Part shown: piece after piece, positions 1-64,000 of the stretch
Position numbering within the stretch: position 1 is the first letter of the stretch
How the letters are laid out: every line of letters begins with the position of its first letter
Assembly: GCA_027310185.1 (NCBI GenBank)
Contig: DAIDBH010000006.1
Coordinates: 64,001 to 128,000 of the forward strand
Source: Thermoplasmatales archaeon
GTDB lineage: Archaea; Thermoplasmatota; Thermoplasmata; Thermoplasmatales; Thermoplasmataceae
Length of the DNA stretch: 64,000 nt
Reading direction: 5' to 3'
Position numbers and translations under genes: made by a program
Notes under the pieces: model-generated
The model's input: the letters and a program-made list of their open reading frames with translations, nothing else
Databases searched by the model: none
What the model was told of the DNA's origin: nothing

Positions 1-166
1 TACATATCGAAACAGAGAAAGTCGAGGGAGAACGGGGAGAATCAAATGTTTCCTCTATCGAGATAACGCTCTCAAAATGATTTTTTCTCTTAATATATAA
101 ATACTTTTCACAAAAAATTCTTAAAAAGGTTAAATTGCTCCGAAGTGATATGGTATTGTTGATTCA

Positions 167-1147
167 ATGTCAGAAGTTCTAAAAATCAGTGTTGATCTGA
201 GTGGCAAACTGGATCTGATTAACAAAAGACTCTCAGAAGTCCTGAAGACGGACAATGAGAAATTGAACGAGATGTCAAATTATACAGTATCCTCAGGCGG
301 AAAGAGACTCAGGCCACTGATTGTCCTGCTTGTTTATGAATTAAGCACCACAAAGCCGGTAGAAAATGCACTCGACCTGGCAGTCGCTTACGAGATAATG
401 CACAGTGCCAGCCTGATCCACGATGATATAATTGATGAAGCTGAAGAGAGGAGGGGCATGCCTTCGCTTCATAAAAAATACAGTCTAGGGGATGCAATAG
501 TAACAGGTGATTACATGTTCTCAGTTGCTTACAGGATTGGAGCCACATATGGGATTGATGTTTCCAATGTTGTTGCAAAGGCGGCTCAAAAGCTTGCAGA
601 AGGGCAGATAGAGGAATCCATGAATCTCGGGAATTTTGAAATCACTGAGGATACTTATTTCAATATTATAACTAACAAAACGGCATACTTCTTTGCAGCG
701 GGGGCTAAAACTGCTGCAATGGTTGCGGGTTCATCAAGAGAAGACCAGAATAACATGTTCAATTTTGCCTTCAATGTGGGAATGGCCTTTCAGATTGCAG
801 ATGATATTCTGGACATTGTGGGAAAGGAGGAGATCATCGGCAAGACTCCGTTCACAGACATGAAGCACAGTGCTCTTACGCTGCCTATGATTTATGCGCT
901 GAAGAATGGAAACGAGGCTGGGAAGAGACATCTGAAAAGCGTTTTGAGGGGGAGAGAGACAGATCCGGAAAGCATTCAGAAGGCAAAACAGTTCCTAATT
1001 GATTCAGGTTCTGTGGATTATTCAATAGAAAAGGCCAAGAAATTTATTGACATGGCAATTGAATCTGAAAAGACGGCAAAGATCAGCCCGAATCTTCAGA
1101 CATTGTTTGAGATTGCATATAGCGTAATAAGCAGGATAAGGGTTTAA
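167..1147 (+). CDS. Polyprenyl diphosphate synthase, probably medium/long-chain (quinone side chain)
   Basis: GGKRLRP, FARM ASLIHDDIID, RRG, SARM FQIADDILD. Small Ala/Ser at -5/-4 before FARM suggests a product longer than GGPP. Confidence 0.92.
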   Translation: MSEVLKISVDLSGKLDLINKRLSEVLKTDNEKLNEMSNYTVSSGGKRLRPLIVLLVYELSTTKPVENALDLAVAYEIMHSASLIHDDIIDEAEERRGMPSLHKKYSLGDAIVTGDYMFSVAYRIGATYGIDVSNVVAKAAQKLAEGQIEESMNLGNFEITEDTYFNIITNKTAYFFAAGAKTAAMVAGSSREDQNNMFNFAFNVGMAFQIADDILDIVGKEEIIGKTPFTDMKHSALTLPMIYALKNGNEAGKRHLKSVLRGRETDPESIQKAKQFLIDSGSVDYSIEKAKKFIDMAIESEKTAKISPNLQTLFEIAYSVISRIRV

Positions 1148-1148
1148 A

Positions 1149-2312
1149 ATGGTAAGAATATTATTGTATACTGGAAAAGGTGGGGTAGGTAAAACAAGCG
1201 TTTCGGCAGCAACAGGCATAGAACTGGCAAAAAGAGGATTGAAGACCCTCGTTATTTCAACAGATCCGGCTCACAGCCTGAGAGATGCGTTTAAGAGAAA
1301 CATAGGGAGCGAGCCTGTTGAGGTCAGTAAGAATCTCTTTCTTCAGGAGATCAGTGTCACAGAGGCAATAAAGAAGTACTGGGATAACCTTAAACTATAT
1401 CTTACAGCACTAATGAGATCACAGGGTGTGGACGGTATTGCGGCTGAAGAAATAGCGACCATGCCAGGTTTTGATGAGGCAACCGAACTACTTTACATAA
1501 GGGAATACGCAAATGACAAGAGGTTTGACGTAGTAGTGATGGATACAGCACCCACGGGAGAATCCCTTAAATTACTGTCATTTCCGGAAGCTTTTTCATG
1601 GTACATGGAGAGGATATTCCCCATAAGCAGGAAAACGGCAAAGATAATGCGTCCTCTTATGAAGCCTTTCCTTGGTGTCCCTATTCCTGATGACAAGGTT
1701 TTTGGAAGTATTGAGGAGCTCTATTCCCAGATGAGGGAAGTGAAAGAAATACTCTCAGATCCTCAGACGACAACAATAAGACTGGTATGCAACCCTGACA
1801 GGATGTCATTCAATGAGACAAAGAGAGCTTTTACGTATCTATTAATGTACGGGTATAACGTGGATAGCGTGATTGTGAACAAGATTTATGCAGATGATAC
1901 GGGTGAATTTCTGAAAAAGTGGAGGGAATCCCAAACAGAAGTCCTGGAAGAGATCGAAACTGCATTCGCTGATCTCAAAATTATGAAGATCCCCATGAGT
2001 GCAAACGAACCTACCGGACAGAAACTGCTCGAGGAAATGGGAAAGAAGCTGTATGAGGATGTTGATCCATTAAGTATAATGAGCAGTATCATACCTCCAG
2101 TACAGTTCATAAGTGAAGATGATCATAAAATGGTAAAGATAAGGATACCATTTGCTGACAAGAAGAACACCCAGTTGCATAACAGGGGAGGTGAGCTCGT
2201 GGTACAGATAGATAACTGGAGAAGAGTCTTCTTCCTGCCACAGAGCATGAGTGATCTCAACCCTACTAACGCAGAGTTTAATAAGGGCTTTCTCAATATA
2301 GAGATGAGTTAA
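1149..2312 (+). CDS. ArsA/GET3-family ATPase with C-terminal HSP20/alpha-crystallin-like domain (Get3d-like)
   Basis: P-loop GKGGVGKT, STDPAHSL, DTAPTGE. Single ATPase domain plus a beta-rich tail (VKIRIPF...GELVVQIDNWRRVFFLP...AEFNKGFLNIEM). Confidence 0.9.
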   Translation: MVRILLYTGKGGVGKTSVSAATGIELAKRGLKTLVISTDPAHSLRDAFKRNIGSEPVEVSKNLFLQEISVTEAIKKYWDNLKLYLTALMRSQGVDGIAAEEIATMPGFDEATELLYIREYANDKRFDVVVMDTAPTGESLKLLSFPEAFSWYMERIFPISRKTAKIMRPLMKPFLGVPIPDDKVFGSIEELYSQMREVKEILSDPQTTTIRLVCNPDRMSFNETKRAFTYLLMYGYNVDSVIVNKIYADDTGEFLKKWRESQTEVLEEIETAFADLKIMKIPMSANEPTGQKLLEEMGKKLYEDVDPLSIMSSIIPPVQFISEDDHKMVKIRIPFADKKNTQLHNRGGELVVQIDNWRRVFFLPQSMSDLNPTNAEFNKGFLNIEMS

Positions 2313-2513
2313 ATGGTAGAGAAAACAATTGGCGGAAAAAACGGGAAAATACACTTTGAATTTGATCTTGAACTCCCGGGACTGAAAGAGTCTGCCGAGG
2401 ATTTCCTTTCATTCATGAAAGCTGCGGCAGATGAGATGGTTGATGTAGGAAGGAAAGTCGCTTCAAAGGGAAACACTGAAAAGAGAGAGATAAAGAAAAT
2501 AAATATTAAATAA
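2313..2513 (+). CDS. Small hypothetical protein (66 aa), amphipathic helix, C-terminal KKINIK
   Basis: ATG directly follows the TAA of the ATPase gene; plausible protein composition. Confidence 0.75.
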   Translation: MVEKTIGGKNGKIHFEFDLELPGLKESAEDFLSFMKAAADEMVDVGRKVASKGNTEKREIKKINIK

Positions 2514-2561
2514 TTTTTAAACAACCACTATTCATATTAACATTGTATTAATTACCTGATC

Positions 2562-4103
2562 ATGGTTGATTTGGAGAGGATTAAGAAGAATACTTTTGAA
2601 AAGCTTGGTCTGTCTGATAGTAATTCGGGTGTGTTTTATGGGAAATGGGAAAAATTTTCTGAAAAGGATGCCATCACTGTAAAGAGCCCAATAAATGGAG
2701 CGCTACTGGGAAAGGTTTCAGTTGCCAATCCTGATACTTACGACAAAACAGTTTCATCATTGCGAAAGGCATTTTCAGAGTGGAGCGACGTTCCGGGACC
2801 CAAAAGAGGTCTCCTCATTAAGAAAATCTCAGACGCACTCTCCGAGAAAAAGGAACTTCTGGGAAGGATTGTTTCACTGGAAGTTGGAAAAACCAACGTT
2901 GAGGGACAGGGTGAAATCCAGGAAATGATAGACGTTGGATACTATGCAACAGGACTGGGCAGGCAGATATATGGAAATACCATAGCCAGCGAAAGACCAG
3001 AGCATGTACTTTATGAGAAGTTCCTTCCACTTGGTGTTGTAGGAGTCATAACAGCATTCAACTTCCCATCTGCAGTATGGTCATGGAACTCATTTTTAGC
3101 TGCAACTGTAGGAGACACTGTCTTATGGAAACCATCATCAAAGGCTGCCCTGACTTCGGTTGCTGTAATGAATGTAATAGGAAAAGTTCTGGAAAAAGAG
3201 AACTACCCAAATATATTTGGTCTTGTAAATGGCAGAGGATCAAGCATAGGTGAGTTGCTGTCAAAGGATGAGAGGATTCCACTCGTTTCCTTTACAGGTT
3301 CTGTTAAAACAGGAAGGCATATCTCATCAGTTGTTTCAGGCAGATTCGGCAGGACAATACTTGAACTTGGAGGGAACAACTGCGCAATAGTCAGCGAGAA
3401 GGCAGACATGGATATTGCACTGAAAGGTGTTGGATTCGGGGCACTTGCCACAGCGGGCCAGAGATGTACAAGCACAAGAAGGGCCGTTGTCAGCGAGAAG
3501 ATATACGAGGACTTCAAGAAGAGGCTTATTGAGGCTTACAGGAAAGCCAGAATTGGTAATCCACTTGAGAATGGAGTGCTTGTAGGACCCCTGATAGATG
3601 AGGATGCTGTGGTGAATTATGAGAAGGCTATAGTGAAGGCGGTTGAACAGGGAGGAAAGGTCCTGACAGGAGGAAAGAGACATAAAGGTGAGAGCAACGG
3701 CTATTATGTGGAACCAACAATAATAGAAGCCAAGAAGGGCATGGAAATCACGAAAGAGGAAACCTTTGCACCTATCCTCTACCTCTTCAAGTATTCCAAT
3801 CTGAAAGAAGCCATTGAAATTCACAATGGTGTTCCTCAGGGACTCTCATCGGCTATGTTCACAACAGATCTGAGGGAGGAGGAAATTTTCCTCTCATCAA
3901 AGGGGTCTGACTGCGGTATAGCAAACATTAATACAAGCACTGCAGGTGCTGAAATTGGTGGTGCATTTGGTGGCGAGAAAGATACAGGTGGAGGAAGAGA
4001 ATCAGGCAGTGATGCATGGAAGGCATATACGAGAAGAATCACCATAACGAAGAATTATGGTAATGAGTTGCCACTTTCTCAGGGAGTCACTTTTGACCTC
4101 TGA
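2562..4103 (+). CDS. Aldehyde dehydrogenase, ALDH7/antiquitin-like
   Basis: ITAFNFP, SFTGS, LELGGNN, TAGQRCT, ETFAP, GAEIGGAFGGEKDTGGGRESGSDAWK, C-terminal LPLSQG. Confidence 0.93.
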   Translation: MVDLERIKKNTFEKLGLSDSNSGVFYGKWEKFSEKDAITVKSPINGALLGKVSVANPDTYDKTVSSLRKAFSEWSDVPGPKRGLLIKKISDALSEKKELLGRIVSLEVGKTNVEGQGEIQEMIDVGYYATGLGRQIYGNTIASERPEHVLYEKFLPLGVVGVITAFNFPSAVWSWNSFLAATVGDTVLWKPSSKAALTSVAVMNVIGKVLEKENYPNIFGLVNGRGSSIGELLSKDERIPLVSFTGSVKTGRHISSVVSGRFGRTILELGGNNCAIVSEKADMDIALKGVGFGALATAGQRCTSTRRAVVSEKIYEDFKKRLIEAYRKARIGNPLENGVLVGPLIDEDAVVNYEKAIVKAVEQGGKVLTGGKRHKGESNGYYVEPTIIEAKKGMEITKEETFAPILYLFKYSNLKEAIEIHNGVPQGLSSAMFTTDLREEEIFLSSKGSDCGIANINTSTAGAEIGGAFGGEKDTGGGRESGSDAWKAYTRRITITKNYGNELPLSQGVTFDL

Positions 4104-4112
4104 TTAAACAGG

Positions 4113-4146
4113 ATTTTTTTACTGCAAATCTTTTTTTTCTTTTTTT
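4113..4146 (+). terminator. Oligo-T tracts, probable archaeal terminator
   Basis: Three T-runs immediately after the ALDH stop codon. Confidence 0.5.
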
Positions 4147-4361
4147 CCTAATTTATTAATCGAGTTATAACATGAACTGTTGCACATAAACTTCAATATA
4201 AATTTGATAGTGTGTAATATATTACCTTTTTGTGAAATTTATATAATTTGTCATATTATAATATAAAAACCCATGAATTGTTCATTTTCCCAATGAAAAT
4301 TTTATCATATAAAAAAATTACCGAAACCACTTAAATAATATGAACCATTAATGAAGGTATT

Positions 4362-5837
4362 ATGTTCGAAAAGACCTCCAGAGATTCAGGTGGCACTAAG
4401 AACGAATTGAAAAAGGGATCTGTTGGTACATGGCAGGGAGCATTTTACTCGCTCGCCCAGGTAGGGCCAGCGGCGGATATTGCCATACTCCTGATAGGTA
4501 CATTCAGGGATGTTGGTTTCAGGTCAGTAACAGCAGTACTGGTTGCATGGCTGATATATGGGTTGTGGATGATCACACCGTATGAATTCTCAAAGTTGAG
4601 ATCCAATGCTGGTGGGTATTATGCTTATGCGGCTGCATCAACAAAGAGTGGTTTTTATGGTCCTGCAACGGCATTTTCATGGCTGTATGAGAACCTAACT
4701 TCCTCAGCATTCGCAGTTCTTGGAATATCATCATTCCTGTTTCTGCTATCATCTGAGATATCATCGCTGAAATATCTCTGGGTGGTGTTTGCCATAGGGA
4801 TGATTGTTTACGTAACAGTAATTCCATATCTTGGAATTAGACCTTCCGTTCAGTATACATTCATAACTGGTTTTGCAGAGGTTATGTTCCTTTTCATTGC
4901 ATCAATCATAATAATCATAGAGGTTGGGCCAGGGAACTCTTTCGTACCATTTACATTACCTTTCAGCATAGTACCGGTATTTTTCCTATCCATGATTTTC
5001 TCCATAAGTGATTTTACAGGAATCGGTATTTCTACGACAATATCGGAGGAAATAGAGGAGCCAAAGAAGAAGATAAAGAATTCTCTTCTTCTCTCATACC
5101 TGTTTTCAGGACTTGCACTGATTCCTGCAACATATGCACTGACCGTGGGATGGGGGATATCCGGTATTAAAGGATTCGCAGGGGCCAATGATCCTGGCCT
5201 GATTGTCTTCGAAAGGTATCTGGGACCAATTGGCGGGATACTTCTTGTAATATTTACAATAAACAGTTATCTCTCCAATGGTGTTGCAAAGACCAACGCT
5301 GTCAGCAGGGTATGGTTTTCTGCCAGCAGGGACAAGATCATATTCCCAAAATCATTCTCTGAGGTACATAAGAAATACAAGAGCCCGCACAAGGCAATAA
5401 GAGCGTATATGATCCTTATGCTTGTTATCAACCTTCTCTTTGGTTTCCTTTTCGGTCCAAAGACGGGAGCACTCATATTGCTGACAGGTTCAGGAATAGG
5501 AATAATTTTCACCCATATCTATGCAAACATTAGCCTGACACTATATACAAGAACACAGAAAGTTTTCAAGTGGCTGGTACATGGACTGATTCCAATCGCT
5601 TCCTCAATCATAGCCGGTGTTGTTATCTTTTACACCGTTCAACAGGATATCCTCGCACAGATACTATCACCATCCTTTGATAACTTTGCCTATGCAACTT
5701 CTGCTGTAGTCGGCGTGATCTGGTCATTTGTGTTTGCAATCGTAATTTCATTCTACTATGTTAGAAAAAAGCCAAAGATTGCAACTGCAGCCGGAACATA
5801 CGATGCAGATCATATAAAAATTACATGGGATAAGTGA
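4362..5837 (+). CDS. APC-family amino acid/amine permease
   Basis: About 12 hydrophobic segments; NAGGYYAY, SEEIEEPKK, SRVWFSASRD...HKKYKSP. Confidence 0.88.
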   Translation: MFEKTSRDSGGTKNELKKGSVGTWQGAFYSLAQVGPAADIAILLIGTFRDVGFRSVTAVLVAWLIYGLWMITPYEFSKLRSNAGGYYAYAAASTKSGFYGPATAFSWLYENLTSSAFAVLGISSFLFLLSSEISSLKYLWVVFAIGMIVYVTVIPYLGIRPSVQYTFITGFAEVMFLFIASIIIIIEVGPGNSFVPFTLPFSIVPVFFLSMIFSISDFTGIGISTTISEEIEEPKKKIKNSLLLSYLFSGLALIPATYALTVGWGISGIKGFAGANDPGLIVFERYLGPIGGILLVIFTINSYLSNGVAKTNAVSRVWFSASRDKIIFPKSFSEVHKKYKSPHKAIRAYMILMLVINLLFGFLFGPKTGALILLTGSGIGIIFTHIYANISLTLYTRTQKVFKWLVHGLIPIASSIIAGVVIFYTVQQDILAQILSPSFDNFAYATSAVVGVIWSFVFAIVISFYYVRKKPKIATAAGTYDADHIKITWDK

Positions 5838-5886
5838 TCCCATAAATCCATAATTTTACCAATAATATTTTGAATTCCTTAATTTT

Positions 5887-6849
5887 TCATATCATGTTCA
5901 GTAAATATGAAGGCAGTTCCATTGATACAACAAAGTTTGGTTCATCCACTATTTCACTTATGTGCAGATTGCCTGCAACGCTGCATAGTATGTAAGCTTC
6001 CTCTTCTGTTAGACCCTTTTCGTGGAGGATGCTTATCATGGATAGTGCTGCTTCCGTTGAACATTTATAAAGATCCGGACCTATACCTGTTGAAATTATA
6101 ACTTCTCCCTCTTCTTTCTTTCTGCTAATGATTACTGGCGATCTGATCTTCCTTTTCCTTTCTATTTTAACTTCTGCTACAATTCTTGCTCCTGTCTCGA
6201 CTGCAGTTCCACAGATCTCTCCATCCCCCTGGGAACCATGTGGATCTGAGAATGATAGCAATCCCCCTTCAACAGAGACTGGAAGAGTGATCCTTGAACC
6301 CTCCGAAACAAATCTATTGTCCATGTTTCCACCAAAATACTGAGGTGGGATCATTCCATACTCTCCTTCTGCAGGAGCTGTACCTATGACTCCAAGAAAT
6401 GGACTGGCCTTTATTCTTATTCCTTTCAATAAGTCTCCTTCTGAGAATATCTCTCCTTTGCCGATGTTCCAGAATAAGAGTGTTTCCCTGTACCTATTCT
6501 TGAGCAAGCCAAAATCATTCATTATTCCTGTCCATCCCCAGCTATCGGTTTCCATTTTCTTTATGGTAACTTCAATGCTATCTCCGGGATTTGCACCTTC
6601 TACATATATGGGACCAACTGCCCCATCAAAGAGTGATGAATCTATTGACCTCATCTGCGAAAGAGTGGAATTCCTGCTTATCTGCATTGTTGACGAATCT
6701 GGAATAATCACCTCGAATTCCTCCCCTTCCTTCACATGGAATACAGGACTGTTATTCCTACTCCATTTAAAGTGTAGATTTCTTAAATCTCTTCCATTCA
6801 GTTGGTTCATACCGGTAGTATTCCATCTATGAATAAATAATGTGCCCAT
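5887..6849 (-). CDS. Acetamidase/formamidase family protein (start may be ATG at 6810)
   Basis: GPIYVEGANPGD, PFLGVIG, GGNMD, DPHGSQGDGEICGTAVE, AYILCSVAG. Confidence 0.9.
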   Translation of the reverse strand: MGTLFIHRWNTTGMNQLNGRDLRNLHFKWSRNNSPVFHVKEGEEFEVIIPDSSTMQISRNSTLSQMRSIDSSLFDGAVGPIYVEGANPGDSIEVTIKKMETDSWGWTGIMNDFGLLKNRYRETLLFWNIGKGEIFSEGDLLKGIRIKASPFLGVIGTAPAEGEYGMIPPQYFGGNMDNRFVSEGSRITLPVSVEGGLLSFSDPHGSQGDGEICGTAVETGARIVAEVKIERKRKIRSPVIISRKKEEGEVIISTGIGPDLYKCSTEAALSMISILHEKGLTEEEAYILCSVAGNLHISEIVDEPNFVVSMELPSYLLNMI

Positions 6850-6992
6850 TATTTATTAGGATTTTTCCATGATTTCTCTAGGACGAATATGATGAATATT
6901 CCAGTTACTGATAGTGCAAATTTCCCCATGAAAAATAGTTATTGGATAGGATTGGAAATAATTAATAGTTAACCAGTAATGGGTTGATGTAA

Positions 6993-7934
6993 ATGAAAAT
7001 TAGTGAGATTCATAGCAGATTAAACAGGAGATGCATAATAGCAATTAGGCAGCATAAAGGAATTTTTAGCGTACTTTCAAGGTTGGAAAAGGTCACACCT
7101 GTATTCATTTTCAACGAAGGAAATGTTACATACATCAGACTATTCTTCCTCAAGAACGAGATATCAAACTCAGCAATTTCTCCCATTCTTTCCAGGAAGG
7201 ATCTGGTGGAGAACAGGTCATTTTATTCCATAACAGAGAGTGTGGAGAATGATGAACAAACCAGTATTATCACAAGGCTTCTGGAAGCCCCTTCAGTGGC
7301 CTTGAATAACACATACCTGCTAAGGGATGAATTGTTTATTGACTTCAGATTTCACGAGGATAAGCTTCACGAGATTAACGATATTTTGGCCGAAGTCATG
7401 GGTAAACTGAAGGATTTCAGGATAGTTTCAATGACACATTCTCTCAGCCTCAGGAGGAGGATGGATGAAATAAGGCAGCAGACACCTCTCTCATTGGTAA
7501 AATATACACTCAGGACACCTGAAGACAATACAATACTGAAATATATAAAATCCATAGATCCTGAATCAGTGGCAGAAATTCAGGGAAGCATCCTGTCTGA
7601 TAAGGGAGTGAAGGTTTTATTGTATACGACCAGGCCCATAAAACATCCTGGCGTTAAGGTTGTTTCTGAAGAAGATCTCGTTTATGAGGCTTTTGTAAAG
7701 GAAAAAACACTTGAGGACGGTATGAAACTTGGTAATAACGCTGGGATACCAAGGCTTGCATTCTTCTTGACTGTGGAAAATGGAATTCCATGTGATACCA
7801 CCTTTGTGCCTGCAGCAGAAGCCGACGAATATATATCAATTATGATGAGTTCACTCATGTCAGATCACGAAACGCACCCACTACTCCAATTCTTCTCTTC
7901 ACTTGATGATGAGGAGGTATGGAGCTGGGTATAA
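6993..7934 (+). CDS. Hypothetical protein, paralog of 21310..22197
   Basis: 313-aa ORF followed by a T-tract; shares LLEAPSV...Y...FRFH...EINDIL pattern with 21310..22197. Confidence 0.75.
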   Translation: MKISEIHSRLNRRCIIAIRQHKGIFSVLSRLEKVTPVFIFNEGNVTYIRLFFLKNEISNSAISPILSRKDLVENRSFYSITESVENDEQTSIITRLLEAPSVALNNTYLLRDELFIDFRFHEDKLHEINDILAEVMGKLKDFRIVSMTHSLSLRRRMDEIRQQTPLSLVKYTLRTPEDNTILKYIKSIDPESVAEIQGSILSDKGVKVLLYTTRPIKHPGVKVVSEEDLVYEAFVKEKTLEDGMKLGNNAGIPRLAFFLTVENGIPCDTTFVPAAEADEYISIMMSSLMSDHETHPLLQFFSSLDDEEVWSWV

Positions 7935-8033
7935 ATCCTTTTTTTTTACTTATTAATATAAGAATCTCCTTATCTAAAAGAATACAATGATTTAATTTCA
8001 TTAAAATATACAGCCTAAGTAAAAGGGTTATCC

Positions 8034-9236
8034 TTGTTGGAACAGAACAGGCTCTCGGGAACCATCTATGCTTCAAGACTTGTATATGCCATTAACTGGT
8101 TCACAATAGCCCCTGCGCTGATTTTCATCCAGAAACAGCTAAATGTTTCATCCATAGAGCTCGGGCTCATAGCCTCAGCCTTTTTTATTGGGTTGATGCC
8201 GTTTCAACTACTGAGTGGCATTATCTCCATAAAAACATCACCAAGATTCCTATCAATTACAGGTTTGATTTTGATTGGGTCTTTTTCGATCATAACTGGG
8301 TTGTCCCAGTCCTTTACGGAGATATTTATATCGAGGCTAGTCCTTGGGATAGGGAGTGCCTTATTTTCCTCACCAGCCCTTTCCCTCCTATCCAGTGATG
8401 ACAGGAATCTTGCTTCAAGAAGGGTTGGGAATTACAATGCCATATTCAGTATTGGTTCAGGTGTCAGTATAATTATCTGGGCAGTTCTTGATCCATTTAT
8501 AGGGTGGAGATTTTCAATGTATTTCACAGGAATCTTATCCCTATTATGTGCTTTTTTTATTGTTGTCAACATTAAACCCCAACACATAAAAAAAGAATCA
8601 ATTGCTAATAAAACTGAACTTAAAAGAATTCTACAAAGCAGTAAAAGATGGATGCTTGGATTTTCAGCTGCAATTGCGCCCCTGTCTGAAACTATTATTG
8701 GATAGTTTTTTGTGTATTATTCTGAAAAAACAAACCTATTCTCTTCTCTGGAATCAGGGATCATAATATCTCTCTATTTCATCGTTGGGCTCCTAGGAGG
8801 TGTAATATATGGTAGATTTTATAACAGAACAACTCATAAAAATTCACTGTATATGTTGACCCTTACTGCATGTTCTATCCTATTTATCACAATATCATTT
8901 TCCAGAAACTTATATGTTCTTATTGTAGTATTATGGGTAATTGGTGCACTTACAGCTGCTATCCTATCAATGCTTTATTTCATAGTGATGCAGCTTGAGC
9001 CTAGTTCTAACTACCTTCCATTCTCCCTTGGTTTCAATAACTTCATGCAGAAAGTGATATCCATATCCTCACCCATAGTTTTCATATTTATTGCTGTCAG
9101 GGTAGATTATTCCATGGCATGGCTAATACTCGGAGTTTCTGGACTGTTTCTGGCATTTCTCTACCCTGGGTTGTATTCAAATATATGGGAAGGCGATGCA
9201 GGACATTCTAGTAATAGATTTCTGACGAAACCATGA
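8034..9236 (+). pseudogene. MFS transporter interrupted by one in-frame TAG (8703-8705)
   Basis: The two track ORFs share a frame: GGA TAG TTT TTT GTG. Joined length is about 400 aa with about 12 TM segments; SRLVLGIGSALFSSPA motif. Confidence 0.8.
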
Positions 9237-9855
9237 AACTGTTTGTGTATAATCATCCACCGTTCTTAAAAATTGCATAGAAGAAATTCCCATATTCGTG
9301 ATTCTTTTGACTTATCAATAAAAAACCTTGTTGGTCAATATTTCTAGTCATATAGGTTAATATCAACCTGATTTGCAAATAGAGTTATTATTCCCCTATA
9401 ACTTAAACATGTGCTGGGAGATTGTTGTCTTCTAAGCATCCTTGCAACATTAAAATTATCTTTCATACTAGCATCTAATAACATAATAGATATACTTGGT
9501 CTAGCTGAACTAAAGGCAGGAGGAGTGCGGATAACTACTGCAGTTTTAAGTGAATGAATTGCAATAACTTTTGATTCAAGTGAAAAAGTAAAAAAGAACA
9601 GCGACTTTATAAGTTATATGTATACCAACAAAAAGAAGGTAAATCTTCAATTAGTGGTTGGTTATACAATGATCATAAGCGGGCCTTAGGTTTGCTCAAC
9701 TTCATTGGCCTTATTTAATTCATTTGTTTACATTTGTCATATTTATTTTTGATCTCATCCATTTAAATAATATGATAAAACACAAACTTGACCGTTAAAG
9801 GATTTATCTTCCCATAATATTGAGTTTTCATTATGTCCTTGGATAATATAGATTT

Positions 9856-10257
9856 CTACTCCCCAGTGAATACACTTTCCTCTTGAACAAAACATATTTT
9901 GTTTCCAAATGGATCCTTAATGTAGAACGATATCTCCCCCCATGGTCTCTTAGCTATCTCGTCTAATATTTCCGCTCCAGCTTTTTTTGTCCTTACATAC
10001 ATAGCACTGAGGTCTTTTACAGAGAAGTATATATTATCCGGGTTGGGTGGGAGATCAAAGTCGTCTCCGTCCATTCTTGGATCAAAACAGGCAAGTATCG
10101 TCCCCCTGCAGTAAAAATAATGTCTCCCTGAAGATATACGTCTCCCTTCCTGATTTAATAAGTTTGAATAAAATACCTGCGCTTTGTCTATGTCCTTTAC
10201 TGGAAGAATTACCCTGTATAGTCTTGGAGTTGAAATGTCAGTGTTATCGTCTGTCAT
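9856..10257 (-). CDS. VOC/glyoxalase family protein
   Basis: ILPVKDIDKAQVFY, IYFSVKDL, RPWGEISFYIKDPFGN. ATG at 10257 is preferred over the upstream TTG. Confidence 0.85.
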   Translation of the reverse strand: MTDDNTDISTPRLYRVILPVKDIDKAQVFYSNLLNQEGRRISSGRHYFYCRGTILACFDPRMDGDDFDLPPNPDNIYFSVKDLSAMYVRTKKAGAEILDEIAKRPWGEISFYIKDPFGNKICFVQEESVFTGE

Positions 10258-10677
10258 GTAATGGTATTGTTTATCATTATTTAGTTTTATATTTCTATTG
10301 CGCGACAACCTATATGTGCTTGAGATCTGAAAATTTCATTGATAAACAACTAATGCTTCACATCTCTGTACGTCCGTAGTACAGAATGTATTTATTTATT
10401 ACTCAATTTAAAACGATTTAAGGCTCATCGCAAAAGCTCGTGATATATTAACATTAGCGATTAGATCAACCCTAATAATTGAGAATGTATTCAGTATCAA
10501 CATCTGCTTCACAAGTTCTTAAGGTTTCGTGTTATAAAGTCCTGTATATTTATTGTTCGGGTAGTTCGGGAATAGAAATGATTTCAATAATTAGATATGA
10601 CACCTTAATTACAGAGAAGTTCCTTACTTCTAAGTATACGACAAAATGTTTAATACGTAAAAATATTACTATAATAT

Positions 10678-10986
10678 GTGGTGGTATGCGTGAGCAATGA
10701 ATATAAACCACTTCAAGAGCGATATAAACAGCTCAATAAGAGAAGAACTCTATTTGGATTTACAAATGGTCAAATAGCGAAAATTTTAAGCATAATAATA
10801 CAGATGTATGTACTTATCTACCTTACCTCGCAAATTCCACCTGCAAGATTTTTCTTGGCCCTCGAATTGCTATTCTCCTTCGCTGGTATTATATTCGTTT
10901 TTTCAAAAATTATCCAGTCAGAAAAGGAAATCAAGAAGTTTACGGGTCATTACTATCTATTTCCACCTCAGGAGATTTATGAATGA
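10678..10986 (+). CDS. Hypothetical two-TM membrane protein
   Basis: 102-aa ORF with two hydrophobic segments; start uncertain. Confidence 0.5.
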   Translation: MVVCVSNEYKPLQERYKQLNKRRTLFGFTNGQIAKILSIIIQMYVLIYLTSQIPPARFFLALELLFSFAGIIFVFSKIIQSEKEIKKFTGHYYLFPPQEIYE

Positions 10987-11173
10987 AACATTTTAGTAAA
11001 TTAAAATGTCAACGAAATTACAGAATCTCAATATCTTGACCAAGAAGGATCATCTTGAAACTGACGATTTTAGCGTTTCCCCATGTAAAGTTTTGCTAAC
11101 CACAAAAAATAAAGATTTTTGTTACAAAGCAAAGAGAATTTTTTGATATGATAATATATAAATTTGTATGTGA

Positions 11174-11320
11174 AAGAAAGTCCAGATGTACATAGGACAT
11201 AAGGATATCTCCATTACACATGAATACACGTATCTTATGACGCAGGACGTCCAGATAGCGATACATAACCTTCACTCAAGGGAGAGGAAACTCCTTTTTT
11301 TCAGAAAATTTATGAGGTAG
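11174..11320 (+). pseudogene. C-terminal remnant of a tyrosine recombinase/integrase
   Basis: Manual translation KKVQMYIGHKDISITHEYTYLMTQDVQIAIHNL... resembles box II VQxxLGHxxIxTTxxYTHL. It is preceded by an in-frame TGA and ends about 57 nt from the tRNA-Trp 3' end. Confidence 0.7.
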
Positions 11321-11377
11321 AAATATGCGCGGTCTAAAAAAGAAAAACAGTACAGATACCAAGGTATTCGTCAGTGA

Positions 11378-11518
11378 TGGGGACACTGGGATTTGAACCC
11401 AGATCTGCGGGTCTCTTCCCGGTTCATAGTTCCAGTCAATCATCACCATATCAGTTGACCCGTTTCTAATCAAAACCTGACTGGAGCCCAATAGGATGCC
11501 TGATTACCCCATGTCCCC
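11378..11518 (-). tRNA. tRNA-Trp(CCA) with 68-nt intron at 37/38 (11413..11480)
   Basis: Acceptor GGGGACA/TGTCCCC, anticodon loop CTCCAG|A, T-arm CTGGG-TTCAAAT-CCCAG, upstream TTAAATA box. Confidence 0.95.
11413..11480 (-). ncRNA. Intron-encoded box C/D guide RNA for C34 and C39 of tRNA-Trp
   Basis: D' CTGA, C' GTGATGA, D-like ATGA. Guides CGGGTC and TGACTGGA are complementary to the pre-tRNA, and the N+5 rule lands on C39 and C34. Confidence 0.85.
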
Positions 11519-11668
11519 GTAAGTTCTGAATTGGATAAAACTATTTAACAGTGACTCTGCGTTCACTGTAGTGCATTTAGGTTTTATGATTTATCTTACA
11601 GTGGATAATTATATTGAGGCGCTTTCAATGAGTGAGAAAACTTAAGAAACTTAGAACAATGTAATTTC

Positions 11669-12079
11669 ATGAAGGTAAGTTTAGGTTTTTCTTACATACT
11701 CACTTTTACAGGATCAATAATAAGCATGGTTTCAGGAGTTTTTCTGGCACTGATCATATTTATTGTTGGCCTCGATCCAGGATCAGAAAAAGCACTCAAC
11801 TTCCTCAAACCCATTGAGATAAACCCCTATGCTGCCCTTGCTGTGATAGCACTCAGCTTCATTGTAATCATTTTCTGTTATTATGGCAGAGGAAAGGGTT
11901 TCTACGGGATAGGAGTTCTTGCAGTAGTCTTTAGCATCATAATTCTGGCCATAAGAGGTGGGTTTTACATTGGACCTCTATTTTCAATCGTTGGAGGATT
12001 CCTTGTTTACAAGAACGAGAAAGTTGTAAACTCAAGAAAGGAAGAAATACTTGAAGAAGAAATAATAGGGAAAATCTAG
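11669..12079 (+). CDS. Hypothetical membrane protein
   Basis: Four hydrophobic segments, GGFYIGPLFSIVGG motif. Confidence 0.75.
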   Translation: MKVSLGFSYILTFTGSIISMVSGVFLALIIFIVGLDPGSEKALNFLKPIEINPYAALAVIALSFIVIIFCYYGRGKGFYGIGVLAVVFSIIILAIRGGFYIGPLFSIVGGFLVYKNEKVVNSRKEEILEEEIIGKI

Positions 12080-12176
12080 AACTTAAACTACAAACCGTAG
12101 AAATTTAGGTAAATCGCGTCATTCTTTTAAAACAATCACTAAAATTAAAATATTTAAAAATAAAAAAGAGGTGAAA

Positions 12177-12284
12177 TCAGGATTTATTAGCCCTTCTCTG
12201 CCTTTTCAGTCTTCTAATTCTCTTCTTTTTCCATTTCCATCGCATGTTTCCTCTCTTTTTCCAATCTCTTGAACTTCGTTTCAA
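12177..12284 (-). CDS. rpl41e: Ribosomal protein eL41 (L41e), 35 aa, TTG start
   Basis: Manual translation [35 protein letters not shown] with SD GAGGTGA upstream. Absent from the ORF track. Confidence 0.92.
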
Positions 12285-12402
12285 TATTTCACCTCAATCG
12301 TGAGACAATACTTATTTTGCCCACATAAAGTATAAGGATATTAAGACTTCTTATAAATATTTATTTTGTGAACCTTTATTTATTCTATTACATTCTGATT
12401 TT

Positions 12403-12744
12403 ATGCCTGAAGACATTCAAAAATATATCAAGGACATGATGAACACTCTTCCATCTGAAGAAATGTATCTGGAGGCTGTACGTGACATTGTAAAAGACCT
12501 CATAAAGGAATACATCAGGAAGAAACTTAATGAAGACCCTGAACTTAAGAAAGAACTTGCTAAGGTTATAGAAGGGTACCTTGAAGCCAAGATCAAGGAA
12601 TACGACTCCATGGCCAAGATGGCCAAGATTACAGCAAAGATAGGATTCATGAGTGCACCACAGTCCTTAAGAGATACAGCGACCAAGGATATCGTGGATA
12701 CTTTCAGAAAGGAAATAGAGGAAATTATTCTGAGAACGCTTTAG
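12403..12744 (+). CDS. Hypothetical alpha-helical protein
   Basis: 113-aa ORF with normal codon usage; 3' end overlaps the DP1 gene. Confidence 0.75.
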   Translation: MPEDIQKYIKDMMNTLPSEEMYLEAVRDIVKDLIKEYIRKKLNEDPELKKELAKVIEGYLEAKIKEYDSMAKMAKITAKIGFMSAPQSLRDTATKDIVDTFRKEIEEIILRTL

Positions 12745-14170
12745 GAAGAAAATTTTTCTTTATGACTGTTTTTGAATTCAGGTCAAATAGCGTGGCTATG
12801 CATGGATCCGGAGAATAGTTCATCATTTTCTGGTATTCAGTCTGGGATTGCCATGTTGATGAATTCACGTATCTTACACCCTTGTAATTTCCAAGATAGT
12901 GACCGTGAATATGTCCTGTGATAAAAATATCAGGAACGTCCCTGAAGATATGAGGATCGAACTGGTTGGGGACTATTGGCGTCCTGCCACCATAAACCGG
13001 ACCCATATACCTTCTTTTCAGCATCAGTTCTATTGCCTTTCCCACACTGTCAAAGTTACCCCCTGGAATCAATTCGATGAGATCATTGAGTGACATCCCG
13101 TGATAAAGAGTTATCAACTTCTTCTTGATCCTCAGGTTATAGGGATTGGGCAGGAACCTGACATTTCCTGTGAACATCTGCCTGATCGCCGGATTCAACT
13201 CGGGCTGAGGCTCTGCTAATCTCACAGTGTCGTGGTTCCCCGGCATGATATAAACATTTATGTCTGATGGTATTTGATTCACGAAATCAGCCAGGTATTC
13301 ATACTGTTCCTTTGGATTTATGATTTCAAGATCATTTTCCTGGTTTGGATAAACACCGATACCATCCACCACGTCTCCACTCAGTATGAGGTGCTTTAAA
13401 TTTGCAGCTTCATCGCCTGATGACTTGATCCACTTGAGGAAGCTGGTGAAACCGTCCTTTATGAAAGTCTTGCTACCCACATGAATATCAGATATGGAAC
13501 ATACATATTCTGGTGGTAATCCTGTATCATCAATTAGTCTTTCTGGAACATCCGGTCTTATCAATTCGTTTGCAAAAACCACTGGTTCAGAGTTTTCCCT
13601 GTCATTGTTCGCCCTGGGTCTGCTTCCAATAACACCAACTACCTCGTCGTTGAGAAGCAGCTCCTGGGACATTGGGTTCTTCTTCAGGATTATTACGTCT
13701 ATGTAAGATTCAGTGTCTTCTATCCTGAATTTCTTATGGCCGTTTCTGGTCTCAGTAACATTACTGATCATTCCTACTATCTTCACTTCCCTTGAATCCC
13801 TTTCCCTTACCGAAGAAATGGAATCAACCTGCCTCAACTTTCCGGCATTCACTATGATGCTCTTCAGAGTTTCATACCTGTTCACAAACATCTTCCTGAA
13901 ATCCTCAACGGAGCTGTTTGCCTTGATATCGTTCACGTCTATTTCCCTTATGGCCGATGGATTCTTCTCCTGATTACCTCCAATAAGGTTCAACACATTT
14001 TCCCTTCCGATTATGCCTGATTTGATTGTTTCATTATCTATTAGGTGGGTTATCATTGTGCCAAGGGATTTTTCCATTATAATCTGTAAGGCCGCAGGTT
14101 CCACTATCATACCTCTTGAATTGAAGAATTCAAGGATCTTGTTCCTATCCGTGAAAATTCCTGAGACCAT
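12725..14170 (-). CDS. polB: DNA polymerase D small subunit DP1
   Basis: OB fold plus phosphoesterase motifs SDIHVGS, GDVVDGIGVYP, PGNHD, YHG, GHIH, WQSQTEYQ. Confidence 0.95.
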   Translation of the reverse strand: MVSGIFTDRNKILEFFNSRGMIVEPAALQIIMEKSLGTMITHLIDNETIKSGIIGRENVLNLIGGNQEKNPSAIREIDVNDIKANSSVEDFRKMFVNRYETLKSIIVNAGKLRQVDSISSVRERDSREVKIVGMISNVTETRNGHKKFRIEDTESYIDVIILKKNPMSQELLLNDEVVGVIGSRPRANNDRENSEPVVFANELIRPDVPERLIDDTGLPPEYVCSISDIHVGSKTFIKDGFTSFLKWIKSSGDEAANLKHLILSGDVVDGIGVYPNQENDLEIINPKEQYEYLADFVNQIPSDINVYIMPGNHDTVRLAEPQPELNPAIRQMFTGNVRFLPNPYNLRIKKKLITLYHGMSLNDLIELIPGGNFDSVGKAIELMLKRRYMGPVYGGRTPIVPNQFDPHIFRDVPDIFITGHIHGHYLGNYKGVRYVNSSTWQSQTEYQKMMNYSPDPCIATLFDLNSKTVIKKNFLPKAFSE

Positions 14171-14281
14171 AATAACAATATTTCACTGTCTTATAAAGGG
14201 ATTTCCGTCTTCCCATTTCCACATACCATGAAGTTGTTTTAAGATGTAGTTAGTAATACTGGGACAAAACTGTGGAAGAAA

Positions 14282-15148
14282 ATGAGCAGGAGAAATGATA
14301 TTATTCTGTTTGTAGTTATGGTTTCATTCTGGGCCCTGAACTTTATTCTCGTTAAATTTGCATTGAATTATGTTAACTCTTTCACTCTCCTATTCTACAG
14401 GATCCTTATTTCACTTTTGGGCATATTGATTATATTCAACAGGAAGCTGAGGTTCAGGATAAGAAGGGAAGAGATTCTCCCACTTTTTATTCTTTCCATG
14501 CTGAATGTGTTCATCTTCATGGAACTCTGGTTCATAGCTGAAACTTCAATTTCCTCTTCCCTCTCTGCAATTCTCATTTATACATATCCTGTAATCTCAA
14601 CGTTGTTTTCCATCATATTCCTGAAGGAATCCTATAACAGGCATGTACTTTTAGGCATCCTGCTGGGGTTTGCAGGTGTTACAGTAATATTTTTCCATGG
14701 ATTGATCTCAGGCATTGGAATAGGTGTTGTAATAGCATTCCTGGCATCAGTCAGCTGGGCAACGGGCACCATATATTACAAGAAATATTTAGGGAAGATA
14801 GATAGGGAAACCACAAATTTCTATCAGTTTGCTTTTGCCATTGTCCCTTCCCTGCTTGTAGCAGGAGCATTTCAACCAAACATAACGATTTTCGAACCCA
14901 ATGCAGTATTCCTGGTAATAGTTCTCATAATAGGATTTCCCGGAACTGCCATGGCATATTATGCCTTCCTTCACCTGAATAGGGAATACAGGGTTTCCAC
15001 AATTTCATCCTTCCTATTCCTTGTTCCTGCACTTTCTGTAATCCTGAGTTTTGTCATACTGGATGAGATACCTTCAATTTATGAGATGGGGGGCCTGTTA
15101 CTGGTAAGCGTTGGGATTATATTTTCAGCCAAGGGGAGCAGAAAATAG
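14282..15148 (+). CDS. DMT/EamA family transporter
   Basis: 10 TM segments in two EamA repeats. Confidence 0.88.
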   Translation: MSRRNDIILFVVMVSFWALNFILVKFALNYVNSFTLLFYRILISLLGILIIFNRKLRFRIRREEILPLFILSMLNVFIFMELWFIAETSISSSLSAILIYTYPVISTLFSIIFLKESYNRHVLLGILLGFAGVTVIFFHGLISGIGIGVVIAFLASVSWATGTIYYKKYLGKIDRETTNFYQFAFAIVPSLLVAGAFQPNITIFEPNAVFLVIVLIIGFPGTAMAYYAFLHLNREYRVSTISSFLFLVPALSVILSFVILDEIPSIYEMGGLLLVSVGIIFSAKGSRK

Positions 15149-15202
15149 CAATTTTATTAAGAAAAAGATTTTATAAAATTTGTGGTTGTAACTAAAATGG
15201 GT

Positions 15203-16153
15203 CTATTCTGTTATATTTTCCATCTTCTTGAGTTTTCTTGAATTCTTCACTGCCTGCCCATATATGGCAAACAGTCCCAGCAGGAGGATGAGCCCAAACG
15301 CAGTTATGATAAAGAATGCGGTATCCATGGGCCCTGAAGCCGTCACACTCTGTACGTTTATTGCACCCTTGAAAGCCGTTGGATACACAAGAAAGTTCAA
15401 TGTGAACACATCCAGCGCAACCCATGATACCAGGAATGCCTTGTTCTTCAATAATGGGCGCAATTTCCTGATGTATGAAAGAACAACAGGCATCACGATT
15501 ATGATGACTGGAATGATGATTAATACTGATAACACAGCACTGTTTAGCAGATAAAATGCCACTCCTCCGAACATAATGCCGAGAAGTAAGAATACTGCGC
15601 TTCTGCCCATGTTTCCTGCATCATAGAACACGTAGGATAGCCCGGCGATCAGGAATACCGCTGATAATATCAGCATATATGATGAGGGATTCATGAACCA
15701 TCCAACCGGGCTGAAACTCATGGAATTGATACTTACGCCATCGCTTCCAATTATTCCGCCAACGACAAGCAGGGCAATGAAGCCTATGAACAGCGTGACT
15801 ATTGAGTATGCCCTGAACATGTTTTTTCTTGTCATCAATCCCTTTGAACTTACGAACTCCCCAACAACAAATGTTGCGTTCCTTGCCACGAAGAAGATCA
15901 GGAATATCATGATTTCCCCTGCGTATATTGAAGCCAGAGGAACTATTATTTTTGGGAATGCAAAGTCGGATGCTACTACCCAGAATGCGGCAAAAGTTCC
16001 GGTGATTTCCCATATGGGAGTGATATATGAAATAACCTTCTTGTTGCTCCTCTCCCAGTTGAACAACATCTGGAATGCACCCATGGCTTCTGACAGGAAA
16101 AGTGCCATGAATGCGGCGAAAATGGCGAATACTAGATAGAATGTATAATTCAT
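15203..16153 (-). CDS. cydB: Cytochrome bd oxidase subunit II-like (copy 1)
   Basis: Very hydrophobic, PIWEITGTF motif, 1 nt downstream of cydA. Confidence 0.75.
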   Translation of the reverse strand: MNYTFYLVFAIFAAFMALFLSEAMGAFQMLFNWERSNKKVISYITPIWEITGTFAAFWVVASDFAFPKIIVPLASIYAGEIMIFLIFFVARNATFVVGEFVSSKGLMTRKNMFRAYSIVTLFIGFIALLVVGGIIGSDGVSINSMSFSPVGWFMNPSSYMLILSAVFLIAGLSYVFYDAGNMGRSAVFLLLGIMFGGVAFYLLNSAVLSVLIIIPVIIIVMPVVLSYIRKLRPLLKNKAFLVSWVALDVFTLNFLVYPTAFKGAINVQSVTASGPMDTAFFIITAFGLILLLGLFAIYGQAVKNSRKLKKMENITE

Positions 16154-16154
16154 T

Positions 16155-17528
16155 TCACACCCCTCCCTGCTTATTTGAATTCCGCTTTTCTTTTATGTCA
16201 CCAGATTCATAACTTGATGGCTTTCCCCTGAATACCCTGGCGAAGAAATAGAAGGTAAATGGTATGAGGAAAAGATAGAAAGCAATTATGAGGTAACCTG
16301 GCACAATCAGGGCATTAGAGTAGTTAGCTGCCTGGTTTACAGTCATTATGTTGTAAATGATCCATGGCTGTCTTCCCACTTCATCTGTCACCCATCCCAT
16401 GTCATAAACAATGAGTGCAAAAAACCCGACTGCAATTTCAAGGTACATTATGCTTTTTCTTTTGAACATATCCTTTCTCAGTACTTCGTAAATGAAGAAT
16501 ATGAAGAAGAATAGACCGAGTATAAGTCCTCCCAGAACCATTACGTCAAATGATGTGTGGACGAATAGAGGAGGCCAGTCAGATTGTGGGTATGAAGAAA
16601 GACCGGGCAACTTTGTGATTCCTGCTTCAAAATTTGCCAGAAATGCCTGCAGTCCTGGTACTGTTATTGAACCGACAATTCTACCATTCACTATGGAACC
16701 AAGTAGATGTTCACCAAAACCACTTCCAGGATTTGGATCAAGTTCTATGGCTGCGTATTTTACAGGCTGATACTTGAGAAGGCTAATTACCTCGTTTCCA
16801 CCTGTGATTCCTGCAAGCAGAATGAAGACTGCAGACATCCATCCGGAAATTCTTATTCCAAGTTTTGTAATCAATCTTGTTTCACTGTCCTTTGATCTGA
16901 TATACTGGTATGCAAAGAAGGCCCCCAGTATAACAAACCCTACAAAGATCGTTGTTGTTAGAACATGAGCAAGTTCGTTGAATGTGGAAACAGTATCAAA
17001 TGGAGCAAATGGATTCACGTCTGTAATTTTCCCTGTGCTCAGATAAACTGATTTATTGAAGCCGTTTGGTGTGTTCATCCATGCGTTTACCATTGTGATG
17101 AATACGGCAGACATGATAACACCAATTGCAACAAGAATGGATATTCCAAGATTCGCATATTTCCATCTAAACACATCCTGATAATATACATAGATGACCA
17201 GTGCAAACGTTTCAAGGAAGAATGCAGAAACTTCTGCGTAGAAGAGTGATATGGCACCGGTGCTTGATACAAATGTCATGAATCCTGGAAACAGGTTAAC
17301 CAGTTCCACTGCCAGAACGATACCGCTTGCTGTACCCACACCGAATGAAACTATAAACATTCTCTTGAGCTTGAAGAGCATCGTTTTATACTCCGGTTTA
17401 TCCTTTCTTGTAAGCATAAATTCAAGTATTACTAGTATCAGGCTCAGCGCTATGCTTGCACTCACTATAATTATATGAGAACCTATTGTGTATGCAAACA
17501 GGAACCTGTCAAAATTAGCTGACAGCAT
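16155..17528 (-). CDS. cydA: Cytochrome bd oxidase subunit I (copy 1)
   Basis: GSHII, GTASG, NAWMNTP, QPVKYAAIE, GWVTDEVGRQPW. Confidence 0.93.
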   Translation of the reverse strand: MLSANFDRFLFAYTIGSHIIIVSASIALSLILVILEFMLTRKDKPEYKTMLFKLKRMFIVSFGVGTASGIVLAVELVNLFPGFMTFVSSTGAISLFYAEVSAFFLETFALVIYVYYQDVFRWKYANLGISILVAIGVIMSAVFITMVNAWMNTPNGFNKSVYLSTGKITDVNPFAPFDTVSTFNELAHVLTTTIFVGFVILGAFFAYQYIRSKDSETRLITKLGIRISGWMSAVFILLAGITGGNEVISLLKYQPVKYAAIELDPNPGSGFGEHLLGSIVNGRIVGSITVPGLQAFLANFEAGITKLPGLSSYPQSDWPPLFVHTSFDVMVLGGLILGLFFFIFFIYEVLRKDMFKRKSIMYLEIAVGFFALIVYDMGWVTDEVGRQPWIIYNIMTVNQAANYSNALIVPGYLIIAFYLFLIPFTFYFFARVFRGKPSSYESGDIKEKRNSNKQGGV

Positions 17529-18192
17529 AATTTTTAACCTCCTTTCTTCTTATTATTGAATTGAAATTGAAGAAGCCGGCCCACAGGAAAATGATCCCTA
17601 GAAGCTCAGCATAATAAAGTGTTTCAGGGAATGATACTATATAAAGTGAACCTGCCACACTTACAATGAGTGTACCTATAATTATGCTGATCATCTTTTT
17701 ATTTGAGGTTTTTCTGAACGATATAAGAGCGGTTATAATGAGTATTACTGCTGCAGGGAACGAGATTATTGAAGACGTTATTATTACAGCTATGGGAAGT
17801 GCACCTGCTACTACACCACTTATGAGAATGTTTCCAGTGGGAATTAGCGCCAGAGTAACAGCAAGAAGAATATCGGCTATAACAGAGAAAATTGAGTAGA
17901 CCCTGTTATAAATGGGTTTTTTTAGCAACAGAATGGAACCCATGGACAGTGACTGAACAAGAACAGCCACAGTGAACAGGTAGAGATCAAAGAGTAACTG
18001 ATCGGCAGCTCCAATGGCAAAAAATATCTCGAGGAGGGCATCAATGAAGAACAACCATAATCCGAGAGACCAGAAAAACTGGCTTTTCCCATGGGAAGTT
18101 GTGTAATTCCTTGTCATGAAGACTGCCAGTATGAAACTGGCGACCGATACGAACAAAGTTGTACCAAATAATACGTTTAACATGATTATCAT
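17515..18192 (-). CDS. Hypothetical 7-TM membrane protein, overlaps the cydA start
   Basis: Seven hydrophobic segments, no soluble domain, 14-nt overlap with cydA. Confidence 0.8.
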   Translation of the reverse strand: MIIMLNVLFGTTLFVSVASFILAVFMTRNYTTSHGKSQFFWSLGLWLFFIDALLEIFFAIGAADQLLFDLYLFTVAVLVQSLSMGSILLLKKPIYNRVYSIFSVIADILLAVTLALIPTGNILISGVVAGALPIAVIITSSIISFPAAVILIITALISFRKTSNKKMISIIIGTLIVSVAGSLYIVSFPETLYYAELLGIIFLWAGFFNFNSIIRRKEVKNYAVS

Positions 18193-18232
18193 TCAGGTAT
18201 GAGAGGATTATATATCTATGTTAATGGATAAT

Positions 18233-18300
18233 AATACACAACAATTATTGCGAAGACGCAAATATGTGTATATTTGTGCTTAATTGTGTAATTTTGTATG
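18233..18300. promoter_or_regulatory. Helically phased TGTG repeats plus a short palindrome, putative operator
   Basis: TGTG at 18265, 18275 and 18285, TGTA at 18295, inverted CACA at 18237, TTGCG-AAGA-CGCAA at 18248-18261. Confidence 0.45.
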
Positions 18301-18363
18301 AAATGAAGTGAAAGGATGAATATGTCATAAATATTTATTTTGTGTTTCACCATACCTGTGTGA

Positions 18364-18933
18364 ATGTCCAGAATAAACGTGAGCCTCAGACCAGAACTGG
18401 TGAAGGATTTGAACGATATGTGTGAAAAGAGCAGGAAAACCGTTAGTTCTACTGTTGCAGAGGCCATTTCATTCTACATGAAGATGAGTAAGATGGGTCT
18501 TCGCCTTGATGACCTTGAAAAGGCAGGCTATCTCCTTGGATTTCTTAAGGAGACAGATTCTGTTCCAATACCCAGTATATTACTTGATGGGATGATAAAG
18601 AACGCCATGTCATTTTCTGAGGACTCCACGTTGAAGAAGTGGTACGACCGTGGTTTGGTTGCAGGTGACATCCTGAAGAAGTATGCAGAAAACCTGGATG
18701 ACCTTGGCAAGATGCTGAAGGAGTACAGGGATGTAATTCCAGCAAGCATGCTTGATATAGAATTCAACGGTGATTCAGTGACAGTAACACTTTCGGGGGC
18801 CGGTTACAGCCTTGAAGCCTCCAAATGCACTGGTGCGGGCATTGATGGATTCCTCATGGCATTCAATTTCAGATCGGTCAGTAAGGAGCTATCTGAAGGT
18901 TTTGTGAAGGTTGTCGCCGAACAGGTCAGATAA
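18364..18933 (+). CDS. Ribbon-helix-helix (CopG-like) regulator with V4R-like C-terminal domain
   Basis: N-terminal RINVSLRPELVKDLNDMCEKSRKTVSSTVAEAI. C-terminal GLVAG...ASKCTGAGIDGFL...GFVKV fits a V4R-like fold (inference). Confidence 0.7.
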   Translation: MSRINVSLRPELVKDLNDMCEKSRKTVSSTVAEAISFYMKMSKMGLRLDDLEKAGYLLGFLKETDSVPIPSILLDGMIKNAMSFSEDSTLKKWYDRGLVAGDILKKYAENLDDLGKMLKEYRDVIPASMLDIEFNGDSVTVTLSGAGYSLEASKCTGAGIDGFLMAFNFRSVSKELSEGFVKVVAEQVR

Positions 18934-19005
18934 AAACTGTGTAAAATTGTGTTATATAAGAAAAAATTTAAGAAAACAATAAATTAAAAATAAGAATATG
19001 AGTGC

Positions 19006-20451
19006 ATGACTTATGATGACCTTAATGATTTCATTTCCGATCGAAGGAAAAAAAATGATTTCATCCAGATGGAAGATGAGGTAAGCACTGAACTGGAACT
19101 TACCTGGATTCTGAGTGAGGAAGAGAGGGCAGGAAAGGGAAGAACGATTCTCTTTGAAAAGGTAAAAGGCTACGATATCCCGGTTATTGGTAATATTTTT
19201 TCAACACAGGAGAAGATGAATTCCATTCTTGGAGACACACCGGAGAATGTTGGAAATGCCCTGAGAAACCTGATCAGGCCGCCGAAAGAAAGTGAGTCGC
19301 TGATTGGCAGGGGCATGGAGATGCTGAAGGAACTTGGAGGATTGAGGCCAAAATTGCACGACAAATTACCATCTTCCTATAGTGTTATCAATTCCGTTGA
19401 CCTGGACAGGTATCCCATATGTACAACATGGCCGGATGATGCAGGACCATTCATTACACTACCTGTGGTCATTACGAGTGATCCTGAAACAGGCAGGAAA
19501 AATGCAGGCATGTACAGGATGCAGAAATATGACTCGGAAACCATGGGAATGCACTGGCAGATCCATAAGGATGGGGCAAAGCATTTTGATGAATATAAGG
19601 AGAAAGGAAAGATCATGGATGTGTCTGTTACTCTGGGAACAGACCCACTAACAATATTCTCGGCAGTTGCTCCCCTTCCAGATCCACTTGATGAATTCTC
19701 ATTCTGGGGACTGATCAGCAAGGACAGGGCAAACCTTGTAAAAGGGCAGAGTGTTGATCTTTATTATCCGATGAATTCAGAAATTGTACTGGAAGGCTAT
19801 ATTGATACTTCCGAATCGAGGATAGAAGGTCCCTTTGGAGATCATACTGGATATTATTCACTGCAGGAAGTGTTCCCTGTATTTCACGTGAAGAAAATAG
19901 TGGAGAAAAAGAATCCTGTCTATCCAACAACCATTGTGGGCAAGCTGTGGCATGAGGATGTGATAATGGGAAAATCCATAGAAAGACTGTTTCTTCCTCT
20001 TGTAAAGTTGCAGATACCGGAAATTGTTGATATGAATACGATGGAGGAAGCAGTGTTTCATGACATGATAGTTGTTTCCATAAAGAAGAGATTCCCCGGT
20101 CATGCAAAGAAGGTTATGTTTGCTGTGTGGGGTACCGGTCAGCTGATGTTTTCCAAGATAGTGGTTGTTGTTGATGACGATATAAACGTACATGACAGAA
20201 AACAGGTCATATGGGCCATGAGCACCAGGATTGACCCTGCAAGGGATGTCATTATTATCCCCGGAACACATACAGATACGCTTGATCATGCCTCATCGCT
20301 TCTGAACTATGGATCAAAGATGGGTATAGATGCAACCAGGAAATGGAAATCGGAGGGATTTAACAGGCCATGGCCGGAAACACTTTCAATGAAACAGGAT
20401 ATTCAGGAAAGAGTAGATCAACTGAGAACGAAGTTCAAGAATCAAAATTAA
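19006..20451 (+). CDS. ubiD: UbiD-family decarboxylase (menaquinone/futalosine pathway, MqnL-like)
   Basis: NAGMYRMQ, MHWQIHKDG, EGPFGDHTGYY, VVDDDINV, DTLDH, KMGIDAT. Confidence 0.92.
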   Translation: MTYDDLNDFISDRRKKNDFIQMEDEVSTELELTWILSEEERAGKGRTILFEKVKGYDIPVIGNIFSTQEKMNSILGDTPENVGNALRNLIRPPKESESLIGRGMEMLKELGGLRPKLHDKLPSSYSVINSVDLDRYPICTTWPDDAGPFITLPVVITSDPETGRKNAGMYRMQKYDSETMGMHWQIHKDGAKHFDEYKEKGKIMDVSVTLGTDPLTIFSAVAPLPDPLDEFSFWGLISKDRANLVKGQSVDLYYPMNSEIVLEGYIDTSESRIEGPFGDHTGYYSLQEVFPVFHVKKIVEKKNPVYPTTIVGKLWHEDVIMGKSIERLFLPLVKLQIPEIVDMNTMEEAVFHDMIVVSIKKRFPGHAKKVMFAVWGTGQLMFSKIVVVVDDDINVHDRKQVIWAMSTRIDPARDVIIIPGTHTDTLDHASSLLNYGSKMGIDATRKWKSEGFNRPWPETLSMKQDIQERVDQLRTKFKNQN

Positions 20452-21305
20452 AAGGTTTCATCGATTACATAAAACTGGAACATACAGTTTTTGATATACC
20501 TTTCATAGTGGCAGGTAGCTTTATTGCTGCAGGAAAATATCCGGGAACCAGGATCATCATTCTTGTAATACTTGCAGGTACACTTGCAAGAGCAACAGGA
20601 ATGTCGATCAACAGGCTGCTTGGGAAGAAGTATGATGTGATCAACCCGAGAAAGAGGCAATGGGGACTGGTTAATGGGTCCCTGTCAACTTCAAGCGCCA
20701 TTACATTCACTGTTATTGTGGCAGCCCTATTTGAGCTCTGTACGTTCCTGCTCAACACGTTCGTCTTCATTCTTTCTCCAGTAGTTCTTGCTCTTTTCAT
20801 AATAGATCCCATGCTCAAGAGAATAACAAGATGGAGGCATTTCTTCATGGGGCTGACCATAGGGGTTGGTGTCATGGCAGGATACCTTGCCGTTATCCCT
20901 CACTTTCCATCATCACCTGAAATATATATCCTGGTAATCACAACTGCTACGTGGATTGGAGGCTTTGACATGGTATACACAATACCTGATGTGGAATATG
21001 ACAGGCAGAATGATCTAAAGACAGTCATGACTGCTTATGGGATAAGAAATGGGATGATTATTTCAGATATTACTCATGCCTTTACCCTCTTATTTTTCAC
21101 CCTGCTCATATTTTACATAAACAGTTATTTCTACGCTGCAGAACTCGTTCTGATTTATTTCCTCATAATATATCAGCATTACATACTTGATCCGGATGAT
21201 ACTTCTACAGTAAGGGTTTCATTCCTTAACTCCAATTCATTCATAGGCATATCATTCCTCACTGTCCTGATACTGACACAGTACCTGCCAGCTTTTGCTT
21301 TATAA
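20370..21305 (+). CDS. ubiA: UbiA-family prenyltransferase (MqnP-like)
   Basis: IKLEHTVF, NRL...YDVINPR, WIGGFDMVYTIPDVEYD, multiple TM segments. Confidence 0.88.
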   Translation: MAGNTFNETGYSGKSRSTENEVQESKLKGFIDYIKLEHTVFDIPFIVAGSFIAAGKYPGTRIIILVILAGTLARATGMSINRLLGKKYDVINPRKRQWGLVNGSLSTSSAITFTVIVAALFELCTFLLNTFVFILSPVVLALFIIDPMLKRITRWRHFFMGLTIGVGVMAGYLAVIPHFPSSPEIYILVITTATWIGGFDMVYTIPDVEYDRQNDLKTVMTAYGIRNGMIISDITHAFTLLFFTLLIFYINSYFYAAELVLIYFLIIYQHYILDPDDTSTVRVSFLNSNSFIGISFLTVLILTQYLPAFAL

Positions 21306-21309
21306 TAAT

Positions 21310-22197
21310 CTAGCCAAGCGGGAATATATTCAATTCGTAAATTTTTACATTTTTGAAATTTACTGGGATATTACCGATGATTTTCAGCAAATATGATTGA
21401 TATACCCTGTGAATAAGGAATGTAAATTTCAAAACCCTGTCCTTCTTTTCTATCCCAAAATAAATGAGTGGGAGAATGGCTCCTTTCTTGCTGTTGAATT
21501 GCATAACCAGTTCATCGCTTATCTCAACCTCATAGGAATTATCATCTATTTTCTCAGCATCCGGTGGAACTGTACTGTCTTCATGATATACCATGAAAAA
21601 AGGGACTCTTCCAAGAGACGGGAATTTAAGGATTGCCAGATACTCCTCCCCAATATTTAGATCATAATTATCAAGGGAAAATTCTACCCTGTCAATTTCC
21701 ATATTCTCCAAGGATGTGATATACTCCATGAAACTGATCTCTTTCAGTTTCCATACTCTAAATTTTTCATCATCAAGTAAACCTGATATGAAATTGTTTA
21801 TATCCTGCATGAAACGTTCAGAAAATGTAAATGACATATAGTGCCTGCCGCCCATTACGTAATTTATTCCAGCCATGATGGATGGAATCTCTAAAATCTC
21901 TCCTATTTTCCCTGTGCTTCCCTGTAAATCACTGGAAGCAAAAAACGTATAACAGTTACCTATTTTTCTTCCACCATATTTCTGGTTGAAAATTGCCTGA
22001 TCCCTGTTTTGATTTTCTTCATTCAGGAGATACAGGAATATCATCCTTCTTTCGTCATTAAGAGCTATGAATGGAATTTTTATACTGTGTGCCCTTGAAT
22101 AGTTTTCAATGGGAGAGTTATCATTGCATTCAAGAATTATTTCATGTTTTCCATTGAAAATCCTGTATTTATCAGGAAAAAGGTTCCAGTCTGCCAT
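21310..22197 (-). CDS. Hypothetical protein, paralog of 6993..7934
   Basis: 295 aa; ILEIPSI...Y...FTFS...DINNFI...KFRV. Confidence 0.75.
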   Translation of the reverse strand: MADWNLFPDKYRIFNGKHEIILECNDNSPIENYSRAHSIKIPFIALNDERRMIFLYLLNEENQNRDQAIFNQKYGGRKIGNCYTFFASSDLQGSTGKIGEILEIPSIMAGINYVMGGRHYMSFTFSERFMQDINNFISGLLDDEKFRVWKLKEISFMEYITSLENMEIDRVEFSLDNYDLNIGEEYLAILKFPSLGRVPFFMVYHEDSTVPPDAEKIDDNSYEVEISDELVMQFNSKKGAILPLIYFGIEKKDRVLKFTFLIHRVYQSYLLKIIGNIPVNFKNVKIYELNIFPLG

Positions 22198-22265
22198 TCT
22201 GTCAGACAGTGATTGTAAATGGATATTTAAATAGGATTGTGATTATAATAGGTAGAATAGGGTAT

Positions 22266-23189
22266 TCATACAGAAAGAATGTCACTGAAAACAGCACCTG
22301 CTGTCTCAAGAGGCCCGTCCATGTCTTCTGAGATATAAACCGGATTCCTCTCAGCAAACCCTATGGTACATGCCATTCCCATTGGGGCCAGCCTGAGGAA
22401 TGGGTCCTCATTCTCAAGTTTGAATACCCTGGACTCTACAGTGAATTCTCCATCCATGGAAAGCTTCGCGAGGAGCATTTCATTCATTTTAATATTATCA
22501 GGATTTATTCCAGAGTAACTCAATTCTTTCAGTCTCAGGGGCTTATTGAACAGCGAATTTGCAAGAATGACCGCTTTTCTTGCGGAATCTGTTCCGTCCA
22601 GATCATCTGTCATATCCGTTTCTGCAACACCCTCTTCGGTGGCCTTCCTCTTTGCCTCTTCCAGGCTCATCCCTCCATTTACCTTCTTCATCACAAAGTT
22701 CGATGTTAGATTTACGACACCGGTGAAACTGTTTACAGTAAAGGATGGAAAACTACTTCTCAGCAGTGAAAATATTGGAAGCCCGCCTGCAACTGTTGCC
22801 TCGAAATAGAGTTTTTTATGATTTTCCATTGATGCTCTTCCTATTTCCGGGAAGAAGTTAGCAAGTCCCGATTTATTGGCAGTTACAATGTGCTTTCCAT
22901 TTTTCATGAGATCAATGTAATCATCCCTTTCCCTTTCACCATTTCTGGATGCAGTCCTCATGTCCACATAAACGTCAAAATCAAGCTTTCTGATACTCTC
23001 CGACTTCCTGAAATCTTCTGGAGCACTCATGAATTTATTGATCTCTGTCATGTTTAGACCTTCTTCTGAGCACAGCTGCCCCCTGGAGTTCTCGATCCCG
23101 ATGATCTGAATGTCAGAATTGAATTTTGCGATCAGTTTCAGCAAATTCCTGGAAACGTTCCCTGTTCCTGCAAGATAAAGCTTCCTCAT
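22266..23189 (-). CDS. hom: Homoserine dehydrogenase
   Basis: GTGNV, VTANK, FEATVAGGLP, DLDGTDSARK, GPLETAGAV. Confidence 0.9.
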   Translation of the reverse strand: MRKLYLAGTGNVSRNLLKLIAKFNSDIQIIGIENSRGQLCSEEGLNMTEINKFMSAPEDFRKSESIRKLDFDVYVDMRTASRNGERERDDYIDLMKNGKHIVTANKSGLANFFPEIGRASMENHKKLYFEATVAGGLPIFSLLRSSFPSFTVNSFTGVVNLTSNFVMKKVNGGMSLEEAKRKATEEGVAETDMTDDLDGTDSARKAVILANSLFNKPLRLKELSYSGINPDNIKMNEMLLAKLSMDGEFTVESRVFKLENEDPFLRLAPMGMACTIGFAERNPVYISEDMDGPLETAGAVFSDILSV

Positions 23190-25576
23190 TATTCCAGCTC
23201 CACTTTTCCCACGGAGATGACCTCATCGTCACCACTGACATCTATAAGTTTTACACCCTGTGAATTCCTGCTCACTTCCCTTATTGTCGAGGCCTTGATC
23301 CTTATGGTCTGTTCGTTTCTGGTCATTATTATCAGTTCGTCATTCTCATTCACAGGAATAGCCTCCACTATCTTTCCCGTCTTCTCGGTGATCTTCATGA
23401 CCTTGACTCCCATGCTTCCCCTGTGATGGCTCGTAAACTCATTCTCCTCAGTTCTCTTTCCTATTCCCCTTGATGATACTGTCAGGATGTTCTGGCCAGG
23501 TTCAATGGCAAAGGCCTTTATCACATACTCATTTCCCTGAACCTTCATTGACCTTACACCTCTGGAAGTTCTACCTGTCGTCCTTACCTCATCTGACCTG
23601 AATCTTGCTGCCTTCCCATTGCTTGATATGACAACTATATCGTGATCAGATTCCAGAATGAATGCAGAAATAAGCTCGTCGCCCTCTTCAAGGTTCACTG
23701 CCCTGATGCCAGCCGAGTTTATATTTGCAAAGTCCTCAACGGAAGTTTTCTTTATGAAGCCACCTCTTGTTGCCATGATCAGGAATGATCCTACCTTATC
23801 TTCAAACCTGAGAACTTCTGTTAATCTTTCAGTTTCTGCAAGCTTGAGGAATGCTGAACCGATGACGCCAACACCTGTTCTGCTCTTGCTCTCAATCCTG
23901 TAAGCCTTTATCTTGAATACCCTTCCTGTGTTGGTGAAGAAGAGAACATTATCATGTGAGCTGCAGTGAATCAGTGATCTCACCTGATCCTCGTCCCTAA
24001 CACTTGTCTGAACGCCTTTCCCGCCTCTCTTCTGTGCGCGATATTCATCCAGCGTTACCCTCTTTATGAAACCTTTTTCTGTAAGTATGATGACGCTCTC
24101 CTCAACAGGGATTGTCTGATCTTCTGAAAGATTCATGTAGCCTCCTGACTTGACCTCTGTCCTTCTTTCATCACCATACTTCTTGATCAGGGCCTGGATT
24201 TCCTCTATGAGGATGCTGTCCCTTTCACTTTCATTGTTTATGATGCTGTTCAGTCTTTTCAATTCGTTGAATGTGTCCTCCAGCTCTTTTTTAATCTTCT
24301 CATGTTCCAGTGATGTGAGTCTCTGCAACCTCATGTCAAGAATTGCGTTTGCCTGTATCTCTGTAAGATCAAGGGACTGCATCAGTTTTGCTCTTGCTTC
24401 TGTTGTTTCCCTGCTTCCCCTGATCAGAGATATGACAAGATCGAGCTGTTCTATGGCTTTCTCAAGACCGAGCAGTATATGTTCCCTTTCCTTCAGCTTA
24501 TCATAGTCAAACTGGCTCCTTTTCAGGATGACCTTTAGCCTGTGATCTATGTAGCTTTTCATGAGTTCCTTGAGGTTCATCTGTCTTGGTTCATTGTTCA
24601 GGAGAACCAGGTTGTTTATGCTGATGCTCTGTTCAAGTTCTGTCTTAGAATACAGCTGGTTCAGAATTAATCCTTTCCTGTCCTCGTCCTTTATTTTAAT
24701 TACTATCCTCATTCCTTCCCTGTTGCTTTCGTCCCTCACATCGGTAATTCCCTCTATCTTTCCGTCATCAACATGTCTTACGACGTTTTCAAGAAATGTT
24801 ACCTTATTGACACCATAGGGAAGGCTGGTAATGACGATCCTCTTCTTATCATCAATATTTGCTTCTCCGCGACATATGACCTTTCCTCTCCCCGTTTCAT
24901 ATGCCCTGATTAGATCATCTGTCATCCATATTATTCCACCACCCGGGAAGTCTGGTCCCTTTAGATGTTGAAGCAGATCCTTAACAGTCGCACCTGGATT
25001 CCTGACCAGCTCTATGATCCCGTTTCCCACCTCTGTAAGGTTGTGAGGAAGGAGATTTGTGGCCATTCCTACTGCTATTCCAGAACTTCCATTTATGAGC
25101 AGGTTTGGGACAACCGATGGAAGATAATCCGGTTCCTGCAGGGAACCATCAAAATTCAGCCTGAACGGTACCGTATTCTTGTCTATATCCTTCAGCATCT
25201 CCTCTGCTAGCTGGTTGGTTCTAGCTTCAGTATATCTCATTGCCGCAGGTGCATCACCATCTATTGACCCAAAATTTCCCTGCCCATCGATAAGCATATA
25301 CCTGAGGGAAAAATCCTGAGCCATCCTTGCCATTGCATCGTAAATTGCACTGTCTCCATGTGGATGATATTTACCCATGGCTTCTCCAACTATCCTTGCA
25401 GATTTCCTGTAAGGCTTATCGTGTGTGAAGTTATTTTCATACATTGAATAGAGTATCCTTCTCTGAACTGGCTTCAGTCCATCCCTCACATCTGGTATTG
25501 CCCTGCTGACAATTACGCTCATTGCATATTCAAGATAGGATTTTTTAATTTCTGTTTCTACTGGTTTCAATTCCAT
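23189..25576 (-). CDS. gyrA: DNA gyrase subunit A
   Basis: RDGLKPVQRR, YHPHGD, AAMRYTE, GyrA box QKRGGKG, beta-pinwheel repeats. Confidence 0.97.
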   Translation of the reverse strand: MELKPVETEIKKSYLEYAMSVIVSRAIPDVRDGLKPVQRRILYSMYENNFTHDKPYRKSARIVGEAMGKYHPHGDSAIYDAMARMAQDFSLRYMLIDGQGNFGSIDGDAPAAMRYTEARTNQLAEEMLKDIDKNTVPFRLNFDGSLQEPDYLPSVVPNLLINGSSGIAVGMATNLLPHNLTEVGNGIIELVRNPGATVKDLLQHLKGPDFPGGGIIWMTDDLIRAYETGRGKVICRGEANIDDKKRIVITSLPYGVNKVTFLENVVRHVDDGKIEGITDVRDESNREGMRIVIKIKDEDRKGLILNQLYSKTELEQSISINNLVLLNNEPRQMNLKELMKSYIDHRLKVILKRSQFDYDKLKEREHILLGLEKAIEQLDLVISLIRGSRETTEARAKLMQSLDLTEIQANAILDMRLQRLTSLEHEKIKKELEDTFNELKRLNSIINNESERDSILIEEIQALIKKYGDERRTEVKSGGYMNLSEDQTIPVEESVIILTEKGFIKRVTLDEYRAQKRGGKGVQTSVRDEDQVRSLIHCSSHDNVLFFTNTGRVFKIKAYRIESKSRTGVGVIGSAFLKLAETERLTEVLRFEDKVGSFLIMATRGGFIKKTSVEDFANINSAGIRAVNLEEGDELISAFILESDHDIVVISSNGKAARFRSDEVRTTGRTSRGVRSMKVQGNEYVIKAFAIEPGQNILTVSSRGIGKRTEENEFTSHHRGSMGVKVMKITEKTGKIVEAIPVNENDELIIMTRNEQTIRIKASTIREVSRNSQGVKLIDVSGDDEVISVGKVELE

Positions 25577-25586
25577 TCAGATCACC

Positions 25587-27521
25587 TTAAAAATCAATTT
25601 CCCCCACGTATTTTGCATTCTCCTCTATGAATCTTCTTCTTGGCTCAACCTTGTCTCCCATCAGGATTGAAAATGTGTGATCTGCCTCATCTGCATCTTC
25701 AACATCTACCCTTACGAGTCTCCTGGTATCAGGGTTCATGGCAGTGTCCCATAGCTGTTCCGGGTTCATCTCTCCAAGACCCTTGAATCTCTGTGTTACA
25801 ACATTCTTTCCGAGTTCTGATACTACCTTATCTCTTTCCTCCTCAGAATATACATAATAGACCTTGTCACCTTTCTGTACCCTGTAAAGTGGAGGTTCAG
25901 CGAAGTATATGTTTCCATTCTTGATCAGTTTCAGTGCATGTCTGTAAAAGAATGTCAGGAGCAGAGTTCTTATGTGTGCGCCGTCAACATCGGCATCGGT
26001 CATGATTATTATCTTTCCATACCTCAGACTATCAAGGTTCAATTCCTCACCCACACCTGTGCCAAGTACTATGATCAGGTCCTTGATTATCTGGTTCGCG
26101 AATGTCTTGCTGTCGTTTGCCTTCTCCACATTGAGAATTTTACCTCTAAGAGGCATCACTGCCTGATATTCCCTGTTTCTTGCCTGTTTCGCAGATCCAC
26201 CTGCTGAGTCTCCCTCTACTATATATATCTCTGTTTTTGATGGATCAGATGATGAGCAGTCGGCCAGCTTGCCTGGCATGCTCCCTGTTCCGAGGCTTGA
26301 CCTCTTCTTTATTAGTTCTTTGGCATTCCTTGATGCTTCCCTTGCCTCCGCTGCCATCAATGCCCTTCTCACTATTAGATTGGCCACGTGTGGATAACTT
26401 TCCAGATAGAATTTCATCTGGCTCTCCAGTATGGACTGTACAACCCCCTTGATTTCCCCATTTCCAAGTTTCTCCTTTGTCTGTCCCTCAAACTGTGGGT
26501 TGTACATTTTTACATGAAGAACTGCGACAAGACCATCCCTTACGTCATCGCCTATTAGATTGTCCACACCCTTTACGAGGTTATTCTTCTTCGCGAAGTC
26601 AAGTATTGCCTTTGATAATCCGGTCCTGAATCCGGCAACATGTGTTCCACCCTCATCTGTCCTTATATTGTTCACAAAGGACTTCATGACCTCCATGGAG
26701 TTTGATGAATACTGAAGTGCAAACTCAACAACCACATCTGACTTTTCTTCCTGTCCCTTGATTGTTTCCTTCAATAGGAGATCATATCCCTCGGAAAGGT
26801 ATGATACGAATTCTGAAAGGCCACCAGAAAAGTGGAATATATCCTTTTTTCCTGATCTTTCATCCCTCATTTCAAAGGATATGTTTGAGTTGAGATATGC
26901 CAGTTCTCTCATTCTGCGCTCCAGGATTTCATAACTGTATACTGTCTCCTGGAAAATTTCAGGGTCCGGCCAGAATTTAATTGTTGTACCGGACTCACTC
27001 TTCAGGTTCAGACTGATATCCTTCAGAACTGGATCATTTTCCTTTTCTTCTTCCCTTACAGTGATCAGGTGACCATCTGGAATACCCCTCCTGAAAATTT
27101 CATAATAAATATTTCCATTCCTTTTTATGACGGCAATGAGTTTTTCTGAAAGTGCATTGACCACATGCACTCCTACCCCATGAAGACCACCAGTGACCTT
27201 GTAAACCTTCTTGTCAAATTTTGCCCCACTGTGCAGTTCAGTCAGGACAATTTCAAGTGCTGGCCTCTTGTATTGAGGGTGAATATCCACAGGAATGCCT
27301 CTCCCGTTATCCTCGACTGTCACGCTACCGTCTTTTCCCAGTGTTATTAACACCTTATCCGCAAATCCCGCATTTGCTTCATCAACGCAGTTATCTACTA
27401 CCTCATAAACAAGATGATGAAGGCCGCCTTCTCCCGTATTGCCAATATACATTCCTGGCACTTTTCTAACTGCCTTCAATCCCTCCAGTATCTGTATCTG
27501 TGATGCATCGTATTGATCCAA
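25587..27521 (-). CDS. gyrB: DNA gyrase subunit B (TTG start)
   Basis: EVVDN, DNGRGIP, VEGDSAGG, PLRGKILN, MTDADVDGAHI, RFKGLGEM. Confidence 0.97.
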   Translation of the reverse strand: MDQYDASQIQILEGLKAVRKVPGMYIGNTGEGGLHHLVYEVVDNCVDEANAGFADKVLITLGKDGSVTVEDNGRGIPVDIHPQYKRPALEIVLTELHSGAKFDKKVYKVTGGLHGVGVHVVNALSEKLIAVIKRNGNIYYEIFRRGIPDGHLITVREEEKENDPVLKDISLNLKSESGTTIKFWPDPEIFQETVYSYEILERRMRELAYLNSNISFEMRDERSGKKDIFHFSGGLSEFVSYLSEGYDLLLKETIKGQEEKSDVVVEFALQYSSNSMEVMKSFVNNIRTDEGGTHVAGFRTGLSKAILDFAKKNNLVKGVDNLIGDDVRDGLVAVLHVKMYNPQFEGQTKEKLGNGEIKGVVQSILESQMKFYLESYPHVANLIVRRALMAAEAREASRNAKELIKKRSSLGTGSMPGKLADCSSSDPSKTEIYIVEGDSAGGSAKQARNREYQAVMPLRGKILNVEKANDSKTFANQIIKDLIIVLGTGVGEELNLDSLRYGKIIIMTDADVDGAHIRTLLLTFFYRHALKLIKNGNIYFAEPPLYRVQKGDKVYYVYSEEERDKVVSELGKNVVTQRFKGLGEMNPEQLWDTAMNPDTRRLVRVDVEDADEADHTFSILMGDKVEPRRRFIEENAKYVGEIDF

Positions 27522-27637
27522 ACCTATCCTACCCCCATGGTTTCATTACTTATATGTGTTTTAATTTTTTTTCACTTATCAATATTATAATTGAAGAGTC
27601 AATAAAACACTAACTTAATTGAAGATCAGAATTGAGA

Positions 27638-28429
27638 CTATTTATTCAGTACATTTGTGTAAAATGAGATGTATCTGAATGGTTCTTCCATTTCTTCAGT
27701 ATTACCATTTTTATTCTCGTATTTTCTTATGAATTGTGGTTCACCGAATACTTTTGTAACCGGCTCGCTGCCCCTGTCGAAATTTATGAGGTATTTCCCC
27801 CTTAAATCCTTTCTTACATCTGAAAGAGTCCTGTAATCCTTCATTGAGAAATTATGTTCATACCAGTTCTTGCCAGGATAGGGCGGATCCATATAGAAGA
27901 AAGTGCGTTCATTGTCATATTTCTTGAGGAATGCAAGGTAATCCATATTTTCAAGCTTCCATGAAGATATGGTCTTCTGTATTGCTGGCAGAACGCCAAT
28001 TGTCTTCCCCATTGCAGTGAATGAACTTTTTTCCCTGGATGTTGAGTATGTTTCACCCATTCCTCCAAAGGTTGTGTTATACCTGTAAAACGTCTTGAAA
28101 GCACTGTATGTTCTATCTTCTTTCTTTTCCTCCTGTTCCTCTCTCATCTGTTTCCTGAATTCAATGAAATTTTTAGGTGATGTCAGCCACTGTTTTACAT
28201 ATTCCATGAATGAGTCATATGAATCCCTCAGGCTCAGTAAAAGATCATATATATCCCGGTTTATCTCATTATATATTACATTCTCTGCACCCATGTTCAG
28301 AGAAACCGTGGCTGAACCTCCAAACACATCAGCGAATGCATCCATGTTTGATTTTTTCCATACTTCCCTTATATCCGGGATGGAAACCCATTTCGAGCCG
28401 GGATATTTTATGAGCCTCAATTTTTTCAT
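27638..28429 (-). CDS. D12-class N6-adenine DNA methyltransferase (Dam-like), no adjacent restriction enzyme
   Basis: KYPGSK, DVFGGSATV, NEIN, FYMDPPY. Confidence 0.88.
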   Translation of the reverse strand: MKKLRLIKYPGSKWVSIPDIREVWKKSNMDAFADVFGGSATVSLNMGAENVIYNEINRDIYDLLLSLRDSYDSFMEYVKQWLTSPKNFIEFRKQMREEQEEKKEDRTYSAFKTFYRYNTTFGGMGETYSTSREKSSFTAMGKTIGVLPAIQKTISSWKLENMDYLAFLKKYDNERTFFYMDPPYPGKNWYEHNFSMKDYRTLSDVRKDLRGKYLINFDRGSEPVTKVFGEPQFIRKYENKNGNTEEMEEPFRYISFYTNVLNK

Positions 28430-28487
28430 ATTAGATCAGTTAGAACCCTGATTCATAGCTAACATAAAAATATTGAAAAACTTTCCA

Positions 28488-29921
28488 TCATTCCATGCAG
28501 CAGCTCATTCTTGAGATATCCCTTGAGTAGGACTGTGCAGCAATTTTTATTCCCTCTGAAATAGTAGGAAATATATGTGTCATGGATACAAGGTCCTCAA
28601 GAGTCATCTTATTTCTCAAGATGTATGAACCCTCCATTATGATCTCAGTTGCCATGGGTGAAATAACCTGTACTCCGAGGATTTCATGATTATCTGCTGC
28701 GAACAACAGTTTATAGATTCCCTTATCTTCATTTATTATTCTGGCTTTTGGAACAGATTCAATGCCTATCTGCACTGACTCGTAACTAATATTTTTCTGC
28801 CTCAGCTCACTTTCACTGTAACCCACAAAAGCACCCTGTGGATCTGTGAATATTCCCCATGGAATGTATGCTTCTTCAATGGCTACAAATGGCTGGCCGA
28901 ACATGGCGTTTGCTGCAATTGTCCCTTCTCTCGCCGCAACTGTTTCCAGGTTGAATTTCTGTTTTACAACATCACCTGCAGCAAATATCTGCGGGTTTGA
29001 TGTTGACATGGTGTTATCCACAATTATACCGGACGCGTCATATTTCACACCAGCTTTTCCAAGATCAAGACCTTCTATATTTGGCCTTCTTCCAGAAGCT
29101 ATCATTAATTTCTGAATCTCGAATTCTGAAATATTTCCCCCATTTTCTGCAACTATAATGTATGAACTTCCATTCTTTTTAACCTCCTTCACTGAGTATC
29201 CTGTCAAAACTTTGAGATGGTCCGATTTTATGGATTCGATCAATTTAAGATCAATATCCCTATCACCCATCCTGTTTATTGTCTCATGATGCTTGAAAAT
29301 AGTTACGTTAACGCCAAGCATTGAAAGAGCCTGGCCTAACTCCAGAGCTATATAACCTCCGCCAATTATACCCATAGAATAGGGCTTTTCCCTTAAATTC
29401 CAGACGCTATCACTTGTCAGAATTTCTCCCTGGAGTCCCCTCAAACCACGGATATCGGGCAATGATGGTGAAGATCCCGTTGCAATCACAACATTGGAAG
29501 CAGTGATTTCTGATATTTCACTACCATTTATGATTTCTATCCTATCCTGGGCCAGAAACCTAGCATGACCATCCATTATGTGAATGTTTGGATAATATTT
29601 TACCACATCCTCATATTTTGTCTTCCTTTCCCCAGATGTCAAATGTTCGATGCTTTCCATCAGTTCCCTGAAGTCCAGTGAATTATTGCTGGATGATATA
29701 CCGGGAAATGGCGGATTTTTCAGCTTTTGATAGTATCTGGCAGATTCAAGGATGTACTTTGATGGGACGCATCCCACATTAACACATGTTCCTCCTATGA
29801 ACCCAAAACCTATCATAACTATTTCAGCCTGATTGTGACTGAGTTCTGATGCTTTTATGGCACAGGAGAAAGCTGCTGCTCCCCGACCCATAATTGCAAT
29901 ATCGAACTCCTCTTCCATCAC
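28488..29921 (-). CDS. merA: Mercuric reductase
   Basis: GGTCVNVGCVPSK, GGGYIALE, AAGD, HIFPTISE, C-terminal MSCCME vicinal cysteines. Confidence 0.93.
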   Translation of the reverse strand: MMEEEFDIAIMGRGAAAFSCAIKASELSHNQAEIVMIGFGFIGGTCVNVGCVPSKYILESARYYQKLKNPPFPGISSSNNSLDFRELMESIEHLTSGERKTKYEDVVKYYPNIHIMDGHARFLAQDRIEIINGSEISEITASNVVIATGSSPSLPDIRGLRGLQGEILTSDSVWNLREKPYSMGIIGGGYIALELGQALSMLGVNVTIFKHHETINRMGDRDIDLKLIESIKSDHLKVLTGYSVKEVKKNGSSYIIVAENGGNISEFEIQKLMIASGRRPNIEGLDLGKAGVKYDASGIIVDNTMSTSNPQIFAAGDVVKQKFNLETVAAREGTIAANAMFGQPFVAIEEAYIPWGIFTDPQGAFVGYSESELRQKNISYESVQIGIESVPKARIINEDKGIYKLLFAADNHEILGVQVISPMATEIIMEGSYILRNKMTLEDLVSMTHIFPTISEGIKIAAQSYSRDISRMSCCME

Positions 29922-30151
29922 TCCACCTTTTTGATTATGGCCTTGTAATGGGATTCTGGTGCGAAAACCCTGCTTTTCAGTATTTTATCCCTGGGGTTTT
30001 CTGTATCGTCCAGTATGAGGCTACCCATACCTTTCCTGTAATCGATATTAACATCTCTTGCCCCTATTTTTTCCATTTCATTTTTTATGGCAAACGCACA
30101 GTCCTCGCAGGTCATTCCATAGATTTTGAGTTCAATTTTCCTTTCTACCAT
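29918..30151 (-). CDS. Heavy-metal-associated (HMA) chaperone
   Basis: GMTCEDC motif; 4-nt overlap with merA. Confidence 0.88.
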   Translation of the reverse strand: MVERKIELKIYGMTCEDCAFAIKNEMEKIGARDVNIDYRKGMGSLILDDTENPRDKILKSRVFAPESHYKAIIKKVE

Positions 30152-30236
30152 ATATGGAAATTGATGCCATGCATAAATAGGGCAAAGTAAACTTTTGTTT
30201 ACTAAAAGATTATATTATTTTCAAACTTCTGTTCAT

Positions 30237-30608
30237 ATGGATGAATATTCAAGGAGGCAGAACAGGCTTGAGATTTGCATGATAGAAGTAGACGGCAAAA
30301 AACTTTGTATTGATCCTTCACTGCCTGTTCTCAGGGTACTATCCAGGAAATATTCTCTCCTTGTTATGCTTAGCATTAAGATCAATGGCATAAACTCCAA
30401 CTTCAATAATGTAAAATCGCACATCCCCCTATCCAGTTCTACAATAATTTCGAAGAGACTCAGGGAACTGCTAGATTCAGGTCTCATATACAAGAATAAT
30501 ACAGATGGGAGGTTGACCTACAGTCTTACAAAGTTTGGTACTGAGGTACTGACTTCCCTCGAACCTTTCATTAAACTTGTGAGCGATGAGGAAATATCAA
30601 AAGATTAA
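30237..30608 (+). CDS. HxlR/DUF24-like winged-helix regulator
   Basis: LSRKYSL, FNNVK, ISKRLREL..SGLI, YSLTKFG. ATG at 30237 preferred; divergent from the mer genes. Confidence 0.8.
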   Translation: MDEYSRRQNRLEICMIEVDGKKLCIDPSLPVLRVLSRKYSLLVMLSIKINGINSNFNNVKSHIPLSSSTIISKRLRELLDSGLIYKNNTDGRLTYSLTKFGTEVLTSLEPFIKLVSDEEISKD

Positions 30609-30610
30609 TC

Positions 30611-31609
30611 TCATTTTGTCTTTTCTGTGATCTTTTCCCTCATTTCCCTTATAATCCTTTCATAATTGAATGATGGCATCTCCTTTTCATAAAGAACCAC
30701 TGCGAGAGGCGAGAGTTCAACAGTTATCTGGTTCGTCCTGTATATTTCCACGTCTCTCCTCATTGTCTTCAACTCATCCTGGAGTCTTTCCGCAATACCA
30801 TCAACAACCAGTTCCTTTGAATTGGATAGGCCTCCACCTATCATTATGGCATCCGGGTCGAATATATTTACCAGATTGGCAACCCCTCTAGTCATGTTTT
30901 CAACCACCTTGTCTACAACACGGATACATTCCTTATCTCCTGCCTCTGCACCATCAAAAACATGCCTTGCCTCCAGCTTTTCAGTGGGAATTTTCTTCAG
31001 GTAGGGCGATTTAGCATAGGTGTTCATCGCTTCCATTATTCTCAGTGTCCCCTTTCCTCCAGCCATGATTTCAAAACAGCCCCTTCTTCCACATCCACAT
31101 ATGGGGCCTAGAGGATCAATTACCATGTGGCCAAATTCTCCTGCCATTCCAAGGGACCCCCTGTATATCCTGTTATTGATGAATACCCCTCCTCCAATGC
31201 CTGTGCTCATTGTGATATAAAGGAAGTTATCCTGCGATTTGCCGTTCCCAAATATCTTCTCTGAAATGGCCGTTGCTGTGGCGTCATTTTCTATATACAC
31301 TATTTTTCCAAGTCTCTCTTCTAGCATTTTTGAGAATTCAATCTCCGTTCCACCAAACAGGTTTGGAGAAGATCTTATTATGCCACGTCTAGCATCGACT
31401 GCCCCTGCAATAACAACGGAAATAGCATCTGGAATTCTTCCAGTTTCTTCCTCTATACTGTCTACCATGTTACCTATGAGTTCTACCATCTCCGCTGGAG
31501 AGTTGAATTTAGGAGTCTTAATCTTAAGCCTCTTATGGATTTCACCATTACTCTCGGAAAGAAATACGGAAATTTTCGATCCACCTATATCAAATCCCAG
31601 TACGTCCAG
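30611..31609 (-). CDS. ROK-family sugar kinase; probable CTG start at 31609
   Basis: ENDA, STGIGGG, AGEFGH, CGCGRRGCFE. The N-terminal LGFDIGGSK motif lies in frame in the 40 codons upstream of the track ATG (31489). Confidence 0.88.
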   Translation of the reverse strand: MDVLGFDIGGSKISVFLSESNGEIHKRLKIKTPKFNSPAEMVELIGNMVDSIEEETGRIPDAISVVIAGAVDARRGIIRSSPNLFGGTEIEFSKMLEERLGKIVYIENDATATAISEKIFGNGKSQDNFLYITMSTGIGGGVFINNRIYRGSLGMAGEFGHMVIDPLGPICGCGRRGCFEIMAGGKGTLRIMEAMNTYAKSPYLKKIPTEKLEARHVFDGAEAGDKECIRVVDKVVENMTRGVANLVNIFDPDAIMIGGGLSNSKELVVDGIAERLQDELKTMRRDVEIYRTNQITVELSPLAVVLYEKEMPSFNYERIIREMREKITEKTK

Positions 31610-32939
31610 AATCTACCACCTTTTTTACGACCAGTGTCAGGTTGTTTATACCTATAACAATCACATGTTCACCTTTTTCAATTCGTTCGCTTGATTCAGT
31701 TCTCGCTTTCCATCTTACCCCTTCAAGGGAAACCCATCCTTCTGGATCTATATCAGTATCTGCTGTGCCTTCACTGCCTATCATGGACTCCCATCCAGTA
31801 ACAGGTTTTCTCACCTGTGACTTTACGATTCTATTTATATAATAGGCTATAAAAGCAGCAATCAACAGTACAAGTATTGCAGTTATTATGAAAGAGTCGT
31901 TTATGGGTGATGGTGAATATCCTGAAGAATATGGTTGTGCAGTAAGATCATACTGGGGTGAGACCAGGAATAGTGTTCCTATGATATCCACGGCGACTCC
32001 AGCCATAAGTGCTATTCCATGTCCAGTCTTGAATTCAAGGAATATGAGTATCGAGCCCATAACCAGGAAAACCAGACCTACCACTGACGCATCGATCAAC
32101 TGTGAGCCAAGGAATCCCAAAATTATCAAACCTAGACCGAGTAATGTCATAAAAATTGTTCGGTGGTATAAATCCAGTAATATGGCAAGGGAACCAAATG
32201 ATATCAGAAGACCGTCAACTGTAGCATTGCTTATGAAACTGACAAACTGATCAAAATAGGATTCAGAAACCGTGTCCTGATGGTATCCAGCCATGTCTAT
32301 TCTTGCCAGAAAGTTGCTGAAGCTTGTGGTGTTTCCATTAACGAGTCCATTATTTGAAGCGCCTGAATAGGAGTATGTTTCCCCACTGGTAACCATGAGA
32401 GAGGCTGCAGTTACGTTATGATTATGCTCCTGTGCAAGGCTGATCATCAATGCCTGGAAATCAGATGCATCTTCCGAGGGGGTTGCAGGTCCTATTACCG
32501 AACCTCTGGCCATCCATACCTGGGTGGATGCCATTGCTATGTATGCACCGGCATAAGCACCAAAACCATTTGTCGAAATATAAGTGAAAACAGGAATTCC
32601 GATTGATTCGGTGTGATTTATGTCATCTATTATGGTTAGCATGCTATCTATGAGGCCACCCTGGGTATTCATTTCAATAACAACACCTGCAGTGTTTGTG
32701 CTGTTCAACCCGCTTAATGCACTATTGAACATGTCAACTGCCCCAGGATCTACTGAATAATCAAAATTTATTATTACCAGATTTTTTCCAGAACTGTTTT
32801 GCATATATGTAACATTTTTTTGAGTATTATGATTAACTGAATTTGCTGGTAACAATGAAGCAACCAGAATTAAAATAACTAAGATCGCCAGAACTAGTGG
32901 GATCTTTGATTTATCCATATACAACAATTTCATACCCAT
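31590..32939 (-). CDS. NfeD family membrane protein (ClpP-like domain, TM region, OB fold); catalytic Ser appears absent
   Basis: MNTQGGL, GAYAGAYIAMAS, IGPATP, PVTGWESMIG, GWVSLEGVRWKA. Confidence 0.88.
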   Translation of the reverse strand: MGMKLLYMDKSKIPLVLAILVILILVASLLPANSVNHNTQKNVTYMQNSSGKNLVIINFDYSVDPGAVDMFNSALSGLNSTNTAGVVIEMNTQGGLIDSMLTIIDDINHTESIGIPVFTYISTNGFGAYAGAYIAMASTQVWMARGSVIGPATPSEDASDFQALMISLAQEHNHNVTAASLMVTSGETYSYSGASNNGLVNGNTTSFSNFLARIDMAGYHQDTVSESYFDQFVSFISNATVDGLLISFGSLAILLDLYHRTIFMTLLGLGLIILGFLGSQLIDASVVGLVFLVMGSILIFLEFKTGHGIALMAGVAVDIIGTLFLVSPQYDLTAQPYSSGYSPSPINDSFIITAILVLLIAAFIAYYINRIVKSQVRKPVTGWESMIGSEGTADTDIDPEGWVSLEGVRWKARTESSERIEKGEHVIVIGINNLTLVVKKVVDSGRTGI

Positions 32940-33319
32940 ATTTAGTATTATTTACATTAACACTGGCACCAGTGGTCAGGGAAATATTCACCCAATGGTT
33001 TTCAAAAATTGTACTGACCCAGCAATGAATCAACTGAAAATGTACTGATGTGATCGACAAAAGAATGAAAAATTAGTGCTTCCTTAATGCAACTAAATTG
33101 CTCCTTCCTTGCCTTAGATATATAGATTTAAAAGCGATCAGGATGAAAGGTATATTGGAGCGTTAAAGTGTATAATCCGAAAAGAAAAACTCCCTTTGCT
33201 GCAAGAAATTCATTGATGGGATTAGTGATCTGCATATCATACGTCAATTTAGTCCTAGTTTCTAAATTGAAGGAGATAATATTAGAAAAAGTTTTTAGAA
33301 ACTTCAAAATGCGTGAGTA

Positions 33320-34603
33320 ATGAAAACTGTTTTCGTTAAGGATGTGGATAAACTAACTTCTGGTGAGGATATAACTCTGATGGGATGGGCTCAGGAAATA
33401 AGAGTGATGAAGAATATAGGTTTCATAGTACTGAGGGACAGTAGTGGAGTTATTCAGGCCACATTCAAGAAGGAAAATAAGCATTTTGCAGATCTGGAGA
33501 ATATAACAAGAGAAAGCGTTGTTTCAATCACAGGTAAAATCCCAGAAAAGATATTGAGCAAACTTGGAAGGGAGATTGTTGTTGACTCGCTTGAAATTCT
33601 CAATAAGGCTGAAGTTCCACTTCCAGTTGGAATTGTAGATGAAGTTGAGGTTGATTTTGATACAAGATTTAACAATAGATTCATGGACCTGAGGAAACCC
33701 GAACATCACAGGATATTCACCATAAAATCCTCACTGCTATGGGGAATAAGAAATTATCTGATGAATAAGGGATTTACTGAGGTACAGACTCCAAAGACAG
33801 TTTCCGCTGCTACTGAAGGAGGTGCAGAGCTATTTGGAGTGAAATACTTCGAGAAGGATATATTCCTTAACCAGAGTCCTCAATTGTACAAGGAGATGCT
33901 AATCGCATCTGGAATTGAAAAGGTGTTTGAGGTTGGCCCCGCATTCAGGGCTGAGGAACACAACACTCCGAGACACCTGAATGAATTTACATCCATTGAT
34001 ATAGAAATGGCATTCTCCGATCATGAGGATGCAATGAAGATGCTTGAAGAATCCATTTCAGCTGGTGTTGAGAATTTCCTGAATACCGTTCCAGAGGCAA
34101 GGGAAGTATCACTGGTAAAGGAAAAGCCTGTTACACCCTTCCCCAGGATTACATACAGTGAATGTGTCGATATCCTTAGAAAAGAGGGCTTTGATCAGAA
34201 GGATGGAGAAGATCTGAATAATGAAGGTCTGAAGATTATAGGTAAGAGGTTTGAAAATTTCTATTTCATAGTAAACTGGCCAACCACAGTTAGACCTTTT
34301 TACACAGCTACCCTTGACAGCAACAGGAACTTCACGAAATCATATGATCTCCAGTTCAAGGAAATAGAACTCACATCTGGAGCGCAAAGAGTCCATAATC
34401 CCGACGAATTAAAGAGCAGGATAGAAGAAAAAGGGCTGAATTCGGAGAATTTTGAATTCTATCTAAAAACATTCAGATATGGCATGCCTCCACACGCAGG
34501 ATGGGGTCTGGGACTGGAAAGACTGACCCAGGTTATCCTCGGGTTGAATAATATAAGGGAAGCTTCCCTATTTCCTAGAGATAGAACGAGAGTTTTTCCC
34601 TGA
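33320..34603 (+). CDS. aspS: Aspartyl-tRNA synthetase, archaeal type, probably discriminating
   Basis: [41 protein letters not shown] loop has Lys rather than the Pro typical of non-discriminating enzymes. Confidence 0.95.
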
Positions 34604-34705
34604 TCCTTTCTTCTTTCTTTCTTCTCCAAAAACAAGTCTATCCATTTCTTCGGTGTCAGCCGCTTCCAATTCATCAAGGTCATGTAGAATTTTCTTTTTA
34701 TCCAT
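34568..34705 (-). CDS. Putative small protein (45 aa), acidic then basic
   Basis: Manual translation [45 protein letters not shown]; TATA-like TTTATTAA about 26 nt upstream. Confidence 0.55.
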   Translation of the reverse strand: MDKKKILHDLDELEAADTEEMDRLVFGEERKKKGSGKNSRSISRK

Positions 34706-34815
34706 CGATAAGACCTAATATTATTAATAAAAACGGGAATAAAAATTTTATCATCAAGTTTTGAACGTTTATATACCCCTGAATAAGAATTTATAATTTT
34801 GAGCTATGAGCACAT

Positions 34816-35775
34816 ATGGAAATACGGGAAATAGGAGTCGTGGGTGCAGGAACAATGGGATCATCCATTGCATATCTGATGGCATTAAATGGGCATATGG
34901 TTCAACTTGTAGATATAAATGATGAGATGTTGAACAGAGGAAAGGCAAATATAGAAAAGATCATGCAATCACAGTTGAAATTCAGCAACAGCAGACCAGA
35001 AAAAGAGATTGAAAAAATAGAAAGACTTGGAGTCAAGCTAACTGATGAGCAGAGGGAAGCGATCAGGAAAACGCTTAAGCCATCTTACACAGATAAAGTT
35101 GTTACTGATATTACCAAAAGAATTCATTTTTCCTTAGACTACAATGAAATGTCACAATGCCAGCTTGTAGTAGAGGCAGCTTTCGAGAATATTGATGTCA
35201 AGAAGAGCTTGATACAGAGGCTGAGCACTATCCTGGATAAAGAGGCAATTCTTTCGTCAAATTCCTCGTCATTGAGTGTTACCCAGATGTCAAAGTTCTA
35301 CAAATACTCTGAAAGATTCATACTTACACATTTCTTCAATCCACCCTACACACTTCCACTTGTTGAAGTTGTTAGGTCAATGGAGACTTCAGGTGAAACC
35401 TTTGAGCAAACCATGAATTTTTTCAAAAGTCTATCAAATCACAGAGGTCAAATGAAACCAATATCTGTGAAGGAAGTACCTGGATTTTTGGTTAACAGGA
35501 TTCTCGTGCCTATGATTAATGAGGCATTCTTCATGCTGGACGAGGGTGTAGCATCTGCAGGCGACATAGATTCTGCTATGAAATATGGGGCAGGTATGCC
35601 CATGGGTCCACTGGAACTAGCAGATATGGTTGGGATAGATGTTACTTACGATGTAATGAAAATTCTTTATGATGAATATGCAGATCCGAAGTTCAGACCG
35701 TCCAATCTTTTGAAAATGTATAAAAATGCAGGAAAACTTGGTAGAAAGACTGGAAAAGGGGTTTATAGTTATTGA
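34816..35775 (+). CDS. 3-hydroxyacyl-CoA dehydrogenase
   Basis: GAGTMG, VEAAFE, SNSSSL, HFFNP, PGFLVNR, PMGPLELAD, GRKTGKG. Confidence 0.93.
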   Translation: MEIREIGVVGAGTMGSSIAYLMALNGHMVQLVDINDEMLNRGKANIEKIMQSQLKFSNSRPEKEIEKIERLGVKLTDEQREAIRKTLKPSYTDKVVTDITKRIHFSLDYNEMSQCQLVVEAAFENIDVKKSLIQRLSTILDKEAILSSNSSSLSVTQMSKFYKYSERFILTHFFNPPYTLPLVEVVRSMETSGETFEQTMNFFKSLSNHRGQMKPISVKEVPGFLVNRILVPMINEAFFMLDEGVASAGDIDSAMKYGAGMPMGPLELADMVGIDVTYDVMKILYDEYADPKFRPSNLLKMYKNAGKLGRKTGKGVYSY

Positions 35776-36050
35776 ACTGGAAATCTTCCTCTTTCTCTCG
35801 TTATGATGAAGGTTCCAGGTGTTATTTCATACTTTGATCTGGATGTTCTGAGTATTGTCACGAATGCAGTCTTTATATTTCTATCATGTAAAAACCTGTT
35901 AATTGATTTAATCATGGTCCTGTTTAATTCCAGCATTTCGAATCTTTCCATATTTCTGTCGAAAATGTGGACAGGCAAGAGTTTTCTATCTTCCTGGAAC
36001 AATGACATTTCAAATTCCACGGTAAAACATTCCCCTATCTCAATTCTCAT
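35769..36050 (-). CDS. Hypothetical protein (93 aa)
   Basis: ATG start with TTTAAAT box about 35 nt upstream; convergent with the dehydrogenase gene. Confidence 0.55.
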   Translation of the reverse strand: MRIEIGECFTVEFEMSLFQEDRKLLPVHIFDRNMERFEMLELNRTMIKSINRFLHDRNIKTAFVTILRTSRSKYEITPGTFIITRERGRFPVQ

Positions 36051-36567
36051 TTTTTACACTTAAGACTTTAACTCTAAAGAGATATTTAAATTTAGCGATT
36101 TATTCTCAAACAATTATTAAGGTAGAAGGAGAATGTAAAACGTTAAATATTATGAGTTCCATTGTAATTCTAGATATATAGCTTTCTACAGATTTTAAAT
36201 TGTTATTGACATGATATATCATGATTTATTGTGTATGGAAAAGTTTAGAAAAGTCATTTTTTACAACAAATTTGTGAGGATTTTATCACTTCGTCTGAAG
36301 TATAATTCAATTGCAATTGTTTCAGTGTGAAAGAGCGTATAAAACGTTATGATGTTATTAAAGTGGTAATAAGTGAGATATTGGGAGAAAATAATAAGGT
36401 ATTCAGTCAAACTTGATCAAGTAAGGGTTGATTATGAATTTGTATGATCTTCTTAAAAACTCTATGAACTCTTGAAGATAAAATAGATTGCTTTGCGTAA
36501 TCTTTTCTGCATAACTGGAAGTTCATTTTTCAAAATTCATATATACATTGTGAATATCCTGAAGAGA

Positions 36568-36640
36568 GGGCTCGTAGTCTAGTGGTTATGATACCGCCCT
36601 TACAAGGCGGTGGTCACCGGTTCAAATCCGGTCGGGCCCA
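36568..36640 (+). tRNA. tRNA-Val(TAC)
   Basis: Acceptor GGGCTCG/CGGGCCC, CCGCC-CTTACAA-GGCGG anticodon arm, ACCGG-TTCAAAT-CCGGT T-arm. Confidence 0.96.
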
Positions 36641-36779
36641 TAAATACAATATATTAAGTGTAAATATATCTCTCAAAACTTAAAACTTTGTTCTCAAATT
36701 GCATTTTTGATGGAAAATCTAATAACGGGAATCCAACATCCAAAACAATGTTTCTTAAAGACACAACAATGTATATAGT

Positions 36780-37031
36780 ATGGATCAGGAAGTCCAGATA
36801 GACATTAAGGATGTGAGACTCGTTGTTGAAGAACACCTTAAGGATTTGGGTATAGACGGACCAGCTAGGATTGCCTCTGCAAAATTCTATCAGGGCTATT
36901 GGAGTGTTATTGTTGTCTATTCAAGAGAAATAGAAGTTGGGGATAAAAAGCAAAAGGCAGGAATTATAGCCTCATTGGTAATAAATGATTCTACCAGAAA
37001 GGTTGAGTCATTCAAAGAGAACCTGACATAA
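36780..37031 (+). CDS. Hypothetical protein (83 aa), helix plus three strands, loosely PepSY-like
   Basis: ATG ORF 14 nt upstream of the next gene. Confidence 0.7.
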   Translation: MDQEVQIDIKDVRLVVEEHLKDLGIDGPARIASAKFYQGYWSVIVVYSREIEVGDKKQKAGIIASLVINDSTRKVESFKENLT

Positions 37032-37045
37032 GGACACTCTTTCAC

Positions 37046-37405
37046 ATGGGATTGATCATCGAACAGATTGAAGTAAAGGGCACAAGCAAGAGTGCCAAAT
37101 TCTCCGCATTGATAGATTCCGAAAATGAAGGTAACTACATAAATGCTGTATTACCCAGTGGAATTAGACCGGAACAACTTGGGTTTATGTCTTACAGTGA
37201 AATTCCTGTTTCTATACCAGGGTCATCGTCCAAGGAATTACATGGTTCGTTGACATTCGAGTATCTAAAACTGAATGGGATTATAGTTTCTGAACCGGAA
37301 TTCATAATTCTCGAAAATATGGATTTTCCAGCCATAATTGGAGTGGAAATGCTTCAAATGATTGGACTGAAACTGGACTTCAGAACTGATACTATGAGGA
37401 TCTGA
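37046..37405 (+). CDS. Retropepsin-like (clan AA) aspartic-protease-fold protein with degenerate motif
   Basis: ALIDSE (canonical ALxD[ST]G) and AIIGVEMLQ (canonical ILGxDxL); 119 aa. Confidence 0.7.
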   Translation: MGLIIEQIEVKGTSKSAKFSALIDSENEGNYINAVLPSGIRPEQLGFMSYSEIPVSIPGSSSKELHGSLTFEYLKLNGIIVSEPEFIILENMDFPAIIGVEMLQMIGLKLDFRTDTMRI

Positions 37406-37716
37406 ATATCCCGTCATTCTTAAGAACAAGAAGAAAAGGATGTTCAGTTTCATTGTCACAAATCTTAGTAAAAGTAAGGTTTGCCATAAATAGAGATATA
37501 TAGGTAACCCAATATATCTAGAAAGGTGCCGGATAAATTATCTAACCACGCAGTTGAAAATCCTGAGGGACTCTGGACGGATTTTGGAACACTCATATCA
37601 AAATTAATGAAGATTTCAAGATTGAATTCTAAAATGGCACAACTTACATAATTGCTTGACGTAGGTTTGGATGCCGTGCATAACTATTAAAATAATGTTT
37701 ATGATTAGTAAATACG

Positions 37717-38964
37717 ATGCAAAAGCAAAGAAAAATAATCGACAAATTTACTGCCGTAAGAAATAAAACAGTTTCTCTTATAGATCCTTTAACCGTGGAA
37801 GATATGGTAATTCAGGTTGGGAACGATGTTAGTCCCGTAAGATGGCATCTGGCCCACACCACATGGTTTTTTGAAAAATTTATACTGGCATCGTTTGACA
37901 ATAATTATAAAAAATTTAATGAAAAATATGATTATCTTTTCAACTCATACTACGAAACGGTAGGTTCATTTTTCCCTAAAAATTTGAGAGGTACCCTGTC
38001 AAGACCAGGCGTTGATGAGATACTAAGATACAGGAAATATGTTAATGAGAACATAGTCCGGAATGAATCTATAATTGAAAATCCTGATGTATATTCATTA
38101 ATGGAACTGGGGATTAACCATGAACAGCAGCACCAGGAACTTATGTTGATGGATATAAAGTTTAACTTTTTCAATAATCCCATTTTACCAGCGTATAAAG
38201 AAATAAGGGAATTTCCGAAATACCATTCAAGGCCCATGAAATTTAAGAGTATAAAGGGTGGAGAATACGAAATTGGAAATTCAGGAAATGAATTTAAGTT
38301 CGATAATGAATATCCAGAGCACAGAATATATTTAGAAAATTTTGAGATAGGAGACCGTCCCGTAACTAACGGAGAATACCTGGAATTTATTAATGCTGGA
38401 GGATATGAAAATCCAAAATTATGGTTATCAGAAGGATGGTCGTGGATCCATAAAGAAAACATAAGGTCGCCACTTTACTGGATAAGAGATGGTGATTCAT
38501 ATAACCAGTTCAACCTTAATGGTACCTATGCTCTAGATCCGGAAGAGCCTGTATCACATTTGAGTTATTACGAGGCGGACGCATATGCCACATGGGCTGG
38601 CAGAAGATTACCCACGGAGGAGGAGTGGGAAGTTGCTTTCAAGAATGAGCCAATAACAGAAAGGGAGAACTTCATGGACAACGATTTCTTTAGACCACTT
38701 CCACCTTCTTCCAGAACAGCAACGCAGGCGATGGGAGACCTGTGGGAATGGACAAGAAGTGCTTATTTACCTTATCCCAGAAGTAAACCACTTGAAGGCT
38801 CCGTTGGAGAATACAATCATAAATTTATGTCCGGTCAGATGGTTCTGAGAGGTGGTTCATGCGTGACCCCGAGAGATCACATAAGGCACACATACAGGAA
38901 TTTCTTTGCTCCAGATAGAAGATGGATGTTCAGTGGACTAAGGCTGGCAGGCGATGTGAAATGA
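37717..38964 (+). CDS. egtB: Ergothioneine sulfoxide synthase EgtB
   Basis: DinB domain WHLAHTTWFFE and HEQQHQEL; FGE-sulfatase domain VTNGEY, RLPTEEEWE, LRGGS, YRNFF. Confidence 0.93.
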   Translation: MQKQRKIIDKFTAVRNKTVSLIDPLTVEDMVIQVGNDVSPVRWHLAHTTWFFEKFILASFDNNYKKFNEKYDYLFNSYYETVGSFFPKNLRGTLSRPGVDEILRYRKYVNENIVRNESIIENPDVYSLMELGINHEQQHQELMLMDIKFNFFNNPILPAYKEIREFPKYHSRPMKFKSIKGGEYEIGNSGNEFKFDNEYPEHRIYLENFEIGDRPVTNGEYLEFINAGGYENPKLWLSEGWSWIHKENIRSPLYWIRDGDSYNQFNLNGTYALDPEEPVSHLSYYEADAYATWAGRRLPTEEEWEVAFKNEPITERENFMDNDFFRPLPPSSRTATQAMGDLWEWTRSAYLPYPRSKPLEGSVGEYNHKFMSGQMVLRGGSCVTPRDHIRHTYRNFFAPDRRWMFSGLRLAGDVK

Positions 38965-39923
38965 GTGAAATAAAAATTATTGACATGAAACCAGAAACAG
39001 GAGAATTTAAAAAAGAGATAATAAGTGGCCTGAAAAAGACTCCAAAGGAAATAAACCCCAAATTCTTTTATGATGAAAAGGGTTCAATGCTTTTTGAACG
39101 AATAACAGAGACCGAAGAATATTATCCAACAAGAACAGAGAGAGAAATCCTTGAGAATAATATAGAAGAGATATGCACATACTTTAAAGATGGAAGCGCA
39201 CTCTTTGAGTACGGAAGTGGAGGATCAAAGAAGACACAGATTATATTGGATCACTGCAAGCAGATAAAGGCATATGTTCCAATGGATATTTCCATTTCGG
39301 CCCTCCAATACTCATCACAACACGTTGCAGCATTATATCCATCCCTGAATGTAATACCCATATGTGTGGATTACACAAGACCCTTCGAAATTCCTTTTCT
39401 CGATCTTGAGGGAAATATTATTGCTATTTTTCTTGGCTCAAGCATAGGGAATTTTGAACCTGAAACCACTTCAAGATTCCTAAGGACTTGTACTGAAATG
39501 CTGGGATCTGAAGATCGAATACTAATAGGTGTAGATCTTAAGAAGGATAAAACGGTTCTGGAGAGAGCATATAATGACAGTGAAGGGATAACTGCAGAAT
39601 TCAACTTAAATCTAATTGACCGAATCAATAGAGAATTTGAATTGAATCTAAATAAATCTGATTTCAAGCATATAGCCTTTTACAATGAGGATAATGGAAG
39701 GATTGAGATGCACATTGAAGTAAGAAGAGATATGAATATAAATCTCGATGGAAATAATATTTATTTCAGGGAGGGAGAACTTATTCATACTGAAAATTCA
39801 TACAAATATGATGTGAATGAATTTAACAATCTTGCAAAAAAGAATCATCTGGAAGTTGAGAAAATATGGATTGATCAGAGGAAATATTTTTCACTGTTTC
39901 TGATCGGAACGGAAATTAGATGA
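38961..39923 (+). CDS. egtD: Histidine N-alpha-methyltransferase EgtD
   Basis: PKFFYDEKGS, YYPTRTE, EYGSG, FLGSSIGNF, AYNDSEGITAEFN, IHTENSYKY. ATG at 38961 gives an ATGA overlap with egtB. Confidence 0.93.
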   Translation: MSEIKIIDMKPETGEFKKEIISGLKKTPKEINPKFFYDEKGSMLFERITETEEYYPTRTEREILENNIEEICTYFKDGSALFEYGSGGSKKTQIILDHCKQIKAYVPMDISISALQYSSQHVAALYPSLNVIPICVDYTRPFEIPFLDLEGNIIAIFLGSSIGNFEPETTSRFLRTCTEMLGSEDRILIGVDLKKDKTVLERAYNDSEGITAEFNLNLIDRINREFELNLNKSDFKHIAFYNEDNGRIEMHIEVRRDMNINLDGNNIYFREGELIHTENSYKYDVNEFNNLAKKNHLEVEKIWIDQRKYFSLFLIGTEIR

Positions 39924-39978
39924 TTTAAACACGTTTTATTCCTTACAAAGTCTATATAGAATGCAGAATTTTTGAATT

Positions 39979-42969
39979 ATGAATCAGGATCTAAAGAGAA
40001 AAATTTTGAGAAAGACCAATGATATCATCGCAATGAGTTTTCAACAAGTTGAAATAATTAAAACTGTCAATATCAATGAGAAAAACGAGCAAATTCCATA
40101 TTCAATGAAGACAGATCCTGGGGACGAAATAGATATAAAGTTTAAGTTTCCACCCTTAATTCAAGATCAGAAGTTTATCATAGCATTGGACATGACTGGG
40201 ATAGGAATTGCATATGCTGATGGTATGAACATTCAATCGATTGATCCAGGTCACAGATATGTTTTACTGGATAAGGCATTCAAAGAATTAGAAATTCGAG
40301 CCAGTTCAACTTCCCTATTCGGTAGCAACATGTGGAATTTTACGATCAACAAGATGATTCTTGCCAAAGTTAATTGGAAGAAGTTTTCTGATGCTTTAAA
40401 GGTTGAGTCCATAGTTAAAAGCGCCCTGTCAAGAGATGATGAATCACTCACATTAGGTTTTCTAGATTCTCTGTATAAGGTAAAAGCCACCCCAAATATT
40501 ATGCAGCTATCTATTTCGCATATAATAGATCATAGAAATGAGGGAAGTTACGAGGAACTTGTTGACTTTTATTCTGTCCCTGTGAATGATGGAGAATTAG
40601 ATGATCTTCCTTACGGAGATTTCAGCACTCAACCTCTGGAAGAAATACTTCATAACAGTGGCATCGAGATAAAACACAATATATATCCAATGGGACACTG
40701 CCACATTGATGCTGCCTGGCTCTGGCCATACAGCGAGACAAGAAAGAAAGTGGAACGATCTTTCTTGAATGTTACCAGATTATATGATGAAAAGTATAAA
40801 TTCGTCTTTGCGCAGAGTTCAGCACTTTTCTATAGATGGGCTAAGGAAAAAAATTCTGATCTTTTCAATAGGATAAAAGAACTTGTCAAGGAAGGAAAAT
40901 GGATGCTCGTTGGAGGAATGTGGGTTGAATCAGATACAAATCTTCTGACTGGAGAGTCCCTGGCAAGGCAGTTTCAATCAGGGCAGAGGTATTTTAAGGA
41001 GAATTTTGACATTGAAGCTAAAATAGGATGGCTTCCAGACACATTCGGGTTCAGTGGTCAGTTACCACAGATCATGAAACAATCTGGAATTGAAACTTTT
41101 ATAACACACAAACTGAGATGGAACGACACAAATGTTTTCCCATATACATTCTTTAACTGGAAAGGAATCGATGACACATCCATACCAACAATTCTCGTAA
41201 ATTCAACTTATAATGGGAATATGCAGCTAGATGAAATTAACAGGGTCCTGAGCAACGTGAATAATGTTGATGATCCATATGTGTACCAGTTCGGGTATGG
41301 AGATGGTGGAGGTGGACCGAATGCGGAAATGACAGAACTCCTGAATTTCCTGCCCGAGGTTGCAGGAAATGCCAAGCCTGAATTCAGGCAGGAGGAGTTC
41401 CTGATTGATGTGAAAGAGAAATCCCCTAAAGCTCCTGTAGTTAATGGTGAACTGTATGTTGAAACGCACAGAGGTGTTTATACAACAAATTATGGAATCA
41501 AGAGGAGAGTTGCAACGCTGGAGGACAGACTTGTTGCCTGTGATTTTATAAAATCTCTACTAACAGTTAATCACATAAGTCACCAGAATGACAGTTTATC
41601 GGAGGAATGGGAAACCCTACTCACTGCACAGTTTCATGATGTATTACCGGGTTCTGCAAACTATTATGCATATATGGAAGCTTTTGAGGATCTTGATAAA
41701 GCGATTAGAAATGCTGATTCCTTTATCAATCAATCCCTGAAATTATATAGCGAAAAAATGAATTTACCACCTGGTAGAATGATTATTAACACCAGTCAAT
41801 ATGCGTTGAACTCTTCCATAGATCTGACAAGAAATTCGATTTACTTATCTGACAAGGCTGAAAAGCAAGGAATGAATGAAATCATAAATTTATCTGTTCC
41901 ACAGTTTTCCGTTAATATTAACAAAAAAGTATCAAAAGAAGTGCGTGAGGTAGATAATAGTTTTGAAATTAGAAAGACAGAAAATTCGATCTCCATCAAG
42001 GGAAATTATTACAAATTCACAATAGACGTAAAATGTAGGATTACTTTGGAGAAGAATGGTATAATTGTTTCAGATGGACGCCTGGTTGTACTGGAGGATG
42101 TGCCTGGAAGATTCGATGCCTGGAATATAGACCTTGATACCATAAATCCGGGTCATCTACTGGAAGAAAAGAAGAAGGGTTTTGATTTCAAGCAGGATGG
42201 TCCTAATTCAATAGTGTCTGTGACTATTGATTATGAGGATGATTCAGTGATCGAACAGAAGTTCATAATGAACCCGAAAAACAGTTTTATTGAGGTAAAG
42301 AACAGGATAAATCTAAAGAACAGAGAGAAACTTGTAAAATTCCTCATAAATTCAAGCATAAGAAGCAGAAAACTGAAGTGTGAGATTCCTTTTGGAATGG
42401 TAGAGAGAGATTTTTCTGAAGAAAAGAGTGCAGCCAAATTTGAGTTTCCTGCCCTGAGATTTGTCAACTGGTCTGATGAATCAATTGGTTTTTCCATTGT
42501 GGCGAGGGAACTTCATGGCTACAGTTTCGTTAACGATACCCTTGGCATAAGCCTTTTGAAAGCACCCCTATATCCCAATCCGTTTTCAGACAATGGAGAG
42601 ACAGAAGTAACATTCTTCATTCTCCCAGATAAGGACTACAAAAATATATATAAAGAACTGAATTTTGTTTTCCATCCACCCATAGTACTTCATAATGCCA
42701 GTGAAGGTGGTAAAAATTATGAAGAACAGTTGCTCAAAGTGGAAGGAGAAGACATCATGATTGAGGCTGTGAAGGAGAAGGAAGACGGTACAGGTATTTT
42801 GATGAGAACCTATGCCCTTGAAAATGGAGGAAAGTTAGTGATTTCTGGCAAGAAAAAATTCCGTATTGGAGAATCCAATATACTGGAAGATGAAAGCATG
42901 GAAATTGATGATATAAAGGAATATAAAAAGTTTGAGATCAAAAATCTGACCCTGAATTTCGATGAATAA
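39979..42969 (+). CDS. Alpha-mannosidase, GH38
   Basis: GHCHIDAAWLW, GGMWVE, WLPDTFG, GYGDGGGGP, GELYVETHRG, QFHDVLPGS. Confidence 0.94.
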   Translation: MNQDLKRKILRKTNDIIAMSFQQVEIIKTVNINEKNEQIPYSMKTDPGDEIDIKFKFPPLIQDQKFIIALDMTGIGIAYADGMNIQSIDPGHRYVLLDKAFKELEIRASSTSLFGSNMWNFTINKMILAKVNWKKFSDALKVESIVKSALSRDDESLTLGFLDSLYKVKATPNIMQLSISHIIDHRNEGSYEELVDFYSVPVNDGELDDLPYGDFSTQPLEEILHNSGIEIKHNIYPMGHCHIDAAWLWPYSETRKKVERSFLNVTRLYDEKYKFVFAQSSALFYRWAKEKNSDLFNRIKELVKEGKWMLVGGMWVESDTNLLTGESLARQFQSGQRYFKENFDIEAKIGWLPDTFGFSGQLPQIMKQSGIETFITHKLRWNDTNVFPYTFFNWKGIDDTSIPTILVNSTYNGNMQLDEINRVLSNVNNVDDPYVYQFGYGDGGGGPNAEMTELLNFLPEVAGNAKPEFRQEEFLIDVKEKSPKAPVVNGELYVETHRGVYTTNYGIKRRVATLEDRLVACDFIKSLLTVNHISHQNDSLSEEWETLLTAQFHDVLPGSANYYAYMEAFEDLDKAIRNADSFINQSLKLYSEKMNLPPGRMIINTSQYALNSSIDLTRNSIYLSDKAEKQGMNEIINLSVPQFSVNINKKVSKEVREVDNSFEIRKTENSISIKGNYYKFTIDVKCRITLEKNGIIVSDGRLVVLEDVPGRFDAWNIDLDTINPGHLLEEKKKGFDFKQDGPNSIVSVTIDYEDDSVIEQKFIMNPKNSFIEVKNRINLKNREKLVKFLINSSIRSRKLKCEIPFGMVERDFSEEKSAAKFEFPALRFVNWSDESIGFSIVARELHGYSFVNDTLGISLLKAPLYPNPFSDNGETEVTFFILPDKDYKNIYKELNFVFHPPIVLHNASEGGKNYEEQLLKVEGEDIMIEAVKEKEDGTGILMRTYALENGGKLVISGKKKFRIGESNILEDESMEIDDIKEYKKFEIKNLTLNFDE

Positions 42970-43146
42970 TTCCATTCAGAGAGATTTCCTGGAATGACAA
43001 AAATGGGTGATTTTCCTTTTTTATTTCATTTTACCTTAAAGATATTTTTACTTATGGACAGTTAAGTCCTCACAATTTGGAATAATAATTATATATTAAC
43101 ATATAAAAACAGGAAGTATGAATTGTTCAAAAGCGTATTTCTAATC

Positions 43147-43905
43147 TCATATACGGAGTATTGTTATGATCTCGAGGAAAGAAACGCCAATAAAAACTAT
43201 CCCCAGAAAATAGTATATGGTGCTATCCTTCATCTTGAGTGCCTGTCTGGCGAAATAGAATCCAGAAATAAGTGAGATAATGCCAATCAGGACTCCTCCC
43301 ACTATATCAATACTATTGAGAAGAAAATAACCTGTGGTTCCACTTATCGCAGATACAAACATGGCTAGTGTTGCTGTACCCACCATAGTTTTTGGATCCA
43401 TGGAATAAAGTAGCATCATGACGGCAATAAACATAATTCCACCACTTGTTCCCAGTGTGCCAGTGAGTATTCCTATGGGTAAACTGATAATTAACCCTGC
43501 AAGATATGGATGAGCAACCTGTCTCTTGTGCAGAGATAAACCTTTCTTCGCCCTCCTGAAAGATTGTATTGCCATCAATAGAGCCATTATGGTGAAGACT
43601 ATTTCTAGAGGTCTGTCACTAATGAAAATTGCCACATGTGCCCCTATCTGTGCGCCTATAAGTGCCCCACCACCAAGAATGAGCCCTATTCTCCAATCTA
43701 TTTTCTTACCCCTTGTATATACGTATACAACTGAAGAAGTTGTGATCACATCCACAAGAAGACTTGTACCTACTGCTATATGAAAACTGTAACCAAGGAA
43801 TGTCATTGCGGGAACAACTACTATAACACCACTTGAACCTGTGATCCCGGTAAGAATTCCGGTAATTATGCCTATTAGTGAGAATATGCCAATACTTTCA
43901 ATCAT
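43147..43905 (-). CDS. TauE/SafE family sulfite exporter
   Basis: Repeats GILTGITGSSG and GILTGTLGTSGG, AVGTSL, GAQIGA; 8 TM segments. Confidence 0.88.
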   Translation of the reverse strand: MIESIGIFSLIGIITGILTGITGSSGVIVVVPAMTFLGYSFHIAVGTSLLVDVITTSSVVYVYTRGKKIDWRIGLILGGGALIGAQIGAHVAIFISDRPLEIVFTIMALLMAIQSFRRAKKGLSLHKRQVAHPYLAGLIISLPIGILTGTLGTSGGIMFIAVMMLLYSMDPKTMVGTATLAMFVSAISGTTGYFLLNSIDIVGGVLIGIISLISGFYFARQALKMKDSTIYYFLGIVFIGVSFLEIITILRI

Positions 43906-44646
43906 CGTCTTCAGATCATCTGTTTCTTTACGGGAAACCCATTGGGTATGTTATAATATGATAAAAGTTGATCCTGTTTCCTATACTATTGATACTACGC
44001 CTCCGTTAAATATATCGTCAAAAGACCTATAGTAAGCTTTATAATTTTCAACATACAGTTTACTGTTAGGTTGTATTTATTATGGATTGACATGTTTCTA
44101 ATTTGTGCTTTATCTGTTTTAAAAAGTGTTATAACATCCCTGGAATACTGACTCATGTTAAATTCAAGTTGTTACTGTTGCAGAAACCGAATGAATAAAG
44201 CTGACAGTTTGAGTAACTAATTTGATCTTATGAGACCTAGAGCCTGAAGAGAATGAACATAATGTAGCCCCTATGGTTGAAAAATTGGAAAAAGAATTTA
44301 GATTGATCCATGGATCTGTATAATTTCCATTAAGATATGAGATGCTATAAAACTGGAATTAGATTTGAGCTTTTCCAGGTGTATAAACATACGATTAAAG
44401 ACGAACTTAAATTGGAAACACCATTAATCCCCTGGTCTTATCATGAATAAATAGGATTAAAATCAAATAAATATAAGGAAAGATTTGAGTTGCGGATTCA
44501 AGTAGAAATGAACTTTGAGAGGGAATAAATACATTGGATGGAAATACAGGGATTCTACTATAATGGGGCTTCTTAAAAACGATTAGTGACATGGTAATAA
44601 GTAAATCTCAATAGGAACCATAGAAAAAACTAATATTTTCAAAACA

Positions 44647-44719
44647 AGCCGCTGGAGGGATTTGAACCCCCGACCTGCTGATTACGAATCAGCTGCTCTA
44701 CCAACTAAGCCACAGCGGC
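44647..44719 (-). tRNA. tRNA-Thr(CGT)
   Basis: GCCGCTG/CAGCGGC acceptor, GCTGA-TTCGTAA-TCAGC anticodon arm, GGTTCAAATCC T-loop. Confidence 0.96.
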
Positions 44720-45842
44720 ATTCCTGTGCGTCTAACCCGTAGAAAGCAATTCCTGATGGGATTTTAGGGTAAAAATATGTTGATTTTGCTGGCAACACGT
44801 ATCCTTTCTTCATTGTCTTGACAAAGGCCTCCTTATCCCAAGGTGGCATCATGAATGCCATTTTTATGGGATCATCTCTTATCTCTTTCTCTGCCTCTCC
44901 CTTAATGTAAGTATACTTTATGCCAGCCCTGCCAGAACCTTTTTTTATGGACCTATCTATAATGTCCAGATAGTCGCCGTATTTCATTTCTGTTTTTGGG
45001 TCCAGTAGATATTTTGTTTCGCCGTGAATAACGACAGGATATCTTAAATCCACGCTTTCATTAGTTTTTACCAGATTGAACTTTTCACGGATCATCTCCA
45101 TTGTAACTTCATCATAATCAACTATCCTGTGGACCTGAGCTATGAATATGCTTTCTGATCTCAGGGAAGTTACAAATACGAATAAATGGTTGAAAAACTG
45201 GATATCTCCGCCATACTTTTTTGATAGGGATAGCATTGCCTTGGTCCTGTGGTGGCCATCCGCGATTATGCCTATATCGCCCTTTAGAACCTCCTGAATT
45301 CTTCCAATTTTAACAGGATCGGAAAGGATGCATATACTGTTGTAAACACCCTCAGGTTCTTCGTAAATCCTTTCGCAATTTTTCTCTGACATTACAGACC
45401 TGAGAGTTTCATTCAGCTTTGCCTGTTCGCTTACAACGAACACTGGTTCTGTCTGATATTCCATTCTTTCTATGAGCTTCTCTCTTTGATTAACAAGTTT
45501 TGTTATTACGCTTTCGTGTGGTATCAGGCAGTTTTCTGGTTCTTTTAAATTTATTATGCCGATAACACCGTATCTTTCCCTTTGGATTCCACCTTCTACG
45601 AAAACCTGTTTCAGAACCACAAATCCCTGATTGTTGTTCTTACTTATTACACCTTTTTCCTGCCATGTATTGAATAGTTTTCTTGCCTCTTCAGGGTCCT
45701 TACAATCCTTTAGATTGACAATGTTATATGGATTCTTCTTCAACTCCTTCTCCATAGCCTTTGTGATCATGTCAAATGGAGGGGATGTGACCCGTCCTAA
45801 TCCATCCTTGTAAATTGTTGGTACAAATGTTTCAAGAATCAA
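44682..45842 (-). CDS. DUF1015 family protein (ParB/Srx-like fold); 3' end overlaps tRNA-Thr
   Basis: SPPFDMI, IPHE, IADGHHR, LPAKSTYFYPKIPSG; TTG start. Confidence 0.85.
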   Translation of the reverse strand: MILETFVPTIYKDGLGRVTSPPFDMITKAMEKELKKNPYNIVNLKDCKDPEEARKLFNTWQEKGVISKNNNQGFVVLKQVFVEGGIQRERYGVIGIINLKEPENCLIPHESVITKLVNQREKLIERMEYQTEPVFVVSEQAKLNETLRSVMSEKNCERIYEEPEGVYNSICILSDPVKIGRIQEVLKGDIGIIADGHHRTKAMLSLSKKYGGDIQFFNHLFVFVTSLRSESIFIAQVHRIVDYDEVTMEMIREKFNLVKTNESVDLRYPVVIHGETKYLLDPKTEMKYGDYLDIIDRSIKKGSGRAGIKYTYIKGEAEKEIRDDPIKMAFMMPPWDKEAFVKTMKKGYVLPAKSTYFYPKIPSGIAFYGLDAQECRCGLVGRAADS

Positions 45843-45851
45843 TGCTGACCC

Positions 45852-46703
45852 TTATTTCAACAATTGATTTAAAGCTTCGATATCACTCATATATCCGTCT
45901 TCTCCCAGTGGAGTTTCAAAGATCATTGGAACGTCTTTGAAATTTCTGTCTTTAATCAGGAACCTGAACCCATCCACACCAATGGTGCCTTTTCCTATCA
46001 TTTCGTGTCTATCTGTGTGCTCTCCAAGTCCTTTCTTGCTATCATTAAGGTGGAACCCATTTATTCTTTCAATACCCACCGTACTCTTTATTTCATCAAT
46101 CATCTGGCCATAACCAGTCTCTTCTGAAAAGTTATAACCTGATGCCCATGTATGACATGTATCCAGTGTAATGCCGACCTTATCCTTCAAATCTACCTTG
46201 TCTATTATTTTTGCAATATCCCCAAATGTTTTTCCGACACTATTTCCCTGGCCAGCGCTATTTTCAATCAGTACTTTTACCATCTGATCTGAAGTGATAA
46301 CATCATTGAGCATATTCGCAACGTTGTTTATTCCTATTTCAAGAGTTGCGTCCTTGAATGAACCTGGATGAAATGTTAGAAGTTCCATTCCCAGCTTATC
46401 AGCCCTTTCTATTTCCATCCTGAAACCTTCCCTTACTTTCTCCCTAAGAATGTTGTCACTGCTGGCCGTATTCAAAAGGTAGGATGCGTGGACCATGACT
46501 GTTGGATTTCCATTATCCTTCTTCTCCTTTTTGAACTTTTTAACAATTTCTTCGTCCAGAGGTTTGGCTTTCCACTGCATCTGACTCTTTGTGAAAACCT
46601 GGTAGCTCTTAAATCCAAATTCACGTGCTCTTCCCGGTGTGGCTTCCATTCCCTTTGATGTGGATAGATGACCACCTATGTTGTTTACATCTGTAATTTT
46701 CAT
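45852..46703 (-). CDS. nfo: Endonuclease IV
   Basis: GGHLS, HASYLLN, FHPGS, IENSAGQG, LDTCH, HLNDSK, DRH, ETP. Confidence 0.95.
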   Translation of the reverse strand: MKITDVNNIGGHLSTSKGMEATPGRAREFGFKSYQVFTKSQMQWKAKPLDEEIVKKFKKEKKDNGNPTVMVHASYLLNTASSDNILREKVREGFRMEIERADKLGMELLTFHPGSFKDATLEIGINNVANMLNDVITSDQMVKVLIENSAGQGNSVGKTFGDIAKIIDKVDLKDKVGITLDTCHTWASGYNFSEETGYGQMIDEIKSTVGIERINGFHLNDSKKGLGEHTDRHEMIGKGTIGVDGFRFLIKDRNFKDVPMIFETPLGEDGYMSDIEALNQLLK

Positions 46704-46706
46704 TTT

Positions 46707-47432
46707 TCACTCTTCCTTTGTGTTAAAATCGCTGCTGTCGATTATCATTTGCACGAACTGGAACACGTGTAGTGCCAGTGCAGGGTTATCTGTGTAGCCA
46801 CACGCATTCAGATCAGGACCTGCTAAAAGTGCTCTTGATCTATCTGCAACGACATCTGTAGCTATAAGCCCCTCCTTTCTGAATATCTGTGCGTTCTGCG
46901 GAACTCTCTTGTTCGGTGGAGTCACGAAGATGACCTTCACGTTTCTCCTCATTGCGTTTTCTATGTTTTTCTTCATCTCCATCCTTATTTCCTTCACCAT
47001 TGGTGTACAGATGTAAAGTTCCTTGTCTGCGAGATTTATCAGTTCAGCTATTTTACTCATCACCTTTGATCTTCCGTATATAGTGTAAACCAGTTGAGGA
47101 TCACCCTTGGATGGCACATTGTCCTCAATCTGCCTCATTTCGGAAAAAAGGTCCTGTACCCTTGTTTCTATCTTCTTCCGTATATCCTCAAGGGTTTCAG
47201 GTTTGAACATCTTGGGCCTTCCTTCAGTTTCCCTGGCGTATCCTTTCTCCACCAGGGATTCCATGACCTTGTACGCTGATGTTCTTGGGATCTTCGCAGT
47301 ATCTGCAATCACATCAGCATTTGCAACTCCATGATATATCAGTGCAGAAAAGGCCTGTGCTTCGTAGGACGAGAGGCCAAACATCTTCAGCATTTCAGCA
47401 ACCTTTTCGAGTCGTGAGGGAATAGCATCCAT
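46707..47432 (-). CDS. TrmB-family transcriptional regulator
   Basis: FGLSSYEAQAF, IPRTSAYKVMESLVEKG, GRPKMF, plus effector domain. Confidence 0.9.
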   Translation of the reverse strand: MDAIPSRLEKVAEMLKMFGLSSYEAQAFSALIYHGVANADVIADTAKIPRTSAYKVMESLVEKGYARETEGRPKMFKPETLEDIRKKIETRVQDLFSEMRQIEDNVPSKGDPQLVYTIYGRSKVMSKIAELINLADKELYICTPMVKEIRMEMKKNIENAMRRNVKVIFVTPPNKRVPQNAQIFRKEGLIATDVVADRSRALLAGPDLNACGYTDNPALALHVFQFVQMIIDSSDFNTKEE

Positions 47433-47994
47433 ACCTAAATATGCCTTATATCTTATTATTGTTTTCCAATTATTATCATCTTAGACTAGGTTAACAACCA
47501 TCTTATCATTGCTGATTTGGGTTCTTGCTTGTCCCGTCGTAATCTTAGGTGTTACATTGTGACCTGCATTTGATTCTGTCTTTTCCGCAGCTGTTATTCT
47601 GCGATATTTCGTATTAATTTACTTCCGTTCTTTGTTATATTCTATTTTTTTATTTTCCCATGGGAAGTGAATTTGCCACCTGAAATATCCCTCTTCCAAC
47701 CTTTGTCATGTGCTAATTCCTTGAACAACGTGCCAGATTCCGGGATTAGTTTTCCACAGGAAGGTTTCATTTGAATAGCCTCAATTCTTGTTAAAAACTG
47801 TATATATGAATGCCCGAAACTTTGTTGATGGCGTTTCTATATTTCTCCATGATGATACATCTGAGTTTTACAGCTAAGATCAAATTAATTTGGATCAAAT
47901 ACCTTACCACTCCTTTAGATTATCTCAATTAATATTCAATATTATTCAACTATAATTCAATAACTATTAGTGTTATGAAATAGTACATATTGAC

Positions 47995-49239
47995 ATGGAT
48001 CAAAATCTGCAGAAAAGTGGTGAGAAAAAGAGGATAGTGATAATTGGCGCGGGATTTGGTGGGTTAAGATTCCTGTATGATCTGAAGAGGACCATTGGAA
48101 AACAGTTTGCAGTTACATTGATCGACCTGAGAACCACGAGCTTGGAAAAACCGTCTCTTGTTGAGGTTGCTCTTGCAGGTAAACCTGTAAATCACACACA
48201 GATTCCAATTGATAAGATTGCCAGGAAACAGAACGTTGAATTCATTAATTCACGAGTTGATAAGATTTTTGCTGAAAAGAACACCGTGCAACTTGAAAAT
48301 GGAAAATTTGTGGAATATGATTATCTGGTTATTGCAACGGGAGCTGTTAAGGATTATGGGGCCATTCCAGGGTTTGAAGAGTTTGCATATTCTGTATGCG
48401 ATGATGAACATGCGCCTAAAATGTGGGATGCGATCAATAATTTCAAGGGCGGGAATGTAGTCATTGGTGCATCAAAGACTATATGGGACGAAAAATCGAC
48501 TGAAATAATGCTGGATGCACCGTGCGAAGGACCAATTGGAGAGATAATGTTCATGCTTGATTTCTTTCTCAGTGAGAGGGACCTGAGGGAGATAACCAGC
48601 ATAACAGTATTCACGCCTGGAAAAGTATTTTTCGATGATGTAGGTCCGAAGATTCACGAAAAAGTAGGTTCTATAATTTCCAAGAAAGGGATAAAGGTGA
48701 TCACTGAGAAGGTGCTTGAGAAGATTGGTGAAAAGTCAGTGTTTTTCCAGGACGGAACAGAGCTTCCCAGTGATCTTACTCTAGTGATACCGCCATACGC
48801 TGGCCCGAAGGTTATAAAGGATTCAACCCTTGGAGATGATTATGGTTTCATCAAGACAGATAGGGAAATGAGACATACCCAGTATCATAACGTTTTCGTG
48901 GTTGGGGACTGCAATTCCCTGTCAATGCCAAAACTTGGCCACATAGCAGTACTTCAGGCCGATGTGGCAGTTTCATCCCTTATGAAGGAGGTCAGTGGAG
49001 TGGGAGATGTAATAGAGTTCAAACCTGAAGTGTTCTGTATAATGAACAGGGGTGGAATTGATGCGACACTTATTCTTTCCGATACCCTCTTCGGCGGCCA
49101 TGTGGATAGAACAGTTAATGGACCACTGGCCCATCTGATGAAATGGGGATTTGATTCGTATTCTTATTATACACATGGAAAGCTCCCGCCAGAACTTATC
49201 CAGTCAACGATGGAGAAGATGCTGAAAGTTCTCTCATGA
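47995..49239 (+). CDS. sqr: Sulfide:quinone oxidoreductase (archaeal type)
   Basis: GAGFGG, YDYLVIATG, SVC, CEGPIGE, VGD, PKLGHIA, VFCIM. The Cys pattern matches Acidianus-type SQR. Confidence 0.82.
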   Translation: MDQNLQKSGEKKRIVIIGAGFGGLRFLYDLKRTIGKQFAVTLIDLRTTSLEKPSLVEVALAGKPVNHTQIPIDKIARKQNVEFINSRVDKIFAEKNTVQLENGKFVEYDYLVIATGAVKDYGAIPGFEEFAYSVCDDEHAPKMWDAINNFKGGNVVIGASKTIWDEKSTEIMLDAPCEGPIGEIMFMLDFFLSERDLREITSITVFTPGKVFFDDVGPKIHEKVGSIISKKGIKVITEKVLEKIGEKSVFFQDGTELPSDLTLVIPPYAGPKVIKDSTLGDDYGFIKTDREMRHTQYHNVFVVGDCNSLSMPKLGHIAVLQADVAVSSLMKEVSGVGDVIEFKPEVFCIMNRGGIDATLILSDTLFGGHVDRTVNGPLAHLMKWGFDSYSYYTHGKLPPELIQSTMEKMLKVLS

Positions 49240-49255
49240 AATACGGTAAATTAGA

Positions 49256-50230
49256 TTACTTTCCAGCATTTTCTAGTTTATTCTTTTCTTCCTGCTTTCC
49301 CTTTTCGAAATATATGTCATAAAAGAAGTATGTAAGTATCAATAGTATGATACCTCCTATTATCGTTGCATAAAACATTTCTGTCTGCATAGCTGCGTCA
49401 TTTAGTATTGAATTTATGTTGAGGGTTCTACCCAATAAGTAAGGATACTGAGACAAGGCCACTACGAAGATAGATATGGCAAAGATTCCCTGGAAGATCA
49501 ACTTGTTCGTTATGTACTTCCTTGTGGAAGGTAGTATCCAGAGGATTGGTATAAGAAGGAACAGGATAAGCGGTATCACAGAGAGAGTACTATTGCTGTA
49601 ATCACCCAGATCATGCAGTGAAACCCCTGCAATAATGAGACCTATCACGATAACAAGCAGTGGTAGAAGACGATTTACATTGAGATCGTAGAATATGGAT
49701 GCCATTCCAAAAAGTAGAATTGCAATTCCAACTATGAATCCATCATCTGGCAGGAATGTAATGAATTTTAAGAGGTCGAAGGTTCTTGCACTGTAATCTA
49801 TACCATGTCCACCAATGAAACTGGCATAAATCAGTAGTACCATCGTTCCAAGGACAAAGGTAACCACTGCATAGACTGAATATAGTAGCTTTTTGTTTAT
49901 GGTCTTGTTTTTCCATATCATTTCAGCGAATACAATCATGGAATTACGAAGCACATAAAGAATGAGAAAAATCAGTATATACGCAATGAATGAAAAAGCA
50001 AGTAGAGGAAGAACATCTGGGACAAGACCTTCAAGGTTCACCACGTAGAAAACAAAGAGTGTTCCTGTAATCTCCCATATTGGCAACAGGAAACCAAACA
50101 CCTTCGTCTGACTTTCCTTGTATCTAAAAAGAATGGCTGAAGCGGCCATCAGTTCAGTGGACGCACTTGTGAAAAAAATCGAAAAAATCAGTATATTAAG
50201 TATTACCTCAGCATTAACTGTTCCTGTCAT
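49256..50230 (-). CDS. cydB: Cytochrome bd oxidase subunit II-like (copy 2)
   Basis: PIWEITGTLF motif, hydrophobic, 4-nt overlap with cydA copy 2. Confidence 0.75.
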   Translation of the reverse strand: MTGTVNAEVILNILIFSIFFTSASTELMAASAILFRYKESQTKVFGFLLPIWEITGTLFVFYVVNLEGLVPDVLPLLAFSFIAYILIFLILYVLRNSMIVFAEMIWKNKTINKKLLYSVYAVVTFVLGTMVLLIYASFIGGHGIDYSARTFDLLKFITFLPDDGFIVGIAILLFGMASIFYDLNVNRLLPLLVIVIGLIIAGVSLHDLGDYSNSTLSVIPLILFLLIPILWILPSTRKYITNKLIFQGIFAISIFVVALSQYPYLLGRTLNINSILNDAAMQTEMFYATIIGGIILLILTYFFYDIYFEKGKQEEKNKLENAGK

Positions 50231-51576
50231 TTCAACCCTCTCGCTTTATCAATTTCTGACTGAACGGATTCATGTCTCAGCACCCTGCTTACAAAGTAAA
50301 AGCTGAATGGTACAACCAGGAAATAGAATATCATTATGGCTATTCCAAGTGGGATTATAGCAGATGAAGTATTTGCAGCAGACTGCACAGTCATGACATT
50401 GTAGATGATCCATGGCTGTCGACCAACCTCGTCTGTCACCCATCCACTGTCATATACGAGTATTAGAAGTAAGCCTGATACTATCATGCCATACAGACCA
50501 ATTTTGGTTGTTATTGATTTTTGTCTCAACAATCTCCATATGAGATACAATGCGAATAACCCTACCAGGAATCCGCCACCTACCATGGTGTCAAATGTCA
50601 GGTGAATGAAAAGTGGAGGCCACAAGCTCTGTGGGTACTGGTCTAACCCCGGTAACGTACCTTTTCCAAGTGTCTGCGGATAAGCAAGCAAACTTTGCAA
50701 TTTTGGTATGGTGATTGCATAAAGTATCTTGCCCGATACCAGGATCCCACCAAGTGTTTCTGCACCGCTTGTTTTACTGTGAAGATCCAGCTCAATTGCC
50801 GCGTATTTTAACGGTTGCAGAACTATGAGCTGTGAAGCAGCCAGGCTTCCAGTTATACCTGCTAATGCTATTGAAATAAGACCCACTGCTGCGACCAGTT
50901 TCAGTCCCTTTCTGTTAAAGATTCTTTCATCCTCGCTCTTTGCCCTCAGGAAACTGTATGCAAGATAGGCACCTATTAGGAAGACACCAGCGGTCACTGT
51001 CGCAGTAACGACGTGAAGGTCTTCATATAACACAGATGGTGCAGCTATAGCCGCCAGAGGATTAATATCTGTTAATATGCCAGTCTTGAGGTAGTAAGGA
51101 ATGTTGAAGCCCGCAGGTGTGTTCATCCATGCGTTTATCATGGTTATGAAAACAGCAGACATCACAGTACCAACCGCAACCATCAATGATAGGACCCAGT
51201 GTTTATATCTGTTTTTGTAGAAATCCCAGTAGTAAAAATAGAGAACGAGACAGATAGATTCCAGAAGAAATGCAAATACCTCATAATAGAAGGGTAGGAT
51301 ATCGACCTTTCCGACAACAACCATAAAGCTAGGCCATAGAGCAAACAGTTCAACTGCAAGAACCGTTCCACTTGCAGTTCCTATTGCAAAAAATATGACA
51401 AGTGCGATCGTCAACCTCCTGGCTAATGCTTCATAGTATGGGTCTTTCCTCCTTATCCCGATATACTCAGCCAGTGATACAATAATACTGAGCCCTATAC
51501 TCATCGTTACGATCAGTATATGAGACGCAAGGGTAAATCCCATAAGGAAACGGTCGAAGTTGACTATGAAGGTCAT
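50227..51576 (-). CDS. cydA: Cytochrome bd oxidase subunit I (copy 2)
   Basis: ASHIL, GTASG, NAWMNTP, QPLKYAAIE, GWVTDEVGRQPW. Confidence 0.93.
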   Translation of the reverse strand: MTFIVNFDRFLMGFTLASHILIVTMSIGLSIIVSLAEYIGIRRKDPYYEALARRLTIALVIFFAIGTASGTVLAVELFALWPSFMVVVGKVDILPFYYEVFAFLLESICLVLYFYYWDFYKNRYKHWVLSLMVAVGTVMSAVFITMINAWMNTPAGFNIPYYLKTGILTDINPLAAIAAPSVLYEDLHVVTATVTAGVFLIGAYLAYSFLRAKSEDERIFNRKGLKLVAAVGLISIALAGITGSLAASQLIVLQPLKYAAIELDLHSKTSGAETLGGILVSGKILYAITIPKLQSLLAYPQTLGKGTLPGLDQYPQSLWPPLFIHLTFDTMVGGGFLVGLFALYLIWRLLRQKSITTKIGLYGMIVSGLLLILVYDSGWVTDEVGRQPWIIYNVMTVQSAANTSSAIIPLGIAIMIFYFLVVPFSFYFVSRVLRHESVQSEIDKARGLK

Positions 51577-51951
51577 AAAAAATTATAGCACTAAACCATA
51601 CTTAAATCCTTTGTTGATAAATTATATTTTATAAAAGATAAAAAATTTTTGACTTATACTAATTTTAATGTAAAACTTATTAACCATGGGATTTTTTGGC
51701 TTGGAAAATTTAAAAGGAAATGATGAACATTGATACGGACTATGGTTGTCACAATCTTTGATCGTTTCTGTATTTTTTCTTAAAATTAATTCTCACGATA
51801 TTATATGCTGGTTACTATTATTATTTATCTAACCTATATAGAAAATATTTGTTATGTAAATAAACATTGCCTGCATCCTTTTTCCAGAAAATGTTAAATG
51901 TTCTAAAATTTTGCTGCGATAGTATAAATATACTCAAGTATTTGACTGAAT

Positions 51952-52350
51952 ATGTCTCCTGACTCAAGACTCCGAACACTCATAGAATCAGATAATTTCA
52001 TGAAAAATTTCAAAATTGAAATCCTATCAGAGAGAAATGGTGAAGTTACCCTGAAAATCCTCCTAGAAGATAGATTCATGAGGATGGGAGAAGTTGTTAA
52101 CGGAGGCATAATTGCCGGCCTGTTTGATATTTCCGGCGCCCTTTCTGTATTCACCATTCCGGACGTATTCAATGCATTCACACTTTCACTTAATGTCACG
52201 TTTCTCACGCCACTCAGCGGAGATTACTGTACGGTAACGTCCAGAGTCAAGAGAGAAGGTGGAAGACACGCGTTTATTGAGATGGCTATCGATGACCAGA
52301 ATGAAAATACGGTCGCAACTGCACACGGAATATGGGCTATATCAAGGTGA
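51952..52350 (+). CDS. PaaI-family hot-dog thioesterase
   Basis: VVNGGIIAGLFD, TLSLNVTFLTP. Confidence 0.85.
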   Translation: MSPDSRLRTLIESDNFMKNFKIEILSERNGEVTLKILLEDRFMRMGEVVNGGIIAGLFDISGALSVFTIPDVFNAFTLSLNVTFLTPLSGDYCTVTSRVKREGGRHAFIEMAIDDQNENTVATAHGIWAISR

Positions 52351-52356
52351 TACTTA

Positions 52357-53523
52357 ATGGAAAGCAATGATCTTCTCAGTGGAAAAAATATAGTGATGAT
52401 TGTTAGTGGCAGTATATCTGCTTATAGAACACCTGACATTATCAGGGACCTGAAAAGAAGTGGTGCCAGGGTAAAGGTTATACTATCCAGTAGCGCAGAA
52501 CAGATCATTGGGAGAGAAGCGATGGAATGGGCATCAGAAGAACCTGTCATAACTTCCCTGACAGGCAATATGGAACATATCAGTCTATTCGACGGTGACA
52601 GGGAGAACACTGTTCTTCTTGTATGCCCTGCAACATACAATATGATCGGCAAATTTGCAGGTGGAATAGCTGATGACACTGCAAGTACAGTATTCGCAAA
52701 CGCTCTGGGTACCATGATAAGAACTGTAATTGTACCCGCAATGCACATGGAAATGTATGAGAGTCCTGTTCTAAGAGAAAATATGCTTAAACTCAAAGGT
52801 TACGGTGTTGATTTTGTTTCTCCAAGAGTTGAGGACGGAAAAGCCAAGCTAATGTGGTCGGAAGAAATAATAGACACAATCCTTAGACGTGGTAATAATA
52901 ATAGGACAATATTGATTGTTTCAGGGAAAAGCGAAGTTGCCATTGATCCGGTTAGATCATTGACAAACAGTAGTTCTGGATATACAGGCATATGCATGGC
53001 AAGAGAGGCATACAGGGATGGATACGACAGGATAATTTATGTGGGCAATTCTGAATACAGGATTCCATATTACTGCGAATTTGTGAAATGTAACCAGACA
53101 GATGAATATTACAAGATAGCAGAGGAACTGGTAAGGAACCAGAAAATTGACCTCATAGTAATTCCTGCAGCACTTTCAGATTTTACAGTCGAAAAAAGAG
53201 ATGAAAAGATCAGTAGTAATGAATCTGTTTCTCTGGTTATGAAACCGAGGGAGAAGCTTGTGGATAGTATAGAAGGAATCATGAAGAGTTTCAAGCTTCA
53301 CGTTCCAATAATCAGGTTCAAGCTTACAGATAGGAAATATGTGCCTGAAACACCAGATCAGGTTACAGTTGTGAATATGGTTCAGGAAAAACCATTTGGA
53401 GTCAAAATGAACAGATACGTCATTTATGATGGAGAAAAAAAATTAATGGAAAAAGATATGGGAAAGGAAGAGTTGGCATCAATTCTGATAAAAATAGGTG
53501 ATGGTATCATTGAAAAACATTGA
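52357..53523 (+). CDS. coaBC: Phosphopantothenoylcysteine decarboxylase/synthetase
   Basis: SGSISAYR, EHI, PATYNMIGK, PAMH, IDPVRSLTNSSSGYTG, AALSDF. Confidence 0.9.
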   Translation: MESNDLLSGKNIVMIVSGSISAYRTPDIIRDLKRSGARVKVILSSSAEQIIGREAMEWASEEPVITSLTGNMEHISLFDGDRENTVLLVCPATYNMIGKFAGGIADDTASTVFANALGTMIRTVIVPAMHMEMYESPVLRENMLKLKGYGVDFVSPRVEDGKAKLMWSEEIIDTILRRGNNNRTILIVSGKSEVAIDPVRSLTNSSSGYTGICMAREAYRDGYDRIIYVGNSEYRIPYYCEFVKCNQTDEYYKIAEELVRNQKIDLIVIPAALSDFTVEKRDEKISSNESVSLVMKPREKLVDSIEGIMKSFKLHVPIIRFKLTDRKYVPETPDQVTVVNMVQEKPFGVKMNRYVIYDGEKKLMEKDMGKEELASILIKIGDGIIEKH

Positions 53524-54268
53524 GATTACAGGATACCAGCTGGAATTGATGAAAAAGGAAGAATTCCTTGAAAGATCAGGTGATATATCGGGTGAATTCA
53601 TAAGAAACTCTTTTGTGGTGTTTCCTGAGAGATTTATAATTGATCCAGTAGATGAACAGAGCGATTCTGAACTTTTTTACAGACTGGAGGAAATGTCAAG
53701 GAGAGTAACTCTCATAGCAGGCTCACTCATTGTGAGGGAGAGGGGAAATTTATACAATAGGTCATACGTTTATCACAGAGGAAAAATGATTGGATACCAG
53801 GACAAGATAGTGCCATTCAACAGGGAAAAATCAAGGATCACGCCAGGAAGAGTGATCAAGGTTTTCTCATGTGAGGATATAACATTCTCTGTGCCAGTTT
53901 GCTATGATCTGGACTTTCCGTTCTTCTCAAAGATCAGCTCAATGAACGGTGCCAGAATAATATTCAACCCATCCCTGATTCGAAGGGACTTCCATGATGA
54001 ATGGCACCAGTACATGGTTACAAGGGCACTGGAAAACAGGATTGCAGTTTTATCTGTGAATTCACTTACTGAACAGTTCAACGGGGACTCCATATTTGTC
54101 CAGACCTATGTGGAAGATGATGGTGTTAGAATTACTAGGACAGATTTAGGAAAGGAAAGAAGAAAGAGTCTTACGTTCATCCCGGGAAATATAAATGCCA
54201 AATTCATTCAGAGGCACGAGGAAGACCCAGGTATTTATTCATTCCCCGTCAAGAAAATTAACTACTGA
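53498..54268 (+). CDS. Carbon-nitrogen hydrolase (nitrilase family)
   Basis: Triad contexts VFPE, QDK, VCYD; RALEN. Confidence 0.85.
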   Translation: MMVSLKNIEITGYQLELMKKEEFLERSGDISGEFIRNSFVVFPERFIIDPVDEQSDSELFYRLEEMSRRVTLIAGSLIVRERGNLYNRSYVYHRGKMIGYQDKIVPFNREKSRITPGRVIKVFSCEDITFSVPVCYDLDFPFFSKISSMNGARIIFNPSLIRRDFHDEWHQYMVTRALENRIAVLSVNSLTEQFNGDSIFVQTYVEDDGVRITRTDLGKERRKSLTFIPGNINAKFIQRHEEDPGIYSFPVKKINY

Positions 54269-54946
54269 CTGGCAAACCTTTTCACTTGATGATACGTGAG
54301 GAGTATGCGTGCCATCCTTTATTATATTCAAGGTTGAACTTTTAATGTTTTGACTCATTCTGATCCCATATTCTAAGGGAATCATGTGATCTTCCTCTCC
54401 CCATATAATAAGTGTCCTTTTTCTTATGGTTGCTAACATTTTTTCGTCTATCTTGTCCCTTCCTCCCGTATTGTTTTCGACTATTTCCCTCATGATTTCC
54501 ATGTCATTCCCGGGACTTACCTTTTCCAGCCTGAGCATGAATTTTTCTACACTCTCCTGACCCTGATCACCAACCGTTGGGTTGGTCCCGGCGTTATCAA
54601 TAAGTATCAATCCCTGAGAATCACCATATTTAATTTCGTAGTAAAGAGCGACCCAGCCCCCATATGAATTACCACCAATGAAGAACTCCTTCACGCCGAG
54701 ACCTTCTATTAGATCGTGGATCATTTCGGCCTGGTCAGAAACCTTAATGTCGTGGTTCTTTACTGAATGCCCGTGACCAAGTAGGTCGGGTAAAATAACA
54801 CCGTATTTTTCTGGTATACATGATGATATTTTCATGAAATTGTTGCCCAGACCTCCAAGGCCGTGCAAAAGTATGATGTATTTTTCGCCCTCCCTGAAGA
54901 GAAAGGAGACTTTTCCATGAGAAGTTTGCAGGGTATGTCTGTACAT
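54239..54946 (-). CDS. Alpha/beta hydrolase
   Basis: LLHGLGG, DLLGHG, GNSYGG, WGEED, GTH. Confidence 0.9.
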   Translation of the reverse strand: MYRHTLQTSHGKVSFLFREGEKYIILLHGLGGLGNNFMKISSCIPEKYGVILPDLLGHGHSVKNHDIKVSDQAEMIHDLIEGLGVKEFFIGGNSYGGWVALYYEIKYGDSQGLILIDNAGTNPTVGDQGQESVEKFMLRLEKVSPGNDMEIMREIVENNTGGRDKIDEKMLATIRKRTLIIWGEEDHMIPLEYGIRMSQNIKSSTLNIIKDGTHTPHVSSSEKVCQSVVNFLDGE

Positions 54947-55086
54947 ATTAAAACCTTATGTAATCATGGGCTTAAATTCAATACTTATTCCTAACATATA
55001 TATTTTATAAGTAATAAATATTATTTTTCAACCAATCCGGGTTATTGCCTACTGAACCTTTATAAGTCAGGAACGATGATTGCATT

Positions 55087-57762
55087 ATGAAAGAACAGGG
55101 AAACAAGTATATCTATACTTTTGAGGAAGGAGGAAAGGATATGGCTGGCCTTCTGGGTGGGAAGGGTGCAGGACTTGCAGAAATGAAGAAGCTGGGTTTG
55201 AATGTTCCAGATGGTTTCACAATAACAACGAAGGCATGCATCGCATTTCAGAAAAGCAATAAGATGCCGGATGGACTTAACGATTCTGTAAGGGAAAACA
55301 TGAAAATCCTTGAAACAAAGACAGGAAAGGGTTTTGGAAGTGAGAAAAATCCATTGCTGGTCTCAGTCAGATCGGGAGCACCCATAAGCATGCCTGGAAT
55401 GATGGACACAATCCTGAATGTGGGACTGAACGACAGGTCTTTAAAAGGGCTTTCCGACTCCACCAAAAACAGGAGATTTGCGATGGATTCATACAGGAGG
55501 CTCAAGCAGATGTTTGGAACAGTCGTCTATAACCTGCCACATGATGAATTTGAGGAAATTATACAGGAAAAGAAGGAGAAGTATGGAAGGAAAAATGATA
55601 CAGAATTGAAGGCGGATGAACTGGAGGAGATAGGAAAGGAATTCGATGAAGTCTACAGGAAACACGGGAAGACGTTTCCACAGGACCCTGAAAAACAGCT
55701 CTTTCTATCAATAGAAGCCGTTTTCAATTCTTGGAATTCCCCCCGGGCAATAGCTTACAGGGAAATCAATAAGATAAGCAATGATCTTGGAACTGCAGTT
55801 AATATTGTAAGCATGGTCTTTGGAAACACTGGTAACAACTCCGCAACGGGAGTGGCATTCACCAGAAACCCCAATACGGGAGAAAAGGAACTTTTCGGCG
55901 AATACCTGCTGAATGCTCAGGGTGAAGATGTTGTTGCCGGTATCAGAACACCGAAAAAAATTACTGAACTGCAGAAACAGCTGCCTGATGCCTACAGTGA
56001 TTTTATCAGGTCTGCTGAAATCCTTGAGAAAAATTACAGGGACATGCAGGACATGGAATTTACAATTGAGAATGGAAAATTCTTTATGCTACAGACAAGG
56101 AATGGGAAGAGAAGTGCAAGGGCAACCGTGAGGATAGCAGTTGAGATGGCGAAGGAGGGACTGATAACAATGGAAGAAGCAGTTCTGAGAGTCTCGCCTG
56201 AAACACTTGACATACTGTTCCATCCACAGGTAAAGAAGAGTGGGAAGGAAAAGGTTCTGGGACATGGACTTGCAGCTTCACCTGGAGCGGCCATTGGACA
56301 GATAGTTTTCTCTTCGGACAGGGCAGTGGAACTCTCAAAGAACAGGGTTAAGGTAATTCTGGTAAGGCCCGAAACCACAGCGGATGATGTGAGAGGGATG
56401 TCGGTATCTGAAGGTTTCCTGACACAGAAAGGAGGCATGACTTCACACGCAGCGGTCGTTTCAAGAGCCATGGGTAAACCTGCCGTTGTTGGTGTGGAAT
56501 CCATGAAGGTTAATGTCAGGGAAAAGTCCCTTACCATAGATGGGACCATTCTCAGGGAAGGAGATATCATAACAGTGGACGGGACAAATGGGGAATTCCT
56601 TCTCGGTGTTACAGATCTTGAAGAGTCACAGGTGGGTGAACATATAGAAGTTCTTTTGAAGTGGTCGGATTCATACAGAAGACTTGGAATAAGATCTAAT
56701 GCCAATACCCCTGAAGAGGCAATAATTGCACGCAGGAATGGTGGCGAGGGTATTGGCCTTGCCAGGACTGAGAGAATGTTCCTGGGCGGTGACAGGATAG
56801 AGATAATGAGATCAATGATAATGAGCAAAAACGCTGAAGACCGGCAGTTCAACCTCACCAAGCTCCTTCCAATGCAGATTTCAGATTTTACAGAATTCTT
56901 CAGGACGATGGAGGGTTTTCCGGTGATTATAAGACTGCTTGATCCACCTCTACACGAGTTCCTTCCAGATAAGGAAGAGGTGCTTAACAGGATATATTCA
57001 CTGAAGATAAAAATGATAAAGGCGAGTGAATTGAAGGAAATTGATGAGATAATGGCCAGCATAAACCGGGAGAATGAAATGCTGGGTGTTATAAGATCTC
57101 TGGAGGAATTCAATCCAATGCTAGGGTTCAGGGGATGCAGACTGGGAATAAGCTTCCCTGAGATTTACGAGATGCAAGTGAGGGCAATTATAAGAGCTGC
57201 AATAAACGTGATGAGTGAGGGAAAGAAGATCATACCTGAGATAATGATACCCCTTGTTGGAACTGAGAAAGAATTATCAATTCTCAGGGAAAGATTGGAG
57301 AAAGTGGCCCTAGACGAAAAAGGCCATTACAATATCAACTATAAATTTGGAACAATGATAGAAATCCCAAGGGCGTGCATAGTTGCAGATAAGATAGCCT
57401 CATACGCAGATTTCTTCTCATTTGGCACAAATGATCTCACGCAGATGACCTTTGGATATAGCAGGGATGATGCCGAGGGAAAGTTCATGGCAAAATATCT
57501 CGAAGAAAAAATAGTGCCCAATGATCCATTCCGGACTGTGGATGTCGAAGGTGTTGGCGAACTCATGAAGATGGCAGTGGAGAGAGGGAGGAAGGGAAAC
57601 AAAAGCCTGGAAATTGGCATATGTGGAGAGCAGGGCGGAGACCCTGAAACAATAGAGTTCTGTCATAAAATTGGTCTTGATTATGTTTCCGCCTCCCCAT
57701 ACAGGATTCCGATTGCAAGATTGTCAGCTGCGCGGGCAGCTTTGAAGGATAAGAAGAAATAA
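55087..57762 (+). CDS. ppdK: Pyruvate, phosphate dikinase
   Basis: LGGKGAGL, SVRSGA, SMPGMMDT, GGMTSHAAVV, FSFGTNDLTQ, GICGE. Confidence 0.97.
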   Translation: MKEQGNKYIYTFEEGGKDMAGLLGGKGAGLAEMKKLGLNVPDGFTITTKACIAFQKSNKMPDGLNDSVRENMKILETKTGKGFGSEKNPLLVSVRSGAPISMPGMMDTILNVGLNDRSLKGLSDSTKNRRFAMDSYRRLKQMFGTVVYNLPHDEFEEIIQEKKEKYGRKNDTELKADELEEIGKEFDEVYRKHGKTFPQDPEKQLFLSIEAVFNSWNSPRAIAYREINKISNDLGTAVNIVSMVFGNTGNNSATGVAFTRNPNTGEKELFGEYLLNAQGEDVVAGIRTPKKITELQKQLPDAYSDFIRSAEILEKNYRDMQDMEFTIENGKFFMLQTRNGKRSARATVRIAVEMAKEGLITMEEAVLRVSPETLDILFHPQVKKSGKEKVLGHGLAASPGAAIGQIVFSSDRAVELSKNRVKVILVRPETTADDVRGMSVSEGFLTQKGGMTSHAAVVSRAMGKPAVVGVESMKVNVREKSLTIDGTILREGDIITVDGTNGEFLLGVTDLEESQVGEHIEVLLKWSDSYRRLGIRSNANTPEEAIIARRNGGEGIGLARTERMFLGGDRIEIMRSMIMSKNAEDRQFNLTKLLPMQISDFTEFFRTMEGFPVIIRLLDPPLHEFLPDKEEVLNRIYSLKIKMIKASELKEIDEIMASINRENEMLGVIRSLEEFNPMLGFRGCRLGISFPEIYEMQVRAIIRAAINVMSEGKKIIPEIMIPLVGTEKELSILRERLEKVALDEKGHYNINYKFGTMIEIPRACIVADKIASYADFFSFGTNDLTQMTFGYSRDDAEGKFMAKYLEEKIVPNDPFRTVDVEGVGELMKMAVERGRKGNKSLEIGICGEQGGDPETIEFCHKIGLDYVSASPYRIPIARLSAARAALKDKKK

Positions 57763-57772
57763 TTAAAATAAT

Positions 57773-58498
57773 TTAATTTTCTTCAATTTCCCTTAGTATA
57801 TCGCATCCACGATCGGAAAGGAATGTATCGATCTCCATTGTCCTCAGCACATTCAGCTCATTTTTATCGTTTATTGTCCAGGGAATAATTTTTTTCCCCA
57901 GTTTGTTAAGTCCACTATATTCTGGATAATTTAGCAGGGAGAACTGCGGCAGGATGCAGTCTATAAATCCCGGTACCTTGGATTTCAACATACTATCCAG
58001 CATTATTCTGGTTTCCTCAGCCACATCCAGTCCCGTTCTATAATTAAGGTTCATCTCCTTCATTTCCCTAATGGCCACAACATCAAAGGAGATCAGGATC
58101 AGGTTCTCCTTGCTGAAATTTTGTAGAGTGTTGTGAAGAACCGCCTCCAGACCTTCATTTATCCTGTTCCCAAATTCGTCCCTTGTCTTTAGTTCTATGA
58201 ATATCTTCATGTCCTGAAATTTCTTCAGTACATCGCTGAGCAAGGGAATCTTCTGATCGCTCCCCATGAGATCGAGTCGAGAAAGTTCGGAGAACGAATA
58301 ATCACTGACAGACCCTTCAGCGCCTGTCACTCTTTTTAGTGTGGAATCATGAAAGACAACAATTCTGCTATCTCGTGTAATCTGAACATCCAGTTCTATG
58401 CCAAACAAACCACAGTTTTTTGCCTGCTGAAACGACTCCATGCTGTTTTCAGGATGAGAAACAGGCACTCCCCTATGACCAACGATGTTGAAGTCCAT
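57773..58498 (-). CDS. Glycerophosphodiester phosphodiesterase
   Basis: GHRG, PENS, ELDV, VFHD, IELK, WTIN. Confidence 0.92.
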   Translation of the reverse strand: MDFNIVGHRGVPVSHPENSMESFQQAKNCGLFGIELDVQITRDSRIVVFHDSTLKRVTGAEGSVSDYSFSELSRLDLMGSDQKIPLLSDVLKKFQDMKIFIELKTRDEFGNRINEGLEAVLHNTLQNFSKENLILISFDVVAIREMKEMNLNYRTGLDVAEETRIMLDSMLKSKVPGFIDCILPQFSLLNYPEYSGLNKLGKKIIPWTINDKNELNVLRTMEIDTFLSDRGCDILREIEEN

Positions 58499-58556
58499 CT
58501 CAACCTAAATTCGAATACACTTAAAACATTTTATCCTGACTGGCTATTTCCCAAGC

Positions 58557-59921
58557 ATGCAAGATGTCATTATTCCTCATTTCAACAGGCAGTCAAGAGA
58601 GGATTGGATAAGGACTCAGGATGGGAATATTTTTGATGTTGCCATAATAGGTGGGGGGATCACCGGGGCGGGTGTTGCCAATATTCTTTCCCAAAATGGC
58701 ATAAAGGTCATCTTACTTGAACGAAATGATTTTGGTTCTGGAACAAGTTCTGGATCTTCGAAACTCATACATGGTGGATTGAGATATCTTGCAGAATTAA
58801 GGTTCCGTGAAGTGAAAATATTACTAAAAGAAAGAGATTATCTAGCAAAAAATACTGATATCGTAAAATATATGAATTTCAGGATCCTTATTGATCCGTA
58901 CTCGTGGAAGAAGTGGACCATGAGAACTGGACTTTTTATCTACAATATTCTTAGCAGACGGATAAAAGTACCGAAGATGAGGAAAAATAATGGAGAATAC
59001 GGAAAAGAAGTCAGGGGGTATTTCACCTACATGGATGCTTTCTCTGATGACTGCAGACTGACCATATATAACATTGCATCCTCTGTCAGGCACGGAGCAA
59101 AATGCCTCAATTACTGTGAAGTTCAGACAGTCAGCCTCGCGGGAAATGGTGTTGAACTTGGTGTTCTGGATAAAGCAGGAAACAGAAAATTCAAGGTTAG
59201 GGCAGGAATATGCATAAACGCTGCCGGCCCATGGTCCGGTAATGTTTATAAGAATCTGGAAAATGGTGATAACGTTAGACTTAAATTAAGCAAGGGCGTT
59301 CACATTGTTGTACCCCGGGAAAAAGCCCCTACTGAGGATGCAATAGTTTTCAGGAGTCACCTGGACAGAAGACAGATGTTCATAATACCGAGAGGAGAAG
59401 TAACAATTATAGGTACAACGGATAATTTTGTTGATGATCCCGATGATTTCAATGTCTCAGATAAAGACGTAGATTATATAATTAAAAGTGCCCAACGTAT
59501 TTTTAGGGATCTGGAAAGAAATGACATCACCTATTCCTATGCAGGAATCAGGCCTTTATATGGGAATGGCGATGATCCTGGGTCCATATCAAGAGGGTTG
59601 ACTATCATGCATGACGAACATTTCATTAACATATTTGGTGGAAAGCTAACAGATTACAGGTCAGCAGCAAGAAAGGTCGCAAGGGTATATGAAAAATTAA
59701 GTGGCAGGAAGATTAGTTTAAAAAACATGCCAGTGATTGATTACAGCAGGCCTGAACTTACTGGTGAAGAGCTTTACAGGTATGAAATGGAATACGAATG
59801 TGCAATGTTTCCAGAAGACATTACTAGGAGGAGAGAAGCTTTCGATGTTTATAGGAAGGATAGGGGAGTCTCTGAGCACGAAATTATTAATAGAATAATG
59901 GGAGTGAAAAAAACGCAATAA
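58557..59921 (+). CDS. glpD: FAD-dependent glycerol-3-phosphate dehydrogenase/oxidase
   Basis: GGGITG, GTSSGSSKLIHGGLRYL, SKGVH, GTTD, AGIRPL, GGKLTDYR. Confidence 0.88.
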   Translation: MQDVIIPHFNRQSREDWIRTQDGNIFDVAIIGGGITGAGVANILSQNGIKVILLERNDFGSGTSSGSSKLIHGGLRYLAELRFREVKILLKERDYLAKNTDIVKYMNFRILIDPYSWKKWTMRTGLFIYNILSRRIKVPKMRKNNGEYGKEVRGYFTYMDAFSDDCRLTIYNIASSVRHGAKCLNYCEVQTVSLAGNGVELGVLDKAGNRKFKVRAGICINAAGPWSGNVYKNLENGDNVRLKLSKGVHIVVPREKAPTEDAIVFRSHLDRRQMFIIPRGEVTIIGTTDNFVDDPDDFNVSDKDVDYIIKSAQRIFRDLERNDITYSYAGIRPLYGNGDDPGSISRGLTIMHDEHFINIFGGKLTDYRSAARKVARVYEKLSGRKISLKNMPVIDYSRPELTGEELYRYEMEYECAMFPEDITRRREAFDVYRKDRGVSEHEIINRIMGVKKTQ

Positions 59922-59959
59922 AATTGACATTTTCTTACCTGTTTAAAAATCAAAAATAT

Positions 59960-61414
59960 TTAATTTTGGAAAAGCTGGTAGTTTGGCGGCTCAGAAACAA
60001 CTCTTATATCGTGTGGATGACTTTCCGTCAGTCCGTTGTTGGTAATTCGTACAAAAGATGTTTTCTGCTTCAGCTCCTGTATATTCTTACATCCAGCATA
60101 ACCCATTCCAGCCCTTATTCCACCTGAAAGCTGGTATATTACCTCTTCTACTTTGCCTCTATATGGGACAGCTCCCTCAACACCCTCAGCCACAAACTTG
60201 CTTCCTGAAAATTTACCGTATCGATCAGAGCCCTTGCTTAGTGCTCCCATGGAGCCCATGCCTCTGTATGTTTTATATTTTCTACCATTAATTATCATTT
60301 CGTTTCCCGGACTTTCGTCTGTACCGGCCAGTAATGATCCCAGCATAACGCAGTCTGCACCAGCTGCTATTGCCTTGACTATATCTCCGGAAAACCTGAT
60401 TCCACCATCTGCAATGATGGGAACTCCATATTCAGAAGCAACATCGGCTGCATCCCCTATGGCAGTTATTTGTGGAACACCGATACCGGCCACTACCCTA
60501 GTTGTACAGATTGAGCCTGGGCCGATACCTACTTTCAAGCCGTCCACATCGCATGAAATAAGATCTTTTGCTGCATCAGCAGTTGCAATATTTCCAACAA
60601 CAATGTCCACTGATAATTCCTTCTTCAGCTTTTTTATGGCCGTGAGTACATTTTCGTTGTGTGCATGAGCAGTATCTATAACAATAACATCTGCACCTTC
60701 CTTCTCCATGAGCAGTGCGCGATCAACATCAAAGGGTCCAACTGCTGCGCCGACCATGAGCTGCCCTTTTTCATCCCTTGAAGCCAGTGGAAATTTGTGC
60801 CTTGTTGTGATATCCTTCGATGTTATCAATCCAACGACCTTGTGATTTTTATCGACCAGTGGAAGTTTCTCTATCCTGTGATCATAAAGGATTTTCCTTG
60901 CATCTTCTGGATCTATATTATCATCAGCAAATACCACATCCTTTGTCATGATTTCCTTTACTTTCCCATCTTTCTTCTCTGAGAATTCCATATCCCTTTT
61001 AGTGACTATGCCAACGAGTCGTTCACCGACAACAACTGGAAATCCTGCGATTCCCTTTGTTTCCATTATGTTTCTTGCAACACTTATTGGTGTTTCCTGA
61101 TCAATCGTGTGGACATTCCTTATTATCAGTGATTCTGCCCTCTTTACCCTTCTTACCATTGTTGCCTCTTCATTTCTAGACATGTTTCTATGTATGATCC
61201 CAATGCCGCCTATTCTTGACATTGCAACGGCCATTTCCCATTCAGTTACGGTATCCATTGGTGAGGAGATTATTGGCGTGTTGAGTTTAATATGCTTTGA
61301 AAATACACTTTTTATTTCTGTTTCCCTAGGTTCAATAGGCGATCTTCTTGGCATTACCAGTACATCATCAAAAGTTAATCCTTCCTTTGCTTTAGAAAGT
61401 TTTTCTGTATACAT
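59960..61414 (-). CDS. guaB: IMP dehydrogenase
   Basis: [18 protein letters not shown] pair, [17 protein letters not shown]. Confidence 0.97.
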
Positions 61415-61501
61415 GTTGAGGTTAGAAAATATGAATATTTAAAACTTTATAAACTTATACGCTGTTTGCTTTTTCTCTTCCTGAATTTCCATTACAGATG
61501 G

Positions 61502-62281
61502 CTATTTTCTGATAGAGTTCTCATCAATCTTTTCGAGAAATATTTCTTCCCCAATTTCATCATAATAATCCATGAAAGTCCTGATTTCCTTTCTCATCAA
61601 ACTATTAAGGTCATATGTGAGTGATTGATAATATTCATTCAGGATCCCTTTTTCCATGTTGTGTTCTTTCGATATCCTATCTAAATCCTTAGTTATTGTC
61701 CATCTTGGTATGTTCTTTAACGCCACGAGATTCTCATCAGTACCTCTGTCAGTCAGGCTAACTGTTACTGCGTAAATTGAATGCATATTAAATATCTTGG
61801 AGATCATATGAGTGATATCGAATATAATCTTGGTATCTGTTCTATATATGTCAAGAGCCCTGTTTCCGATTACCAGTGCAAAATCTTCCTCTTTCAGTAA
61901 GTTTTCGACAGAATTACTCCTGCTCCTTATGAGTACAGAACCAGGAAACAATCTTTCAAGGATAAGCTTCAAAAAGAATGCAGTAGTTTCTGTTTCAGAT
62001 GTTACTGCAACCCTCATCCCGGGGAATGGATCACTTCCATTTGATACTAGCAGATTTGAATCGGATTTTCCCCTTCCGGAAATTGTGGGCCCATCGGCCA
62101 ATGATAATGATTCTCTGTTCTTGAAATAATCAACAAGCGAGATCATAGAATAATCTACTTTCCCGTCGAGCAAATCTCTCAGATTGCTTCTTGTATCACT
62201 GCGGGATACCTCAAAATTCTCTTCTGCAACATGGTCAAGAGGATCGCTGTGTATTAGATTGATCAACCTTAAACTGCTCAA
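61502..62281 (-). CDS. mqnA: Chorismate dehydratase-like (MqnA/MqnD family)
   Basis: INLIHSDPL, SETT, ALVIGNRAL, YAV; 4-nt overlap with the MqnE-like gene. Confidence 0.7.
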   Translation of the reverse strand: MSSLRLINLIHSDPLDHVAEENFEVSRSDTRSNLRDLLDGKVDYSMISLVDYFKNRESLSLADGPTISGRGKSDSNLLVSNGSDPFPGMRVAVTSETETTAFFLKLILERLFPGSVLIRSRSNSVENLLKEEDFALVIGNRALDIYRTDTKIIFDITHMISKIFNMHSIYAVTVSLTDRGTDENLVALKNIPRWTITKDLDRISKEHNMEKGILNEYYQSLTYDLNSLMRKEIRTFMDYYDEIGEEIFLEKIDENSIRK

Positions 62282-63396
62282 AAGTATCCCTTCAGGTTAT
62301 AAAATGTGTCTCTCTTTGCTGGTATTTTACCAATTTCAGATACAAGTCTTCCAAGTTCCTCAACAGTAGTCATTTCATGCCTGTTTGTAGCACCAAATAT
62401 CTTTTCGCTTATGGCTGTTCCAACTAGATCGTTTCCTCCTCCAGTAAGCGCCATCTGACCTATTCCCTTACCCATTGATACCCAGTATACACTGATGTTC
62501 CTCATCCACTTTCCCATTATCATTCTGGCAAGAGCTATTACCTTGAGATCCTTCTCACCGGAGGCAGGTTCCCTTACCTTTCCCATCTTCATTAGAGGGG
62601 TATTCTCCGGGCTGAACTTCAGTGGAATGAAAGATAGAAAGCCGCCTGTGGTTGCCTGCAGATCTCTTAGTCTGACCATGTGATCGATGATATGGCCCCA
62701 ATTTTCAACGCTTCCATATGTCATTGTGGAGTTTCCCTTGATTCCCATTTCGTGTATTATCTTGGCGTCCTCCAGCCATTTTTCTCCACTGATCTTCTCT
62801 TTTGTAGTCATTATTTTCCTGACCTCTGAATCAAATATTTCAGCTCCGCCTCCAGTATGTGCTTCCATTCCAGCATTATGAAACCTTGTTACTGTTTCCC
62901 TGATTGAGTTGCCTGTAGTCCTTGCAATGAAATCTATCTCGGGTATGGTTAGTGCTTTAAGAGTTGCCTCTGGCATGTATTTTTTAACTGTTCTGAATAT
63001 ATCTTCGTAATATTCCAGCGGAAGATAAGGGTTGAAACCTCCAACAATATGGATTTCTGTGGGATTGTACTGCCTAGCCTTTTCAAGTTCCCGTTTAACA
63101 TCTTCTATGGATAGTTCATAACCCTTGTCTGTTTTTCCCTTAATTTTTGCCGGTACATAAAAGGCACATATGGGACAGCTGGCTGCGCAATAATTACTGT
63201 AATTTATGTTATATGAAACTGCAAAAGTAACTGTATTCCCAACCTGATAGTCTGTTAGGTTGTCTGCCATGGACATCATTTCCTGCATATTGAATTGCTC
63301 CAGTAATTCGGCTCCTTCCTGACGACTCAGTTTATGACCAGCTTTCAGGAGGTCAAGCCAATAGTCCTGAGCATAAGAATTTATCATGATAATCAT
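62278..63396 (-). CDS. mqnE: Radical SAM enzyme, aminofutalosine synthase (MqnE-like)
   Basis: CAASCPICAF, EIHIVGG, KALT..EI, GGGAEIF, FIPLKF.PENT, YWV. Confidence 0.82.
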   Translation of the reverse strand: MIIMINSYAQDYWLDLLKAGHKLSRQEGAELLEQFNMQEMMSMADNLTDYQVGNTVTFAVSYNINYSNYCAASCPICAFYVPAKIKGKTDKGYELSIEDVKRELEKARQYNPTEIHIVGGFNPYLPLEYYEDIFRTVKKYMPEATLKALTIPEIDFIARTTGNSIRETVTRFHNAGMEAHTGGGAEIFDSEVRKIMTTKEKISGEKWLEDAKIIHEMGIKGNSTMTYGSVENWGHIIDHMVRLRDLQATTGGFLSFIPLKFSPENTPLMKMGKVREPASGEKDLKVIALARMIMGKWMRNISVYWVSMGKGIGQMALTGGGNDLVGTAISEKIFGATNRHEMTTVEELGRLVSEIGKIPAKRDTFYNLKGYF

Positions 63397-63676
63397 GGAT
63401 TACTTGGTATCAAATAAAATTTTTTTAAAATAAGTTATATCTATTCGAATTTTGTAATTATGGTAGAAGTTATTAGAATGTCATCTTAATAATATACACG
63501 GTTAAGCTTCAGGTCTGTACAATAATGCACCAGTGTTAATTTTACCACGTTTCAGTTACACTAAAAATCTCTATAACAATAATTTTTACTTCGCATAGAT
63601 AATCATAATAATATTTACAATGGTTTATAACCTCTCGTTCAATCTAATATTTATGATATCAATTGAAAGGTCTCAG

Positions 63677-64000
63677 ATGGATTCAATTTCAGAAAGGGCT
63701 ATGAGAGGAGAAATCCTTGAAAGGGATGAGATTGCATATCTTTACGATGAAGTTGACATAAAAACGCTCGGTATTCTGGGTAGAAAAATTACAGATTCAA
63801 TTACAGGAAGACAGGTCTCCTTTGTATCCAACATGATCCTTAATTATACTAACATCTGCAATGTGAGATGTAACTTCTGCGCTTTTTACAGGACAGGTAT
63901 GGAAGAGGATGCGTATACCATGAGTGCAATTGATGTTGCCAAGAGAGTCAAGACATTCAATGACAGTTATGGAATCAAGCAGCTTCTCATACAGGGTGGT
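63677..64000 (+). CDS. mqnC: Radical SAM enzyme, MqnC-like (partial, runs off the window)
   Basis: Manual translation MDSISERAMRG...NYTNICNVRCNFCAFYR...QLLIQGG, open to the window end and divergent from mqnE. Confidence 0.75.
   Translation, partial: MDSISERAMRGEILERDEIAYLYDEVDIKTLGILGRKITDSITGRQVSFVSNMILNYTNICNVRCNFCAFYRTGMEEDAYTMSAIDVAKRVKTFNDSYGIKQLLIQGG

Follow-up and report, generated by a model that had tools for sequence, protein, structure and literature searches.

A crystallin-bearing Get3-like ATPase and its conserved small partner, encoded beside a prenyl diphosphate synthase in the archaeon Cuniculiplasma

Three adjoining genes and their products

The window, by which we mean the whole 64,000-nucleotide stretch of DNA analysed here, comes from Cuniculiplasma, an acid-loving, non-phototrophic archaeon, and carries near its beginning a trio of open reading frames that a preliminary description had singled out as a coupled operon. 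The trio was found as described: a prenyl diphosphate synthase gene (167-1147, 326 aa), an ATPase gene (1149-2312, 387 aa) and a gene for a small protein (2313-2513, 66 aa) all lie on the + strand, with a gap of 1 nt between the first two and of 0 nt between the latter two. An A/T-rich stretch 5' of the synthase start (90..135, + strand), in which TATA-like elements can be read by eye at about 90-103 and 121-135, may serve as an archaeal promoter, and a T5 run on the same strand (2514..2518), which begins right after the small gene's stop codon, is a candidate archaeal terminator. A spacer of 48 nt then separates the end of the small gene from the start of an aldehyde dehydrogenase gene (2562-4103). 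RNA contigs from two runs of one sample in one study match window positions 1-4082 and 1-4111 without differences, a match that cannot prove a single transcript and that may include DNA carry-over, and three more RNA runs contained next to no matching words for the locus.

The first gene encodes a trans-prenyl diphosphate synthase (PF00348, 230 bits; Pfam). Chain length in such enzymes follows a rule concerning the residues at positions -4/-5 before the first DDxxD motif, and the small residues that had been noticed before the FARM are indeed there: MHSASLIH precedes DDIID at residue 86, which places Ala at -5 and Ser at -4. With the second DDxxD motif (DDILD at residue 212), the protein thus has the two motifs and the small -4/-5 residues of long-chain-type enzymes, as do HepT/IspB, i.e., the heptaprenyl, octaprenyl and solanesyl diphosphate synthases; the second synthase of the genome (L005:1345-2412) has Phe-Phe at the positions where gene 1 has Ala and Ser. 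Unlike the HepT/IspB-type equivalogs, gene 1 stays below every equivalog cut-off of NCBIfam (best 201 vs 468), and the scores with the long-chain models TIGR02748 (191 bits) and TIGR02749 (187 bits) are similar to those with short-chain models. The quinones of T. acidophilum carry 7 prenyl units, according to the part of the publication available to us (PMC10821996). The synthase is most likely a medium- or long-chain enzyme making a menaquinone-type side chain.

The second gene product combines a single ArsA domain (PF02374, ArsA_ATPase, residues 3-303, 321.9 bits; Pfam) with an alpha-crystallin-like tail (PF17886, ArsA_HSP20, residues 324-386, 64 bits), which agrees with the Get3d-like domain architecture proposed beforehand, and its gene is the sole ArsA-family gene in the genome. 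The protein contains a single cysteine (C214) and no CXXC motif, also as claimed, and both the P-loop GKGGVGKT and the previously noted DTAPTGE are intact, for which the best reading is that the ATPase is catalytically intact. Its AlphaFold2 model (pLDDT 86.7) has strands at residues 318-386. In Foldseek searches, the model matched 3zq6 with E 9.4e-28, and the full-length model matched 8egk, the structure of NosGet3d, with a TMq of 0.72 over 394 columns; the comparison with PDB sequences gave 3zq6 (E 8.2e-57), 3igf (E 3.4e-25) and 8elf (E 8.5e-12). In the putative region of a TRC40 insert or hydrophobic client groove, residues 150-185 include 3 Met, and helices are modelled at 136-171. A quick tree, which took in no cyanobacterial or plant sequence, placed the ATPase among archaeal and bacterial ATPases that bear a crystallin domain.

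The small protein is amphipathic, as had been stated, and soluble: the maximum Kyte-Doolittle mean over 19 residues is 0.38, 38% of the residues are charged, and there is no membrane segment. From its N-terminus, a strand-like segment and a conserved Pro are followed by an amphipathic helix (residues 25-54) and the C-terminal sequence KKINIK, and when modelled alone the protein is predicted to form a single helix with unstructured ends. The idea that it is inserted into the tetraether membrane had to be given up, since a hydrophobic segment is absent and the protein therefore cannot be a membrane-inserted client; a role as tail-anchored client is ruled out on the same grounds. That the ORF arose by chance is contradicted by its conservation and by a proteome row: in C. 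divulgatum, the ArsA-family ATPase CSP5_0647 was recorded at 0.104 and 0.079 fmol%, and the uncharacterised CSP5_0646, which is encoded at the position of the small gene, at 0.049 and 0.088 fmol% (PMC7285479, Table S2).

Conservation of the ATPase with its small partner

The conserved unit is the ATPase together with the small protein, and not the trio. In all 23 intact Thermoplasmatales loci, including those that lack the synthase, an ORF of 59-73 aa is found 3' of the ATPase gene, offset from it by -8 to +9 nt. In the phylum, 27 of 30 loci were examined (L051, L056 and L060 were omitted), and each of these 27 has a same-strand ORF 3' of the ATPase gene, the criterion being a length of 50-300 aa and a start between -100 and +60 nt relative to the stop codon of the latter. 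A strict C-terminal motif is present in 14 of the 27 partners, compared with 12 of 351 background ORFs (3.4%), and a loose version in 21 of the 27, compared with 48 of 351 (13.7%). A broad survey extended the comparison to 80 genome loci from Archaeoglobaceae and many bacterial phyla, 79 of which had sufficient downstream DNA, and here the downstream ORF has a hydrophobic-x-hydrophobic end in 45 of 79 loci versus 234 of 2470 background ORFs (9.5%). The alignment of these broad partners has a Pro, a helix RExLLAxRxLID and an I-x-I tail in common.

An HMM of this broad family matches 52 of the 80 loci (41 training rows and 11 new ones), and it also matches Thermoplasmatota partners on which it had not been trained (L039, L041-L044, L049-L052, L062, L063, L021-L025, L027). 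The Cuniculiplasma partners were not reached by it at E <= 0.01. Profile comparisons using hhalign connected the partners of the genus with those of other Thermoplasmatales (97.9%, E 3.4e-13) and the latter with the broad family (83.5%, E 8.3e-6), but profile A3 aligned with the broad-family profile A5 at only 69% probability. At the level of sequence profiles, the Cuniculiplasma partner is probably tied to the broad family, and only via intermediates. A search with the small-partner profile found 18 clusters. At 28 of the 80 broad loci, including those of Chlorobiaceae and Bacteroidota, no partner was recognisable by HMM, and the partner is therefore not universal; nor was it found fused to the C-terminal tails of the ATPases at these loci. 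Two longer proteins that looked like natural ATPase-partner fusions were treated as frameshift artefacts, because their middle parts resemble out-of-frame translation. All-against-all clustering of the neighbours at the 80 broad loci revealed no other recurrent neighbour, and a cluster of 18 loci was rejected because it consists of an ORF running antisense across the ATPase gene.

One branch of the partner family already has a name. On a B. thuringiensis plasmid, the gene of an 'ArsA family ATPase' overlaps that of a 'DUF3926 domain-containing protein' which ends in KNIIIE, and DUF3926 (PF13080), the Bacillus-type partner, shares position, size and the C-terminal I-x-I with the partner family. 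When 10 and 13 diverse partners were compared with Pfam and NCBIfam, the one match over cut-off was that of the Bacillus partner to PF13080. The small protein of the window has no Pfam match, PF13080 included, a protein atlas search with it returned no usable match, and the profiles A5 and A3 gave nothing below E 0.09 against PDB sequences. A full-text literature search for DUF3926 retrieved no paper, and our literature searches for the partner found none that describes it.

The synthase as a family-specific neighbour

Within the genus, the synthase gene adjoins the ATPase gene at every one of 13 loci; for other genera of the family the figure is 4 of 6, to which the locus L038 can be added. 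The adjacency is old, as it covers at least 6 genera with identities of 44-95%. In the sister family f3 it was seen at none of 5 loci, and in the broad survey it occurs at 1 of 80, namely in the Ferroplasmaceae MAG L068. The synteny that the preliminary description had named as a test fails beyond one family. The aldehyde dehydrogenase gene downstream is conserved over a range similar to that of the synthase adjacency, so that being adjacent within the family says little about a common function. The best reading is that a synthase gene and an ATPase/partner pair have been fused into one operon, and that this arrangement belongs to the GTDB family of the window, probably Thermoplasmataceae. Such a fusion probably brings about co-expression, without turning the ATPase into a carrier reserved for isoprenoids.

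Functional interpretation of the pair

To our knowledge, crystallin-bearing Get3 homologs are widespread and have neither an assigned function nor a known partner. With Get3d (At1g26090, 8ELF; Nostoc All4481, 3IGF/8EGK), the ATPase shares the fold, the C-terminal alpha-crystallin domain and the absence of CXXC, and it differs in that its catalytic motifs are intact and its host is non-phototrophic. In sequence, it is closer to archaeal Get3 than to Get3d: the Get3 proteins of M. thermautotrophicus (3ZQ6) and M. jannaschii (3UG6) match the ATPase domain best in both sequence and fold, although they lack the crystallin domain that the window ATPase has. With a score of 159 against the cut-off of 325 for NF050088 (NosAFP equivalog), the ATPase probably falls outside the cyanobacterial/plant clade. 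It belongs to the archaeal 'Group 11'/bacterial 'Group 6' of Farkas et al. 2019, which according to Table 1 of that work have a single domain, a crystallin tail and a nucleotide site and lack CxC/CxxC, all of which applies to the ATPase; Euryarchaeota are among the taxa listed there (PMC6593721). The available parts of that paper contain no gene-neighbourhood analysis and use the term 'operon' for ars operons only. One recent paper links the crystallin-bearing homologs to photosynthesis, and the sections of it that we can cite discuss no partner gene (Barlow et al. 2023, PMC10248533).

Genes 2 and 3 probably constitute an ancient two-part Get3-like chaperone module, with the synthase as a separate unit that is a local neighbour. 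Other functions have to be weighed against this. The ATPase is not an ArsA, and it is hardly credible that it is the ATPase of an arsenite pump serving an unlinked ArsB, even though the public annotation calls it an 'arsenite-transporting ATPase' and an ArsB gene does exist elsewhere in the genome (contig C1:205463-206704). With TIGR04291, for which the cut-off is 650, it scores 124.5 bits, and it has one domain of 305 positions in 387 aa instead of a tandem pair, the E. coli ArsA having 582 aa. The lone Cys214 lies in an alignment column that varies, so that metalloid-binding cysteines are not in evidence. A search of the genome found no ArsD, and a Pfam scan of 55 ORFs of the window revealed no arsB, arsC or arsD, just as the preliminary description had it; the quick tree parted the ATPase from both E. 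coli ArsA halves by a long, supported branch, which likewise speaks against a grouping with ArsA. A canonical Get3 role, in which the ATPase would target tail-anchored proteins and the small protein would be a Get4-like pre-targeting factor, is unlikely to a lesser degree. In its favour, the closest relatives with a solved structure are Get3 proteins of archaea (3zq6, 3ug6), and in vitro binding of a tail-anchored protein was observed for NosGet3d and AtGet3d, the crystallin domain occupying the Get4 site, according to the part of the study at our disposal (PMC10248533). However, neither a receptor nor a tail-anchored client is encoded at the locus, and in bacteria the load of tail-anchored proteins does not correlate with such Get3 homologs, as stated in the accessible text of Farkas et al. 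(PMC6593721). This role also overlaps with that of a chaperone module, from which it differs only in the class of clients.

A function along the lines of the preliminary description, in which the ATPase would shield polyprenyl diphosphate or quinone intermediates on their way from the synthase to a membrane prenyltransferase and the small protein would be a lid or adaptor, appears to us quite improbable. The 1-nt junction and the adjacency in the genus and in several genera of the family are in its favour, as are the futalosine-type genes that had been announced for the window and were recovered using Pfam at a distance of 17-60 kb from the trio: UbiD (19006-20448), UbiA (20370-21302), VitK2_biosynth (61505-62281) and a CofH/MqnC-like radical SAM gene (62281-63396). 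In the four f6 genomes, the ATPase, any close ortholog of the synthase and MqnA/D are missing together, which would fit as well, and lipid-sized molecules co-purified with AtGet3d, as reported in the excerpt available to us (Barlow et al. 2023, PMC10248533). Against it stand the missing adjacency in the sister family and in nearly all broad loci, the complete genomes G100, G183 and G205, which have the ATPase and its partner but no PF02621 (MqnA/D) match, and the reverse case of G019 (96% complete), which has kept a synthase ortholog and PF02621 in the absence of an ArsA/Get3 gene; moreover, the unrelated aldehyde dehydrogenase has stayed alongside over a similar range. Of the earlier interpretation as a whole, the gene identities and the absence of local ars genes hold, but the synteny of the trio and the membrane insertion of the small protein do not. 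A still more far-reaching idea would be that of a universal bacterial and archaeal two-component chaperone, in which the tail protein is the missing regulator at the site that Get4 occupies on eukaryotic Get3, and which was recruited in the family of the window to take over hydrophobic C35-type prenyl chains or the resulting quinones from the soluble synthase and deliver them to the membrane. We regard this as a long shot; if true, it would be the first lipid escort of the Get3 family. With its prenyl-synthase operon, the archaeal family is a natural case for the lipid-cargo idea.

Within the two-part module favoured here, the ATPase dimer would hold hydrophobic clients in its groove, in analogy to other Get3 proteins, and the small protein would be a bound cofactor or regulator of the ATPase rather than a client. 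Several deviant-Walker-A ATPases have small regulators, namely ArsD for ArsA, Get4 for Get3 and MinE for MinD, and the small protein resembles these in being encoded together with, or possibly working on, a dimeric ATPase from that superfamily; on an E. coli plasmid, arsD lies immediately 5' of arsA. No sequence relation of the small partner to ArsD, Get4 or MinE was found, and the comparison of profile A3 with MinE among PDB sequences remained at chance level (E 0.29-0.89). In small heat-shock proteins, the C-terminal IxI tail docks on an adjacent alpha-crystallin domain, in its beta4/beta8 groove. The partner likewise ends in a short strand, of the form (K/R)-hydrophobic-x-hydrophobic, and is paired with a crystallin-fold domain, and by analogy its tail may bind to the crystallin domain of the ATPase in the form of a beta-strand; unlike in small heat-shock proteins, tail and crystallin domain would here be contributed by separate polypeptides. 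The helix of the partner, with its conserved basic residue, might then have the ATPase itself or the client groove as its target. A complex prediction with two ATPase copies and the small protein, supplied as alignments and run without controls, gave 0.15 and 0.19 versus a mark of 0.32.

The locus thus offers an intact crystallin-bearing Get3 in a non-phototrophic archaeon, together with a small partner that is both conserved and expressed. At Get3 loci without the crystallin domain (L030, L148, L149 and L158), such a partner is seen in none of four, in line with a partner specific to the crystallin domain. In three of these four Thermoplasmatota Get3 genes, the next protein has an N-terminal membrane helix, with a length of 177-219 aa as read, the ORF of L158 extending into masked bases.

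The three-gene locus and its host

The locus consists of a polyprenyl synthase gene (167-1147, + strand; PF00348, 230 bits), an ATPase gene (1149-2312, + strand) whose product contains an ArsA_ATPase domain (residues 3-303, 321.9 bits) and an alpha-crystallin-like ArsA_HSP20 domain (residues 324-386, 64 bits), and a gene for a 66-aa protein (2313-2513, + strand) that matched no Pfam or NCBIfam entry; the gaps between the genes are 1 nt and 0 nt. Several features named in the preliminary description were confirmed: the ATPase has a single Cys (position 214) and the motif DTAPTGE, small residues (Ala at −5 and Ser at −4) stand ahead of the first DDxxD of the synthase (DDIID), ars genes are not found nearby (0 of 55 scanned window ORFs), and futalosine-type genes (UbiD, UbiA, MqnA/D-type, MqnC/E-type radical SAM) lie within the window, 17-60 kb from the trio. 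The host genome (1.88 Mb, 99.5% complete), which public names of near-identical proteins assign to Cuniculiplasma, encodes a single ArsA-family protein and two polyprenyl synthases; an ArsB gene is present on a contig separate from the window, and ArsD was not found in the genome.

The ATPase and its small partner

The ATPase and the small protein, with the synthase left aside, are read as the functional unit. We surveyed 41 genomes of relatives, including that of the window, and 23 contain a full-length intact ATPase; in all 23 intact loci, an ORF of 59-73 aa starts at −8 to +9 nt relative to the stop codon of the ATPase and has the C-terminus K-K/R-I/V-x-I/L-K. A profile built from 19 of these ORFs was searched against 1.84 billion proteins and returned 18 cluster representatives, all of 58-74 aa and with the same tail, and a genus-only profile matched the profile of other Thermoplasmatales with 97.9% probability (E 3.4e-13). 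The phylum-wide count covers 27 of 30 loci, leaving out L051, which has the partner, and L056 and L060, which carry the ATPase in part only. At all 27, a same-strand ORF of 50-300 aa begins at the ATPase stop; the strict C-terminal basic/hydrophobic-x-hydrophobic motif is seen in 14 of them versus 12 of 351 background ORFs, and a loose motif within the last 30 residues in 21 versus 48 of 351. The longer partners of the phylum have the helix and tail in common with the short ones.

The association extends beyond the phylum. Scanning a genome collection with the ATPase alignment gave 80 loci (34-66% identity) from Archaeoglobaceae, Chloroflexota, Actinomycetota, Bacillota, Spirochaetota, Planctomycetota, Acidobacteriota, Verrucomicrobiota, Chlorobiota, Bacteroidota and others. 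A downstream ORF with a hydrophobic-x-hydrophobic end is present at 45 of the 79 loci that have enough downstream DNA, three of these 45 being chance ORFs as judged by eye, against a background of 9.5% of ORFs. Across the alignment of 41 of the 45, a Pro is conserved, the helix takes the form RExLLAxRxLID, and a linker leads to an I-x-I tail. The HMM derived from this alignment matches 52 of the 80 loci, of which 41 had supplied training sequences and 11 were new, as well as untrained Thermoplasmatota partners; it gave no direct match to the Cuniculiplasma small proteins. The Thermoplasmatales partner profile matched the broad-family profile with 83.5% (E 8.3e-6), and a mixed alignment used instead with 69% (E 4.4e-5). 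On an annotated B. thuringiensis plasmid, the gene annotated "ArsA family ATPase" overlaps that of a "DUF3926 domain-containing protein" with the C-terminus KNIIIE, and one Bacillus partner passes the cut-off of PF13080 (DUF3926). Besides the partner, no recurrent neighbour was found in the 80 loci. Four Chlorobiaceae loci (L115, L118, L122, L129) have another conserved downstream gene of 139-163 aa in place of the usual partner, with C-termini ...SFQKTTVKK or ...FQKGPI(R/K)(K/R); all except L118 gave two ATPase matches each.

Reach of the synthase adjacency and the quinone question

The preliminary description regarded the three genes together as a candidate isoprenoid/quinone handling system. 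The synthase lies directly upstream of the ATPase in all 13 loci of the genus, the window counted, and in four of six from other genera in the family (L021, L026, L028, L029; absent there in L019 and L020), and additionally in L038 and in L068, a Ferroplasmaceae MAG. As it adjoins the ATPase in none of five loci of the sister family f3 and is near it in only one of the 80 broad loci, namely L068 (with one more weak match 3.4 kb off), the trio did not hold up as a conserved unit beyond one family. Adjacency within the family says little about function, because the downstream aldehyde dehydrogenase gene is conserved over a similar range. Most plausibly, the link is an operon arrangement confined to this family.

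Besides the 23 genomes with an intact ATPase, one more has a broken copy (L029, G024:C3:62645-66376), in which the ATPase falls into three pieces, interrupted by a TAG and a TAA, and the synthase into two pieces; this is a decaying copy or poor assembly, the genome being 50% complete. At L161 (G019:C3:401370-405332), the synthase ortholog is preceded by an Alba-like gene, as in C. divulgatum by locus-tag order, and followed by nothing ATPase-like, which would fit a loss or insertion of ATPase and partner together.

The residues before the first DDxxD of such synthases indicate the product class. Since the second synthase of the host has Phe-Phe at this place and is thus of the short-chain type, the window synthase likely makes the quinone side chain; it reached no NCBIfam equivalog cut-off. 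The quinones of T. acidophilum contain seven prenyl units (PMC10821996). In four f6 genomes, the ATPase and PF02621 (MqnA/D) are both missing, and so is any close ortholog of the synthase. The ATPase had also been proposed to feed the futalosine pathway. Three genomes (G100, G183, G205) have ATPase and partner and no PF02621 match, and in the reverse case G019, a synthase ortholog (54% identity) and PF02621 are present and an ArsA/Get3 gene is absent. The phyletic pattern of the ATPase does not tie it to the quinone pathway. Lipid-sized adducts were described for Get3d, along with binding of tail-anchored proteins (Barlow et al., PMC10248533). A lipid-cargo role of the ATPase is possible, albeit at low odds. 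Two genes for cytochrome bd oxidase subunit I (16158-17528 and 50230-51576, both − strand) lie near UbiD/UbiA (19006-21302) and MqnA/D-like/radical SAM genes (61505-63396), forming a quinone-centred neighbourhood.

ATPase relatives and a proposed role of the partner

By sequence, the closest solved relatives of the ATPase are archaeal Get3 proteins (3zq6, E 8.2e-57), and NosGet3d (E 3.4e-25) and AtGet3d (E 8.5e-12) are more distant. Its AlphaFold2 model (pLDDT 86.7) also has 3zq6 as best structural match by E-value, and a whole-length alignment including the crystallin domain was obtained only with NosGet3d (8egk; 394 columns, TMq 0.72). A quick tree, with long branches and without cyanobacterial or plant rows, places it within a Thermoplasmatales clade (support 96). 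Crystallin-bearing Get3 homologs of archaea are already listed as "Group 11", and such homologs occur in many non-phototrophic bacteria (Farkas et al., PMC6593721). Get3d is tied to photosynthesis, its crystallin domain occupying the Get4 site (Barlow et al., PMC10248533).

At four Get3 genes without crystallin domain, no soluble tail partner was found. At three of them, the Thermoplasmatota loci L030, L148 and L158, the gene directly after the ATPase (L030:842-1492, − strand; offset −10 to 0 nt at the three loci) encodes a conserved membrane-anchored protein of 177-219 aa as read, with an N-terminal membrane helix. It has 216-219 aa in L030 and L148, and 177 aa as read in L158, where the ORF enters masked bases. 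We consider it a candidate receptor at the membrane, in contrast to the soluble partner of the crystallin form. The small partner is restricted to crystallin-bearing ATPases in the loci sampled, and it is soluble, with one confident helix and both ends unstructured when modelled alone; it is therefore read as a putative bound cofactor of these ATPases. Its C-terminal strand may dock onto the crystallin domain, by analogy with small heat-shock proteins.

CSP5_0647, the ArsA-family ATPase of C. divulgatum S5, appears in the proteome table of that strain (PMC7285479, Table S2) at 0.104 fmol% (cold sheet) and 0.079 (second listing), and the uncharacterised CSP5_0646 at 0.049 and 0.088; CSP5_0648 has no row in this table. 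CSP5_0646 is flanked by the dehydrogenase (CSP5_0645) and the ATPase, a gene order which suggests that it is the small partner. Contigs of two RNA-library runs of one sample end at 4082 and 4111, around the aldehyde dehydrogenase stop (4103), followed by adapter-like letters.

Elsewhere in the window, overlapping genes at 37717-38961 and 38922-39920 (both + strand) encode an FGE-sulfatase/DinB_2 protein and a histidine-specific methyltransferase (Methyltransf_33, E 2.7e-104), which we take to be an EgtB/EgtD-like domain pair of ergothioneine synthesis, in an archaeon. Adjacent ORFs at 8034-8702 and 8712-9233 (both + strand) match positions 4-206 and 29-167 of a 347-position MFS transporter profile and are possibly a split or broken transporter gene. 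The Ta1207 family (PF19020) occurs twice, at 6993-7931 (+ strand) and 21313-22197 (− strand).

Follow-up and report, generated by a model that had tools for sequence, protein, structure and literature searches.

The small open reading frame (ORF) that directly follows an ArsA/Get3-type ATPase gene in the 64,000-nucleotide stretch of Thermoplasmatales DNA analysed here (the window) is very probably a real gene, whose 66-aa product acts as a dedicated partner of that ATPase. The ATPase carries a C-terminal alpha-crystallin domain (aCD), and there is good support for regarding the small protein as its dedicated partner, equipped with a conserved C-terminal I-x-I (IXI) tail; the tail itself is probably functional. 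The complete proposal, namely that the protein is a subunit or regulator of the aCD-bearing ATPase, that it represents the short form of a broad family and that its tail docks on the aCD in trans, is one for which we see an even chance. The gene pair is conserved across Thermoplasmatota and many bacterial phyla, where it is publicly unannotated (“hypothetical”).

A small protein that co-occurs strictly with aCD-bearing ATPases and carries a motif that aCDs bind makes the role of this domain directly testable. If confirmed, it would provide a prokaryotic example of an IXI peptide that docks in trans and belongs to a protein outside the heat-shock proteins, and it draws attention to a widespread small-protein family known to public databases only as “hypothetical”. 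Two reports describe the aCD on Get3-like ATPases as a domain of unknown role and without known partners (PMC10248533, PMC6593721). No description of a small protein or partner for aCD-bearing Get3 homologs was found in open-access PubMed Central and bioRxiv. The features of the locus are collected in Table 1.

Table 1. Positions of the features discussed, counted from the first nucleotide of the window
Feature	Position	Strand	Basis
Polyprenyl synthetase gene (tightly coupled upstream, context only)	167..1147	+	Pfam PF00348, 3.5e-68
ArsA/Get3-type P-loop ATPase, 387 aa, with C-terminal alpha-crystallin (HSP20-like) domain	1149..2312	+	Pfam, NCBIfam, AlphaFold2
aCD of the ATPase, residues 318-387, proposed docking site	2100..2309	+	AlphaFold2 strands
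Gene of the 66-aa partner protein, stop codon included	2313..2513	+	ORF, orthologs, pN/pS, RNA contigs
Strand-like N-terminal segment K12-P22 (KIHFEFDLELP), alternating hydrophobic/polar, ending in Pro	2346..2378	+	Conservation, beta-periodicity
Amphipathic helix segment L24-S51 of the 66-aa protein	2382..2465	+	Helical moment, profile alignment
C-terminal tail E59-K66 (EIKKINIK), I-x-I motif formed by I63 and I65	2487..2510	+	Conservation

Evidence for a real gene

The ATG of the small ORF, at position 2313, is the first base after the TAA stop codon (2310-2312) of the ATPase ORF, which ends in ...FLNIEMS. Further upstream, the stop codon of the polyprenyl synthetase gene ends at 1147 and the ATG of the ATPase is at 1149; a polyprenyl synthetase homolog also precedes the ATPase in 4 further loci of GTDB family f1 (25 loci compared). 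Translation of the small ORF is identical to the protein quoted in the initial annotation, with both the L24-S51 and the E59-K66 strings present. Stop-codon readthrough from the ATPase into the small ORF, which is in frame with it in the window, was considered and rejected because same-genus relatives show a 1-nt spacer or a 4-nt overlap between the two genes.

The 66-aa ORF is under purifying selection. Among eight ungapped orthologs, pN (0.06-0.41) is far lower than pS (0.40-0.90) in all 28 pairs. A word-based search matched seven proteins, all of 66 aa, one of them named Cuniculiplasma, and the protein was found in 13 of 41 related genomes, all belonging to the genus of the window (its own genome and 12 of 16 others). 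Every copy in these 13 genomes directly follows the ATPase gene.

Metatranscriptome contigs from two runs of one study cover positions 1-4082 and 1-4111 of the window at 100% identity. Both extend as far as the 3' end of the next gene, which codes for an aldehyde dehydrogenase, and the following RNA contig starts at 4376 with a depth about ten-fold lower. This coverage in RNA libraries gives only a weak hint of expression of the stretch, since contigs do not demonstrate one continuous transcript and may derive from carried-over DNA.

Features of the 66-aa protein

A scan of the protein against Pfam and NCBIfam with E up to 0.1 returned no family match, and a search of the ESM Atlas, in which the protein is present, gave no usable match. 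No aCD of its own was found by Pfam/NCBIfam, and hhalign against an alignment of the ATPase plus aCD reached a probability of only 0.3%. Three parts can be distinguished along the chain. The N-terminal strand-like segment is kept as I.IEI.I.VP across Thermoplasmatales, with a beta-periodicity moment of 0.47-0.54, and by hhalign it has no similarity to the ATPase or to the aCD; the long forms of archaea and bacteria described below do not have it. The central segment shows peaks of the helical hydrophobic moment of 0.42-0.52 over residues 25-51, in agreement with the amphipathic segment described in the initial annotation. The highest 19-residue Kyte-Doolittle mean anywhere in the protein is 0.38; the segment is therefore amphipathic and not a membrane span. 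The single C-terminal hydrophobic span that marks tail-anchored clients is lacking, the C-terminus being rich in Lys instead. There is no cysteine among the 66 residues, and thus none of the vicinal Cys pairs of an ArsD-type metallochaperone. A charged, basic linker of about 11 residues connects the helix to the IXI motif.

The tail is the third part. Among 14 sequences of the genus, I65 and K66 never vary, and conservation of I63 reaches at least 90%. Across the order (27 sequences from 8 genera) only M1 and K66 are invariant, while K62 and I65 remain at least 90% conserved, so that the tail is the most conserved part of the protein. The initial annotation had named homologs lacking an IXI terminus as a finding that would speak against docking; it is not refuted on this count, as all 27 aligned Thermoplasmatales proteins end in [IV]x[IVL]K.

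A strict terminal pattern, [KR][KRQ][IV]x[IVLF] followed by 0-1 residue, is rare in the genome of the window, with 7 cases among 2250 ORFs of at least 100 aa and 9 among 7477 ORFs of 40-99 aa. A Pfam scan of four of the seven longer proteins showed them to be unrelated: two are M13 peptidases, one is an ABC ATPase and one is ribosomal protein L21e. The two small heat-shock proteins (sHSPs; PF00011) encoded by the same genome end in ...TVKIE and ...SVKIE, that is, in [V]-K-[I] plus one residue behind a Lys-rich sequence, the same layout as in ...KKINIK.

An archaeal Get3-type ATPase with an appended aCD

Residues 3-303 of the ATPase match ArsA_ATPase (Pfam PF02374; E 5e-96, 321.9 bits against a cut-off of 24.3) and residues 324-386 of 387 match ArsA_HSP20 (PF17886; E 9e-18, 64.0 bits against a cut-off of 22.5). 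The P-loop is intact. In the AlphaFold2 model (pLDDT 81.9, pTM 0.80) the aCD is made of seven strands (318-323, 326-332, 341-345, 349-354, 357-362, 372-378 and 381-386). As the last strand runs to residue 386, the aCD ends without a C-terminal extension, which bears out, together with the Pfam match, what the initial annotation had read from the NIEMS terminus. The same model shows long and flexible helices of the groove type containing several Met, with pLDDT values of 59-64 around residues 90-110 and 140-180.

The ATPase passes the general GET3/ArsA/TRC40 model TIGR00345 with 279 bits against a cut-off of 135. It stays below the cut-offs of both more specific equivalogs, with 159.4 bits against 325 for NosAFP/Get3d (NF050088) and 124.5 bits against 650 for the ArsA pump (TIGR04291), and it has a single ATPase domain in place of tandem halves. 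In a phmmer search of PDB sequences, the archaeal Get3 proteins 3zq6 and 3ug6 come out on top with E of about 1e-56, as compared with 3e-25 for Nostoc Get3d (3igf) and 8.5e-12 for Arabidopsis Get3d (8elf). Foldseek likewise matches the ATPase core best to the archaeal Get3 structures 3ug7/3zq6; with the full-length protein including the aCD, only the NosGet3d structures 8egk/3igf align, over about 391 columns. Since archaeal Get3 is closest by sequence and by core fold and both the NosAFP and the ArsA equivalogs fail, the ATPase is an archaeal Get3-type protein with an appended aCD, outside the Get3d clade. The initial annotation had spoken of Get3d-like genes; the protein is closer to archaeal Get3 than to Get3d proper. 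In crystal structures of Get3d, the aCD is positioned at the dimer interface, on the Get4 site (PMC10248533).

Distribution in Thermoplasmatales

With the ATPase as query, 35 of the 81 genomes of the order gave a match, of which 31 are full-length and bear the aCD and four have no aCD. At all 30 loci that were fetched, an ORF of 55-69 aa starts between -16 and +44 nt from the ATPase stop codon and ends in [KRSN]K[IV]x[IVL]K. A profile made from the alignment of 27 short partner proteins from 8 Thermoplasmatales genera (A3) finds one match, adjacent to the ATPase, in each of exactly the 31 genomes with an aCD-bearing ATPase and none in the 50 others, counts in which related genomes are not independent. 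This distribution upholds the notion, already put forward in the initial annotation, of a dedicated companion of the ATPase.

The four ATPases without an aCD are about 33% identical and stop near residue 300. Behind them lies a different conserved gene, whose product of about 217 aa has a membrane helix at its N-terminus and lacks an IXI end. At a further archaeal locus with an aCD-less ATPase (L174) no partner-like neighbour was found, so that an IXI-tailed neighbour is present at none of the five aCD-less loci examined, four in the order plus L174. The absence of the partner beside these five ATPases suggests that the fused aCD is the feature that matters.

A profile built from the genus alone (A1) retrieved 3 representatives among 1.84 billion proteins; in 201 genomes of the class, it gave no credible match beyond the genus. 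The wider partner family lies beyond the reach of this profile and becomes visible only by gene position. In a large protein database the family comprises 37 clusters with lengths of 45-66 aa; the named ones are labelled hypothetical or uncharacterised and come from Cuniculiplasma, Ferroplasma, Picrophilus and Thermoplasma.

Long forms in other Thermoplasmatota

PF17886 matches 262 of the 401 genomes of the phylum, the weaker matches (open frames of about 140-240 aa) being probably ordinary sHSPs. Beside the ATPase-fused aCD, other families have a co-directional gene of 81-167 aa. These long archaeal forms contain a conserved helix about “H..rAG.E” and have ends such as KKIDLE, KKVELD, KKIEFS and RKIDLD, and in several long forms 5-25 further residues follow the motif.

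Gene position was scanned in 70 Thermoplasmatota genomes from 11 GTDB families for a co-directional ORF of at least 40 aa starting between -75 and +60 nt from the ATPase stop codon; one further locus, L084, stands outside these counts. Such an ORF is present downstream in 69 of the 70, the exception being a contig with only 378 nt left. The motif, whose patterns were written after the data had been seen, is located at the very end of the protein in 52 of the 70 loci and within the last 35 residues in 9, and the pattern was not found in 8 (three in family f17, two each in f12 and f54, one in f72). For nine of the 70 loci, the small protein itself had served as the query that retrieved them; when these are left out, the corresponding numbers are 43, 9 and 8, plus one locus with no ORF, out of 61.

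An alignment of 17 long archaeal partners (A5) has [I/V]-x-[I/V/L] in the aligned block of 16 rows. The corresponding profile matches 68 of the 401 phylum genomes and is confined to families with an ATPase-fused aCD, namely f12 (47 of 48 genomes), f30 (6/6), f34 (5/5), f35 (2/2), f36 (1/1) and f54 (5/5). No fusion of ATPase and partner was seen among the 76 A5 matches (open frames of 102-331 aa), nor among the longer proteins searched with A3, the latter being weak evidence. Nine long archaeal partners compared with Pfam and NCBIfam gave only sub-threshold matches.

Bacterial partners and phototrophs without them

The phylum-wide ATPase alignment (A6) was used to scan one genome per species and yielded 80 loci, mostly bacterial, in which the matches extend through the aCD. 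A loose pattern, that is, a downstream ORF of 40-230 aa ending in [IV]x[IVLF] plus 0-3 residues, is found at 38 of the 77 loci whose ATPase is complete; of these 38, at least three are artefacts (two split ATPases and one doubtful ORF). Another 7 of the same 77 loci have the motif in the last 16 residues, 16 have no such ORF and 16 have an ORF without the motif. The base rate of the loose pattern amounts to 9-14% (214 among 2383 ORFs at these loci, 1252 among 8662 in the genome of the window), and the pattern alone is not strong evidence.

Profile HMMs of A3, A5 and a bacterial partner alignment (A7) detect a downstream partner at 41 of 72 evaluable loci. The rows of A7 were picked from motif-bearing ORFs, which makes its C-terminal column partly circular, and 30 of the 41 matches are themselves A7 rows and form the circular part of the count. 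Six of the seven bacterial matches outside A7 have I-x-[IVL] near the end. By taxon, the HMMs find the partner at 20 of 23 loci in Actinomycetota, 4 of 5 each in Acidobacteriota and Desulfobacterota, 2 of 2 in Dormiibacterota, all 4 archaeal loci of the A6 scan and the single locus each of Scalindua, Verrucomicrobiota and Lachnospiraceae. The corresponding figures are 0 of 8 in Cyanobacteria, 0 of 3 in Chlorobi and 1 of 6 in Chloroflexia. The expectation, contained in the initial annotation, that small ORFs beside other Get3d-like genes might end in the same kind of tail thus holds for other Thermoplasmatota and for many non-phototrophic bacteria, where longer proteins of about 80-170 aa take this place.

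A profile search of a Kribbella genome matched only once, just downstream of the ATPase. Whole-genome profile searches in two cyanobacteria, one Chlorobium and one Chloroflexus found no partner. The phototroph ATPases thus carry an aCD with no partner next to them, and it follows that the aCD does not require one. High-GC bacteria keep the motif with different codons, and selection therefore acts on the protein.

Twenty bacterial partners compared with Pfam and NCBIfam gave only sub-threshold matches, and profile searches of the PDB with A7, A5 and A3 returned nothing below E 0.04. The ESM-Atlas clusters nearest to one bacterial partner (L158; 0.92, 0.90 and 0.87) carry PF27253, an uncharacterised family of Pfam 38.1 (AF_1253). 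Coming from this one bacterial partner only, the link is a lead only; no paper on the AF_1253 protein was found in open-access PubMed Central and bioRxiv.

One family or several

Short and long forms without doubt have gene position, an amphipathic helix and the tail in common. Pairwise hhalign comparisons connect the long archaeal and the bacterial alignments (A5 and A7) with a probability of 92.6% and E of 4.6e-7 over 28 helix columns, and the short Thermoplasmatales and the bacterial alignments (A3 and A7) with 64% and E of 6.5e-5 over 38 columns spanning helix and tail. The direct comparison of A3 with A5 reaches 7%, over 10 tail columns only. Only two sequence features are common to all partner forms, the amphipathic helix and, at the C-terminus, a basic-[I/V]-x-[I/V/L] motif. 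From these alignments, the 66-aa protein may plausibly be regarded as a shortened member of the long partner family. The conserved helix positions in A5 and A7 include polar residues (H, E, R) beside hydrophobic ones, which would suit a specific interface more than an imitation of a membrane span.

Proposed mode of action and alternatives

The C-terminal IXI tails of sHSPs bind the beta4/beta8 groove of a neighbouring aCD, and the IPV motifs of BAG3, which is not an sHSP, dock in trans on the aCD groove of HSPB8/HSPB6. By analogy, the tail of the partner would bind in trans to the beta4/beta8 groove of the ATPase aCD in the fashion of an sHSP tail. Docking of the tail on the aCD is a step we are inclined, by a little, to accept. 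A tail supplied in trans would account for the lack of one on the aCD of the ATPase itself. Through the short charged linker, the helix would be kept against the body of the ATPase, near the dimer interface where the aCD sits, and would regulate the ATPase cycle or act in it as an adaptor, not as a client in the hydrophobic groove. That it acts at the nucleotide or dimer-interface side is a tentative suggestion, for which we claim less than an even chance. On Get3, the Get4 site lies on the face away from the client groove. An aCD placed there, together with a linker of 11 residues, would make a regulatory contact likelier than a helix in the groove.

The initial annotation had instead cast the protein as a client or adaptor that docks by its IXI motif and places its helix in the GET3 groove. 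This client role is doubtful and probably wrong, and the general case, in which the IXI motif docks on the aCD while the helix occupies the hydrophobic client groove of the Get3 dimer as client, plug or adaptor, strikes us as distinctly unlikely. No segment of the protein resembles a membrane span, the conserved helix positions include polar residues, and with the aCD at the Get4 site, facing away from the groove, about 11 linker residues are short for the distance to be covered. Such a placement would nevertheless suit the amphipathic character of the helix and the long, flexible, Met-containing groove-type helices that the ATPase keeps, and Get3d is able to bind a tail-anchored protein according to one report (PMC10248533). 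A dedicated partner might also direct its tail outside the beta4/beta8 groove of the ATPase, by adding a strand elsewhere, by bridging ATPase dimers or by recruiting free sHSPs. The same co-occurrence of ATPase and partner applies to this reading, the Thermoplasmatales form has the extra strand-like segment at its N-terminus, and the two free sHSPs have partner-like tails, so that their grooves are possible targets. We nevertheless think it rather unlikely, as no partner was found beside any of the five aCD-less ATPases examined and the long forms have no N-terminal strand. If bridging did occur, the N-terminal strand contacting one aCD and the tail a second, higher oligomers could result.

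The remaining alternatives do without any docking on the aCD. A real small protein that is merely co-transcribed with the ATPase, with an unrelated function and a motif that serves something else, would be in keeping with the lack of any family annotation found. It is hard to reconcile with the strict co-occurrence and adjacency of the two genes across two domains of life, where all other neighbours change, and we regard it as improbable. Finally, the pair might belong to arsenic resistance, the ATPase being a true ArsA pump subunit and the small protein an ArsD-like metallochaperone. In one study, the orthologous ATPase of Ferroplasma acidiphilum, FAD_1514, is read as an arsenite pump ATPase located away from the ars operon, and the neighbour gene is not mentioned there (PMC5473848). 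The score of the window's ATPase with the ArsA-pump equivalog, its single ATPase domain, the lack of cysteine in the small protein and the absence of ars genes from positions 1-8000 of the window by Pfam leave this explanation next to no credit.

Relation to known systems

Docking of the partner tail on the ATPase aCD, which remains our preferred reading, has several parallels. Like the C-terminal I-x-I/V tails of sHSPs, the tail of the partner has a hydrophobic-x-hydrophobic motif at the C-terminus behind basic residues; unlike sHSPs, the partner has no aCD of its own, is encoded by a separate gene and would target an aCD fused to an ATPase. BAG3 offers the precedent of a non-sHSP with IXI-like motifs acting in trans, as proposed for the partner. 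It differs in being a large eukaryotic co-chaperone with internal motifs, without an ATPase-fused aCD and without any sequence relation to the partner. The cytosolic helices of Get1/Get2 and Get4/5 are small helical regulators at the Get3 dimer interface, and a helix tethered to the aCD would lie near the Get4 site; no sequence similarity of these regulators to the partner was found.

Get3d/NosAFP proteins of plants and cyanobacteria (8egk, 3igf, 8elf) have the same two-domain ATPase architecture as the protein of the window but, at the cyanobacterial loci, no adjacent partner (none at eight loci). A broader and more speculative possibility, to which we give less than even weight, is that the aCD on Get3-type ATPases might be no chaperone module but a receptor for the IXI tail of a dedicated small helical subunit, whose gene comes next to that of the ATPase in Thermoplasmatota and in many non-phototrophic phyla of bacteria. 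ATPase and partner would then form an unrecognised two-component Get3 machine of prokaryotes, in which the helix might do a job akin to that of Get4 or Get1/2, and the Get3d of phototrophs and plants would be derived by loss of a subunit.

The ATPases of GTDB family f54 bear a tail of their own, ending in E-[EI]-[IV]-G-L. In a monomer model, which is blind to docking in trans, residues 413-442 of one such ATPase (L083, 442 aa, with a tail ending in E-E-V-G-L) are disordered, with pLDDT values of 30-42.

Distribution of the partner gene

In phototrophs and plants, the crystallin-bearing Get3 is known as Get3d. No adjacent partner gene is present at eight cyanobacterial Get3d loci (L128, L131, L140, L141, L143, L144, L149 and L150) or at three from Chlorobi (L155, L162 and L165), and whole-genome profile searches did not find the partner in four phototroph genomes. 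These data suggest that the partner was lost when the Get3d clade arose, at its base.

The ATPase loci of GTDB family f17 (L091-L093) do have a downstream gene, whose product of 104-136 aa carries no clear I-x-I end. This gene was missed by the profile built on the long archaeal partner family (none of nine genomes matched); the fused crystallin domain is present on the ATPase in six of these nine f17 genomes.

Variant ATPases and partners

In family f54 (L080-L084), the ATPases carry a basic N-terminal extension of 28-52 aa and an acidic C-terminal tail of 30-38 aa that ends in E-[EI]-[IV]-G-L and is predicted to be disordered in the AF2 model. A downstream partner is found at these loci too, with an internal V-x-V-x-F motif followed by a basic tail.

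Many bacterial partner proteins, mostly from Actinomycetota, contain CxxC or CxxCxxC directly upstream of the conserved helix (L097, L108, L116, L135, L152, L163, L164, L167, L170 and L176). Zinc at the dimer interface of eukaryotic Get3 is held via CxxC, a motif absent from the sequence of the crystallin-bearing window ATPase itself.

Crystallin-less ArsA/Get3 homologs also occur in other Thermoplasmatales, and in four genomes from families f6 and f2 (L177-L180) the gene that follows them encodes a protein of about 217 aa that is conserved and has a membrane helix at its N-terminus. This gene starts between -19 and +10 nt from the end of the ATPase gene. The only Pfam matches, to CCDC47 of the PAT complex, are below threshold and concern two of the four proteins. 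This protein may be a membrane receptor for the crystallin-less ATPase.

Genomic context and a possible transcript end at the window locus

Features in the window and elsewhere in the genome of the same organism (G000)
Feature	Location	Remark
Polyprenyl synthetase gene	window 167-1147	ends two bases ahead of the ATPase start (1149)
Ta1207-family protein	window 6993-7934	PF19020, E 2e-45
Ordinary small heat-shock protein	G000:C4:145320-145709	129 aa
Ordinary small heat-shock protein	G000:C12:150673-151221	182 aa

Both ordinary small heat-shock proteins end in V-K-I-E. Among the 25 loci compared, a polyprenyl synthetase homolog lies upstream of the ATPase at four further f1 loci. In the two runs, RNA-library contigs end at window positions 4082 and 4111, where they continue into adapter letters; the aldehyde dehydrogenase gene, whose stop is at 4103, has its 3' end right there, and the next contig starts at 4376. 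The break between 4082 and 4376 may mark a transcript end. Further downstream, the Ta1207-family protein is consistent with the Thermoplasmatales origin of the window, because the family takes its name from a Thermoplasma protein.
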